Numbered from the stretch's first letter, positions 1-64,000 are shown. The stretch is 64,000 bases of DNA from Entomortierella parvispora E1425 (GCA_020891255.1 BQFW01000013.1:1674001-1738000), one strand, 5' to 3'. The notes: generated by a model not told the origin, from the sequence alone. Numbers and translations: made by a program.

Positions 1-357
1 GGGGAGGAAAGGAAGAAAAGAGTAAAGAAAGGACAAAGGGTAGCAGGCAGTAACCGACATCCTTGACTAAAGGTCGTGACCAGGATCATTGTCTTGCACA
101 TGAGTGCGGGCATCATCGTCGTCCACGCAAGAGACCATGGCCATGTCCCAAACAACAACAACCACACATACAAACACCATAGAAAAGTGCTCTCAACCCT
201 TCCATCGGCCTCTTTTTGTTCGTTCATTTCCCTCTCTTTGACTTCATGCGATAATCGCCCTTCGCTGGGTTGTGAGCATTGACCGTTGGCATCCAAGGAC
301 ACGGTCAACTCAACCCAACAACCATGCCATTGCGAGCCCGCCCTTTTTCCTTTGCCA

Positions 358-408
358 TCCTTCCTTCCTTCCTTCCTTCCTTCCTTCCTTCCTTCCTTCC
401 TTCCTTCC
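358..408. repeat. (TTCC)n microsatellite
   Basis: About 12 tandem TTCC units seen directly; they produce the spurious PSFL-repeat ORFs. Confidence 0.95.
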
Positions 409-833
409 CCTGCCTCTATTCAGTCATCTGCTAATCCCCCCTGCTCGTGTCATCTCTTTCCTTCCATCTCTCCATCTGTCCATCCTCCATCTATTCCCAT
501 CTGACACGCGCACTCCTCATCCTTGCAACCCCTGTCTGTCGCCACCGTCCCTTCATCCCCCCTTTCCTTCGACTTTGGCCGACCTCTTGTCTTTCCTTCT
601 CGCTCTCTCTCCATCCCTCTTTCGCTCTTTTCCCCTTCTCTCATTCATTCATCCATCCATCCACCCTTGCACATCCCTCACCCTGTCGTTTCTTTAGCAG
701 GTAAGCATAGAGTCTTGTCTCTCCTCTCGAGTAGAACCCCCGTCTTCCCTGTTCCTGTTGGTCTCATAACAAACGCGTCTCTTTCATTCCCTCAATCTCC
801 CTTGGACAGGCCATCCCTCCAACAGAAGCAGCG

Positions 834-3800
834 ATGGATGGAGCTGCATTCCAGGGCATGCCGCGCATAGCCCTCACTCCGGCTGAGGAGGCGCTCATCC
901 CCCGGCCGCATTCATCCGCGTCCCAGGTCGCCACTGCCGTACCCTCAGCCTACAGTCGCCACTCGACCTCTCCGCCCACGCCGCGCCACCCTCACCATCC
1001 AAACCACCACAGCAGCCTGGCCCATCATCCTTACTATGCCAACTCCAGTGCTGCCAACTCTACGCTGGCAGGTCTTCATCAATCGCCTTCCTCAGCGTCT
1101 ATACCCCTGACTACAGACCAGTACTCGCGGCCAGCTTCGCCGTCGCCGCTGCAGCAACAGCAACAACAGTCATCCGTGTCAATGTATTCAATAGCAGGAG
1201 CCTCGATCTCGAGCGCAACAGGAGGAGGAGGAGCATTGGCACCGACAACCCCTGCTTCGGGATCAGAACAAGAGTATCCCCAGAACCCGCAGGACGGCTA
1301 CTATTCCCAAGTTCCCCCTCGCCCGTCTTCACCCGGTCCTCCTCGGCTTGCCTTCTCGCTCACGCCTCGACCTGCTCGCTCTCCCTCGCCCCAACTCTAT
1401 GGGAACTTGTACGATCAAAACTACCAACCACGGACGTCATACTTTTCACGAGGCTCTTATGACGCTCAACCTCGACCCGGTTCGCCGCTACAGCAGGAGC
1501 ATCAAGAGTCCTGGGACAGCGCGCGGATGGAATCACCCGCTCAAATGACAGACTCTGAAGACGACACAGACTCGGATGACGAGGCAGAGGAAGATTCTAG
1601 ACAAAGGAGAAAGAGGCGAGATCCACCCAAGCGCACCAACAGCAGGAGCATTCTCCGGCGACTAAAAGAGAGCACGAGTCGGATAAGTTTCGGGGATGAC
1701 GGCTCAGCATCAGCATCAGCCTCGCAACGACCCTACAGGACAAGTCAGGAATCGGACCGCGCGCATCGAAACAGTCGAGACTCTTCTTCAACCTCGCTTC
1801 CTGGAAAGGAGGTCCTCCAAGACCTTTCCGATGAAGAAAAGCAACAGGAGCCACGAAAGAGTCGATCTGCTTGGAGACCCTCGCTCTCACTGATTCGGCA
1901 AGAGAGCGATGGCTCGGGCATGAATTCGTATCTCCAAAATGACCCCAACCGTATCAGTGGACAGCCCGGCAGCGGGAGCACGGGCCCCCGACGAAGCAGC
2001 AGCAACACTCGAATAATCAACAACAATGGTGCTGGTCCCGATAGCAAACAAAAGAAGTCCAACAGGACCAAGAGCGGGAAAAAGAAGAAAAGAGCAAACA
2101 AAAAAAGAAAGGCCAAGGAAGCAGCAGCCCGACAGCTGCGGCAACAACAATTGCAACAACAGCAATTGGCCAAACAGGAAGATCTCTCTCTACCCACTCT
2201 TGTCCAGGTTTTGGAAAAGAAGACTCGCTATCCTCTCAGCTACGATGACTTTGAGGCTTTTCTCCGGAGTAGACGCGCTGTGGAATACCTCAACTTTTGG
2301 ACTGTAAGTGACTATTGCTTTGAGAACAAGATCGGACTCTGCTTGCAGATTTTTCGATATGGAGAGCATTGATACTAAATGAAGCAAAATGAACTTTTAA
2401 TCTTTTTTAGGACGTTACTGCTCATGAGCAACTGTGCAGGACCTTTGATGTGTCGGAGCGTAGACAAAAACGAGAGCTGCAATTGGAGGAGCGAGCCATT
2501 GCCCGGGACCGGCGACGGATGGCCCTCTTGGCGGCAATGGAATCGGGAAAACTTGGAGCTGATAGTGACTCTTTAACACAAGGTCATGCTAACGTTGGTG
2601 CAGGGACCGGCATCGGCATCGGTGCGAGTGGACAAGAGATCAACGGCTCCAACCTCTACCTTGCCAGTCGATCCAGCCTTCAGTTGCCTTTGAATGATCA
2701 TCTCTCATTCCCACAGGAAAGTCGACGATACGGACTTCATGACTCGTCTGCGCCTTTCCCGCCACCGCCACCGACTCTTCATAGCAGCAACCAAGGATCG
2801 GGGGCCTATAATCGACTCTTATCTGGGGCTGGTGGCCGCAGAATCTCTGGAGAGAGAAGTAGACCCTCGCTGGAAGAGGAACACATCTCGGAACAGGATG
2901 CCGCGGTTGCAGCTGTAGTGGCGCTAAAAGGTCAACGCAAGTCGGGCGAGCCAGATGGTTACAACAACGCCAGTCGAGAAGATGTTCGACGAGGGTCTTT
3001 TGATCTCTATCGGCCCATGCCCGTGCATGGATCATCGCATCTGCGCTATCAGCAAAACAACAACAGCAGTGGTTATGTTGGAGGCGGGACTATACCCAGT
3101 ACTCACTCGTCCCCTAATTCCTACAACATCATGATGCGTGGCCGTGGCTCTGTTGATATGGTGCCTCGATCCAGTTCAAGAAGTTCTCGGATACGGCCAT
3201 CTGCCTCGGAGGACTATTTTGGAAATGGCATTCGTCGAACCACCTCTCAGCAATTTCAGAATCAGCTACACCCATTGTCCCACGAAGTCGAGGAAGGTTC
3301 TGGAGCAGGACATGGATTCGAAGCAGGAGAGAGTAACCTGGACCATATGCCAAGCCCCCTGGGACCTCGCCGGCAAATATCACATCAGTCACTGAGCATC
3401 CAGGAACCAGATTGGAACCGCCGACCATCCATGACCAGGATAAGTGGCGGTGTTGGACCCTTGCAGGCGCCAGTCTCTATTCGCAGATCGGGAGAAAGTG
3501 CATATGCCCCCAGCATTTTCAGCAATGGAGAAGCAAAGGCTCTTTTGGTACAGAGTTTTAGGACCATTAGTCTCGAGGATTTACAAGAGTCAGCTCTCAG
3601 GATCTATCGAAAGTATCTTATCCAGCTGCGAACGGCACCCATGGCGGCAGAAGAAGAAGCGGCAGTATCCTCCATGAAAGCCTTGAACGGAGCGCAAGGA
3701 AATTTGAATCACGCTAGCGTGGACAAGACTATGGTGCCCGGATGGGATGGCTATGCCGAGGAAGTTATCGCTCAATGGAATGAAAACTGGAGAGGCAGAA

Positions 3801-6096
3801 GAGCCAACCGACTTTCGGGCCGTAGAAGTTTTGCCTCACGGGGTGGTCTAGGTGGCATCAGCGGACAAGCGAGCACTGTGGACGAGGACACCACGACAGA
3901 AAAGGATGGATCTTCGTCCCCTGCAAGACCCAACTTGACTGTTCAAACTGGCGACTCTAGAGATGACAGTGGGGAAGAGGGCGACGAGGAACAATTGGCC
4001 AGAGATCTTTCCTCTAATCCCAAGAGCCCAACCAGTCCAAGATTGAAAAAGAGGGCTGGCACAGGACTTAGCTCAGTTCTCCCTCCATTCCTATCAAGGA
4101 TTCTCCGCACAGAGGTGACGGTGGTTGAGCTACCGACGCTGACCATCAACACTACGACAGTGGAGGAGACCGCAGTGCCCGAGGTATCTGAGGAGGATGA
4201 TTCGGATGACGAAGACGATGATGAAGAAGACTATGACTCGGACGAAGAGGACGAGACTGAGGACGAAGACACTGAAGTCAAGCGAGGTACTTCCACCACT
4301 GAGAACGCATCTGGAAAGCCGTCCGAGGTTGACAGCAGCCGAAAAGACTCGGCAAGTCCAGTTGCTGAGGAGAAAGTGGTATCGACCAGCCCTCATAATG
4401 ATGAAGAGCAAGAGGTGGTTATCCTTGACAAATCGATGCCCATTGCCACGCCACCAACAAGCAACACTGCCAGGGACAATCATGGCGCTGGGACTGCCGG
4501 CGATACTCCGACCGTAATCACTTTCCAGGATCAGCTCGCAGGAGATGACGCTGGCACTGGTGAGACCAGGAGCCCGAGTTCCCGGCACCGAAGACATTCG
4601 TCGGCTTCTTCTCTATCGTCGTCTTGGGACAGGATCAGCAAACGCGACCTGGACAAGTCTGGTAAGTTGGCGTTTGACTCTGCAAGAGAATCAGGACCCT
4701 GACGCGCTTTACTGGTTACTCACTACATAGGCTCCTCCTTTCCCTCATTAGTATCAATCTTGCCGAGCCCTGTCACAGCCTCGCTGCGCTCCTCTCCCTA
4801 CAGGCGCGGTGGTGTTCGCGGCGTCCGCGCCAGGACGGCTGGAAGGGCAGCAAATATGGCTTCCAGAACTGCCCGGAAAGTTGGTTGGCAGCTTTCTGCG
4901 CTTCTGACTCAGTCTCTTCGAAAAGAGTCCAGCTCCGACAGCCTGGATGTCATCCGCGTCACACCTGCTACGTCGCCCCGCATTGAAGGACGCGATTTCA
5001 GATTCCAAATCCCGGATATTGTCATGCATAACAGCAGCAGCCAAAGCCAAGTTCATACTGAGGCTCAGCATGGAAACAAAGTCGGCAACACTGACTCCCT
5101 TGCCACCGAGTTGTTCCCGGAGGGAGGCCATCTGACATTGACTCCAACCAACAACACAAACAATGACCGACAGGACAGTGGACCTAATGGAAGAGACCAG
5201 AATTCATTCAATGAAAAGTCGACCCCCCGCCATCAGTCATTTGGATCAACCTTGCAACTGCCAAAGCTGTTCTTAACCCCAGTGCCCTCTTCGACCACGA
5301 ACCCGACATTGAGCAATTTAAGCACCTCTTCCTCGCCCGCGCAATCTAATGCCGTCATTGGCGGCGGTGGTACGCCACCCCTCTTTACTGGCCCATTGTC
5401 TGCGACTGTGGCTTCTTCGGCAGCAGCGGCAGCATTTTATCTGCCACTGGAATGTCGTCAACGGATTCACACTCAGGTGCAGGAAGAGGGTAGGACAGAG
5501 GCTCCGTATCTGTATGGACCAGCAAAGGGATTCGTATTGGACGTGGTCCTTGAAGACCATTATTATCCACTTTTCCTAAAGTATGTCGAGCAACAAAATC
5601 TGGGATTGCTGAATCAAGGACATCCCAACAATCGCGTCAAGCAACGTGGCGCGATCTGGATTGGCGCTCTTACCTGGCTTGCGGTCTTTGGTCTGCAGCT
5701 GATGTTGGTGTTGATGGGCAAGGGCGGGTGGAAGAGTCCATGGGTTTGGGTCGTGGGCATCATTGGTGGATGGCCTGGATCCATTTTTCTGGCTACGGGA
5801 ATCAAAGGGTTCTCGCCCCTGCTGGGCGTTCTCGGCAGAATGTAAGTTTTTTTTTGGATCCTTTTTTTTTTGTAATCTTTGTTTTGTCAGCGATCCTTTT
5901 GTCATTGCTCACCGCCCATGGTTGCCTTTTCTTTTACAGGTCCGAGGACAAGCACATATTCAGAACTCGGAAAATTTTAGAGCCCTCGATTCGTGTCCGC
6001 CATCAGCTCCGTGCCTACTGGATGCTCAGCTATTGCATTTTTTGGTCGACATTAGTAATGGTTGTCTTTGCTGCTTTGCCGCAGCACGATCCTTGA
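834..6096 (+). CDS. Rax1-like RGS-domain membrane protein, 4 exons (834-2303, 2411-4661, 4752-5841, 5940-6096), about 1655 aa
   Basis: LPTLVQVLEKKTRYPLSYDDFEAFLRSRRAVEYLNFWT|DVTAHEQLCR matches the Rax1-type RGS start. The C-terminus has three hydrophobic segments. GT-AG introns join the ORFs in frame (4968 nt, divisible by 3). Confidence 0.8.
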
Positions 6097-6378
6097 AGAA
6101 CAAAGAGCTCAGCCAACCAACAGTCACCCACCCCACCTAATTTTTTTACCCATGCTCGCTCTTTTTCTTTCTGGTCACAAATCCCGCTTGCTCATGTACC
6201 ACCACCAGCATACTTACATTTCTCGTAGTAACTTTTATATCCATGTAATCTACATCTCTTTCCTTTTCTCCGTCTCTTGCGTACAAATCAAAAAAAGTCC
6301 ATTGTTTTCTATCCTGTTTAAACAATCTGTTGACCATGCGGCCTTTTTTTGTTTGTTTTTTGTTTTTTTATTTATTTC

Positions 6379-6410
6379 AATGAATGAATGAATGAATGAA
6401 TGAATGAATG
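6379..6410. repeat. (AATG)n microsatellite
   Basis: 8 tandem AATG units. Confidence 0.9.
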
Positions 6411-6506
6411 ATCCGATTACTGTTGCGTCACCCGCTCCGGTGATCATTAGTACAATGAGCAAAAGTTGTGGCCTGGGACAGAAAATGAGTCCATGGTCCC
6501 TCCGCT

Positions 6507-7786
6507 TTAGAAACCGTTCTGCTTGAAAAAGGTCTAGAAGTACAAGAGAAGAAGAAAAAAAGTGCATGGGCAATTAATAAGCGCGTCTTTTCCTAGTCTC
6601 CCCTTGCGCCCAAACTGTAGATTTTCAAAAGTGCGCATTGGGATGACAGGGAAAAAAACCCTACCGAAATAGATTCGTCAATAAACTTGACGTCGACCTC
6701 GCTATCACCGGGACCGCCGGCCCAATGACCCCAGATGCTCTCAATGACCTTCAACTCTGCATTCTCGCCCATGTAATCTTTCTCGATCTGACTGTCCTCA
6801 GGCGGGAAGTACAAATCATGATCACAGGGCATGATCAACACCTTGGCCTGGATGCCCTTCAAGGCCCGCTCAAACGCCTCTTCGTCCTGGGCCTCGCCCG
6901 CGCCGGCCTTGCCTAGACCTCTGTCCGAGAGTCTCTGACTGGCCTCGGCAAGACCCGAGTCACCAGCGTAGAGGGGCTGCGCCGAGATGTCGCCATACTG
7001 CCAAGTCCAAAGCATGTGCAACATGTTGTTGGCGTCCTTGCTGGTCGACCACTTTTCCCAGAACTGGACCATCACGTTCTCGATGCCCTTGAGACCGAAA
7101 TATTTTTCAAACCCCTTCTCGCGGTAGAAGTCCTGGCTGAAGCCCCAGCCCGCGTAGACGCGGCCCAAGGCTTTTAGACCAACCCAAGGTTGGTGACCCT
7201 TTTCTTCCATGTATCGCCCCTTGCGGTAGCCCTCTGTATCGGCCAAGACGGCGCCCTTGACGGCTTCGAGAAAGACCCAATTGTGGAAGGAGGTACGGGC
7301 AGAACCACAGAAGGGAACCGCGAGCTTGACCATGGAAGGGTACTGAGAGGCCCATTGGAAGGCTTGACCGGCTCCCATGCTCCAGCCGAGGACGGCGATC
7401 TGGTCCGTGATGCCCAAACCCTTGGTTACCAGATCATGCTGGGCGCGGACATTGTCGTAAAAGGTGGTGTTGGGCATGTTCACGCCTCCCTTGGGACCCG
7501 AGGTGTTGGAGGGGGAAGTCGATTCACCGTTTCCAAAGAGCGCGGGGACGACAATGTAGTATCTCTCGGGATCCAGGCCACGGCGGGGATGCTCGGGGGT
7601 CGAGATGAGCCATTCGTTGCCCTCGACGATCGTACCCGAGTACCAGGTAGGGTAGACGACGCAGGGGTTCGAGGGGGAACCGTAGGTGCGGTAGGCAATG
7701 TAGGCCGCAGGCAAGACCTCACCGGACTGGAGCTCAAAGTCTCCGAGTTGGTGGTACTTTGTAATGTTGTCCATGTTGGGAGCCAT
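6507..7786 (-). CDS. Homoserine acetyltransferase (MetX)-like alpha/beta hydrolase, 2 exons (intron 6534-6664)
   Basis: LGDFELQSG..AYRTYG..YPTWYSG, nucleophile GWSMG, DLYFPPED (Asp) and SIWGHWAG (His). Splicing gives the C-terminus ISTFFKQNGF*. Confidence 0.85.
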
Positions 7787-8899
7787 TGGGGAGGAGGTAG
7801 AAGGATTTGTAAGGAGAATGGTAAAGAGGGTTTGAAGAGAAAAGATAACAAGAAAAAAGAAAGAAAAACAAGAAGTTTTGGCTTTAAGAGCAAAAAAAAA
7901 AAAAAAAAAAAAGTCATATCTCGCGATGACGACGGGCGACGACAATTGCACAGGCACATGAGGGTCGCCGCTTTCCTTTTTCTTTACACCTGCAACTTGT
8001 ACCCTGGACTGAGCTTACGGAACATGGGCCACGAGCAAAACCCGAGTGAACGAGAGAGCCCGAATGCATAAGATTACAGTACATACTCGCTTCGAAGGAA
8101 AGGGGAAACCGTCACTTTCTTTTCCTCTCTTCTTTTGTTTTCTTTTTTTTTTTTTTTACTCACGCTTTGACGCCAAGGATACCCTTGTTGCATACTCATC
8201 CCACTCCTGAGTTGTTGTGGTCTTGTTTACCTCCTTCAGAACTTGAGACCTCAAGGGCGGCCCCTTGAGGTTTGTTTTTTGGAGGGAGCTGGTGACTTTG
8301 TTTTTGGCTGAACGCTGTCTGTTGATTCCTTGTGTTCAGGCAAGTTTTCCTTGCTCTTGGGAAAAAAGTTAATCGCAGTTTTTTTCTGGTACCACCCAAA
8401 AATTCAAAAACACTTCCTTCTGTGACCAATTGGCAACCCAACTTTGCAACAAGGAAAGGGATGAGGAGCCCCTGGCGGGAAAGTCACGGGCGCCATGAGT
8501 TCGGGGATGTGTTGGTGGCGCTCCTTCCCATTGGACGTTTTGACGCGCCACGTAATTTATTCGTCGCGTGTTTTTGGTGATTTGCTCGTTTTGACTCTGT
8601 GTCTCGTACCGCTCAAATGACCTGACCAGCCCCCTTCTTTCGCTCCTTTTGTCGAGGATGGCTCGCTCCGATGCTTTGCGCGTGGGGTTGGTGCATGATG
8701 GGGCTTTATAAGAAAGATGTGTGATATCGGCCATCATTGCCCTGCAGTCAGATCGACTGTTTCCTTCTCTTCGAGGAAAAAAAAAAAAAAAGGAAAGCAC
8801 ATTTTTTCATGCCATACTCTTATACAGTTCTTCATGAGACCAATTGTTCTGATGGATTACCAGTTTCGCTCATGGAGCAGAAGAGATCCTAGTAAAAGA

Positions 8900-11150
8900 C
8901 GTGGTGCCAGAGTCGCTGTGGGCCCTGCCATAATACATCCTTTTGCCGCATACCTCCTTCTTCCTGCCTATGATAGAGCCCAAGTGACCCTCTCCAGGCA
9001 ACCAAACATCGCACGTCCTCCCAGGAATCTATCAGGCACCGAACTCCTCTTGCAGCAAAGATACAGACCTCAAACCGGCAGGCTCGTCTTCGACAGAAAA
9101 GTGCTAACAACATCATCAACAGGGTTCGAAAATGTTGACTAGTGAAATCGATGTAGCATTGGTAGCCAATGCCTTTCTTAGTAGTGTATTCTTGGCGATT
9201 TGAGTCGACAAATATCCGATTGGGAGGTGATCCGCTATGGACAAAGGTTGTAGCAACATAACGAACGGTGCCCATGAGCTCTCTGGGCAGAGCTCTCGAA
9301 ATACATGACGACGCCGTGGTTCGAAACCATGTGAATTGTGCATTGGCACCACCAAAGTTGGTGAGGGTTAGGTTTGTTTGTAACAGAGACTGCAAAAAGT
9401 CAGAAGATACTAATTTATTCGCTTGAAGCTGGAATATCACTCTAAAGGTGAAAAAAACTGAGACTGCAAAGATGGCAAGATAATCCTGAATGTTGAGGCG
9501 GGTTCTCTTTGGCCGTGCATTTTTTTTCAGTCTTTTGTTTGATGCAGTCAGTCTACTACCAAGTATTTTTACATGATGACATTGCTTCTTGCTTGCGACT
9601 GAGCAGTTCTTTGATTGTCGTCTTGTCGGCATCGTTAAAGTGTTTCCGCAGAACGTTTTCCAATGTCACAGGGATGGTCCGCAACTGGAGGTCAGGTTCC
9701 TTCTCCAGGATACAAGAAGGGCACCTCGGATTAAGCTATCTAATTGAGGCACTATGGAGGATGAAGCTGTTGTAAACACCTGCTCAAGTCAGTTTTGCAG
9801 CCGAAGGGAGATCAATTACTCACATTGATATATCTTGGCTGCTTTCGAATGCAACATGCTCCCGATTTTCTTTCCTCGAGACCCAGTGATTCTATACTCG
9901 GTCATTGATCCTATGGAGATAACCATTTCAAAAGAAATAAATATTAGCTGGGGCTATGGTGGCTCGAGTCGAAATGGCTCAGCATTTAACTTACGGCGGC
10001 CTTCTCTAAGACTCGATGAGAGTTCGTTATCCGCCTCGCCAAGTTGCTTTGAGGTATCTTCAGCACTTTTAGCGCCCTCTCTGCGACAACTCTACGTTTG
10101 AAGTAGTTGTCAGTCGTCAACGTCGACCGCCGTCATAAGCTTCGCCCCGTTTTGCCTTTTTGCTGATGGCGACGTCCTTACTAGAAGACAGGTCCCGCAT
10201 CCATGCCTCCCATTCGCCAACCAACTTTCTCGAAGCCTTGCCTTGGGCGATTTTAGCGCCGGCTCTCAATGTGGCCTACAGGATCGAACCTGGGTCCCTT
10301 GAAATGCGTAAAAAAAGTACCCTGCACCCGCCCCTCTAGAGTTGATTTCTCTCTTCCACTTGTCCATTTTGCTGAACCTAGTGCTCACCAAAAAAAAAAA
10401 AAAAAAAAAAAAAAATCGGTGTCGGTCACAAACAGAACAGCTGGAGATGACTGTATTTCAAAAGATTCAGTCGAAAGTTGAAAGCTCATGTCCCTCCTGT
10501 CAGTCGTGTTTACCAATCCAATCACCACTTTAGTGCGGAGCGAAGGAGTTGGTAGGGTCATGCCGGATTGTGCAGCCGGCAAAAGCATGAATTTGCGTTC
10601 TGCAGTCGTTCATGACCCAGACACTGCAGACCTGAATACTAGCTCCTGTTGCGTTCCAGTTGCTGTTGCAACAACAGATGCCAGGGTGTCATAGTAAGGC
10701 AGCCAACATAAGGCGGAAATAAAATTTTCAGATCCTTAACTTTGAGGTGGTGCAAGTCAAGCGCAGTGAGTACAAATATTTTTTTTCGGATGCCTGAAAG
10801 ACCTGACTCAGTTCATCCAAAACATGTTTTCGCCAGTTGAACAACCTTGCCGATGTCTTTGCTAGCTGGAGCCATCAATGGAATTGCCCCGAATATAGTG
10901 TCCACGACCTTCCTTTGACTCGAGGAAAATGATGCGATTGCTCTTGGGGTTTGTTCCGAGGTTGAATCTTGATCGTGCTTCTTTTGAACCGAACTCGTAT
11001 TGTCGAATCAAAAAAAGTATGGTCCATAGGCTAAGTCTTCTGCACGATATCAACGTGGTCTTGTTTAGATCCATCCTAGATGCCATCAAAGAACATAACA
11101 TTAGACGGTCTTTCAATGAGAAGTACCTAGCCCCGTCAGAAAGAATACCT
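8900..11150 (-). pseudogene. Decayed 5' fragment of the giant Fanzor-like family
   Basis: Minus-strand EKEPDLQLRTIPVTLENVLRKHFNDADKTTIKELLSRKQEAMS (about 9590-9720) aligns by eye with EKNKPDIRVCQVPLQKILRNDFDFDTKGTICEILHEKQRLMS of the 36.4-41.6 kb gene. LLRKALATNATSISLVNIF resembles LLRTMATNISNIWSGNIY. Many stops and frameshifts; no RuvC part. Boundaries approximate. Confidence 0.6.
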
Positions 11151-11649
11151 TTGGATTAAAGGGAGATTATTCCTCAGGTGAAGTTCGAATTCCTCTATAA
11201 AGGTCTCCATGGAAACATGCTCTGCTCCTCTCTTTTGCAACGCCTGTAGCGTATTCTGGAACTGAGGAGGCAGGGCTACTCTTGGCGACACGAGGTCACT
11301 TTGTTCAGGCGGTTATTCTACTGTTGTGCTAGAAGTGAGATGAGGGAAAGAAATAAGGAAAAGAAATGAGCCTCATTTATTTGATCATGTCGCGTCAGTG
11401 GCTTGCGTGTGATTCTCCAAGGGAAGATCGGATCAAGCACGCGTTGCCCAACCCAGGCGAACGCGTCTTCACGTGCCTTGGCATGGACCAAACTGTCCTC
11501 ACCCTTTCTTCTTTCCGCTCTTGATTGCTTTGTCATTGCGCCTTCCCTTATCATTGGTCCCAAGAACTCTGCCATCTTTGTCAGCCTCCATCTACCGCAT
11601 CATTCTTTGCTCCTATTCATCGTCCCCACCTATTCTCATCCTCTCCATC

Positions 11650-12450
11650 CTTTCATTCCTTGAACGATGGCTGTCGTTGGTGCGTAGCCTTTCAGCCTTT
11701 CATTCGAAAGAAGGGCTAGGAGCCCACGTTCGCCCATCCAAACTCTATGTGATTCGTTGTATCGATGTCCTGGGCTGCTACTTTACTATACTTCGAAGAG
11801 TAACGACGACGCATGACCCATCTGTTTGTTGAAGCCGCTATTTTAAAGCATGCACTGCTAGCTAACTCCGTTCTCTACTTGGATGGTCAGCCCTCCCAGA
11901 AGAAAAGGGCCAGCAACATTTGCCGTCAGGAGATTCGTGTGAGGGGGTTGAGGCAAGCGGAACCAGATATTTCACACCAGGAGGACCGTGTGAGCATGAA
12001 GCAGATGAACGGGCAAGTCTACTTTTTCTGCTCAAGAAAAATTTCGAGAAGGCTTTCACCTGGTTTCCAGCAAGAGGGTGGACGGTGACTTTGTGCGACT
12101 CACAACTGCACGCCAGTCAAAGCCGGGCTCTGTTGTCATTTCGAGATACAAAGACCTCCTCTTACCACAATAGTGTGGAGACTCCATGGCGGCCCATTTC
12201 CGACACCTAGCTCTTTGTGTACAACGCACCACAGGTTTTGGCAACCCTTGAAATCAATAAGGACCAGTGGACAGCTCTGGGCGTGGTGTCAAAGAACGAC
12301 TATGTGTCTGCACAGCAATTGCGGTATCGTGGAGAAGCTTGGTTTGTTTCGTTCTTTCGAATACAAAAACCCTGTCATCACTTTTAGTGTTGTGATCCTG
12401 GAAGCCAACATTCATGGAGCGCTAGCCGAGGTCTCGATACCGGCACCAAA
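11650..12450 (+). pseudogene. Decayed PIN/XPG-FEN1-like nuclease gene
   Basis: Fragments across frames: IRCIDVLGCYFTILRR, VLYLDGQPSQKKRAS..RQEIR, GWTVTLCDS..PWRPIS and EINKDQWTALGVVSKNDY (H3TH-like). The order fits an XPG-N/XPG-I/H3TH nuclease. Confidence 0.55.
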
Positions 12451-13732
12451 GGAGCCCGCTAGCTCCCAGGCATCCAAACTACCGTCTACCATATCCCCTC
12501 GTCAATGCGAGCTTGTATTTCTAAACGCCTCAGGCCCAAAGAACCATTGATTCTTGAATACAGGAGACCGGCTTTGGACTCTTCTTTCTCGGATGGGGCA
12601 CGGGGATTGGAACATGGCAACGGCTCTTTTACCTTGCTGGGATCCCAAGGACTTTTGAGGTTCTCATGATCGCGGGCCTCAAAGTGTACAACCAAGGACC
12701 CTTCGGATCATGACAAGGAGCTCGACGCGTACAACAAGATGCTCCAACCACACTCTCCAGCGAATCTGAGGGCAACGCTAAGTCACAGGAACAGTATGAT
12801 GACGATTCTTGTGAGAGGATTCAACGGGAATATGACTTGCAAGATGCCGACTATAGTGTCAGCGGCATTCCCGTCCAGATATGGATATTGACATCTCGGA
12901 CATGTTTTCTGACTTCTACATATGAAGTACGAGAGAGAGCAGTGGCAAGGGTCAGGCTCAAAAGTCAATGCGAGTACGGGTGCTACAAGAGGAAGAGTCG
13001 CCTCTGGCAGAACTTTTCCTTTTCGGATCAAAGCATATCACAGAGGCAGGATGTCATCACGGACCGCGCAGATGAGACACGATTGACCTAGTAAGTTGGG
13101 CAATCATTTTGGTTCCTATTGCTTCACACAGATGCTTACATATGTTTTTCTGCCTATCTGTTAGAGCACTTCTACATCCCCTACGAATGGATCCTAATGT
13201 TCCACGACTTGCGCTCTTCTCCGCGATACCAGACCTGATCGTCAAGTACCTTTCTTCCTCAGTGCCAAGAAGGATGTGGGATATCGGAAACCTCTATCGC
13301 TGCCCGATGTGGACAAAGAGAGCCTTGGACGAGCTTGGAACCAAGCCCGAGGGTGTTGAAGAGTTGATCCTGCTCCTCTTGAATAACAGAAGAGAGTCCG
13401 TCGATCTTGACTTAAACCGAGTCCATTAAAAGGTGATAGATCACGCAATGGCTGCAGCAGTGACCAGGGCGAAGGGGTGTACGAGCGACGGACCGTAGAA
13501 AGTGTAGGGAGAAGGCCATTTTTTTTTTTGAATAAAATGCTTTTGCATTGTACGACCGGTCAATGACGACCCATGCACCGAGGTTCACTGCCCGCGACAG
13601 CGAAGCCAGGCCAAAAAAAGAGGCATTTGGTGGCGTCGGCACGTGAAACCAAGTCACGGTCACGTGAACATGTATGTGGTCACGTGCTGATATGAAATTG
13701 AGGAATAAAGGTGGCTCAGTTCACTAGCACTT

Positions 13733-14340
13733 TGTCGTGACTCTCGGTATCACGACTGATCCTTAGGGTGTGTCGAGCGTGTTCTTCTACACTGGGCACC
13801 ACAGTCAGCTACCTTGACTGTAATCGAGATGGAAGGGCAAAGAAAGGATATGTTTAATAAGATATTCTGTGTGTTACTACTGATAGGGTTCTCAAGAGGG
13901 TTACCTGTAATCGAGATGGAAGGGCAAAGAAAGGATGCCGTTCTAAGTCTCGATACAGAGCTACTTATACACTGAAGGTAGTGAAGTGAGACTATACTGC
14001 TGACACTATGGAAATAAATAGTGAAGGGCTTATGACTATTCTGGAATAGGGGCCCTAACGTCCGAGGTTTCAAAGAGCTTGGTCGACCGGCGTGGAGACA
14101 AGCTTTTGATTGGCAACGGTTGGTAGGTTAATGTCGGAGAAACATGAAATGCTCCGTTCGTGAGTATACACGGTTGAGGGTAGTCGACCTGGTGATAGTC
14201 AACGACGATGACGCGCGGCACAAGTGCAATGAGGGCGCGCAACAAGGGTCCATTCATCAGGCGTGTCGGCGGTCAGGTGATCGTAAGTCATGTGATCAGA
14301 CGCGGAGCTGGCGGGGATAAAAGCAGTCTGATTCACGACA
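13733..14340 (-). repeat. 3' LTR (608 bp)
   Basis: TGTCGTGA...TCACGACA termini. Appears identical to 19230-19837 (same ORF translations). Contains an internal 32-bp direct repeat at 13818-13849 and 13905-13936. Confidence 0.95.
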
Positions 14341-17300
14341 CTCCCCCCACAGGCTTCAGGCCGTCCTCGGCCTGCCTGCAACTGATTGACTCTGGGTTCG
14401 CGAGTACGTTGGCCACGGCGACGAGGCTTCGGGGCAGAAGCAGCAAGTGCCTGTCTGTACACGCGGGCAGCTTCAGCGGCGGAACCCATCATAGGCGGTT
14501 CGTAAGTGCCAAGTTGATCGCGACGGGCAAGGTAATCTTCATTGGCGGTTCTAAGAGCGAGGGCCTCCTCCACGCGCTGTTCCTCCTCAGTGCGGCTTTC
14601 AATTGGAAGACCATCGTCAGAGTTGTCGTTGGCTTGCTCCATGGTGTGCTTTGTCTTAGTGACCCAAGCACGGCGTGCAGATGCTTCATCTGGCGGATAA
14701 GCACGCTTAAGACGGTCTTGGTGTACTAAGGCCGTCTTCAACTCACCATCTCCCCAGCGGAGCTGATAAGTCGACAAGGGCGTAATACGGATCACTTCCA
14801 GCGGGCCATAAAAATGGGGTTGAAGCTTCGTACGGCCGAAGTTCTTGACCAGGACAAAATCACCAACGGCGAACTTATGATCGGTGACCGTGTGTGTCTC
14901 TTCATGGTGTGCGGCCATATCATCTGCGGCGGTCTGCTGGGCCTGCAGGTGCTTTTCTCGGAGGGCGTCGATTTCTCGAAAAGTCTTGCGACGATGTTCT
15001 GCAAAATCGTCTTGATCTTGAAAATCAAACAAGAATGGGCGTACTGGATCTTGCGGCAAACGGGGTTCAAGTCCATAAACAAGTTGAAATGGGCTGACCT
15101 TGGTTCGCTGAGAGATGTGTACGCGACAAGCGAACAGACTCTGGTGCAGGTACTGATCCCAGCTGTGGATGTGTGTACCCACATACTTGCTCAACATGTG
15201 TCCGATAACACCATTGAGACGCTCACACTTTCCATTCGACCTTGGATGGTAAGCAGACGTAGCCTTGTGTTTGATGTGCAGCTTCTCCAAATAGCGTTGA
15301 AGAACGTCAGACATGAAGTTGGCTCCTCGGTCGCTAACGATCTCGCTAGGGCAGCCAAACTGTAAGACGATCTCTTCATAGAGAAAAGTAGCAACGGCGT
15401 CGGCGGTTGCTTCTGGCAAGGCTCTTGCGATCGGCCAGTTCGTGGCATGGTCGATTGCAGTAATGATCCAACGGTTTCCCTTCTTGGTGGCTGGCATGCG
15501 ACCAATAAAATCAATTCCCCAGCGCTCAAACGGACGTGCTGGCGCCAATGGATGCAACGGTGCAACAGAGCGGTCACCACCGGGCTTGACCAATTGACAC
15601 GGCTTGCATTCACGTACTACTGCTTTGATATCTGTTCGAAGACTGGGCCACCACATGCGAGTCTTGGCCAAATCAAACGTTCCAGACTCTCCAAGATGTC
15701 CAATGTCGGTGTGCAACTCAATGAGACGATCTGCGCGCTCTGCAAACGGAACGAAGGGAACTGCTCTTCCTTCAACCATGTAGCGCAATTCGTCGTCATC
15801 AGTCGTGAAGTTATGAGCCTCCTTGCGGACTCTCTTCTTGGTGTCTCCATCGGTATGGGGCGGAAAAGAACCATCATCCAGAAATGCAGGGACAAGCAAC
15901 GGCCAATCCCAAGTGTCGATGTGACGTCCTGCTGTCACATTGTTGATTTGCAATCTGGAAAGCGCATCTGCAGCGATGTTGGTGGCTCCTGCCTTATACT
16001 GGATCGACAGGTTGTAGGGGGCCAAAAATTCAACCCAACGGGTCATTCTCGGGCTCAGGTGTGGCTGGGTCAACAAAAATCGTAGACTTGCATGGTCAGT
16101 GTAGACCACGTTTTCGGGGGCGCCAAGAATAAACGTGCGCCATGCTCTGCATGCGTGAACAATGGCGAGGAGTTCCTTCTCATGGACCGGGTAGTTCTTC
16201 TCGGCTGGCTTAAGTTTTCGTGACTCATAGGCAACTGGGTGTCTTTTGCCTTCGTGCATCTGATAAAGGACTCCTCCTGTGGCAATGTCGGATGCATCGG
16301 TTTCCATATAGTACGGCTCATCGGGGTGTCCAAGGCACAATACAGGGGTAGTCGCTAGAAGTTCTTTGATTCCATCGAAAGCGGCTTGTTGAACTGGGCC
16401 CCAAGTAGGCACGGGTCGCAACTTTCCTTTGTTTGGGCCTGGACCAGTGGTCAACAAGTCTGTAAGACAAGCAGTGACTTCGGCATGGTGGAAAATATGA
16501 CGGCGATGGTAGTTCACAAATCCAATGAATGAACGAAGCTCTTGTACGTTGGTTGGGGTGGGCCAGTTCTTGACAACTGCGACCTTGGCTGGATCCACTT
16601 GAATTCCATCGTAGGATATCACATGTCCGACGAAGGTGATGCTGGATAATCCAAACGCACATTTGCTCTGCTTGGCATGTAGGTGATGTTTTCGCAGCGT
16701 TGATAGCACTGTTCGGATGTGCTTCAAGTGTTCTTCGAAAGTCTTGGAGTAGATCAGGATGTCATCGAGGTAGACAACAACGAACTGATCCAACTCTTTA
16801 CTGAAAATCGTATTCATGAAGGCTTGAAACGACGCGGGCGCGTTGGTAAGACCAAAAGCCATGACACAGTACTCGTAGTGTCCATAACGGGTAGAGAACG
16901 CTGTCTTGGGTCTGTCCTCTTCTGCAACTTGAAGTTGATGATATCCCTGCTGGAGATCCAACTTGCTGAAATAACGGGCTCCTCGCATGCGATCGAAAAA
17001 TTCATCGGTGTGCGGGAGAAAATACTTGTTCTTGATCGTGACGGCGTTGAGTCCACGATAGTCGATACACAGTCTCAATGTTCCATCTTTCTTCTTGACG
17101 AACAGGACTGGTGCGGCCCACGGCGACGTTGAGGGCTGGATGTACCCCAACCGTAACAGCTCATCCAACTGTTCTTTGAGAGTCTTGAGCTCGAGGGGTG
17201 ACATCTTATATATCTTCTTGACCACAGGACTTGTTACTCCAGTGGGGATTTGGTGATCGAAACCGGGACGGGCTGGTGGCATCTCTGAGAGTGGAGCGAA

Positions 17301-19079
17301 TACATCCTGCTGGTACTCCTTCACTATCTCATCGATTTGAGCTTGCTGTTCTACTGTCAGGTCCGGGTTGGTCATGAGCTCTTCTGCTCGGGTGTGTTCT
17401 GGAACGTGGGTTTTCATTAACCAAACGATTCCTGCTTCTTGTGTATCATCGGCGGCCATGGTGTGTAAGAACCGCTGTGCGTTCGTCTGCACATATGCAA
17501 GTTCAGGTACCTGTTCGTTCTGCAGAAGGGTACTGGCGGGCTGAGATCTGGCGATGGCTTCGTGTTTTCGGCCATTGACTTGCCAAGTCAATGAGTAGCG
17601 ATCCCAATTGATTTGAGGTTTGTAGCGGAACATCCATGGAAGTCCAATAAAAACATCGTGAGCTAGGTCGGGAACAACCGTGGCTGTGAAACGGCAGGTG
17701 TGTTCTCCAATAACAACTCGAAGGATGACTTCGCCTAGTGCCTTAGCACCTAGGTCTCCTGCATGGGCTGTTCGTACAGGGGTCGGCTCATAGATTCGTT
17801 TTTCATCGAGGATGGATTCCGGGGATTCTTCACGGATAACTTCGAGGGCACGAGAAGAAATAACGTTGACGTTGGCGCCGTTATCAAAAAGGGCGTCGAA
17901 TTGCCAACCGTCGACGTAGAGGGGTACGACCATCAATGGGCAAGTTTCGGGCTTGAAATCTTGTGGATCGATATGGGTCATGTTGATGTTCACGTTTGGG
18001 CGATTCCTTCGTTGTGGTCGTCCTTGGTTTTGTCCTCCTTGAGGGCAGTCGCGTTTGTAGTGTCCTCGCTGTCCACAGTTATAACAAGTTTGCGGCTTGG
18101 GGCATTCTGCGGCCTTGTGATTGTCTCCGCAATTGTGGCACTCGATGTTGAACACATCAACGTCCATATCCATCGAAGATCGACGACCTTGACTTTGATT
18201 TTGGTTTTGGGTGCTGTCTCGTCGATCTGGAGGGCGTGAAAACGGATGACCAGAGAAACTAACGCGTTTTCCAGTTGAAAAACCAGTAGTGGGGTTTCCA
18301 GTAATGTGAGAGGGACGAGGGGGCGGGGCTGTTGCAGCAGCGTGGTGTTGGAAAAGTCTTGGGGAACCAAAGCGTGATGGATCAACAAAAGGGCGAGACG
18401 GCGGCGTTTGTCTGGCTTGGTTGATTCGGTTCTGCGCGGATTGGGAAATGATACCAAGGCTTGTGCTCATCTCTGTTCGGATTTCACAGTGTTGGCGGAC
18501 TTGTTGCCAGGTTTTGACTTGGTGCTCGATCAGAAATTTTCGCAAAAATTGTGGACTTCGGGTCTTGAAGACGTGTACTTTTTCTCCTTCAGATACATTG
18601 GTACCAAGAGGCATCAAAGCAAACTGAAAACGGTGGAAGAAGGTGTTGGGGGTGTCTGTCTTTTCCCAGACAACACTATCGAGTTCGTTGCGAAGGGTCT
18701 CTTCCAAGTCTTCTGAGCTGAACTGACTTAAAAAGGCGGCTGAGAAAGTGTCCCACGTGGCATTGGTGTGAAGTGAGTTGTAATTCAGGCCCCAGACTCT
18801 TGCGTCACCTCGAAGCTTGGCAATCGCGGCTCTGGGCCATTTCGGTCTAGGAATCTCACTGATGTCTGCAATCAACTCTGTCTGTAGCAACCATGCTCGG
18901 GCCTCGTGGTGGGAGCAGGTGCCATTGAAAGTTTCATGATCCGAGGGCAAAAGGTTCTTTTTGGGACGATCATTGTGGATCACAGGTTCGGGAACGGTGA
19001 AGGTGGAGGCGGCGTGATAGCTTGACGTGTTGGGCTCCTCGTCAATATCGTCGTCGAAGTTGTGTTGATGTTGATTCAT
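14199..19079 (-). CDS. Gag-Pol polyprotein, 1626 aa, single frame
   Basis: Two CCHC knuckles, protease LFDNGAN, RT with YLDD, RNase H ETDASD, integrase HHCC plus DDE (GIDF, SDRG, ERLN) and a GPY/F-type tail; no chromodomain seen. Confidence 0.95.
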   Translation of the reverse strand: MNQHQHNFDDDIDEEPNTSSYHAASTFTVPEPVIHNDRPKKNLLPSDHETFNGTCSHHEARAWLLQTELIADISEIPRPKWPRAAIAKLRGDARVWGLNYNSLHTNATWDTFSAAFLSQFSSEDLEETLRNELDSVVWEKTDTPNTFFHRFQFALMPLGTNVSEGEKVHVFKTRSPQFLRKFLIEHQVKTWQQVRQHCEIRTEMSTSLGIISQSAQNRINQARQTPPSRPFVDPSRFGSPRLFQHHAAATAPPPRPSHITGNPTTGFSTGKRVSFSGHPFSRPPDRRDSTQNQNQSQGRRSSMDMDVDVFNIECHNCGDNHKAAECPKPQTCYNCGQRGHYKRDCPQGGQNQGRPQRRNRPNVNINMTHIDPQDFKPETCPLMVVPLYVDGWQFDALFDNGANVNVISSRALEVIREESPESILDEKRIYEPTPVRTAHAGDLGAKALGEVILRVVIGEHTCRFTATVVPDLAHDVFIGLPWMFRYKPQINWDRYSLTWQVNGRKHEAIARSQPASTLLQNEQVPELAYVQTNAQRFLHTMAADDTQEAGIVWLMKTHVPEHTRAEELMTNPDLTVEQQAQIDEIVKEYQQDVFAPLSEMPPARPGFDHQIPTGVTSPVVKKIYKMSPLELKTLKEQLDELLRLGYIQPSTSPWAAPVLFVKKKDGTLRLCIDYRGLNAVTIKNKYFLPHTDEFFDRMRGARYFSKLDLQQGYHQLQVAEEDRPKTAFSTRYGHYEYCVMAFGLTNAPASFQAFMNTIFSKELDQFVVVYLDDILIYSKTFEEHLKHIRTVLSTLRKHHLHAKQSKCAFGLSSITFVGHVISYDGIQVDPAKVAVVKNWPTPTNVQELRSFIGFVNYHRRHIFHHAEVTACLTDLLTTGPGPNKGKLRPVPTWGPVQQAAFDGIKELLATTPVLCLGHPDEPYYMETDASDIATGGVLYQMHEGKRHPVAYESRKLKPAEKNYPVHEKELLAIVHACRAWRTFILGAPENVVYTDHASLRFLLTQPHLSPRMTRWVEFLAPYNLSIQYKAGATNIAADALSRLQINNVTAGRHIDTWDWPLLVPAFLDDGSFPPHTDGDTKKRVRKEAHNFTTDDDELRYMVEGRAVPFVPFAERADRLIELHTDIGHLGESGTFDLAKTRMWWPSLRTDIKAVVRECKPCQLVKPGGDRSVAPLHPLAPARPFERWGIDFIGRMPATKKGNRWIITAIDHATNWPIARALPEATADAVATFLYEEIVLQFGCPSEIVSDRGANFMSDVLQRYLEKLHIKHKATSAYHPRSNGKCERLNGVIGHMLSKYVGTHIHSWDQYLHQSLFACRVHISQRTKVSPFQLVYGLEPRLPQDPVRPFLFDFQDQDDFAEHRRKTFREIDALREKHLQAQQTAADDMAAHHEETHTVTDHKFAVGDFVLVKNFGRTKLQPHFYGPLEVIRITPLSTYQLRWGDGELKTALVHQDRLKRAYPPDEASARRAWVTKTKHTMEQANDNSDDGLPIESRTEEEQRVEEALALRTANEDYLARRDQLGTYEPPMMGSAAEAARVYRQALAASAPKPRRRGQRTREPRVNQLQAGRGRPEACGGSVVNQTAFIPASSASDHMTYDHLTADTPDEWTLVARPHCTCAARHRR
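14341..14350 (-). other. Polypurine tract
   Basis: GTGGGGGGAG on the minus strand directly abuts the 3' LTR. Confidence 0.8.
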
Positions 19080-19113
19080 GATGTAAGGAAGTGGGTAGGG
19101 AAGGTGGTCGTCT

Positions 19114-19219
19114 TGAATGGCGTGGCGGTAGGACTACTACTGTCCTTTGAATGGGCGTGGCGGTAGGACTACTACTGTCCTTTGGATGGGCGTGGCGGTA
19201 GGACTGCTACTGTCCTTTG
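19114..19219. repeat. Three ~35-bp tandem repeats in the retrotransposon leader
   Basis: Unit tg(a/g)atgg(g)cgtggcggtaggact(a/g)ctactgtcctt x3. Confidence 0.85.
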
Positions 19220-19225
19220 CTACCA
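19214..19225 (-). other. Primer-binding site, tRNA-iMet-like
   Basis: TGGTAGCAAAGG lies 4 nt inside the 5' LTR boundary and is complementary to an initiator-Met-type 3' end (..GCUACCA). Confidence 0.75.
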
Positions 19226-19229
19226 AATT

Positions 19230-19837
19230 TGTCGTGACTCTCGGTATCACGACTGATCCTTAGGGTGTGTCGAGCGTGTTCTTCTACACTGGGCACCACA
19301 GTCAGCTACCTTGACTGTAATCGAGATGGAAGGGCAAAGAAAGGATATGTTTAATAAGATATTCTGTGTGTTACTACTGATAGGGTTCTCAAGAGGGTTA
19401 CCTGTAATCGAGATGGAAGGGCAAAGAAAGGATGCCGTTCTAAGTCTCGATACAGAGCTACTTATACACTGAAGGTAGTGAAGTGAGACTATACTGCTGA
19501 CACTATGGAAATAAATAGTGAAGGGCTTATGACTATTCTGGAATAGGGGCCCTAACGTCCGAGGTTTCAAAGAGCTTGGTCGACCGGCGTGGAGACAAGC
19601 TTTTGATTGGCAACGGTTGGTAGGTTAATGTCGGAGAAACATGAAATGCTCCGTTCGTGAGTATACACGGTTGAGGGTAGTCGACCTGGTGATAGTCAAC
19701 GACGATGACGCGCGGCACAAGTGCAATGAGGGCGCGCAACAAGGGTCCATTCATCAGGCGTGTCGGCGGTCAGGTGATCGTAAGTCATGTGATCAGACGC
19801 GGAGCTGGCGGGGATAAAAGCAGTCTGATTCACGACA
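19230..19837 (-). repeat. 5' LTR (608 bp)
   Basis: Same sequence and termini as 13733-14340. Confidence 0.95.
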
Positions 19838-19852
19838 ACTTCATCAAAGTGA

Positions 19853-19933
19853 GTCAACATGGCCGAGCGGTTAAGGCGTGAGACTAGAAATCTCATGGGT
19901 TCTCCCGCGCAGGTTCAAATCCTGCTGTTGACG
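19853..19933 (+). tRNA. tRNA-Ser (anticodon AGA)
   Basis: Acceptor stem GTCAACA/TGTTGAC, anticodon arm TGAGA-CTAGAAA-TCTCA, long variable arm, GGTTCAAATCC B-box and a T-run terminator at about 19940. Confidence 0.95.
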
Positions 19934-20361
19934 CCATTCTTTTTGCTCTTTTTTCCTCCGGCTCTGAAAAACTGCAGCGCAAGCGCTCGTTTGCATCCCA
20001 GCCCTCGGGAAGCGCGCGTCTTTTCATTTTGTTTTCTTTTTTTTCCTTCTTCCTCTTCTTTTTTTCTAGGATGGTGTGGTGGTGAGTTCTTCAGTCCCAG
20101 GTTTTTGGAACCTGACACACAATTATCAAAGTTCTTTTGGGGAGCGTTGCAATTCTGTCACCCTTTCGTTTATTGTTAACACTGGGAAAGCAAACAAGCG
20201 GGACCTGTGACACCATACGATAGCCCTTACTCCAGATTAGTAGAGTTCCTAAGATACAAAGAGAAATGCGCAGACATTTACTGTTAGTATTAAGTTTGGG
20301 ATGTAAACTAGAGGAGGAGGTCCTAGGAGGGGGGTTTCATTTGCAGGAGAAGACCGGATTG

Positions 20362-22604
20362 TTACCCGTTGTAATTCACTTCTGTGTCCCTCTTTTTGGA
20401 TCTGTAGACGGTGACCATGGAGGATGAACATCGATCTCATTAGTACACGAAGGTAGAAACAGCAAAAGTCTAAACGATAAACGAGTCAACTCATACTCGG
20501 CTGTTCGCGCCGTTTGGCTTGATCCGCTTGCGGAAGAGGAACCGACAGTTGAAGAGGATGAAGCTGATTGAGTGGCTGTTGAGAGAGGATTGTAAGCAGC
20601 AACTGTCGAAAGGGCTGAGGAGGCGATTTTTCCTGCGAAACCGAGAGCTGACCAGCCGTAACCCAGAATAGTGGGGACTGCACCTCCATCTGAGCCATAA
20701 GCAGAAGATGCGGTTTGCGTTCGCTATCCAGCCAGTCAAGATAGATGACAGTTAGCAGGATGCAGACTGATAGAACAAATGTTATATATACGATGCAATA
20801 CCTTCAAGACAAGAGTAGCACTTGGACAAAGTTCGAGGTCCCGAAGCATTTTCGATTCGTCCGTAAAGGTCCTCGAAGGAATCAGCTGAACAATGTTGTA
20901 GGCATTGTCTTCGCCTTCCTGATTCTAAAGTAAAAAGACAAAACAAGCAATGCATGCAGACGTGTAAGAATCGACATTTTGATAGTATCGCTTTATCAAA
21001 TGCAAAGATGTCGTGCCGACTGTAAACCCACCTGGTTGATCCACTCTCGTACTGCCTCCAGAGTATCCGTGGCTTTAAAGGTATTGCGGATGCTGGAGCC
21101 ATCGAACAGTCGAATGTTCAGTCGACTAGAATCAAATGCCAATGCTGGTGCAGCGTCGTTTCGAGCTTCTCTCAATCCAGAGTTCAAAGCCCGGACTTCG
21201 GCCGGCAAGATAACCTCAGCCTCTCCAAAGGATGAAGATGACGCTTGTGAAGGCGAAGAATAAGCAGCAGAGGATGCAGCCAGGGCTGCCTGCGCCTTTT
21301 CTCTCTCAGCACGTCTCCGAGCCTTGTCTTCCTCCAAATCCTGCTTCACCTTGCGCTTGTACTCTGCTGCTTCCCGTTTCTCCTTCTCGATCTGATCCTT
21401 GAGTTTTTTGGTCTGCTTGTCTGCCAACTCTTTTTGGGCCTCTGTCAAGGTCTTGCTCGAAGTCCTCCTGTTGATTTCGCGTTGTTTCGCGGCCTAAGAG
21501 GATTTTTTTGGCCAAAACAAAATTTAACATTCGAGAAACACTAGCGAGTACAAGAAATAAAAAAGTCGGCTTTGCTCACCTCACGCTCTTCCTGTTCCCG
21601 TTTCAGCTTTCTTTCTTTCATCAAGTCCTTCAATCTAGCCGTACAACAAAAGAGGTCCCGTCAGTTCAGATCTCGCCTAAAAGTGCTGTAGGATGATGTA
21701 GTTAAAGAGCGTACACTTGGGCCTGCTCTGCTCGAGGTGCAGCATTGGCTTGGGCGAGAATGCTTGGTCCTGCTTCTGTAGATGAAGCTGATGCTGTGGC
21801 TGTGGTGGATGTGGCGGGCAGTGGTGTCGCCACAGATAATGTAGAAGAAGAGTTCATGACAGGATTGACAGCTGTCGTAATAGCGGGGACCGCACTCTCG
21901 GCGCTAGAATGAGCTGTCGTTCCTGGTCCTGTCGCCCCTGCAGCCGAAGATCCAGCAGCATTGGGAAGGACGGTGCCAGGTGGAGGAGGTATCTGAAAGT
22001 GCCCTTGAACCGCCTTCTTGATTCTTTCCAGCAACTGATCGTTATCAACCGATCCATTCATGAAATCTGCCAACAGTCCATTCCTGATGAGATAGAGTGC
22101 AGGGACCGTCAAGATAGGGACTGTGAACAAGAGCAAAAAAAAAAGTCAGGGAGGAGATATCAGACCCAGGATAATGACCAAAGCCTCCACAATAGCATAA
22201 ACAGATAGCATCACATCTCCCTTACAAATTTGGCCAAACATGAGGCCATCGGGCGACTCCTGAACAAGACGCAGAGGAACCAGATCAAGATTGGAGAACT
22301 CGGCTTGGAAAGTGTCTTCGGTAAAGCGTCCTTCAAACTGACGACTTTCAACCTTGTCCTCGCCGTCTATCACGATACCAAAAGTAGACAGGGGGGGGGG
22401 GGGGGGGGACAGTGCAATCCTCTGTGAGTAAGTTGGCTTTTCTCGCTACCAGGAAGAGAAGCAAAGTCGAGGAGAGGCAGATGCAAACATACCTTGGACA
22501 AGGCAGACAAGGAGAACGATGCCTCTAGCATTCGCGGTTTCAACAGCAGATGCAACCGAGCCGGTGAACCAGGGCGTTGCGTTGGGTGTATCTTCAGCCG
22601 ACAT
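20362..22604 (-). CDS. UBX-domain protein (UBXN4/erasin-like), multi-exon
   Basis: N-terminal WFTGSVASAVETA motif, coiled coil (EYKRKVKQDLEEDKARRRAE) and UBX domain LNIRLFDGSSIRNTF..LELCPSATLVLK. Confidence 0.8.
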
Positions 22605-22823
22605 AATTCTGATGAGAGGATGGATGGACGGTTGGTTGTTAGGTCAGGGTGAGCGAATGAGAAGATGGTCCGCATGCATCATCTCGAGTCAAAGGCATGC
22701 GAAGAATAGGAGGCAGACCACAAGAGCAGTCACTACGCGTTTTTTCATTCAATGGTTTATTAGTGTCTATGGTACAAGTTTTTTTTCTTTCTTGGAGGCA
22801 ATACATAGAAAGCCCAGCTCTCT

Positions 22824-25199
22824 TTAGTCTATCTTCCAGAGCATGTTCAGGACCTCGGGTGTGAATCCTTGATGAAGGGATTCGCTTTCACGAGTGGGCT
22901 GGCCCCACCGTGAGGTATCGTCAACCGAATGCTTTCCAAACGCGCTCGTGCTCATGTTGGCAACATTTCTCGTCAAGATGTCGGCACATCCTTGGAATCC
23001 ACAGGCCTTTCCTTTCCGTACATAGTCCATGTAAGCCTGTTGTGGACTAGTTGTAGAGAGTGTCTCTAGGTCCTTGTCGGCTTGCAATCCCAGAATGAAC
23101 TTTACGGTTCTTCCAACGTCAATGTAGCGTGTCGCGACCTTCCAGTATTCGTCTTGAAACAACCAGGACTGGTCCCCGTATTTTTGCATCAGTTCGAATG
23201 GTGGATTGGGGCCAATCATGATTTCAAGCTCCTCTTGGGCCAATCGTTGTGCCTCAGGGTGACTTTTGACATATTTCCGATATCCATTTAGGACCTTGCC
23301 CCGCGACAGTCCCTTCTCTTGAATCTCTTTGTCTGATTTGACCATCGCATCTGGAACTCCCAGAACCAGTCCCACTACATTCAGTAGCCAGTTTGCAGTA
23401 TCAAGATCCCTGTACTGTGGGCCACAGATCTCCTTTTGCGCCTCGTCCAAGAATTCGTGGGGTCCGCAAATGGTATGAACGAATCGCTGGCCCAGAACGG
23501 TCGCCGTGAACTTGAACCATCCTTCCCAGTGTCTCGAGTTATCGACACTGATAATGGTGGGAACAGGGTCCTGACTCGGCATGAAGATGGAGGCTCCAAT
23601 TGCATTTCCATGCGGTGAGATCAACACATTGATGTCCCTGAAAAGATAGGCCGTCTCTGCGAATCCACATCCATGATCAAAGCTCATCCACTTGACACGG
23701 AATCCAGCCTTGACGAGTCCATCAATTAGGTCGTCCACATTGACGAGTCGTCTAGATTCTTCACGTTGCAGGATACCAACCACCAACTGGCGCTTGCCTC
23801 CTTGGGTATTGCTGTCGCCAGAGGCAACCAGGTTTTCGTAGTCTGCTTCAGGATCGGCCTCATCAGGCTTCAACTGTCCAAATCGACTACGAAGCTCTCC
23901 TTGCTCGAGTCCATGATTGGGTCCCGCACGTTCGAAATTGTAGTATCTTGCAGTCTGCAAGCATCGCAACTGGGTGTTGGTTACATGTTCTGCCGCATCC
24001 TTTCTCTTGCTGATCGGCGCAACAGCAACGCCTTTGTGCTCTTTCTCTGGGAGCCATCGCTTTTTGTGTCCATGGTCTTGGTGCTCCATTCCGTTGTCAA
24101 TAGCGTATTGAGCATTGGTGAGATGCTTTTGCCATGTCTCGGGGGTCCTCCAGTAGTAATCCGCCACTTCCTCCCGGAAAGTCTGGTAAACCTCAGTTGG
24201 AATGTTGTTCTCGCAATAGCTTAGCGCACACTGGGAGCCAAGGCCGATAACTGCGCGTCGGAAGCAGATCGGGGCGTCGCTTGGGGGTAATGACTGGAAG
24301 GGTGTCGAGATTTCGGCCTTGTTCAAAACAAGCTCCTTTCCAGTCTGAAAGAAGTGATCCATTTCCCATGTGCCTTGATGGTCGATATCCGAGTGGTAAC
24401 GTGTAGCACGAAGTAGCCAAGAGTTCTTTGTTCCTCCGAACCTCTTCACTGTGCTATTGAGGAGAAGGGGAGGATAGCAGCGAAATGCTTTAGATCAATA
24501 GATACATGGCACACTACATCAGTACAAATCGATCGTCTGTCCTCTCGCATTACCTGTAGAGAGGCGTCATGCCATTGTAGAGCCAATGGGAGAAATGATA
24601 CGGCGAGTAAAGAGAATGGACAAAGAGAGTCTCGTTGACATAGTGCGCCCGTATGGATCTTCCAAAGTAGCGCTTGAGTCTTGGTTGCCAAAAGAAGTCC
24701 GAGGGCTGATCGGCAGACATGAGGTTGACCTCTGGCATGTTTTGACGGTGAAAGCCGTTGCTCCGAATAAAAGCCCCTGTTGAATACATGAAGCGAGTCT
24801 TAGGAATCATTTTTGAAAAAAGAACAACAGAGAGAAACCTGATCTGTCTACTCTACCTTTTCTGTCGACACACAAGTTCTCGACGACGCACTGTCGGGAG
24901 CGTTTGTTGTACTCTGTGCTCTTGGCTGCATCGCTCAGCCCGTCGTCTGTGCAGGTCCAGGATCCCTCGGGCAGTTCAAAGTCGTAGGCAGCGGTGCCTC
25001 CTCTCCAGTCGTCGCCCGAGGACATTCCGATGGAGAGGAGGAGAATGAAGCTGATGGCAAAGATGAGGAGGACGAGGATGAAGCGGCGGCGTGTCCTGCT
25101 GATGAGGGATGTGAAGGTGCGGACATGGCCCGAGGACGAGGGGGCCTTGTCCGCGGGAGATGAAGAGAGCGGCAGCAGCTGGTAAGATGATGGCGGCAT
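22824..25199 (-). CDS. Type II membrane glycosyltransferase, GT61-like, multi-exon
   Basis: N-terminal TM anchor (RRRFILVLLIFAISFILLLSI), HFSHWLYNG and NVLISPHGNAIGASIFMP motifs. Confidence 0.65.
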
Positions 25200-25656
25200 G
25201 CTGCTGCTGAAAGTGAGGTGTAAAGAAAAGACAAGACAAAAGAAGAAGAGAGGCGGGCAGCAACTGACACCCTGGGTGTCCACTGTCCGGCATATAATAC
25301 ATGCTGGTATTACATACGCTTCTTTAGGCCTTGTTCTTCGGTCACCGCCCATTCGCCCGGAAGGGAAAGACGACGAAAAAAAATTTCGATTTTCGACCCC
25401 TAGGCCAATCAGAGCCCGCCGTTGTTCCTGAGACCCTCCTCCTCCCCTGGGTCTGTTCGGAATTGAAGGGCCCACCACCAGTCTCTACTGTTTAATAGTC
25501 TCTGCATGACATCAATCTTGGCCCTGGTGAGGGTCTCGTTCTGATCTGGGGTCAGTGCAGGTTTGCTTTGCTTTGCTTTGCTTTGCTTTGCCTTGCGCCA
25601 CCAATCTTTATTGAAGTGGCTGCTTGTCGCTGTTTTTGTAGGCGGAAAATGCCTAC

Positions 25657-25884
25657 TTACTTTGAGGGATCGCATTCAGGTCCCACGCCTTCGAAAATTC
25701 TGTCGTGATGACGCAGTACTGAGCAGGGGATCAGCCCTGATGGAGACAGCTCTGTATCGCCTACTGTTGATATCGGGTTTCGTGTGTCTGATCTATCCTT
25801 AGGAGTAGGGGCTGCACCGACCTCGGTCATTGTAAACGCCAGCACTGTCATGGCTGTGTAAAGGATAAAAGATTCAATCTTCAT
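25657..25884 (-). CDS. Small secreted protein, 75 aa
   Basis: Signal peptide ending GA-AP; C-terminal C-x11-GVGPEC. Confidence 0.7.
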   Translation of the reverse strand: MKIESFILYTAMTVLAFTMTEVGAAPTPKDRSDTRNPISTVGDTELSPSGLIPCSVLRHHDRIFEGVGPECDPSK

Positions 25885-26772
25885 GACTCCAGGCTATTTC
25901 AGAGGCTGTTGATGGCGATTTTTGTTAACAGTGAAGGAGATGTTGGGAGGTCGAAAGAACTAACGCGGCTGATCGTTTGGGGAGAGTGGAAAGGTGAAAG
26001 AAAGAGTGACAAAACAGAACAGGATCGAGAAAAAGGGCAAGAACCTCATGGGGAGGGGCGAGTTCAAATAGGCAGTGTGCCGAAGACGGAGACCCTTTCT
26101 CCCTAACCCCGCATTCAGATCGGCGCACCATCTCTATCAGCGTGCAGTAACGTACTCTATCAGAACAGGTGTCCCAGGAGCATCAGCGTGTCCCCAGCAT
26201 TGGATCGCACTTATTTGCGCAATGCGCTAGAGCCCATTGACCTGCTGTGTCAGCAAAGGTGGCTCAGTCAGAGCTGTCTTTGCTACAGAAGAATCTCCAT
26301 AAAAGTCTCGGGTCAATGTTCAAAACGTGGGTGTTTTGTGTGCCCGGAAAACAGACGCGCTGGATCCAGCCAATCAACTTTGGCGGAGGTGATAGTGAAC
26401 AAAAAAAGTTTCTCTTGGTCCGTGCTTCAATTCTACCAATCTTTGACAAACAGGGACAGCAAGAGTCCAACCACCCCCAGCTCGTTCAACACCAAAACAC
26501 CTCAACCTCAGTTTTCCCACACCTGGACGAGCTCGAACAAAAAAAAAACCAACGCAATCTGGCGCAAGGAGGGCTGCAAGATCTTGCCCATCGGCCAAGA
26601 CTCTCCACCCCCGTGCTCCCTCCCAACGATCAGACTCCACTTGAAAACGGAGGCTTTTTTCACTGCACCACACACCCAACCCCTCAGCAACATTCAAAGA
26701 AACTACACTTTTATTTGTTTTTTTCATCTTATCCTCATCCACAATTCTCTCTCCATCTCACATCGTCCCTGA

Positions 26773-27171
26773 ATGAGGCCCATCTCGTACACAATCGTTG
26801 GTGCAATCGTTGCACTTGCACTTTTAACACTGAATTTTGTCGCTGCAGCCCCTGTCGGCACTCAAGCGACGCGAGATCCACTCCTCTCTGCCCAAGACAT
26901 CAAGGGCATCAACACTGTGCCAGGGCAGGATTCGACCCAGGAACCAAACCCCTGCAAAGTAGCAGGGACATCTTTGGAAGGGGCGTCTTCTCCATGTTCT
27001 CCCAAGCCCTCGCTGCCTACTCCAGAGACTCAATGGACTGGTCCAACATTTCCCTGTCCCAAGCGTTGGCCATTGTATGGTGGCATCGGGCCTGCCTGCA
27101 GGCCCAATCCCAAGTCTAGTCCTGTCCCAGCTCCTACTCCTTCGCCTTCACCTTGTCCGCCTTCTGCCTAA
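26773..27171 (+). CDS. Small secreted Pro-rich protein, 132 aa
   Basis: Signal peptide ending AA-AP; two Cys pairs, the second being CPKRWPLYGGIGPAC. Confidence 0.75.
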   Translation: MRPISYTIVGAIVALALLTLNFVAAAPVGTQATRDPLLSAQDIKGINTVPGQDSTQEPNPCKVAGTSLEGASSPCSPKPSLPTPETQWTGPTFPCPKRWPLYGGIGPACRPNPKSSPVPAPTPSPSPCPPSA

Positions 27172-27835
27172 GAATAACATTTTCTATCGAGTTCTTTTTG
27201 AAGATAGTTGCCTAAGGTTCTTCACTGGATGGGTGATCATCAAGAGGAAGGAAAGAGTCATAAAGTTCACCTTGACTTCCATCCATGACTAGAGTGTAGA
27301 GAGATGCTTGGGTGGAAGAGAGTCTGTCGCTGCATTCTTGGCCTGACACACGAACAGGTCTGACACATTGAAAATGACAAAGATGGAGGAGGAGAAGGAG
27401 GTAGTGGTAGTGGTAGTGGTGTGTAATGGTGGCGGTTGAACTTTGGCGACAATCGGAAATCTGGGTCTTTTTTCTCTCTTTTTTTTTTTTTTTTTTTTTC
27501 AAACGTTGTTTCTGGTCTTTGGCGCAAACCCATCTCTCCAAGATTGCAAGGTATTTTTTCAGTCATGCATCTACTGCTTGTCGAGGACCAAAAAAAAAAA
27601 AAAAAAAAAAGAAAGGACGAACATGTCCCTGCAATTGTAGGAGGGCCCGATCATCAGGTAATCAAAGCTTCCTTTATTCTCTGTAAGGGGATCATTCAAG
27701 TGAAAAATCCGCCGAGGATCGAGGGAGAGCGTGTTGGGGGGGGGGGGGGGAAAGGTTGTACGCGTCAAAGATCTATTCTGTTTCTATTCCGCAGGGGGGT
27801 TTTTTCACAGATGGTCTGATGATGAGTTAAGCTCA

Positions 27836-28075
27836 CTATTCGCATCTGGGGCCAGGACCACCTTTGAATTTCGAGCCTGTGGCAAGTGAAGAGCATTTGA
27901 TGAGTGTAGGTTTTGCTTTGGGTGGCTGGTTGCACTCAGTATTCTCGTTGTTGGCAGGTGGGTCGTCTTCTGATCTTGTGACCAACGAGGCTGGTGTTCC
28001 TTGGGAGATGGGAGCTGCTTGGATCGAGAGGATCAAGGCAACGAGACAGAGTGCACCGTAGAGATAATTTTTCAT
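27836..28075 (-). CDS. Small secreted protein, 79 aa
   Basis: MKNYLYGALCLVALILSIQA-AP signal; C-terminal C-x11-GPGPRC. Confidence 0.75.
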   Translation of the reverse strand: MKNYLYGALCLVALILSIQAAPISQGTPASLVTRSEDDPPANNENTECNQPPKAKPTLIKCSSLATGSKFKGGPGPRCE

Positions 28076-28308
28076 GTTTGGTTGATTTTTGGATGAGTGT
28101 TGTAGTGAAAGATGTGGAGAAAGGAAAAGAGTGAAGATCCGTTGTCCAGCTGTTGAGAAGTTTACTTTTAAGACTACAAAAAAAAAAAAAAAGAAAAAAA
28201 GAGCGACCCTTGGAGAGCGGAAGGGGGACAGGGACGGGGAGACAGGGACGTGATGGAATTTCAAGGGGGAGGAGGAGGCCATCGTCACAGATCATTCCCG
28301 ATCCTATT

Positions 28309-28617
28309 TTAAGGAGGATATATCCCTGGCCGCCGGGTTTTGCATGGAGACCATCGACCATCCGGTCCTAAAGTAGGCGCTGGACCACTGGACCCATTGC
28401 AAATTGGCCTACGAAACCGAGCCGATGGAATGGGCGTCGCCAAGGAGCGAGAAGCCAGGTTGACTGATGAAGCAGGCAAGAGCTTTTCCATTGTGTTTGA
28501 GGTACCGTCCTTGATCACTAAAAGAATTGGAAGGGCATGGACTTGGCTTGGCACCTGTGTGGAGGAGAGTCCTGCAGTCAACACAAGACAACAGAAAGCG
28601 ACGGTCGACAGTTTCAT
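28309..28617 (-). CDS. Small secreted protein, 102 aa
   Basis: MKLSTVAFCCLVLTAG..HA-LP signal; C-terminal Cys pair with GP motifs. Confidence 0.65.
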   Translation of the reverse strand: MKLSTVAFCCLVLTAGLSSTQVPSQVHALPILLVIKDGTSNTMEKLLPASSVNLASRSLATPIPSARFRRPICNGSSGPAPTLGPDGRWSPCKTRRPGIYPP

Positions 28618-29022
28618 GTGGGGAATACGTGTGAAAGGGGTTTATTGGGGTTGAGAGAGCTGAAAAGTGAGAATTGCAAGAAAGAGCAGATCGAGAGCAG
28701 TGGAATGTGGACCACACAAGACAGTCACTCCAATTCTTTCAGCAGGTCTTCTTCATTAATCGATTCTGCTCGACTGACGCCAGCAGAAGTGGAAGTAGAG
28801 CGACCATACGATCGCATTCGTCTCTCAGAGCTCGAAGGCGAGGCTGCAGAACTGGAGTTGACTCGAACCTGTGAATAGGCCGAGGCATCTGGCGAGAGCT
28901 TGGTGTCAGTCTTTTCTGCTCCTGCTTTCCTCCTAGCAATCGGTGGAGTAAGAAAACAACAAATGAGAAGCCATCCTTGATATCCAAGTAGGTATAGCCT
29001 CAAAGGATACTTGCGTACACAC

Positions 29023-31120
29023 TTACATTGAGAACACTGGCAGTCGGGTCCGTGGCCTAGGCAGTATCACTTCTGTCGTCGATGGACTATCACTACTGGA
29101 GCTCCTCTGTCTCTTACGTGTAGCGCGACTTGAACTTGATTCCTCCTGTGGAGAATTGGTATCTAGGTTATATTTTCGTTGCAAAAGTGCGCTATCCGAA
29201 GTGTCCGTATGCTCTCGTTTGATCGTTCGAGTAGGATGAGTGCGAGATTCGGCGTCCCGGTGTCGAGCAGCATTTGATACGCGATCAATCAAATCCAAAG
29301 CTCCCCCTGCAATAGCGTCCAAGCGCGAGGAATGTCTGCTAGATGTTGACATAGGGCCTGAGGAAGAAGGCGATGATCTTGTGGCCGAGCCCACGGCTCG
29401 GGTGGAGCGTGCGCTTCGGCGAATCAAGGGTTCATCATCATCCGCATTCCCCTGGTCGTCGTCCCAGCCATATGTATCTTGAGGGTGAGGAAGTGGCTCC
29501 TGAGGTTCCACGTCGTTGTTAGATTCTCCATCCTTCTCACTCTCTCCTTCCTTTTTGACCGGTGAGTCTGCCTCATCGGACGGAGAATTTATATGGGCTT
29601 TTAGAGCTTGCCCACGACCTTTTCCTCGTCCTCTGCCACGACCTCGCCCTCGTCCAGCACCTTTCGTAGTTGAAGTTGTTGGGGCATTGTCACTGCTGTC
29701 TGCTTCCTCTTTCGTTTTGATATCAGCAAGCTCAAGATCTCCTGGCTCGATTTTTTGGCCTTTAAGAGCAGCCACGGTCCGTCTTTCCTCCAAAAGAGCT
29801 ACAAAAAAAAAAAATATGGATAAGTACGACTCGTTCAAAAAATACGTCGTTGGATTCAAGTGATCTCAAGGTACCTTTTTCTAACCGTTGCATCCTGGTT
29901 TTCATGTTTTCGTTCGACTTGGTCAGCTCACCAATCTTTTTCTTCTTGGTGTTTATTAGAGCACGGAACTAAAATCAGAGGTGTTGCGTTAGAAAAAATA
30001 TGATGAATTGATAGTAGCATCATTCTCAAAGTACCATGTCGGCTCACCTTTTCCATTAGATTCCGCTTGGATTCTTTTTCATCCTCTATGAAGCGATCTA
30101 ACGCGTGCTGCCGATCTTTGAGCTGCTCGTTGACTTGCTGCCAGTGTTTCTTCAACTCTGTGCTTAGTCTCTGCATTCCAATATACGGCGGAGTCAAAGG
30201 AGAAAACAAGGCAATTTAGCTCCATGTTACCAACCCTCTCCTAGTTATAATCCAAAGCGACACGAGCGCATTACCTCGAATCTTCTCCGATCTTCAATGG
30301 TGGTCCTTATCCAGTCACGCATGAGCTTTTGGGATTTCTCAGGAGGGACTCTCTCCAACTGCATAGAGCCCAAACGAGACTGTTGCGATAAATTGAAAGA
30401 TGATCAGGTTATTGTCAAATGGCTTTTGCTGGACTGATCCTGATCCAAAAAAAAAAAAGTCGTCGTCTTACCTTTGGCTGAATGACCTGTCCTGCCAGCG
30501 TCTTTTCCGAGAATCCAGTCCATGTAAGCTAGAGAACAACAATGCACTTCCTGTTAGCTAAAGTGAACCCTTTTCCCACTGCAAAAAAATAATAATCCAA
30601 ACTCGTCAAAGGAGAATAGCGTCTTGCCTCTAGATCATCTGGTGACTCTTTGGAAGATTTCACCTGGAGCAACAGGTTGTAGCCTCCCGACTTTTCAACG
30701 CCACTGAACGCGTCTTCCGTCAGACGCCTGTATTGACTTTCCTCTATTTGATTGCCGTTGGTGTCTTCCCGCTGCTCCTCCCACATTTCGCGCGTCACTA
30801 CAAAGAACAACGGTAAAAAAAAATAAATATCCCGGTTCATAAAGAGAGTGACCTTAAGCGCTTTTTCCTTAAAGAGACCAAGGGAGCAAAAAGACTTACA
30901 AATTCCTGTCCAAAAAGTGCTAAAATTCATCACGTAGATCTTGCACTGTCTCTCGTTCTTGGCCTTTCCCCGGCAGGGTTCCCAGATGGTCTGTATAACA
31001 TGTTCGTTGTGAGCTCCAGGTCCAAGGTCGCTGTTGACAATAAGAAAGTACGAAACCACCTTTTCCATGACGGAATGACTTTTAGGAGAACTGGGCGACA
31101 ATAGGCGCGTGAGACAGGGA
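29023..31120 (-). CDS. Hypothetical multi-exon protein with coiled coil and GR-repeat; start uncertain
   Basis: Long terminal exon with GRGRGRGRG and acidic/Ser-rich tracts. Upstream exons with GT-AG boundaries and a helical segment (LSTELKKHWQQVNEQLKDRQ). Confidence 0.5.
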
Positions 31121-31249
31121 TCCTGAAAACGATGACAGAGATGAGTAAAAAGATGAAGAAGCAAATCGGGTAAAGCAATGGCATGCAAGTGGAACATACA
31201 TGCATGTCAACGAATGGTGGCAAAAAGGCATTGCCACGTGATCATTTTT

Positions 31250-31278
31250 TTGGGCGACATTCAGTGAATGTCGCCCAA
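31250..31278. promoter_or_regulatory. Perfect palindrome in a divergent promoter
   Basis: TTGGGCGACATTCA-G-TGAATGTCGCCCAA, flanked by outer arms GTGATCA (31238-31244) and TGATCAC (31284-31290). Confidence 0.5.
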
Positions 31279-31346
31279 CCGGTTGATCACTTTGGCTGCT
31301 CATTCCTCTCTACCACTCATTCCAAATGTCAAAAGCAGTTCTTCCC

Positions 31347-31966
31347 ATGGCCACCGAGGTACCATTTCTACTTCTCTACAAGAGCAGTCTTCTTTTAACG
31401 GAGCAGCTACAGAGTGTGTCGGAGACCCTTTTTTTTCTCTTTCTTTTCTGATTGTTTTTCGTCTTTTATCTACGGTACTCTCTAGGTCAAGACCGATACC
31501 CCCCAGGCAGCTCCAGTCTCATCCACTGAGAAAGTAAATTTACAGCAGCAATACAACCAGCAGCATCGTCAACAACCGCAACAACAACAGCTACCCGGAG
31601 ACTGTTTACCCTGCAAACTTATCGGATGTGCGGGATTCGGAGGCTTGGGTCTTTATTCATTCTACCAAGCACAGCAATTGCCCAAGAACCTCGTCGCCCG
31701 AAGACTTGGTCTTGGTGTCATGGGGTCAGGTAAAGTAATAGCTTTTACCTGGCGGTGAAAAAAAAAAAGAAAGCTATCTCTGATCCAAAAAGTGGCCAAC
31801 GGATCCGATCTTTGCTTTTCACCCATGTTTCTTGCATGCTTTCTTACTCGGAACTCATGCCCCGTATTTCCTCTTTTTCTGACTTTGAATAGCCTTCATT
31901 GCTGCCGCCGTGTACAGACTCACCATGCCCATCTCGTCTCAGGAAGCACCGCAACCAGAAAAATAA
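31347..31966 (+). CDS. DUF4536/DMAC1-like small membrane protein, 3 exons
   Basis: MATE|VKTD..DCLPCKLIGCAGFGGLGLYSF..GVMGS|AFIAAAVYRL; CxxC followed by Gly-rich TM segments. Confidence 0.7.
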
Positions 31967-32347
31967 AACGAACCCTTTTGTCACGAAAAAGGAAAGAAAT
32001 TCAAAATTGATTTTTGGTGGCGCTTGGTGGCGCTTCCTCTGGTGTTTTCAGGGTGGCAAGGTTGAACTTGGACATACATAATCATCTTTCTCTTCAGCTC
32101 TATTCGGCCCGATCGCTGGGTTGCAGTGGTGCGTCATTCACCTTGGCTACTGCGACTCTAAAATCTGTAGACGTTTCAACGCGTCCAGAAAGGAAAAAGT
32201 CCTCTGCTTAAGGGGTACTGAAAGTCGTTGACGTCCAGGAAGATGCCACCGATGCAGAAGCTGCGATCAACCACTATGGTAAGGCATCGCCCATCAATCT
32301 CTCATTCCATAGCTTTCACCTCAGGAACAAACCATCAGGATTTCATC

Positions 32348-33718
32348 ATGGCGAGAAATGAAGAAAAAGCACAGTAAATGGACCTGACATTCATCCACTC
32401 AACCCCCTTGCCGCACTGAAAGGAAACCCATGCAAACGAAATGGCGTTTTCAGGAACCTAATCAAGTGGCGCCTCTCTCTTTTTTTTTTTTTATTGCTTT
32501 TCCTAACCACAGGTCTATGCTGTATCGCTTTCGCGAAGCAAAGAATGCAGAGCTGGGCGGATCAAAACATTTGGAAAGGAGACCTTATCGTATCTCAGAA
32601 GTGACTTCTTTAGCCGAGGCAGAAAAGTGGCGTCGTAATACCATTGGAGACATTTCCAAGAAGGTCTCCAAGATCCAGGATGGTAAATAAGAAGAGGCTT
32701 TCTCTTTGCTCGATCGTTTGTGTTCTCATATATCAACCAGTTCTCATGGCGTACGTCTTTTTTTGACTGTCCTATGTCTCCAAAGTACATAACATCATTA
32801 CGTCTTTTTCTATCTGAATTCTTATAGTCGGCCTTTCTGATTTCCAGATCCGTGATCTCAACGACGAAATCAACAAGCTGATGCGTGAGAAATACCGGTG
32901 GGAGATGCAGATCAAGGACCTTGGAGGAGTCGATTACAGAGTATGGGATCCAAGTTGACTAATGTTTGTTGTTCATCCGCTTCTACAGGAGGAAAAAGAG
33001 TTGTTGTTAACAGACGGACTTTATTGTTTTATCTTGTTAGATCACGGGCCCCAAAACCTTTGATGCACAAGGAAAGGAAGTGCCTGGTGCACGTGGATAC
33101 AAATATTTCGGTCGTGCAAAGGATCTTCCAGGTGTCAAGGAGCTTTTCCAACCTCAACGTAAGCAGCGGTCCTCAATATTCCTCAATAGCCAAAGAACAA
33201 AAATGGAGTCAATTGCTCTTGAATGACTCTATACTGACGCTCCCCTCTCTTTTTTTTAGAAATCACATTGAAGGAAAAGACAAGGGCAGAGTTGCACCGG
33301 AACGTGGATGCTGATTATTATGGATACAGAGACGAAGAGGATGGGTCAATATTGGAGTTTGAGAAGGAGCAGGAAGAGCTTGGTATGTGGACTTTTTTTT
33401 TTTCTTTCTTTCTTTTTCTTTTCTGTCCTCCAATCAGAATGGACATACAGAAGATGCGATCCTTTTGAAGATGTGAACTTTGCATGGAATCCGTGTCTAA
33501 CGCTTTTTTTGGGGGGGGGGGGATTGTTTACTTGCATAGCTCTGGCCAAAGCTCTTGAGGACGCAGAGGAAGAAGACAGCAACGGCATGGAGGTCGATGG
33601 CGAGCGAACAGAGCCCTTGGGGACTCTTTATGTTCCCTCGCAGGCCGAAGTGGAGGAGTACCTTGTCAAGAGGAGAAAACAGGCCATCTTGGATCGCTAC
33701 GTAACCGAGAGCACATAG
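32348..33718 (+). CDS. ISY1: Pre-mRNA splicing factor Isy1, multi-exon
   Basis: [72 protein letters not shown]. Confidence 0.95.
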
Positions 33719-34399
33719 AAGGAAACAACCATAACCATCCGTCTTCTTATCATCTCAAGTCGCCCTCATGAAGGAGGTTCTCCTACTCTAGTCTAAAATA
33801 AAAATTGTACAATACAACATGACACATTCACTGATATCTTGCTATTGTCTATTCTGCTTTCTATCCACCGCATGCTGGACCATCAATCAATCTTTTGGTG
33901 AGTGTGGATCAGAAAATTCAAAGAAAGAAATTTTAATAGATTTTTGATTCGAGATGATAGTGTAATATGGGTAAAATGTGGAGGTGCTTCGTACGGGGGT
34001 GCTTTTCTCTCTCTTCTTTTGCAACGTAAGAAAGTGGGGGGGTAGGTGCGTAAACTCTTTGCCCCCACAAGTCCATCGTGTTTTTGGGAGTTTTTACAGC
34101 GTCTGTCACCAAAAGACAACATCACGTGGTTAATTTCCATGTCTACGGTTTCAGTAATTTGGGATAAAAATTTAGGATATTGCGCTTTGCACCTAAAAAA
34201 AAATAAACTTGCAGATATCATGATGATAAAATGAAACACATTGAGCAGTCACCGCGATCAATCTTGAAAACTGCCCGCCAAGACCTGCACCTCTTCGTTT
34301 TTCCTTTCTTTCTTTCTCAACTCACCCACCATCCCCCCTCCCCCCAACAACAATTACCGAACACCACTGCCCATACCTTGACCTCAAGAACATACTACT

Positions 34400-36150
34400 T
34401 ACGCTGCTCTGCATGCAAGTCTCGCTGTCCTAATGGACTTGGAGCCTCTCGATGTTATCCAAGATCTTGGAGATCGCAGTGCTCATGGTTTGTTGTCGAG
34501 AAGTTTGCTGTGATATGAGGACATGACGGCCTCCAGTTGCTGCTGGATAACAGGTGCCACAGACGTTACGTTTCTGCCATCAACTTTCTTAAAGGCCCGA
34601 AACCTAATACTTCACTCTTGAAAATAGGGTACTGGGAAGATTTGTTCTCGGCCTACAGCACGACGGCGGCGTCCTGCAAAATGTTTTGGCAAGTGGGCAA
34701 GCAGATGAAGATGTCATCAGTGCGAGATTGCATCATCAGAGGGAACGTTCCGTGCAGCCATTTTCTTGATTTTTTTTTTTTTGACCTTGACTTCTTCCTG
34801 TTGGTCCGTAGAATATACTTCGATCCAGCATGGTGTCGCCGATAGTTTGGATCCAGAAAGGGTCGCCAGGCTTTGTATCCTCGGGATTTGAGCATGCACG
34901 TTCAATGAACGGGAAGTCCATGCGCTGTAGCTCGAGGTCTGAAATGACATCACGCGCCATTCAAAAGTTTTCCGATCGGCCATTCTCAAATCCGGCCATT
35001 TACAACGCCACCGACGCGTCGACGCCGTCGAGGTAATGGGTGATGAGTCGGTTTGTCGCGCAACCACTCTGTTTCGTTATATCCTCGTTCCTGGCACCAG
35101 TCAGCGGCGCCAAAAAAAAAAAAAAAAAAAAAGCACCCAGGCGTCGACTGAAATGAGTTGCTTTGTCTTTCAATGTTGAGATAATCCTGGATGTAGCATG
35201 TCGGCTTGTACTGCGTGGCGTATCGCATCTCTGATGTTCGTAAGGCAGATTTTGACAACAACTGGTAGTTGACCCAGTCGTGATTTCCTATGCAAGGCGG
35301 AGGGGCAGCCGATGACGAAGTAGGCTAGCGCCAGATAATTCAGATTAGAAAGAGGTAGAACTTCACCCAACTCATGAAATGTACGTCGTGATTAAAAAGT
35401 TCAAATTTACCAACCAATACTCAAGCAGAAAAAAAACTGGAGCACCGACAGGACACGCCTCCACATCTAGGTTTCGTGCCACGACATTGTATCGGATCTT
35501 GCCATCCTTGCTCAACAAAAATGACTGCATCGTGCTCTTTGATCCAACTTGTAGGGAATTTGGCTTGATATCGGTCAAGGTTGCGCGCGTCTTTGCTTTG
35601 ACACCTCTTTGCTGTTCGCGCACAATTCGCATGTACGCCATCTCTTTCTGCCTTAGATCCAGTTCATGAACTTGATGTGTCTTCTTGGCCTCGCGGAACT
35701 GCGCGACAAGAGAAGTAATGGGGTGGTGCTTTTCGTGGATCTTGTTGTCCTGACGCGAGCTCGGACGCGTCGAGAGGAGAATCCTGCAGATAAAAAAGTC
35801 ATGTGTAACAACGAGCATGAATAAAGAGGTTCCATGGGATACTTGGTACTATCCATTGCGCCGCATGCAGCAGCTGCAGCAGTCAAGCTGAGCGTTACAC
35901 CAGACTTATATTGCGAAGAGTCAACCTGTTGGGTGTTTGCTGTTGATGTTTTTGCTGGTGCTGTTGATGCTGTTCCTGATGCCGCTCCTGGTCCTGTTGA
36001 AACAACTGACGCTTGATCGTCTGAGGAAAGTGATCCAACGGTGGTGTTGTGGCAATGTGGGTTGTATGCACGTTTGACCCCTTTGTGTGCTTTTCGTGCC
36101 TTCTCGGGGGAGCCAAATATCCAAACGAGCAGCATCGATGCAGGAAGAAC
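34400..36150 (-). mobile_element. Decayed Crypton (tyrosine recombinase, NDC10-II-like) transposon gene
   Basis: Ordered fragments: KRAYNPH, KDGKIRYNVVARNLDVEACPVGAPVFFLLEYW, YATQYK, GAADWCQERG, CHFRPRA and ILQDAAVVL*..YPIF. These match fungal Crypton motifs (RHxDxxxCPVGAxAFY, YFLPRA, LQDAA). Stops and frameshifts present. Confidence 0.7.
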
Positions 36151-36394
36151 GTCCAAAGTGGCTTAGGCGATCTGGGTCTCATCCACGACAGGCACACAAT
36201 GGACCAAGGAACATGCGAGACAGGCCTTCGATCAGAGGGAGACTGATCGCTCGAGCGGGAAGCGCCTTTTCAGTCCCCTCTCTCCCTTCCCTCCCTCCTT
36301 CTCCCCGCATCCCTTTGACTATTCATCTTGTGGACCCTGCTATTGCCATACAGCCTCTCGCTCTGCTTCTGCATTTTTCAGTCATCCCACAATA

Positions 36395-39300
36395 ATGAAC
36401 GAAGAGTACCAACAGATGCACGGTGGCCCAACACCTATGGAGACTGATACTGACCATGCGTATCCAGGAGTGCCAGTTGAGGTATGCTTGCACTCGAAAC
36501 CCTATTATCGTCGTAGTCCTACAATGAACGAACTCGCCTTGCTCATGTCCAAACCTTTGACCCTCTAGACGGCTCTGACCTTCTTGGACGACGCCACCTT
36601 CATTGATACTCTTAATGCACTGCCTCCCATTCAACCACCGAACCACGAGCTTCAAAATCGGGTGAACGCCCTACTATGGGATGGACATACAACACCCAAA
36701 ACAAACGAAACCATCAAGCAAACTTTACATTCCCTCCAGAGGTCGTACGGTCTTGTCTTGGACGAGGAACCTGCACCTGCTACAGCTCTCGTTGTCAACG
36801 TGATGAACCGTAAAGTCCAGACGAACTTCATTCTAAGCTCCAGCGCCGGCGACGTGGTCCTCCCCCCCTGCAGACTCCTTTTGAGGAGACTCGCTCGACT
36901 TGTTAATACGGCTATTATAGTCATATCCTCGCGCTCAAAAACACATGTTGTACGACCAGAAGGGGACGCCGCAGATCAGGAAAAGCTGATAGTTCTTTTG
37001 GATTTGGCCGAATCATTCAGAAGTCTGCGGACATACGTCCCTCTCACCTGTTCCATAACAGAGCCAATTCCTCTTCCAGTGCAACTTATGGCATCGTCGT
37101 CTATCGCCAAGGCAGAGTACATGGATTATGCAAGAGAATACACTAAGCATGCCTCTGTGGAGTTCACTGCAGCTCTGGCAGAGCACTGTTTCAAGCAGAG
37201 CTGGTAAGTTTTGAATTAACTGGTCAAGACATGTGGTGCCCTTGAACATCGATCATTGATCCATTTCCACCCTGAACCTTTGTAGCAAGGCGACCCTGAA
37301 AGGCAGAACCAAACCTATCGTAGCTGCAGCCTTGAAAAAGGCAGAGAAAGCAACGAGTGAGCAGGATCGCGAAAATACTATGGCTAAAGCTCTTGAGGAC
37401 TTCAGGAAGAAGGAACGAACATGCAAAAAATCGCCCCGTCATCTTGTTGAACGCGCTATCTCGATACTGGAAACAAGCTGCAAAGATCCAGACGAAGACG
37501 AACCTCCTAATATCACCCAAGAACAGTTTGATGAGAAAGTCGACAAAGACAAAAGGCTCGTGCTGTATCACAATTTCGTCGAGGGTCATTGCCACGTTCT
37601 CTGGAAGGAGGTGGTTGATGCAAAAGAGGAAAACGAAGGCGATGATGAACCTGACGACAATGGCAATGGCCCGACAGTGCCAGAGGGGAATGAGAAAAAC
37701 AAACCAGACATAAGGGTATGCCAAGTGCCCTTACAGAAGATACTCCGCAACGACTTCGACTTTGACACGAAAGGCACCATATGTGAGATTTTACACGAAA
37801 AGCAGCGTTTGATGTCGAACCACATCGACGAGATTCAAGTGGCGATATTGAAGGCTCATATAGAGGTAAGTCAAAACTAGCCTGGTGTTTGATGTTCTAA
37901 TCTTTCCAAGCGAAATTTAAACTGATATGAGCGTCTTCGTCTTGCTATTTAGATATTCCGGGGTCGACTCTTTGGGACGATGACCAGTGTTGACATCTCC
38001 ACCATTCTTCCTGATGGTTTCGAGATACGAGATGCAGATCTGAAAAAGAATCCAGTCATCCAGCTCGCCAACGTCACCGAGGGAATCTTGGCAAGGTTGG
38101 CTGATACTCAGAAGGACGACGTATTTAGCACCGATCTTCGAAACATTTTCAGCCAAGCTTGTCTGCAATATATGGCGGTGAGGCTCGATACAACAAAGCA
38201 CTCCAAAACAGGCGACCACCCAGTCTGGGACCATGTTGTATCACTCATTAACGAGACATCTGTAATGGACGATGCTGTCAGTTGCCCTACAGGAATGTCA
38301 CAGTCCAGGACCGAGTTATTACGTACCATGGCGACCAACATCTCCAACATCTGGTCGGGAAACATTTACAGTAATTTGAAGAGGCACGTTGTTCGCTACC
38401 TTCTAAGACTCCACCTGAGACCCCTGAGTGAAGAAAGATACCGCGCACTCAAGAAGCAAAAGGCAGAAGAAAAGCAACAGCGCCAGGCAGTTCGCCAAGA
38501 GAAATCAAGACTGCGCCCGAAAAGACACTGGCAAAAACTTCGGTCACTCCTGGACCAACTTGACAGGGCTGTGACATTGTGTGCAAAACGATGGTCAGGA
38601 TCGACGCTTGTCCTCTCACAATCCGTATCTATGGATAGTAATGAAGACGACGACGACATGGGCGAAAGTCACGACGATGGTTTCTGGGACGATGGTTTCT
38701 GGGACGATGGTTTCTGGGACGATGGTTTCTGGGACGATGGTTTCTGGGACGATGGTTTCTGGGACGATGATAGCGATGATGACACCCGAGTTTTGCAACC
38801 GCGCACTCAGCGGATACAAAAAGTGCTTCACTTGATCCACAGACAAATTGAATTCCTTGCGTCGCCACTACCAACCTCGCCCCAGTTGGGTCTCTTTCAA
38901 GATACTGATTCAGAAGATTCGGAAGAAGAAAACGACGAGGACGACGACGAGTATGATGGATTTTTACAGATGCTGGAAGAAGACCATGACCCTGATCTTG
39001 AAAAAAACCATGACTCTGATGGAGCAGCAGGGGGTAAGTTTGCTGAAACGAGGCATTGTGTTTTTCTACGTGCAACAACTAATATTTTTTTTTTAAAAAA
39101 TCTGTTCACAGATGACAGTTATAAGACAGAGCCCAAGTCAAAATACCTCCGTGGGCTAGAAGCAGTTACCTGTTATCTGGTGGACACGAATGATCCCCCA
39201 AATGAAATTACAACCGCCGATCTACGTCGCCATCTTTTCAAAGGAAAAAGCTACAAGGACAACGAAGTTCAGATGGCAGTATTTGTTGCAAACGCACTGA

Positions 39301-41651
39301 GACCTTTTGCTCCCAGAAAAAATTCTGGAGGTCATATCCCGCACCATATCCTCGCAACGGGCCCTTTCGTCTACCTTTCGAATCAGTTGCTCTTCGCAAT
39401 GGGGTACGGCGATTTTGCGAGGAGAATATCTCCAGTGTCCTCGGTTGGGAAAATGCACCCCATACCTCTCAATGCCACCGGGATGTATGAGACTCTCTGT
39501 TCCAGGGAGGAATACCATTTCGATGTCAGAGCCTTGAACAACAAGGTCATACCGGATCGCAAAGCTGCGAATCATAGCCCGGCAATCATGTTCGGTGCGT
39601 TCTTCAAAATGGATGTGGTCCATAAAACATGCTTGGAACACGGAATGATATTTGCGAACCGGTAAGTAACGCGTAGAGTATGTTCATGAAACGATCGACT
39701 GCACTCTCGGGCAAGTGTTCTTACCATTTCACAAATGTGCTCTAGATTTGATTTTGTTGATCCAAGCACGGTGAAAATAATTGGGCATTCTATTCGGCGG
39801 TATGCACCTCTAAATCAAATCGAGGTCAAGAAGGGACGCCAGAAAAACAACGAAAAAGGGCAGCATCAACCATCTGAAGCCCAACTGCGTCAGCTCGATC
39901 TTGTAAAATCCGGTCTGTCAAAAGATAGGGCGAGTGAACTCTCAGCGAAGCTGGCAGAGGACATCGACGTCTATGATAAATTTATCAAGCAGCAAAACCG
40001 GGAATTGGCGTAGGCGGAATGTCGACTACGCTCCTTAAAGGCTACTCTCAGGGATCTATCGTCAGATAAAGGGAACGATTTCGACGAGACCTTCAAAGCG
40101 ATGAAAACCCAGCGTGACCATGTGTATCAGCTCCGTCAGAACGTTATCCCCCTGAGAGCAAATATCAAAAATTTGAAACAGCAAAAGTACGACTACGACA
40201 AGTTCCAGCCTCCATCGGCGCATCAGCGTAGACAGATGGACGAGGACAGCAGCAGCTCGACTCCAGTCTTCACATCCAATCCATCAATTTCACGCCCTGG
40301 TTGCATGGACAAAGCCGAATCAGTGAACATTAAGCAGTTGGTCAGCGACATCGACGAAAATAATGAGCGCGTCAAGGAGGGAGGGCACGGAAAAAAAATC
40401 ATTTTGGTGCCAGGGGGGACCGACCCTGGAGTCCGTACCATGCTCAACACCGTCCCGGTCCCAGAAGGAATGTTGATTTCTTTAAAGGGTCGATTCGACA
40501 AGATGACTGGCTTTCTGGACACAGTCGATGTTGCCGTACCCCAAACGCTTGAAGACATTCGATTTCCCGAGGCCCATCAGACCACGGCCTCACAGATCCG
40601 GCACCACTCTGGATTGAATGCCCAAGCACGCACAAGAACAAGACGACTCGCCAGAAATGATAACGTAAAGAGTGCGTATAGTGCGCTGGCAGAAAGTTCT
40701 TTTCGGAGAGCAACAACTGCAGAACAGATTGCAGAAAGGCAAGGCGTCAGACGGGATAACAGAGAGTTGGTTCGAAGCTTTGAGTATTCTGAAAAGGCGC
40801 GCAATATGAACCACCACAAGGAGTTACGTTTGAAGAGTACTTACGACCGCTTTGCAGCCAAAGAACGAGACGCGTTCAGACGGCATGCACATTGTAAGCT
40901 CATTTTTTTGTGCGTTGTTGGGAACATTAATTATGAAGTCTAAACTCATTTACAAAACTGGTTAGACAACGACGCAGGTCCAGTCGCGCCCTCGGTATCA
41001 GCATCTTCTGCTTCTTCCGCTCCGACTCTTGTCATAGCGGAAAACGGATACTGCAACTCGTGCGGCACTCACCACTGGCCAGAGCTCTGCGTTGACGACA
41101 GCATCGACGGAAAACGACTTGTACTCCGGCATGTGCAAGTTTGTCCCAAAGTTAAGCCGCGCGTGATTCCACTGTATCTCCACGGGGCAGCGGGGACAGG
41201 AGTTGGATCACGGCTAGGTGGTCACACGAGGATGGGCGGGAACAATATTCAAGTGCGAAACATGGCCCATGGGCCCGTGTGCGTCACTAATGAGCACAAG
41301 TCTTCGTGCACATGTTGTTTTTGCTTCCATCCGGTGCGCCTAGCTAGAGCAAGGCGTCAAACAAAGAAAGGGCTCAGACTGGTACGCGTCAACGGGGCAA
41401 TCGAATGCTACAACCCATCGTGCGTGGCCTTTCGCGTGGGTTACACAATTCGTGGTCGTGACACCAATGCGGCAGTTAACATAGCCCTGGCTGGATACGC
41501 GTTGCTCCACTCAACTGATCAAAGGACGTTAGCACCCTTTGATCCACGGCGTCCTTCTTGGACCCTTCCCGATGGAAGTACCAGCGCGAGCTCATCGAGT
41601 GAGGTCAATCCCCTGCAAGAATCTGAAGTCAGTCATGCGAGCCGAATTTGA
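36395..41651 (+). pseudogene. Giant Fanzor/TnpB-like RuvC nuclease, copy A; 7 exons, about 1588 codons, one in-frame TAG at 40011-40013
   Basis: Exons 36395-36481, 36569-37203, 37286-37865, 37953-39033, 39112-39661, 39746-40893 and 40966-41651 total 4767 nt. RuvC-I GTDPGVRTM, RuvC-II TNEHKSS, Zn finger CCFC..CYNPSC, RuvC-III RDTNAAVNIALAG. Confidence 0.85.
38673..38762 (+). repeat. Perfect 15-bp coding minisatellite (GACGATGGTTTCTGG)x6, encoding DDGFW x6
   Basis: Seen directly within Fanzor A exon 4. Confidence 0.95.
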
Positions 41652-41700
41652 ATCCGCGCCAAACTATGCAATCAGGAGAGAACTCGACTCTATGTAGTAC
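41550..41700 (+). ncRNA. Candidate omega-RNA scaffold of Fanzor A (limits unknown)
   Basis: CTTCTTGGACCC motif shared with copy B, then hairpins CTTCC-cgat-GGAAG and CTCA-tcgag-TGAG. Position expected for Fanzor omega-RNA; inferred. Confidence 0.35.
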
Positions 41701-42149
41701 ATTTTAGTAAATTTGTTGCAGCAACCACACATATCCAGCTCAGTTGGGTCCATCTTTTCATGTTGTATGGTCCACTGTCACGGTCACCTGTCACGGTCAG
41801 ACAAGGCAGGAACAGGAGAGAGAGGGCAAGATATAGCTTATTGTGAATCATAGACTGAGGAGCACAGCAATAGATCAAGAGGGGTTACAAACTAGAAAGT
41901 TGGACCGCGTCTGGAAGCAGTGAAATGTTTTGGTACTCACAAGAAGTAATCGGGACAAAGTGAGGATCTGGGGTGATCCCTCTGGTTTAGCACGGTTTCT
42001 GTCATCTTACTTTATTGTGGTATCTGACATGCCCGCTTAACCTATACATAACAATCCACCCTGACTCCGGCTGCGACACAGTGCTGGCCATGCAGGAACA
42101 GAGTTGAAAGGTACCACGAACTTTCTGACTGCTTCCCGCGTCTTCTTAA

Positions 42150-42700
42150 TCCATGCATTGGTGGGTGTGTGGACTGTGGGCACACGCCATAGTCAGGAGA
42201 GGAGAAGAGCCATGGCTATGGTCGCGCGTCCAAGTGTCGAAGACTGTCGATCCGCGTACATCCCAATGTGCTCCTGTAAATAAAGTCTTCCGCTGTTTGG
42301 TCATCAGGGCTATAGGGTACCCGAGGTAAACCAGCGCGCTTTCGGCTTCTTTGTCATAGATTCGGACCTGGTCGTCGAGAAGGGCCTGTCTCAGTTCTGG
42401 TTTGAATGTTGGGAGAGAGGTAGAGTCTCCAGGTATACGGATGTACTCTATCTTCTCCGAAATCCACGTCTTCCATTCCTGGGGATCCATACGCCGTAAA
42501 GTGTGATGATGATTCAGTTCCTTGGGAGGATCGCGTGAGTAGATAGGAGTTGGAAGAATTGTAGAGACAGGAGGGATAAGGGATGTGGAGTCCCATGCTG
42601 CCCTTGCTCCCAAGAGAGCGTGCACTGCACTGTCCTACGTCAATTTGGACTGTATCCATATCTAGGTGGATTGGTTCTAGGGTAAGATAAATTGACGAGA
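42150..42700 (-). pseudogene. Decayed non-LTR (L1/Tx1-like) reverse transcriptase fragment
   Basis: DPQEWKTW..RIYDKEAESALVYLGYPI resembles the RT domain 6-7 YLG motif of fungal LINEs; upstream frames are broken. Confidence 0.45.
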
Positions 42701-44439
42701 AGTAGATGTCAGCATTCAGTAGTAAGCTGCAGTCCAACACCCACTGTGAGCTTGGAGTTGAGTCGTTCTGTTGGTCATTGTCAGAGGGGTCGGTGTTGTC
42801 TCTTGTAGCGCCTGTACATCCACCCTTGCGCTCCTCAGGAATCTGTTGCCAGAGTGGTTCGAGTTCTTCGTGTCCAGAGTACGTGCAATAGGTGAAGCAA
42901 TTTTCATTGTCGCCTCCACCTGTCGTTGAGGTGGCGCATTTCCAGCCTGGTGTTAATTCCTGTTTGAAGACAGGTGCGAAGCCGTCTTCTCCCGTAAGGG
43001 AAAGTTACGAGGTGGTTGTGGGGTGGGACTTACAGCAGGATGAGTCTTTTGTGCAGATGCGATTCCAGAGTCTACACTCCTTGGCAACGGTCGATGTCGC
43101 ACTTGAATCTGAATTAACGGCCGATAGGGTTGACTGAGGAAGCGTGGGTCACTAAGCCCAGAGCCCCAGGGATGTTGGTCGCTCCTGTAGCTACAATATC
43201 CTCCATATCCGACTGTTGTCTGCCTCTCTTGTCCAGTTCACGTTCCCAGTGCGCCGGGGGTTTGCCTTCCCGACTGGTTGTTGAACCACTCACGCGAGGA
43301 TGCGGAGGTGAAGAGGACCAACGTCAAGGATATCGACATGTAGTAGTAACGTCCTGTCTGCAAAAGGTGATGTTGGCATCGAATGGATTGGGACAAAAGC
43401 CATGTAGCGCGTGTCCGAATCTTTGTTCCCTGATCATATTGTATTGTGACACACCGTGTGATGTCCATACGGCGCCCGAACCATAGAAGTCAGCGAGAGC
43501 GACATGACATGCCATCAGCTGGAGGCTGAATGCCCATTGGCAACTTGTATGTACGTAAAGTGGCTTCGCATTTAGTCACGTGATCTATACGTACGTTGGC
43601 TACATATAAGCGCTTTTTTTGCCACCAACGACAGTTCTGAACCTTTGCCTCTCCCCCCCCCCCTCCCCAACAACAACAATCCCACCACACTTAAACACAT
43701 ATATTCAGACACACCTACACGTACCAGTAGCTGAAGGAGGTCGACGTGAGGAGAGGAGGGAGAAGAGGTACGTGTTCTGCTCTTTTTGGAAGTTTTGTAC
43801 CAAGGAGCCTTGCTAGAGGCTGTTGCTATTCTGTACCTCGAGCATCCATACTGACTTTCCTTCGTCTCGTGAACGATCGTCCTTTGCCTCCTTATGTAAC
43901 CTTCAGGTTCGTGTAAAAGCTTTGGAGAACAAAGGCAGTGAATCGCTATGGACCGAACGTGGTCGTTAGACCTTGTCTTTTGCGTTGGTGCTGTAGAGAT
44001 GGTCACTCAACGTTCACTTCTCATCCTGTCGTCATCTAGACTCCATCAGAGACCTGCGTGATGCGGTCTCTCCTTGCGAACACGAGTCTATTTGCAGTTT
44101 GCATGTTCGTTCGAGAGAGTTTGATCATCACTGATCCTTTGATGGGCACATGATGATCCAAAGCTAACTTCCACCCCCACCCGCCACACTCTAGACTTGC
44201 GAACATACTTTGCGTATATTTTTTGCGAACAGGCACCATTCTTTGGTCGCACCCCCGAACGAACACCAGCACCATAGGTCTGGATCAAAACCTTCCACAT
44301 GTATCGCGAGTCGATCCCATGTCAGGAATTGAGTTCTCTCTCAACTTATGTAAGTATTCTCAGGTCAAATCTGCTTTCTGTCTCGTCAATTACAACTGAG
44401 CGCCATATTAATAAATTTTCTCTTGGTCATTTCTACCTG

Positions 44440-44545
44440 ATAGTCTCAATAAAACTATTCAACTTACCACTGTAGCCTCGTTTGAGGAGTAGCACTTGAT
44501 CCGCCTCGAATTGTGCTACGTGTTTGGTGGGGTCCAGAAGCTGGC
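44440..44545 (-). ncRNA. Candidate omega-RNA scaffold of Fanzor B (limits unknown)
   Basis: Minus strand: CTTCTGGACCC (44530-44540), stem GTAGCAC..GTGCTAC (44489-44519) with an inner TTCG/CGGA helix, and hairpin CCTC-aaac-GAGG (44476-44487) just before the stop codon. Confidence 0.45.
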
Positions 44546-47500
44546 TGGTGTTGATCGATTTTTTTTTCTGGTACAAGATATGGGCGGAATGGCGCCAAGG
44601 GGATCCTGTCGTCATCCTTGATCGCAGAATATCCTGATATTCCTATGCATACACAGGCTTGTGTGTCTCGCGGCCGAGTCGTGTAGCCGTTCTTGTAGGC
44701 AGGACATGCCGTGTTGAAACAGACTTTGGATCCGTTCACTGTTACTGTGTTGATGGTCCTGCCCTTTTCTGACCCCACAATTCGCCTTGAACGCGCCGAG
44801 TGGGTTTTCTCCAAGCAGAAGCAGCACCGCTGTGTTGACATGTACTCATCCGTGACTACAACAGTCCCGACCTGACGATGTTGCTTCCTGATGTTCTTAC
44901 CACCTAGGCGATAATGGCCACCAATCCTGGATCCAACACCAGTGCCAGCTGCACCCATAAATATCACATGGCGGACGACCGGGGTTGTCTTGACACAATG
45001 CGTAGGATGCTTATATGGAGCCTCGATGCTGGACTTGGATATCTCGATGCAACAACAATTGGAGCAATAGCCAGAAGCTGTGTCCACGCTTGGTTCACCA
45101 CGTTTGTCTTCGGCCAATTTGTTGATGGTGTACTCCGCAGATTTTGCTCGCAAATTGCTTGCGACTTTGGCCCAGGCCCGTTTGGTCCGATGCCTACAGG
45201 TACGACGGAGTTTCACAAGATCACGATCCCTGTTCAGCTCTCGTAGGCTGTTGTTTTCAGCAACCGAGTCGCGGATCTTGATGGCAATCTGGACGGATTC
45301 GATGGTTGAGGCCGTAGCAAGAGATGCATCTGGATCCGAAAGTTTCTCCAGATCCGCCTTGGCTTGTTTGTGCTTGTCGGTCTCGAGCAAGCGCTCCCGT
45401 TTCCGACGAAGTTTGCGGCCAAAAGAAATGTCCTCTACTTGACGTGCTGTTATTCGATGAGCCTTCGGGAGCTTCATCTCTTGTGTGGCTTTTTTTGCTT
45501 GAATGCGCCTCTCCTTCGTCCAAGGTTCAGTAGTAATGTCAACCAGCTCCTCCTCTTGCTTAGAATAGTGCTCCTCCGGCGCAGCATGTTCAGTAGGCAA
45601 AAAAAGCTCCTCCGTTGTATCAAGATCTACATGCAGGACATGAAAGATAGTTATTAGCATCAGGATTAACAATGTGTCAGAAACATTTGGACTACGACTA
45701 ATAATTTTGTAGAACTTACCTGCAAGAACTTGGAAACGGTTCATTGACTTTTCAATTCCCTCGACTGTCAAAAAGACGTTCTCCGACATCACTCGTACGC
45801 CAGGGTCCTCGCTACATATCGCCACAACCTGGACCCGTTTGGACCCTGGTAATGGTTTGAGATGTTGGTCAAATATTGGCTTGAGGTCCAATCGTTGCGG
45901 GATGTCCTCTGCTTGCGGCCATTCCCAAGAAGGAGAGGTATGGGAAGGGTCCGTTTTTCTTGCCTTCAATTTCTTCTTCGGGTTATCCTTTGGCGCCTTT
46001 CGCTTTGCTATGGCCAGCAGTCGGTTCCAATAGTAGAGCTCTTTTTTGGCACGATCCCAGGCCATATCCAGCTGACTAAACCTCCTTTCCTTGATCCTAA
46101 GTATTGCCTGTTGTGCCTTGAGTTCAGACATTTGTTGTTTTTTCAAGGTGATGTTGCTCTCATTGTTGCTGATGGTCCAAGGGATTGCCCTGATGCCACT
46201 ATTCAACGCGTTGCATTCTTTCCGAAGAGCAGCAAGCTCCTTGCGAGGGCCTTCCCGTTCCTTTGCCGTAAGCTCAACTTGTTTCGTGGCCAGTTCAACC
46301 TGATGCTTGACATCGTCCTTGGACATGCCTCTGCTTTCGAATTCCTTCCGCCAATGTGCATTTCTTCCGTTTTTTAAGCCTGAGCCCGCCTTCTTGCTTT
46401 CTTCGAACGCGCTATGGACAGGATGACGGGTATCGGACTTGGTCGTCTGCGGTCCCGATAAGTTGAGAGTATACTGGTCCACAAAGGTCATCCTACACAG
46501 TTTTTCAGATACGGACATCAGCTTTTTTTCCTCGTCTAAACTCAATTGTTGCTCATAACAGTGCATGAGGTGTGTACATACCGCATGCCAAACGTAAACC
46601 CATGTCTCTTGCATATGCCTTCAATTTTCTCGATGTCGAAAATGTTTGCAAACACTACCCGCTTTGCATTGAATGACGCAGTGCAGTCAGCAACGTTGGT
46701 CATGATGCCGGTTGCACCATGTAGGTCATATCGGCCGGCGCTCTCTCCACTTAGCACTTGGTAGAGATGACCAGCGCCCAGCTGTAAACCGTGGATCTTT
46801 CCCGAGGAGATAGAGGGAGAGAGTCGTCTGGTGAACTCCGTTTGGCCCAACAACCGCAGCACCGCGTTGGAGATGAGTACAATTGGAGCGCGCAGGACAA
46901 TGTGTGGGGTATGATGACGATAATCCTCATCTTCAGCATCCCTCCAGCGGCGAGGAACATAGGGTCGCAGAAAATTAATGATCTTCTGTGCGACAAGGAG
47001 TTGCCGTTCAGTAAAGGAGGTTCCTTTGTATAACGAGTCCTTGATGTGATCCATGCTGAACGTTGGGGTCGGTAACGGGGACTCGAGCAACGTCCTGACG
47101 ACGGTCTGCAGACGCCGAAGGGTCTTTCGACTCGGTTCCTTCTCCTTGAGGTCAGAGTTGAGAGTAATCGGACTACTTTGACTTGCATCATCTACATCCA
47201 TGACCCACTCCGTATCGAGTTCGTCCGCGAAGGCTTGACTCTCAAGGAGGCACATATCGAGATCATCGTCTGAAGAATCCTCCTCCGAGAACACGTCTTC
47301 CATACTCTCATCATAGGCCAGGTCAACATCCGACGCTGAAAGTCCAGCCTCAGAGATCCTCTGAAATGACTTTTTGGATTCTTTATCAGCTTCTGGCGGC
47401 TTTGTATCGTAGAGGGCCTGGAGCGGAGCAACAAAGTGATGAAGCTGATCGGTGCGACCACTCGAGTAATATTTCGCAACTTTGTTCAGAAGCTTGCTCA

Positions 47501-49581
47501 TGGAGTGACGCCAGTGCGATCGACTTGGTTTGTCCGAGCTGGAGTCTTTGGTGGCCTTTTGCTCGTTCTTTTTCTTGACTGCACTTGACTTCCGCTCCAT
47601 ATGTGCCGCCATTCGATCCGGGGCCAACCAAGCCGATAAAAGATAGCGCAGGAGATAATCAAGAGCTTTTTCATAAATCTTCCCTTCCCACAAGTTACTG
47701 ATGGCGGTTGCGCATTGACGAGTATGAGCCTCGACAACTTTGGAGTACCGGTCTTTGTGGGGGGCGATCAGACCCGGGATCTTACTGTCGATGGTCTTTG
47801 CCAACTCTAGCCATTTCGTATGATTGCCAGACTCCTTCGCTAGCCAAGTTTTTCTGCGAGCTATTGGATCCTTTTTGAACTGTGTGTAGAGTTGGCTCAG
47901 GTGGTTTTGTGATAGAACATTGCGGATGTCGCTATGGAGACTAGAGTTCTTGTTTTCGATGTCACTCTGCAGTGCGACTATTGGTGCCACGTTAAGTATC
48001 CTTTGTTCAGGCGGGATGATGCATGCTGATGGTAAAATATCGCCCAGGCATAGGGTACCCTGTTGCCCTGAGAAGACACCGCCTGCTATCTGCAATTCAA
48101 TAACAGATGAAGAGTATCAGCATCAACTTCGATATATGTAGTACAGTGCTACAACGTCAGACTCTGACATCTAGATTCAACTCACCAGGATCGTTCCAAC
48201 TTGTGCCAGGAGGTAGAGCGACTGTTCAACGTCCGTTAAGTGATCCTGTGCTTCTTGAAGAAGACTAATAATTCTGCTAAAGTCTTCGTGGTTCGAAAGA
48301 CCGGGATGAAGGGCTTGCTTCATTGTGACCGTACATGTTCGCCATTCCTCAGTGTTCTCGTCATCGTCCGCAGTGTTGGGCTCAGGTTCCCTTCCTTCAT
48401 CTGGACCACATTCCTTTCTCTTCTTTCCTTTTTCAGCCTGAAGTTGGTTGTCTGCCAGACTCTGCTCGGAATTTGTCCAGATTTCGTCAAACTGTCTTTG
48501 AACAACCTCGCACCAAACACGAAGATTGTTGTTGCTGGTAGCTGCAGTGATGTCGCTGACGACCTGCATACGCGTCAAAGACTGGTTCCTTTGTTCGATG
48601 TATAAAGCAGCGGCATCGCTTAGGGGACCTCTTGGAAGACTCTTTAGATTGGAAAGTCGGGTTTTGAACTCTTCCTTCCCTTCGTGGTCCTCTTTCTTGA
48701 TGCTTTCGCAGATATGGTCATCAATTTTTTTCTTCAAATGCTCGATACTAAGAGATACAAACATGAACAACGTGCAGTCAGTCATTAAATGTCTTTTTGT
48801 GAAATCACCCGCATAAGCTTCAGCATCAGTATCAGTCTTACCAAGACATTTCCAAAAATTCCAGTAACTCAGCTTTCCTAGTGTCGTCGGCACCACTCCT
48901 TTTGATACGTAGTCTTTTGTTGGCCCGGAAAGTTGCCATGTTTGTGGGTAATATAACAGCATTGGATGAAGACATTTCTTCGCTTGGTTGCGGTAAGGCC
49001 AACTCGCTCGCAGGAGCAACAGCTAGTTCCTCCAACAAGTCTACTGTGTCCACTGGAGCGAGGGCCAGAAATTCGGAAAACTTAAGGTAGGAATCCACTC
49101 TGTGAAAGATTCCACAGACTGAGGGTGGAGACGATGCCTCTGTCCTGGGAGAGAATGTCCTCGGTGCGCCTCGGCAGAAAAACAAAAAGATATTGCAGTT
49201 GAGTCTGTCTGCCAGGTAGACAAGCAAGAGTTGCGTTCTTGTGGGGACGATCATAGTCGAGTTGGTGCTGTTGACTGTAAGGTGCAAGTCGTACTTACCT
49301 CCTGGCCTCAGAAAATGTTGGATTATGAAGTGGGCTAAGGAGTTGTTTGGGTCTGCAGGATTGACATCAACACGGAGTCCGCAGCTTCGAAGAGCTAGCA
49401 AAGCTTTCTCAGTCTGTTCTCTACAAGATTGTAGTCTGATGTCCTTGGCGGCATTTTCCAGACGAAGTCTAAAGTCGGATGGCGGCAGAGACCAGGAAGA
49501 CCGGCGACTTTTGACAAGCTCGGTGAAGCTTTGAGGTGGGTCGGTACCAGGGCGCGCGACAATGTTGAATGAGAATGTCAT
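44464..49581 (-). CDS. Giant Fanzor/TnpB-like RuvC nuclease, copy B; intact, 5 exons, 1581 aa
   Basis: Exons 49581-48842, 48747-48186, 48089-46582, 46492-45720 and 45626-44464 total 4746 nt with no internal stop. RuvC-I SEDPGVRVM, RuvC-II TDEYMST, Zn finger CCFC..CFNTAC, RuvC-III RPRDTQAC. Confidence 0.88.
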
Positions 49582-50068
49582 GGCGATGGTATAAATGGTT
49601 GCTGATTTGGACGAGGTTCGAGTCGAGCGAGTGAATAGGTGCAATGTATGACTGACTGAATGAATGAATGAATGAGAGACGGGTGAAAGCAGTGGAATGG
49701 AGCCAAGGACGCGTTTTTACGTGGTCGTGGATGGATTTGGCTGACTCCTGAGCCACCACTCCTGATTTTTTCAGAGTGAGATTAATGTACTCTCAGTTAA
49801 GGGTCTGTAACACACACGCTTTTATTGCCAATGTCACATTGCGCACCAACTACTTTTGTCAAGAGGACATCATAGTCTTATTTATTGTCTGCAGTCGCTC
49901 AAGTGTATGAAGCATTTTGAGCTTCAAGACCGCTCTTACAAAAGATATTAGATTTTCAAACTATTTGTCGGGACTAGATGACTTGCACCATAGAATAAAA
50001 TATAGATTAAGATTATTTTTTTTGGGGTGAGGAGGAGGAACAAAAAGGCGGGTCAAAGAAAGTCAGTT

Positions 50069-53000
50069 TTAAGAACGTCCAAAGTAGACCTCACGAAGAG
50101 TCTCGTGGGCAAAACGTCTCTCGGGGTCAACCTCCAACAGACCACGGATGGCCTTGCGGGCATCCTCTTCCCGGATGGTATCCAAGGCGGGCTCGAACAC
50201 AGTCTCCTTGTTCGTCAACTGGAACTCTGCAAAGTTGCTGGCCGAGAAGTAAGGCTTGCCGGCGTGCAACTCGTACAGGATCAATCCCAAGGACCAGCGA
50301 TCCATGGAGACAGCCGACAAAACATTGGTAGAAGACGATTCGCGTCCCTGCAAGATCTCAGGGGCGGCATAGGTGACGGTCGTGACAGCGGTATCGACTG
50401 GCTCACCGACAAAGCGGGCGTGACCAAAGTTCCAGAGCTTCCAGACCAATTGACCATTTCCATCCTGAGCATCCTCACCGGGGACACCCTCGAGGTAGAA
50501 GGAGGCAGGGCGGACGTTCAAGTGAACAACATGGTGCTCGTGGCACCAGCGGAGGGCATCGGACAGGGACAAGGTCAATTGACGGATCTGGGCGCTCGAA
50601 AGTCTCTCAGTGGCCATGTAGGACTCGAGGGTGCGGGAGAATGGACCCAAGATCGAAACGAAGCGGTAAGAGGCAAAGGTAGGCAGGGAGTACAGGGTGT
50701 AGAGATCAGCAATGTAACGGTCCGACTTCAAGTGCTGGAGCATACCGGCCTCACGCTTCCAGTGAGCCTCAGTCTTCATCCACTTGATAGTGCGACGAGC
50801 GGAGATCTTGACCTCCTCAACGTGAGAGAAGGCAACATCATCAATGTTGACATCACCAGCGCCGAGCATCCTGAACTTGGAGAACAAAACGGTGCCAACA
50901 GCAGCCGTGGGGACGGCCTGGTCTGCATCGCCACGCTCGTAGCGCATGATGCTCAACTTGAGGGTGATCTGGGTTCTGTTCGCGGCCTGTTCAGCAGCAG
51001 TCAAGGTGCCTCCTCCAACAACACGGGTTGTGGTCGTGGTCTGGTGGTTGTTGCCGACCAAGGTAGCGCCGGCTCCAACGACAACGGCACCTCCGGGGAT
51101 ACGGAATCCACCCTCGGCAGTGCGCTCAACAACGGTGCGGATCTCCTCGCCGTTGGGTCCATTTGTGATCTGATAATACTTGGTCTCTCCAGAGGAGGTC
51201 GTCTCGGAAACAATGCGGGTCTGGGTCGAGGTCGAGGGTCCTTCGGTGGTGACAGTGCCTCCACTGACCATACGGGTGGTCGTGGTGACATTTCCAGTGA
51301 TAACAGCGCCAATAACCTTGCGGATCTCACCAGTCTCAGTGGTCTCCTCAGTCACGTAGCGCAATTCACCCTCAGGCTCCTTGACAGGGATGTGGACCAT
51401 CTCGCCAGTCTCCTCGTTGCGTTCAAACTTGGTGCGAATGGCATTGCCGTTGTACTGGTCAACAATCACGTAGCGAATCTCGCCGGTGGAGGTGCGCTCG
51501 GTCACGATGCGGGGGCCCATGATCACACGAGTGATCGTCTTCGTGGTAATAACAGTTCCAATGATGTAGCGGATCTCACCAGTCTCGGTGCGCTCCTGGA
51601 TGACATGACGGAGCTCACCAGCCTCATCATTAGTGGGGATCAAACGGATCTCTCCAGTAGAGGTCTTTTCGGTCAAGACGCGGATGGCATTACCGCTGAA
51701 TCCGCCGGCAATGATGTAGCGGATTTCACCGTTAGAGGAACGTTCAGTCACGATCTTGGTAGAAGAGGAAACGGTCGAGATGGAGCCTCCGGGGATGACA
51801 CGGACACTGCCAGATTCGGTGCGCTCAGTCGTGGTGCGGTCCGTGCTTCCGGCAATGATGCCTCCAATGATGTAGCGAATCTCACCGGAATCGGTGCGCT
51901 CCTGGGTCACATGGCGGAGCTCACCGGTGGGCTCGTTCGTGGGGATCAATCGGGTCTCTCCGGTCGAGGAGCGTTCAGTAATAACACGGATGGCATTTCC
52001 AGTGAATCCACCAACAATAATGTAGCGGATCTCTCCGGTCGAGGAACGTTCAGTCACAATCTTGGTCGAAGAAGTCATGGTCGAGTTACCGCCAGAAATT
52101 ATACGGGTCGTGGTACCAGTCTCAGACTCGGTGCGGCCGGCAATAACATGGCGGACAACGTTGACACCAGTTCCAACAATAAGACCTCCGATGATGTAGC
52201 GGATAATGTTGCCATGTGCATCGCGCTCGGCAACAACCTCGCGTTCCTCGCCCTCGGGGGAGTCAACGGGGACCAAGATGTCCTCTCCAGTCTCAGAACG
52301 TTGGGTGATCGTGCGGACAGTGGTGGTTCCAGGGATAATACCGGTCAAGACATGACGAGGCGCACCAGTCGTCTCATCATGCTCAGTCACAACAGTGCGG
52401 CCGCCGGTACCTGTGGTAGTGTACACGCGGCGTCCGTTTACAACACGAACAGTGGTCTTGGAGGTAATGATCTTCTCCTGGGACTCGCTGCGGTGTCCAG
52501 CAATAACGCCTCCAATAACGCCAGCAGCGACACCTCCGAGGAGGACATCGCGTCCAAGATGGCTGTTGCCTCCAGTGATCTCCTCAGTTGTTGTGGTCTC
52601 GGTCGTTGAGGTGTTGCGACCTCCAACAGGGATAATGCCGCCAGGTCCAGAGGGCTGGTGAGTCGAGTCATAAGGACTGGGTCCACCAGGAACAGGAGCA
52701 CCACGACCGTTGGTCGTTTCGTATTCGTTGGAAGGACGGCCTCCAACAGGGACGGGAACAGGGACGGGAGCAACATGTCCGTGAGAAACCTCCTCACGTT
52801 CCTCCTTCTTCTTGTGGTGAGCAATGGCACCGATAGCACCAACAACTGCAGCGCCACCAATAATCTCGGGAATATGCGAGTTGTGTCCAGCAGGGGGGAC
52901 AACACCAGAGACGTTAGGACCGCCAGGGAACGAAGAGTTATCAGAGGGTCCACCGGGGAAGGAAGAGCCACCAGTAGGTCCTCCAGGATACGAAGTGGTC

Positions 53001-56000
53001 TCACCTGGGCCACCAGGGCCATAGGGACCAACAACCTCTTCCTTGTCAACGACAACCTGGTTCAGATCGTCATCAGTCATTGGGCCGAGAGGGATCAGAG
53101 GAGGGAGTCCTCCGCCATTGCTGGGAAGGTGACCAGCAGTGACCTCTTCAGGACCGCCGTGGCCGCCAGCACCAGCAAGATACTCGCTCTCGCGTCTCTT
53201 GCGGCGAGCAAAGAGGAACATGAGGGCAATCAAGCAAATCAGAGCCACACCTCCAATGATGCCTCCAACAATAGCACCAGTGTGGTTGTCACTTCCGGAG
53301 GTCTTGGAACCATCAGGAACGCCAGCAGGGCCGGTAGGAACAACACCGGCGCCTCCCGAAGTTGCAGTGCCGATAGTGGCGGTAGGAGGGATAAAAGAGG
53401 GGCCACCGGATGGGGGACCAGTAGGGATGCCGGTGGGCAAGGGAGGAATCCAGGTTCCTCCACCACCACCACCACCACCGGATCCACCACCGCCAGATCC
53501 ACCACCGCCAGATCCACCACCGCCAGATCCACCACCGCCAGATCCTCCACCGCCGGATCCACCACCACCAGATCCTCCACCACCAGATCCACCGCCACCG
53601 GATCCACCACCTCCAGATCCACCACCTCCAGATCCACCGCCACCGGATCCACCGCCACCGGATCCTCCACCACCAGATCCACCACCACCAGATCCACCGC
53701 CACCGGATCCTCCACCGCCAGATCCTCCACCGCCGGATCCACCGCCACCGTTGTTGCCGCCAGTGGGGGGAACAAAGATCACAGTGGGAGGAGAGGAGGT
53801 GCCTGGAGGTACAGGCTCGCCGGGCTGAAGGTTGGTTGAGCACTGGTCGGCGCTGTCACAACCACCATAGACAATGATGCCGGTACCGCAGTTGGCGACA
53901 GTGAAGTTGCCGGCGATAGGGGCACCCTGGGAGACTGGCACGATCGTGTAAGGCTCGGGGACAGTGGTATCAACTTGCCATACACCGACACCGACGTTGT
54001 TCTATTCATAGGCGAGAAGATTAAAAAGATAACGGTTAACACCTTGGTTTGGTGCCACCACGAATGCATCTTATCGATCGTTCTTTTGTTCGTATCAACA
54101 AAATGAATAGAGAAGGGAAAAAGAAACCAAGTCTTACCTCGCCAAAGATCCAGATGGAGCCGTTGTACAAGGTGGAGCGAGGGTTGTTAATGTGCATGGC
54201 TGGCAAGGGCTGGCAGTCGCTCGTGGTCTGGACGGGTTGGTCCGAGGCCGAGGAGGCAGCGGTGATATCGTACCAGCAAGAGGACTTGGGTCCGAAGAGG
54301 AAGAAGCTCTTGCCGGTCAAGGGAGCAGCAGCCAACGTCATGTCAGTAGGAACATTGCTATGGTTTGGGAGAGAAAGAGAGAGAGGCATTCAATCAGTAT
54401 CATTGATAATTTGGCTTCCAAACAACCACGTAGAGCCTAAAACTTACGTGGTGGTAAGCTGGCTGCAAGAGTGAACGGTATCGTTCAAGAGTTGGATGCC
54501 AGTCAAGTGACCAACACCCTTGGTATCCTGCCACTGGACCAAGAGGTCATCCACCAAGCCAGTACTGTCCTGGAAGACGGGGGCGAGGTTGTTGGGGTAG
54601 GTCAAGTCACAGCTGATGGTCTCATAGGTCCAGGTGCGAGCCCACTGGTTCCAGACGGCGATACCTCCCTCAAACTGAACACCGAAATGGTGGTTGGCGG
54701 TCAAGAAGCACTGTTCAGTGTAGTAGGGCTTTCCACCGCCGGGGTAAGGCAATGAGGTCCAGATAGAGGTGGTCCAGTTGGCAGAGCAGGTCGACTGCTG
54801 GATAAAGTTAAAGACAATGGCGCCTGTGGAGTCATAGCCGAGCATGTAGGTTATGTTGTTGACAGAGTCAATGACCACACAGGGCTTCTGGAGCACTGGT
54901 GGAGGTTCAGGGTGCCATTTGGCGGAGCCAAGGAGGTCGCCTAGGGAAAATCAAAATAAAATCAAAAATATGATAGGGTAAGCAAAAGTGACATGGGAGC
55001 AGAACGAGGTAACCCTAGCGGGCCACATATCATGGGAGATGGCGTGCACAAGGTACCACAGAATGGTAGGAATGAAATTGCAAGGACATTCGAGAGCACC
55101 CAGGTGCAGGGGATAATCAAAGCAAAAAAGAAAATATAAAAAAAACAGAGAGCACTTTTCGAGCGGGAGCAGAAACAAGAGAAGGGCAGGATGCGGTGAG
55201 CCTGAGGAAGAACACGACGAGTGATAGAAGAAGAGATGATGAAGGTGATGATGATCGAGTGGAGGGTTAAGGGTGAAGACAGGGACACGGACGGCCCCAC
55301 ATTCCGGACACGCGGCCGCCGACATGACAGCCCAACAAACAGGCAAATAGGAACAAGAGCATGAAATGAGAGAAGGAAACGCGAACCACACGCGAAGAGA
55401 AGAACCGAAAAAAGGGAAAGCCGATGAAACACCGCAACGAAGCCCGGTTGGTGAAGAACAGTGTGCCTGTTTGTGCCTGAAAAATAAGCACCGAAGAAAA
55501 TGCACTTTTTATCTCCTTGTCGTTTGACAGCCAAGAAAGAAAAGAGCGCTCTTTCGCAAGAATGCAGGCATGCAAGGGTAGGGGGTGAGGCTATCCAGGC
55601 TGGATGGGGAGCACTTTTACGATGGGGGAGAAAGAAGGGCCCAAGGGAACGAGGGGAAGACCATAGAGAGGGGCACACACAGGCAGACACACGCACAGGG
55701 TACATCGTAATGTAGGGGGCTGCCAGGTGGGTGAACCTGTCCAAGTGTTGTCTGGTGCAACGACAGATGTGGTCGAGGGACAAGACAAAAAAAGGGACAA
55801 AGGGGAGCGGGTGCACGCCTGACGCCCACCCACAGCTTGTTTGTTGTTGTGTGCACAAGGATTCATCCTCCTATCCTTGATCAGGAATAGCGCCCAGACC
55901 CCAGTACGAACACAACAACAGCAATGCTGGCAACGGCTTTGTTCGTATTATCCGTTTATCAGGACATTCAGGAATGAAGGGTAACAGGTGCGATAATGGG

Positions 56001-56340
56001 ATGTTGCAAAACAACCGGTCCCTTCTCTTGTCTGTGGTCCCGTCTCTCGGAAGATAAACACCATGAAACCCAGTGGGTCCCGATAGTCGTCATGATATCA
56101 GGGGAGTGAGGGAGGGGTGTGATGGATGGGCGGACGGATGCAAAGAGTGGGGTGCAGCGAGGGGTTGGCGGCTGGGGGGTTGCAGAAGGGGTCGAGTTGA
56201 GCTAGATTGGACTGAGGTGAGCAAAGAGCTGGGATATTTTCCTTACCGATATTGACATCGACAAGAGCCGAGACAGGCGCAGCGAGCAAGACACTAGCCA
56301 GGAACGACGCCAGAGCGGCCTTGTTCCGTTGAATGTCCAT
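50069..56340 (-). CDS. Single-pass receptor-like protein with C-terminal (pseudo)kinase domain, multi-exon
   Basis: Signal peptide (MDIQRNKAALASFLASVLLAAPVSA), Cys-containing ectodomain exons, (G4S)18 linker, TM (IVGGIIGGVALICLIALMFLFA-RRKRR), cytoplasmic repeats and a kinase fold (IKWMK, HLNVRPAS, NFG, TYAAPE, DRWSLG). Confidence 0.8.
53459..53750 (-). repeat. Coding repeat (GGGGS)x18 plus poly-Gly
   Basis: 18 GGATC/AGATC-containing 15-bp units counted, with synonymous variation. Confidence 0.95.
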
Positions 56341-59300
56341 GGGAGAGAGCTGCCCTCGGAGGGAATTAAGCAATAAGGGTTGTTGCTGTGTTGAAAGAGT
56401 CAATTGCCGAAGGGGAGCGACAACGAGAGACTAGACAAGGAATTTATGAATAAATGGAATGAAGGGTCCTCCCGGGGGTGAAGATGGATGGAAGAGAGAG
56501 AGAGAGAGAGGGAGGGAGAGAGAGGGAAGGGAGGGATGTGGGCGGAAGAGAAGAGAAGGATGGGATGAGGGGGAGGATGGATGGAAAGAGAGAAAGAGAA
56601 AGAGAGAAAGAGAGAAGAAGAAAAAAAAAAGGAATGGAATGGACAAGAGAGAGAGAAAAGTCAAATGAAGGGGGAGGGAAGGGGGAGGGATGAACAACAG
56701 AGGGGAAGAGAGAGAGAAAGACAGAGAGAGAGAAGAGAAGAAGCCGGGGAGGAAGCGGAGGCGGAGGCGGTGAAGGAAGGACAAAAGGCGAAGGAGGGAG
56801 ATGGATGCGATGCGAGCGGGAAGGGGTTGTGTGGATGGTTGTTTGTATGGATGTATGTATGGAGGGTGCGTGTGTTCTGTGTGTGTGTGTCTGATTGCCA
56901 GCAGCATGGCCTCTTTTCTCTGTCTCTTCTCTCTTCGCTCGTTCTTCTCTTCATCCCTCTTCTCGAGTCGAGTCCTTCTTCTTCTCGTCTCTGAGTATGA
57001 ATATGAAGTCGCGGGTCGCTCGTCTCTTTTTTGCTTTGGATGCTCTCAACATGTTTTGGTGGTCGCTTCTTTTTTTAGGTCCGTCTTGTCGGTCTTGTTG
57101 TCTTGTCTTGTGTGTCTGGGTCAAGGATGGGGTCAATGGGTCCCCATGCACGCTCGACAGGGCCACTGCTCGCCTTGCATGGCGCTGCTTCTCGGGTTTC
57201 AATCCCATTTATCCAAGGCCATCCAACGTGGTGGAGATGATTGCTGGGGGTGGTAAATTGGCCCTGTCCGTTGCTCGGTCTCTTTTCTTTCCTGGCTCTG
57301 ACCATCTCTCTCTCTTTTTTCTTTTTCTTCGGACCCTTTCGCTTCTCGCAAATCCGCCTGCATGAGGAAAGCAGTAAGTTGAACGCGAGAAAGCGCTTCT
57401 TCTGGTATCTCTTCTTTTTTCAAAGAGACTAAAAGGATTAAAAAAAAATTGCTCTCCCAGCGACCCATTGTCCAAGACAAACAATCAACTTTGCTGTCGT
57501 CGTCGTGCATAGAAAGGTTACCATCAAATTAGCAAAGCATCGACCCATTCCTCCGTCTTGCTGTGTGGACTCTTGTGTTTGCCATGGCTTTACAGTTTTC
57601 TTGTTGATTTTTTTCTTTACCCACAACCCTGACAGACTGCCCTCACCCGTCCTCAACAACAAACAACAGGATTTAAATTTTTTTCTTTTCTTTGCGCATG
57701 GACTTCTGGGCCTTGGTCCAAGAATCTTGTTTCGAAAGAAGGACAATGCGACAGAGAAAAGGAACTTGGGAAAAAGGAAACAGCCTTCCTCTCCCGCGGG
57801 GAAAAAAAAAGAAAAGAGTCTTTTTTATCTTTATGGCATCCAGGCCGGATGGTACATGTAGATTCTCATTCGTGTTGGATGGCTCTCAACACGATAATAT
57901 GAATGAGTAATGAAGCCTCCTCTTCTTCTTCTCCTTTCCCTTGTTTTTCTCCTCCCGCCATCCTCCATCATGGCTCATGGGGCTCATATGCCACTCACTT
58001 TGTCCTCTTCGATGGAAGCTCAAAGCGATTCTCAGTCCTTCTTCCAGATGTTCGGTCGTGTGCTTGCTTTAAAAAGCGTTTAAAAAAAGTCCTGTAATGT
58101 TCTAACAATAACCCTTCACCTTCCCGAGACAGAGAACAGGCTACATACAAGACCCATAATCGCGTCGGGTTTGTTATGATCCTCTCTTTCTGAACGCGCG
58201 TTTCTAGTAAGGCTTCATGTCTTTAGCATGAGATGGATTATCCAATTCTCAAATCAATTTTTTGGCGCCGCCCTGGCTCACACTCGCGCTCAAAAAAAGA
58301 AAGAAAAAAAAAACCAAACTGTTCTATCCCTTGCGAGAACGAAAGGGAAAAAAAAAGAATCCTGCAGCAGAGACATACTCATGGTTGTTTGGTCTCTTTT
58401 TATGTTTTCCCGTCCACTACTGTCATTTGGCTCTGTGGGATCTTCAACGACGTTTGAGCAGCCGTAGTTTAGCTCGGGGAGAGGACAGTGGTGTCCTATG
58501 GGAGGTGTGCCCTGAACCAATTGATCAAACCTTTGGCCAGGGAAGGTTTAGACTGTAAAAAAAACCGATCAGTGAGAAAGAGAGCTCTTCCCAGTCTCCC
58601 ATACGGACCCACGAGGGGCGCTGAACGTGTACATAGTGCAGTCAATGGAGATAGACCACTGTCGACTGGGAACACAAAGAGTCCGTAGTCGAGATCAACT
58701 TCAAATTCAACGTCAACAACGCGTGGATGATGATGGGAAATAAAGGGAGATGACGCCCCTCTCCCAGAAACATGCAAGATCTAGCATCCTTCCCTTCCTC
58801 TTTGTGGCGGACCCATGTTTCCTTGCTCTTCATCTTGCCAGTTTTTTGCTCCTGATGTGGTCTTTTTCTTCTGTTGCTCATTATTTCAAGCGAAAAAAGG
58901 GCTCTTTTGCTTTCTATTTCCCCTAAAGAGTGGTTTCTTGTAAGCACATTTTCATGTCCTTTGTGGATGTTCGAGCATTGGACTTGTTGCCAAAAGAGTT
59001 TCCCCGCACATGCAGCTCGTAGCGCAGCTTTGAAGCTTTGAGACCAATTGCACCTCAGCGTGGTCTAAAATAACTACAACACATGCTGCACGAGCACTTA
59101 CAGTACACACCCACAGCCGAAAGAGCGCTCCGATCCTTGGAGGGTAGGCGGGGATGCCGTCATTCTTGGGCTTCCTCCTTCTACTTTTGTGCGACAGCAC
59201 CGTGGTCTGCGCGCCGCGGTATCTTCATGGCTCTTTGTTCTTTTTTTGCGATAGACAAAGGGCCTGCACAACAGAAGCAGAGTACCTGTCCACAGGCAGG

Positions 59301-59482
59301 GGTCGATTTGGAATTGCCTGGACTCTCTCTCTGACTTGCACAAAACAATAACATCATCAACAGCAAAGTAATTGTCGGTACATGTACTCATGATTTTTGA
59401 CAGGGGGTTAGGGGTTCAAAGAATTCGGATCCTCGCTGGTCAGTGGATAGGGAGTTCCACCCTCTTTTTTTTCTTTCTCCTT

Positions 59483-59515
59483 GACGCACCTCGACGCACC
59501 TCGACGCACCTCGAC
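59483..59515. repeat. 10-bp tandem repeat (GACGCACCTC)x3
   Basis: Seen directly in intergenic DNA. Confidence 0.8.
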
Positions 59516-60423
59516 AGGACGTTGACTTGACCTTCTTCCCCCCTAGGCCCTTTGCCCATGCAGGTCTAGAGGGGTTGTTCCGCGGTATTTTGGGCGTTAT
59601 TCCGCTTGTTGGGTTCAAAAATATATTTTTGGGAGATCCTTGGGTGGCATTTTTTCTTCTTTTTTTTGGAGGAAGGTAGGATCGGACCCTTTCCATTCTT
59701 CCGCCGTTCCGCGCGTTCTTTCTTTCTTTTTTTTTTTTTTTATCAATCTCTGCCACTTTCCATCCTCCCCTCTTCCTTTCTTCCCTTTCCAAACGACCCA
59801 CATGGATAGAGCCATGGCCATGAATGTATGCATTTGTTGGTAACATGGATCTCTCTTTCTCATCCAAAAAAAAAGAGGGAGGAAGAAAAATAGCTTTAAC
59901 CGCGGGAAAGAAGAAAAAGGCTCATGATCGCAACCAAAAAAGATCAGAGCGCATCCCCCAGCAACAAAGTAAAAAAGGTGGAGGAGGATTTTTTCACCTG
60001 CATCAAGATATTATTAGAACGCCCATTTGGAGGAGCGACAACAAAAGGGTGGGTGCGCGCAAACAACCAAAAGAAAAAGGTAACGTGGATCAAAAAAAAA
60101 AAAAAAAAAAAAAAAAGGGGGAAGCGGCCGTACTTCCAAAAGGTCTCGCTCGCATTTCATTTTCTAAACCGTTGATTCCACGCGAATTCTTTAGACGCGT
60201 GTTTTTTTCGACTCTCTGGGAAGACAAAACAGGAGAGACGGAAAGAGAGGAGAGGGGGTTAGGGCGAGCAATGGCCCAAGCGAAGGAAAGGGGGAGCACT
60301 TCTGAATTCTTTTTTATTTCAAACAAAAAAACACTCGCAACTAAGGCTTTCGTGAGGGTTTGAAGCTTTTGATGTTGCCTTGCTGCTTTCTTTTTTCTTT
60401 CTTTTTCATACATTCTTTTCTTT

Positions 60424-63400
60424 TTACATGTGGCCCTCATCTACAATGGGGTACGACTTGATTCCCCAGATATCATCGGCGTACTCCTTGACAGAGCGAT
60501 CACTAGTGAACAGAACATGATGGAAACCAAAAGTCAGGAAAATCATTGAACAACTGCCCTGCAACATGCACACTCATTCAAAGAAAAGTGGAGGCAAGAT
60601 ACTTACGACGAGAATTTGCCCATGTTGGCGGTGCAGCGAATACTCTTCTTGGACCATTCTTCTTGGTTCTTGTAAGCCGTATCAACGGCTTGGTTGGCCG
60701 CGATATAGGAGGCAAAGTCAGCCGAGATCAGGTAAAAGTCCTTTCCAACAGTCAAGGTGCTGATCAAGGGCTGGAAGATCTTTGGATCCTCAAACACACC
60801 CTTCTCAATAGCAGAGATCACACCCTGGAGAGCAGGGTCCATGGGCACACCACGGTATCTATGAATTAGGAAAAATCACAAGGAGCAATACGGACCGGTA
60901 AGAATCTTTTCAAACGACATAACCTTGCAGCTTCCATTTCATTCTCTTCACGTCATTACCTCTGAGCGTGACGAAGGTCCTCGACTTCATGAGCGAGGCA
61001 TCCAAAGATAAAGATGTTCTCCTCGCCAATCTCCTCCAAGATCTCAATGTTGGCTCCGTCCATGGTTCCGATAATCAGACCTCCGTTCAAGACAAACTTC
61101 ATGTTTGAAGTTCCCGAAGCCTCAGTTCCGGCAGTGGAAATGTGCTAAATGAGAAAAAGGTAAAAAAACCCACAGTCAGTACAGTATGAAAAATGAAGGT
61201 TGAAGTAGTAATAGTAGCATTCGCCGTCTGATATGTTCCTTACCTGAGAAATGTCACTGGCTGGGACAATAACCTCGGCAACCGACACGTTGTAATCGGG
61301 GATGAAGACGACTTTCAAAAGATCACCCACAGCAGGGTCCTGGTTGACAACAGCAGCCACGCTGTTGATCAACTTGATCACCAACTTGGCAATGTAGTAA
61401 CCAGGGGCGGCCTTGCCTCCAAAGATAACCACGCGAGGCTGAACGCTAGCCTTCTGGGAGGCGGTCATGGACTTGATGGTGCGGTAACGGTGAATAACAC
61501 TAACGAAAGAAACATTGTTGCAAGTAAGCTTAAAAAAGTCGCAATAAGATACGCTTTTCAAGCACAAACCATCGCACTTACGCCAAGATGTTCATGAACT
61601 GACGCTTGTACTCGTGAATACGCTTGACCTGGACATCAAAGAGAGCATCGGGGCTGACCTCGACGTTGCAGCGGATCTTGATCAGCTCTGCCAAGCGGAC
61701 CTTGTTGTGGCGCTTGATCGCCATCCAGCTCTTTCTGAACTCTGCATTATCAATCTTGGTCGTCAGTTTCTTCAAAAGCGAAAGATCCTTGAGCCACTTG
61801 TCACTGCCGAGGGTGTCTGAGATCAATTTGCTCAACTTAGGGTTGGCTTGGTGCAACCAGCGACGAGGCGTGATTCCGTTAGTCTTGTTGACAAATTTGT
61901 CCTCTCCATAGTAGTCCACAAAGTCCTTGAAGATCTGGATGAGGGAGGAAGGAAAAAAAAGAATTGGTGATCAGAAATCGGCCGGTAACAATTATGAGCT
62001 CAGGAAACGCATGATATAGTATTCACTTACCGTAGTCTTGATGAGGTTAGAGTGAAGAGCAGCGACTCCATTGACCTTGTGCGAACCAACGACGGCCAAG
62101 TGGGCCATGCGGATCTGCTGAGGCTGAGCCTCCTCTATGATGGACATGCGGTTCAACAATCCACGGTCGTTGGGGAACTTCTTCTCAACCTTCTGCAAGA
62201 AGAACTGTTGATGTGATTACGGTGAGAACAGAAAAAATAGTTAGATTGGCCGTTAAATAAGCGTCCCATTTGAGAGAAGAAAAACAGTAAAAGGATGTAT
62301 GTCACCTACCAAGTTGATATCAAAGATGATTTGCAAGTGTCTGGGCAACAGGTACTCAAACATGGGAACGGACCACTTCTCCATGGCCTCAGGAAGGACA
62401 GTGTGGTTGGTAAAGGCAAAAGTCTTTGTCACAATCTCCCAAGCATCGTCCCAGCTGAGCATCTCCTCGTCCACAAGGAGACGCTGGAGTTCAACGATAG
62501 CAAGCGTAGGGTGGGTGTCTAAACATGCATATTGATAGAGTTAGGAGGCCGCTTACAAAAGATCCTGATGAGCAGATCAGAAGGACTCACCATTGAGCTG
62601 AATGGCAACCTGATCGGGGAAGTCGGACCATTCGCGCCTCGACTTCTTGAAGCGACGAACTCTATGAGTTTTTTAGAGGGTCAAAGCGGATCGTGTTAGA
62701 GTTAAGGCAAACGTACTGGTCTTTTCCCGGTCTTCAAACTCAAACTTACATATCGTGGAGAGAGGCGGCAGTCCAGAAGTATTGCTGCTTCAAGCGAAGT
62801 TCCTTTCCAGCCATAGTGTTGTCGTTGGGGTACAGGACACTGGTGATCTTCTCGGCATTCGTGGCGTCCTCAACCGACTTTTCGTAGTTGCCCTCGTTGA
62901 AGCTGGTCAAATCAAAAGTCTTGGTGGGCTTACTGCGCCAGAGACGAATGTTGTTGCAGTTCTCAGTGTCATATCCGGGGATAGGCACGTCGTACGCAAT
63001 GGCCTGGACACTCTGTGCGGGGATCCAGTTATGGCGGGTCACACCGTATTCGTCTTGAATGCTCTGGACATGACCACCGAAAGAGATCTGGATCGAGATA
63101 TCCAAACGAGGTAATTCCCAAGGGTTGTCAAAGTTCAGCCAGTAATCAGGGTACTCTGTCTGGTAGCCATCAACGATTCTGAAGCAGGCAAATGAAATAA
63201 CGAGATGAGTAATAGTAGCCTAAATTAAATTGAACCATCGAGTAAAAACATAGTACACGTAGGACCAGAGGAGGGAGAGTAATTGTGATATGAACTTGCC
63301 TCTGCTGGAAGATACCATAGTTGTATCGGAGACCATAGCCCCAAGCGGGATAGTCAAGCGTGGCCAAAGAGTCCATGTAACAGGCGGCCAAACGTCCGAG

Positions 63401-63690
63401 ACCTCCGTTACCAAGGGCTGCATCGACCTCAGACTCAATCACGTCTTCCATGTTGAAGCCAAGTTGCTCAACACCCTCTATTAGGATTTGGCTCCATGTT
63501 AGTTCACCACAATTCCGTGTTTTTTCAATCGACTGAACTCGTTATTCGGGTGAAGAGTTTTGGGTTCTTACTGCCATAAGTGCCCTTGAGGCCCATATTG
63601 AGCAAAGCATTGTCCATGGATCGACCAAGCAAGAACTCGAGCGACAAGTAGTAGACACGCTTAGGATCGGCCTTGGAGAGTTGCTATGGA
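60424..63690 (-). CDS. GPH1: Glycogen phosphorylase, multi-exon; 5' exons lie beyond the window
   Basis: [73 protein letters not shown]; C-terminus [15 protein letters not shown]. Confidence 0.95.
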
Positions 63691-64000
63691 CAGCCAATCA
63701 TTCATGAAGTGCGATGAAGAAGAAGAAAAAAAATAAGGGATGGAGGGTGAGCCCTGACTGTTCCTTTGATCGAAAGAAAAAGAACCAGGTGGCCGCATGG
63801 GCCTATCCTCAGTTGAGCATTGGTCGCGATATTTTTTCCAAAGCGAGGCGCCATTGTTTCCTTGTGGTTCTCTTCTCCCATCCCCCCACATAACCTTCAA
63901 TTCTGATGTTGGGGTGGAACAGTGACGAGGTCCATTGGTGCACCCAAAGTGTGCGCCCTTTTTTTTCTTTTCTCTCCCTTTTCCCACAAAACAAGAAGTA

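Follow-up and report, generated by a model that had tools for sequence, protein, structure and literature searches.

The window, by which we mean the whole 64,000-nucleotide stretch of Entomortierella parvispora DNA analysed here, carries on its minus strand a giant Fanzor gene (49581..44464), which begins with an ATG at 49581 and ends with a TAA at 44466-44464. Removal of four GT-AG introns (89-96 nt) leaves 4746 nt, or 1581 codons and no stop other than the terminal one, so that the uninterrupted 1581-aa spliced frame proposed in the initial annotation is confirmed. Exon 1 (48842..49581) encodes residues 1-247, its last codon being split by intron 1 (48748..48841; GTAAGA..TAG, 94 nt), and is followed by exon 2 (48186..48747; residues 247-434), intron 2 (48090..48185; GTGAGT..CAG, 96 nt) and exon 3 (46582..48089; residues 435-937). 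Downstream of intron 3 (46493..46581; GTATGT..TAG, 89 nt), exon 4 (45720..46492; residues 937-1195) contains a REC-like coiled coil and RuvC-I, and exon 5 (44464..45626; residues 1195-1581 plus the TAA) contains the RuvC lid helices, RuvC-II, the zinc ribbon, RuvC-III and a disordered tail. Between these two exons, intron 4 (45627..45719; GTAAGT..TAG, 93 nt) is in frame and free of stop codons; the annotated Entomortierella protein P0001 has an exact gap there, and the read-through sequence forms a low-confidence loop in the AlphaFold model.

The splicing is predicted from homology only: alignment with relatives runs unbroken through all four exon junctions, including that of intron 1, that of intron 2 (VGTIL/IAGG, aligned with ELLVLASG of the homologue P0005) and that of intron 3 (FGMR/MTFVD, unbroken in P0001 and P0002). 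A fifth in-frame intron (49298-49209) was ruled out because this stretch aligns as coding sequence with the relatives.

Nuclease core and preceding domains

The C-terminal ~400 aa constitute a Fanzor1-type RuvC/zinc-ribbon nuclease, in which the catalytic residues D1166, E1455 and D1515 and four zinc-binding cysteines are in place. D1166 (45805..45807) lies in the RuvC-I motif EDPG (1165-1168; family consensus GxDxG) at the end of model strand 220-229. E1455 (44845..44847), in the RuvC-II motif TDEY (1453-1456), is at least 90% conserved in 35 relatives and aligns with DEY of SpuFz1, and D1515 (44665..44667), in the RuvC-III motif RPRD (RPRDTQ, 1512-1517) at the start of model helix 608-625, belongs to a nearly invariant R-D pair with the same degree of conservation, which aligns with RD of SpuFz1. 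The zinc ribbon, or TNB (44704..44826), comprises C1462, C1465, C1497 and C1502 in a CxxC ... Cx4C arrangement (CCFC, 1462-1465; CFNTAC, 1497-1502); all four cysteines are nearly invariant, and the Cx4C form of the second knuckle also occurs in SpuFz1 (GCTNPNC). As read from these residues, the catalytic core, a RuvC domain split by a zinc ribbon, is intact. We further compared the protein with the published Fanzor/TnpB motif D-X(125,275)-[TS]-[TS]-X-X-[C4 zinc finger]-X(5,50)-RD (Bao & Jurka, 2013; PMC3627910). The protein follows it at S1458-T1459-Q-R-C1462, in the C4 finger and in the gap of 11 residues before R1514-D1515, and the spacing between the aspartate and [ST][ST] is 291 residues, 16 over the published range of 125-275. 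The RuvC-III sequence reads RDTQACVCI, the usual form being RD.NAA.NI.

Single-sequence and Pfam searches with the window protein gave no significant match, PF07282 remaining below threshold, and several relatives gave weak PF07282 matches. A profile of the 35 relatives, searched against 177,635 PDB sequences, matched only SpuFz1 (E 5.6e-5) and PpFz1 (E 0.015) at E values below 0.8; TnpB chains were not matched at the sequence level, and with a whole-domain profile SpuFz1 was the sole match besides coiled coils. For the confident AlphaFold model (pLDDT 80, pTM 0.80), the top Foldseek matches are PpFz, SpuFz and GtFz at probabilities of 0.99-1.0, and VIA-align gives Z 12.7 to both SpuFz1 and Cas-phi over ~250 residues of RuvC/TNB and Z ~10 to Cas12f. 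For the WED/REC half, no structural similarity to solved Fanzors was detected. Sequence and structure thus bear out the original description of an intact, intron-containing, unusually long Fanzor nuclease with a D-E-D triad and a zinc finger, and they assign it to the Fanzor1 type: the RuvC/TNB fold is shared with Fanzor1 and Cas12, and the profile matches SpuFz1 and PpFz1 only. Both basic tracts that had been called NLS-like are present, PKKKLKARK at 1108-1116 and RKLRRKRER at 1265-1273; the latter is a poor candidate because it is part of a RuvC-region helix with a confidently predicted fold.

Ahead of the RuvC core come an OTU-like module, a pair of helical domains, an acidic and probably disordered linker, an alpha/beta domain and a REC-like hairpin. 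The first module, N1 (48982..49404, ~residues 60-200), contains a conserved FH.VDSY motif. Its fold was compared on the homologue P0005 rather than on the window's own protein: the corresponding residues 99-222 (pLDDT 84-92) match ESM-Atlas OTU clusters (107 residues aligned at TM 0.47, 123 at TM 0.34), and Foldseek returns Otu2, TYMV PRO and OTUD2 at probabilities of 0.72-0.75 but with E ~1. No Pfam OTU (PF02338) match was obtained for exon 1 at E up to 1. Where OTU proteases have their catalytic cysteine, a position that is variable in the family, the window has serine (PNNSLAHF rather than DGNC), and the histidine of FH.VDSY is conserved in the family alignment. A true Pfam OTU domain, complete with DGNC and HY motifs, occurs in P0116, a distant member of the family (23.6 bits against a cut-off of 23.3); there it forms an insert of its own downstream of the N1-like segment. 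We consider N1 OTU-like in fold with moderate confidence, and probably non-proteolytic. The OTU-like module reported in the initial annotation stands as a fold at that level, with the P0116 domain as an addition; the catalytic cysteine is not conserved.

The conserved helical domain N3 (47472..48341, ~residues 383-640) spans intron 2 and begins at the family motif RTCTxTLKQ; its equivalent is modelled with pLDDT >90 in P0005, and a structural search found no relative. It is followed by an acidic linker (47163..47471, ~residues 641-743), probably disordered as judged from its sequence and from the pLDDT <50 of its P0005 counterpart. The alpha/beta domain before the coiled coil (46584..47162, ~residues 744-936; pLDDT ~95 in P0005) is the most conserved part outside RuvC, with 73% identity to the E. 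parvispora copy L001, and is alignable with the paralogue Fanzor A; its position makes it a candidate WED domain. The coiled-coil REC-like hairpin before RuvC-I measures ~130 residues, with helices of ~102 residues. The ~900 aa of additional sequence noted earlier do include large N-terminal modules but are not all N-terminal, part of them being an expansion between these modules and RuvC-I that consists of the alpha/beta domain and the hairpin. Neither the window's exons nor 12 full-length relatives contain an XPG/FEN1 domain according to Pfam.

The full 1581-aa architecture is kept in Mortierellaceae: relatives are already in GenBank under the label "hypothetical protein", and P0005 (31% identity), P0006 and P0013 align end to end with the window protein. 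The family comprises 1075 representatives; many among the best 150 of these are 1300-1900 aa long, and all ten representatives that we looked up are from Mortierellaceae. Compared with L001, dN/dS is ~0.07-0.19 in each region in which dS, which is saturated, can be estimated. At ~0.1 along its length, the protein sequence is under purifying selection throughout. We found no paper describing this giant Fanzor architecture, in agreement with its having been singled out as uncharacterised.

Extent and copies of the mobile unit

The gene lies alone in a repeated mobile unit of ~5.55 kb (minus strand, about 44449..49994), the rest of which consists of 413 nt of 5' region and the ~15 nt that follow the stop codon. 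In run X1, the contig covering 44704-49994 has a depth of 342, compared with 70 in the single-copy flank, and 49994-50001 is the meeting point of five different single-copy contigs. At the right (3') end, whose boundary is known to ~15 nt, another copy matches up to GAATAGTTTTAT (44449) and then diverges, and a loose end is found at 44476. Homology to L001 covers the same limits. These copy-number and boundary data come from assembler contigs, possibly of the same sample as the window, and indicate ~5 copies in the source sample that are at least 99.5% alike and have distinct flanks.

At the left end, the block TCTATGGTGCAAGTCATCTAGTCCCGACAA (49965..49994) is shared by all X1 copies up to 49994, and its 30 nt are identical in L001, the proteins being only ~64% identical. 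More broadly, ~140 nt (49864-50001) are 75% identical to L001 3582-3721; the remainder of the 5' untranslated/promoter region (49582..49964) is not conserved. The first four bases of the block, TCTA (49991-49994), are also present at the empty site of the related strain X4 and, because they are retained there, are a candidate target motif or TAM. X4 lacks a 15.9-kb island holding the unit, its contig joining ~34093 to 49991, and runs X7-X9 and X11, which bear the same species label, contain next to no words of the unit. The genes neighbouring L001 differ from those in the window. In the related Mortierella sp. GBAus27b subfamily, copies are 98.5% identical over 5.45 kb containing the gene only, and a sister subfamily has at least nine near-identical copies in one genome.

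We found no terminal inverted repeats and no matching hairpin or inverted repeat at the left end of the unit. The earlier remark that no cognate transposase is adjacent holds for the repeated unit, which contains none. The unit is a recently active mobile element with the gene as its sole cargo. We consider it likely that it represents a ~5.5-kb element specific to Mortierellaceae, which carries only a Fanzor1-type nuclease and for which we propose a right-end scaffold.

RNA structure at the right end

The last ~30 codons (~90 nt) of the ORF overlap a conserved three-hairpin RNA (44467..44558, minus strand), a candidate omega-RNA scaffold. RNAalifold predicts 19 pairs from six sequences, eight of them with compensatory changes; 94.7% of cells are paired, compared with 78.8% in shuffles, and covariation is 0.47, compared with 0.15 in shuffles (reached in 0/500) and at most 0.12 in slid controls. 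The G-U pairs of the hairpins are compatible with the sense strand only. Folding of the window gene's 3' region alone is only slightly better than that of shuffles (z -1.45 and -1.86). The structure is absent from Rfam, and a covariance model built from the six sequences matches these six only; neither the paralogue Fanzor A nor the GBAus27b subfamily yields a match. Covariation backs a structured RNA at the 3' end, in line with the candidate omega-RNA of the initial annotation, and the hairpins are a good candidate, on comparative sequence grounds, for the omega-RNA scaffold of the nuclease. An omega-RNA that overlaps the ORF end has precedents in GtFz1 and ISDra2, and SpuFz1 uses a 75-nt scaffold with a 14-15-nt guide past the conserved part (PMC10432273). 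By analogy with SpuFz1, the putative guide position is the flank beyond the right end (44434..44448).

The mechanism that we infer includes RNA guidance, a TAM, a guide position, nuclear import and roles for the N-terminal modules. The 3'-end transcript would fold into the three-hairpin scaffold over the last ~90 nt of the ORF and, as in SpuFz1, may run beyond the right end (~44449) into the flank, which would supply the guide. The protein-RNA complex would then go into the nucleus and cut guide-matching DNA beside a short motif, with TCTA as the candidate; by analogy with TnpB and Fanzor, such cutting could favour retention or homing of the element.

Alternative readings and known systems

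Other readings of the locus start from the protein itself. The 1581-aa product could be a false join of an N-terminal gene of unknown function and an ordinary-size C-terminal Fanzor, and the E. parvispora copy is indeed split in GenBank into genes of 595 aa and 785 aa. Such a join is very improbable, however, given that every junction is in frame with canonical introns, that many independent annotations are single proteins of 1445-1823 aa aligning end to end, that a single 5' region and no intergenic gap are found within the repeated unit, and that conservation is unbroken over the proposed break. Alternatively, the protein may no longer be an RNA-guided cutter and may instead act as a DNA/RNA-binding factor or through its N-terminal modules alone, like nuclease-dead TnpB derivatives. 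The big added domains would suit extra functions, and this subclade has a derived RuvC-III with derived flanks (RDTQACVCI); against this, the three catalytic residues and four zinc ligands are retained and nearly invariant in the family, dN/dS is lowest in the RuvC region (0.07) and a conserved RNA structure is found where one would be expected, which makes loss of cutting improbable.

The remaining readings concern the unit. Domestication, raised in the initial annotation and understood here as a single-copy Fanzor derivative with a cellular function, would agree with the intact frame under full-length purifying selection, with the conservation of the N-terminal domains between genera and with the lack of an internal transposase. 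It is contradicted by the ~5 near-identical copies with different flanks in one sample, by the absence from X4 and near absence from X7-X9 and X11, by the different gene neighbours of L001 and by the multiplied sister subfamily, and we regard it as the least probable reading of all. More weight, although still as an unlikely reading, is due to the hairpins being cis-acting right-end signals (ssDNA/RNA) for a recombinase supplied in trans, e.g. a Crypton tyrosine recombinase, or an mRNA 3'-end processing element. They lie ~20-110 nt from the right end, and subterminal hairpins serve transposition in IS200/IS605 elements. The end of the GBAus27b subfamily, moreover, is a hairpin followed by CTAG, like a Helitron 3' end, every subfamily examined has a 5'-splice-site-like GTAAGT at its stop codon, and an association of Fanzors with Cryptons has been published (PMC10530073). 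Conversely, the G-U pairs fit the sense strand, the left end has no matching hairpin or inverted repeat, and the window gene's own end has no CTRR motif. Because TnpB and Fanzor elements themselves encode the omega-RNA at the right end, scaffold and cis-signal roles are not exclusive. We favour a mobile Fanzor1-type element with a candidate right-end scaffold.

Among known systems, OTU cysteine proteases (PF02338; yeast Otu2, TYMV PRO/DUB) resemble N1 in their alpha/beta fold, as seen in P0005, but N1 has a serine at the family-variable catalytic cysteine position and no Pfam match in the window's exon. Cas12 enzymes (Cas-phi/Cas12j and Cas12f) share the RuvC/TNB fold at the Z scores given above, whereas sequence similarity to them is at noise level (E 0.8) and the window gene is eukaryotic, transposon-borne and without a CRISPR array. 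TnpB of IS200/IS605 (ISDra2) belongs to the same nuclease superfamily, and in both elements the guide scaffold, a candidate one here, extends over the 3' end of the ORF for the nuclease and stops at the right end, inverted repeats are lacking and a short motif retained in the empty site adjoins the left end (TCTA here, by inference); TnpB, however, is bacterial, ~400 aa long and partnered by the TnpA Y1 transposase, whereas the window unit has no transposase and encodes a protein four times longer. The strongest matches are to the Fanzor1 proteins SpuFz1 (Spizellomyces punctatus, PDB 8GKH) and PpFz1 (Parasitella parasitica, PDB 9CF0). Typical Fz1 proteins are 600-700 aa long (PMC11423790), and the window protein differs from them in its more than twofold greater size, in carrying N-terminal modules of ~750 aa (OTU-like, helical and acidic-linker) and, ahead of RuvC-I, a long coiled-coil hairpin, in a WED/REC half without detectable structural match to solved Fz1, in a candidate scaffold almost wholly within the ORF with ~15 nt after the stop, in the lack of terminal inverted repeats and in its subthreshold PF07282 score. 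It nevertheless shares with Fanzor1 a RuvC domain with a D-E-D triad split by a zinc-ribbon TNB, the motif DEY.TS..C..C ... V.G...C.NP.C ... RD with its unusual Cx4C second zinc knuckle, and a eukaryotic, intron-containing, transposon-borne gene.

A Fanzor1-type nuclease with an extended N-terminal part

The giant Fanzor gene of the window (49581–44464, minus strand) encodes an intact nuclease of the Fanzor1 type that is under selection; no other gene lies in its element, which has been active recently, differs in presence between strains and carries a conserved RNA structure at the right end. Its open reading frame pieces (48838–49644, 48177–49019, 46542–48095 and 44464–46614, all on the minus strand) are predicted to be joined by removal of four canonical GT-AG introns of 89–96 nt (minus strand, 48841–48748, 48185–48090, 46581–46493 and 45719–45627). 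This splicing pattern rests on homology: all exon junctions are crossed without a break in alignments with relatives, and the alignment gap of the annotated Entomortierella protein P0001 falls exactly on intron 4. The spliced frame comprises 4746 nt, with 1581 codons and a single stop at the end, exactly as the initial annotation had it, and every motif quoted there is found in the protein. A candidate fifth in-frame intron (49298–49209) was rejected, as the segment is coding by homology, and an extra exon past the GTAAGT that overlaps the stop codon could contribute three residues at most, the repeated unit ending about 15 nt later. Hexamers resembling a 5′ splice site (GTAAGT, GTATGT, GTAAGC, GTAAAC or GTATTG) are located at or just after the stop codon in every subfamily examined (window, 44462–44467; the E. 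parvispora copy L001, 10520–10528; the subclade relatives L005, 8462–8470, L007, 6838–6846, and L008, 4179–4187; the Mortierella sp. GBAus27b copy L002, 11181–11189). In the GBAus27b subfamily, the hexamer opens a complete intron-like segment (GTATGT..CACTAAC..ACAG) within the 3′ tail; the unit in the window ends too early for a 3′ splice site.

The C-terminal part of the protein is a nuclease of the Fanzor1 type whose active site is intact; it has the catalytic residues D1166 (EDPG), E1455 (TDEY) and D1515 (RPRD) and the zinc ligands C1462, C1465, C1497 and C1502. The glutamate, the Arg-Asp pair and the four cysteines are near-invariant across the family, for which an exhaustive profile search returned 1075 representatives at E ≤ 1e-3 and 167 at E ≤ 1e-30; no related loci were found in a collection of prokaryotic genome contigs. 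Neither Pfam nor NCBIfam produced a meaningful match for the translated exons of the window, and phmmer comparison of exon 5 with PDB sequences returned only noise. A profile of the RuvC-II/zinc-finger/RuvC-III segment built from 35 family members, searched against 177,635 PDB sequences, matched only SpuFz1 (E 5.6e-5) and PpFz1 (E 0.015), followed by Cas12f at noise level, and its alignment to the Fanzor1 sequences matches up DEY.TS..C..C, V.G...C.NP.C and RD. A structure model of residues 938–1581, built with 52 relatives (pLDDT 80, pTM 0.80), has the Fanzor1 proteins PpFz, SpuFz and GtFz as its top Foldseek matches (probability 0.99–1.0), with Cas12 variants and Fanzor2 below them, and in VIA-align about 250 residues across RuvC and the zinc-ribbon domain (TNB) align with SpuFz1 and Cas-phi at Z 12.7. 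The protein agrees with the published Fanzor/TnpB motif save for the first spacing, which at 291 residues is above the upper limit of 275 (PMC3627910). The TnpB/Fanzor RuvC nuclease with a D-E-D triad and zinc finger that had been proposed from the sequence thus holds up in both profile and fold comparison.

The 1581-aa layout is a family trait, as the protein aligns end to end with annotated "hypothetical proteins" from Actinomortierella (P0005; 1584 aa, 31%), Mortierella sp. (P0006 and P0013) and M. alpina (P0003). Residues 433–638 and 744–1543 align with Fanzor A, a paralogue in the same window (37947–41546, plus strand), with about 24% identity over these segments and 45% at the nuclease end. 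Fanzor A, which lies tail to tail with the giant Fanzor gene, retains a canonical RDTNAAVNI motif and contains a tandem array of seven 15-nt units, GACGATGGTTTCTGG, within its reading frame (38658–38792). Against L001, dN/dS is about 0.07–0.19 in every region with estimable dS, dS itself being saturated; purifying selection thus acts on the added parts too, an outcome of the dN/dS comparison suggested in the initial annotation.

A structure model of P0005 residues 1–1200 (pLDDT 76.5) begins with the alpha/beta module N1 (about residues 60–200 of the giant Fanzor), continues through a helical segment and an acidic disordered stretch to a 300-residue helical domain, and from there through a second disordered acidic linker and a well-predicted alpha/beta domain to a long coiled-coil hairpin before RuvC-I. 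Comparison of this model with PDB and AFDB Swiss-Prot folds was dominated by the hairpin and gave nothing else informative bar weak OTU matches; ESM-Atlas feature searches with exons 1 and 3 of the giant Fanzor returned nothing beyond uncharacterised Mucoromycota clusters or scores near 0.5. N1 of the P0005 model matches ESM-Atlas OTU clusters with TM 0.47 across 107 residues and TM 0.34, and Otu2, TYMV PRO and OTUD2 with a Foldseek probability of about 0.75 but E of about 1. The motif FH.VDSY is kept across the family; the position of the OTU catalytic cysteine is a serine in the window and variable elsewhere in the family. The OTU-like module first suspected from the sequence is thus moderately supported as a fold, and an active OTU protease is not supported. 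A distant member of this Fanzor family, Gryganskiella cystojenkinii P0116 (KAG0050570.1, 1902 aa), has a canonical OTU domain by Pfam (residues 282–400) with DGNC and HY intact, as a separate insert downstream of its N1-like segment.

No XPG/FEN1 domain was detected by Pfam in the window's exons or in 12 full-length relatives. The family motif RTCTxTLKQ was considered as the first WED strand of the TnpB core, an idea dropped because the P0005 model makes it helical. Of the two basic tracts initially read as NLS-like, PKKKLKARK is modelled in a loop and may be an NLS, whereas RKLRRKRER is modelled in a folded helix.

Copies, ends and strain polymorphism of the unit

In the sequencing sample X1, which may be the one behind the window assembly, a single 5290-nt contig spans 44704–49994 at a depth of 342, compared with 70 for the adjoining single-copy contig, and five distinct single-copy contigs (depth 70–78) meet the unit at 49994–50001. 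X1 therefore contains about five copies, which differ from that of the window at 28 sites (0.5%). The left boundary is a 30-nt block, TCTATGGTGCAAGTCATCTAGTCCCGACAA (49965–49994), which is identical in L001 despite about 64% protein identity and different neighbouring genes; it was not found upstream of more distant relatives. At the right end, a second X1 copy matches as far as GAATAGTTTTAT (44449) and diverges beyond; this end and the candidate RNA scaffold are located to within about 15 nt. One copy of the five or so lacks the final 191 nt of the ORF (window 44468–44660), RNA structure included, and has 29 unrelated bases in their place. The upstream neighbour (50069–53941, minus strand) is an ORF of 1290 aa that contains a lengthy tract of GGGGS repeats and numerous TERxxTGEIR-like ones and has a C-terminus resembling a kinase; its stop codon is only 75 nt from the left end.

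In X4, a sample of a related strain with the same species label, a 10-kb contig runs through 50250–49991 and continues into 30 nt matching window 34064–34093. Joining about 34093 to 49991, it shows that X4 is without the 15.9-kb island 34094–49990, which by position includes Fanzor A, other repeats and the giant Fanzor gene and appears to be a nest of mobile elements that is polymorphic between strains, beside a TCTA site. TCTA adjoins the left end, is present in the empty site of X4 and precedes every copy, making it a candidate target motif. The right-end flank (44210–44453) is a separate repeat of higher copy number, with a depth of about 1300–1500 in both X1 and X4, and is therefore present also in the strain without the giant Fanzor gene.

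The initial annotation had left room for a domesticated RNA-guided system; the copies in X1 with their different flanks, counted as it had advised, and the absence of the locus from X4 speak against that and for a mobile element. No terminal inverted or direct repeats of note were found around the gene, and Helitron-like ends (5′ TC, 3′ hairpin plus CTRR) do not fit its right end. Three copies in the sister subfamily, that of Mortierella sp. GBAus27b, share 98.5% identity across 5.45 kb and contain only the giant Fanzor-type gene; their 5′ boundary is fuzzy and differs between copies, and their 3′ boundary is sharp, 166 nt past the stop. These 166 nt (L002, 11184–11349, and likewise in the other two copies, L003 and L004) are 100% identical in the three copies, with a fold z of −3.67, and end in a hairpin (CCCGTGA-GCAA-TCACGGG) followed by CTTTCAGCTAG (hairpin plus CTAG), which recalls a Helitron 3′ end. 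In L001, the left-end block and the ATG are about 1.4 kb further apart (3722–5330); the additional DNA holds the motif GAAGACACCCTTCCAA..TTTTTTATTGACAA twice and is probably a small nested insertion.

A candidate guide-RNA scaffold at the right end

Six subclade members (the window, L001, L005, L007, L008 and L009) share nucleotide blocks within the last 90 nt or so of the ORF. From these six sequences, RNAalifold returned, unprompted, three hairpins with 19 pairs, eight of which show compensatory double changes. Paired cells amount to 94.7%, compared with 78.8% in shuffles. The covariation score of 0.47 is reached in none of 500 shuffles, for which the score is 0.15, and slid partners come to 0.12 at most. 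The structure contains G-U pairs, so the sense strand fits. Taken by itself, the window's 3′ sequence has a fold barely better than that of shuffles. With the covariance model built from the structure (R1), neither Fanzor A nor the other subfamilies yielded another instance, and Rfam gave no match in window 41–51 kb.

The structure ends a few nucleotides before the stop codon and about 20 nt inside the right end of the unit, the same place where TnpB and some Fanzor1 omega-RNAs sit (PMC10432273). In GtFz1 the omega-RNA shares 17 codons with the ORF, and in SpuFz1 it combines a 75-nt scaffold with a 14–15-nt guide (PMC10432273); the candidate scaffold of the giant Fanzor is embedded in coding sequence. 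The covarying structure thus gives substance to the omega-RNA suspected earlier, as a candidate guide-RNA scaffold. The hairpins could instead serve transposition. On the guide-RNA reading, the 3′ transcript would act as a scaffold that reads its guide out of the flanking DNA, the protein–RNA complex would cut guide-matching DNA beside a short motif, perhaps TCTA, and cutting would favour retention or homing of the element.

Relation to characterised Fanzors

Characterised Fanzors are compact and carried within transposons that other enzymes mobilise. The giant Fanzor might be a self-sufficient, single-protein RNA-guided mobile element, in which the conserved N-terminal part of about 750 aa, with a pseudo-OTU ubiquitin-binding module and helical domains, would link RNA-guided cleavage to ubiquitin-dependent host machinery for DNA repair or chromatin, or would itself carry out integration, the 5.5-kb unit spreading without a separate transposase. 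We consider this proposal unlikely as a whole. If the added domains did tie RNA-guided cutting to ubiquitin signalling or DNA repair, they would be a natural counterpart of the fusions made by genome engineers, and the link would bear on the part that Fanzors play for their elements in eukaryotic cells. The protein is intact, the right end and candidate scaffold are mapped, and both a candidate target motif and an empty allele are available, so the system lends itself to direct tests.

Proteins of the family are already in GenBank as hypothetical proteins. Our literature search found no paper tying Fanzor to Mortierellaceae, OTU or the architecture described here, in line with the uncharacterised clade proposed initially; large surveys may contain members of it. 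The sole Mortierella Fanzor in the part of the supplement considered here is an ordinary one of 677 aa (Saito 2023). Most Fz1 proteins comprise 600–700 aa (PMC11423790); at 1581 aa, the giant Fanzor exceeds this usual size more than twofold, as the initial annotation had estimated, and it represents a whole fungal family with a recently active element, whose lone gene is a Fanzor with added domains that are conserved and under purifying selection.
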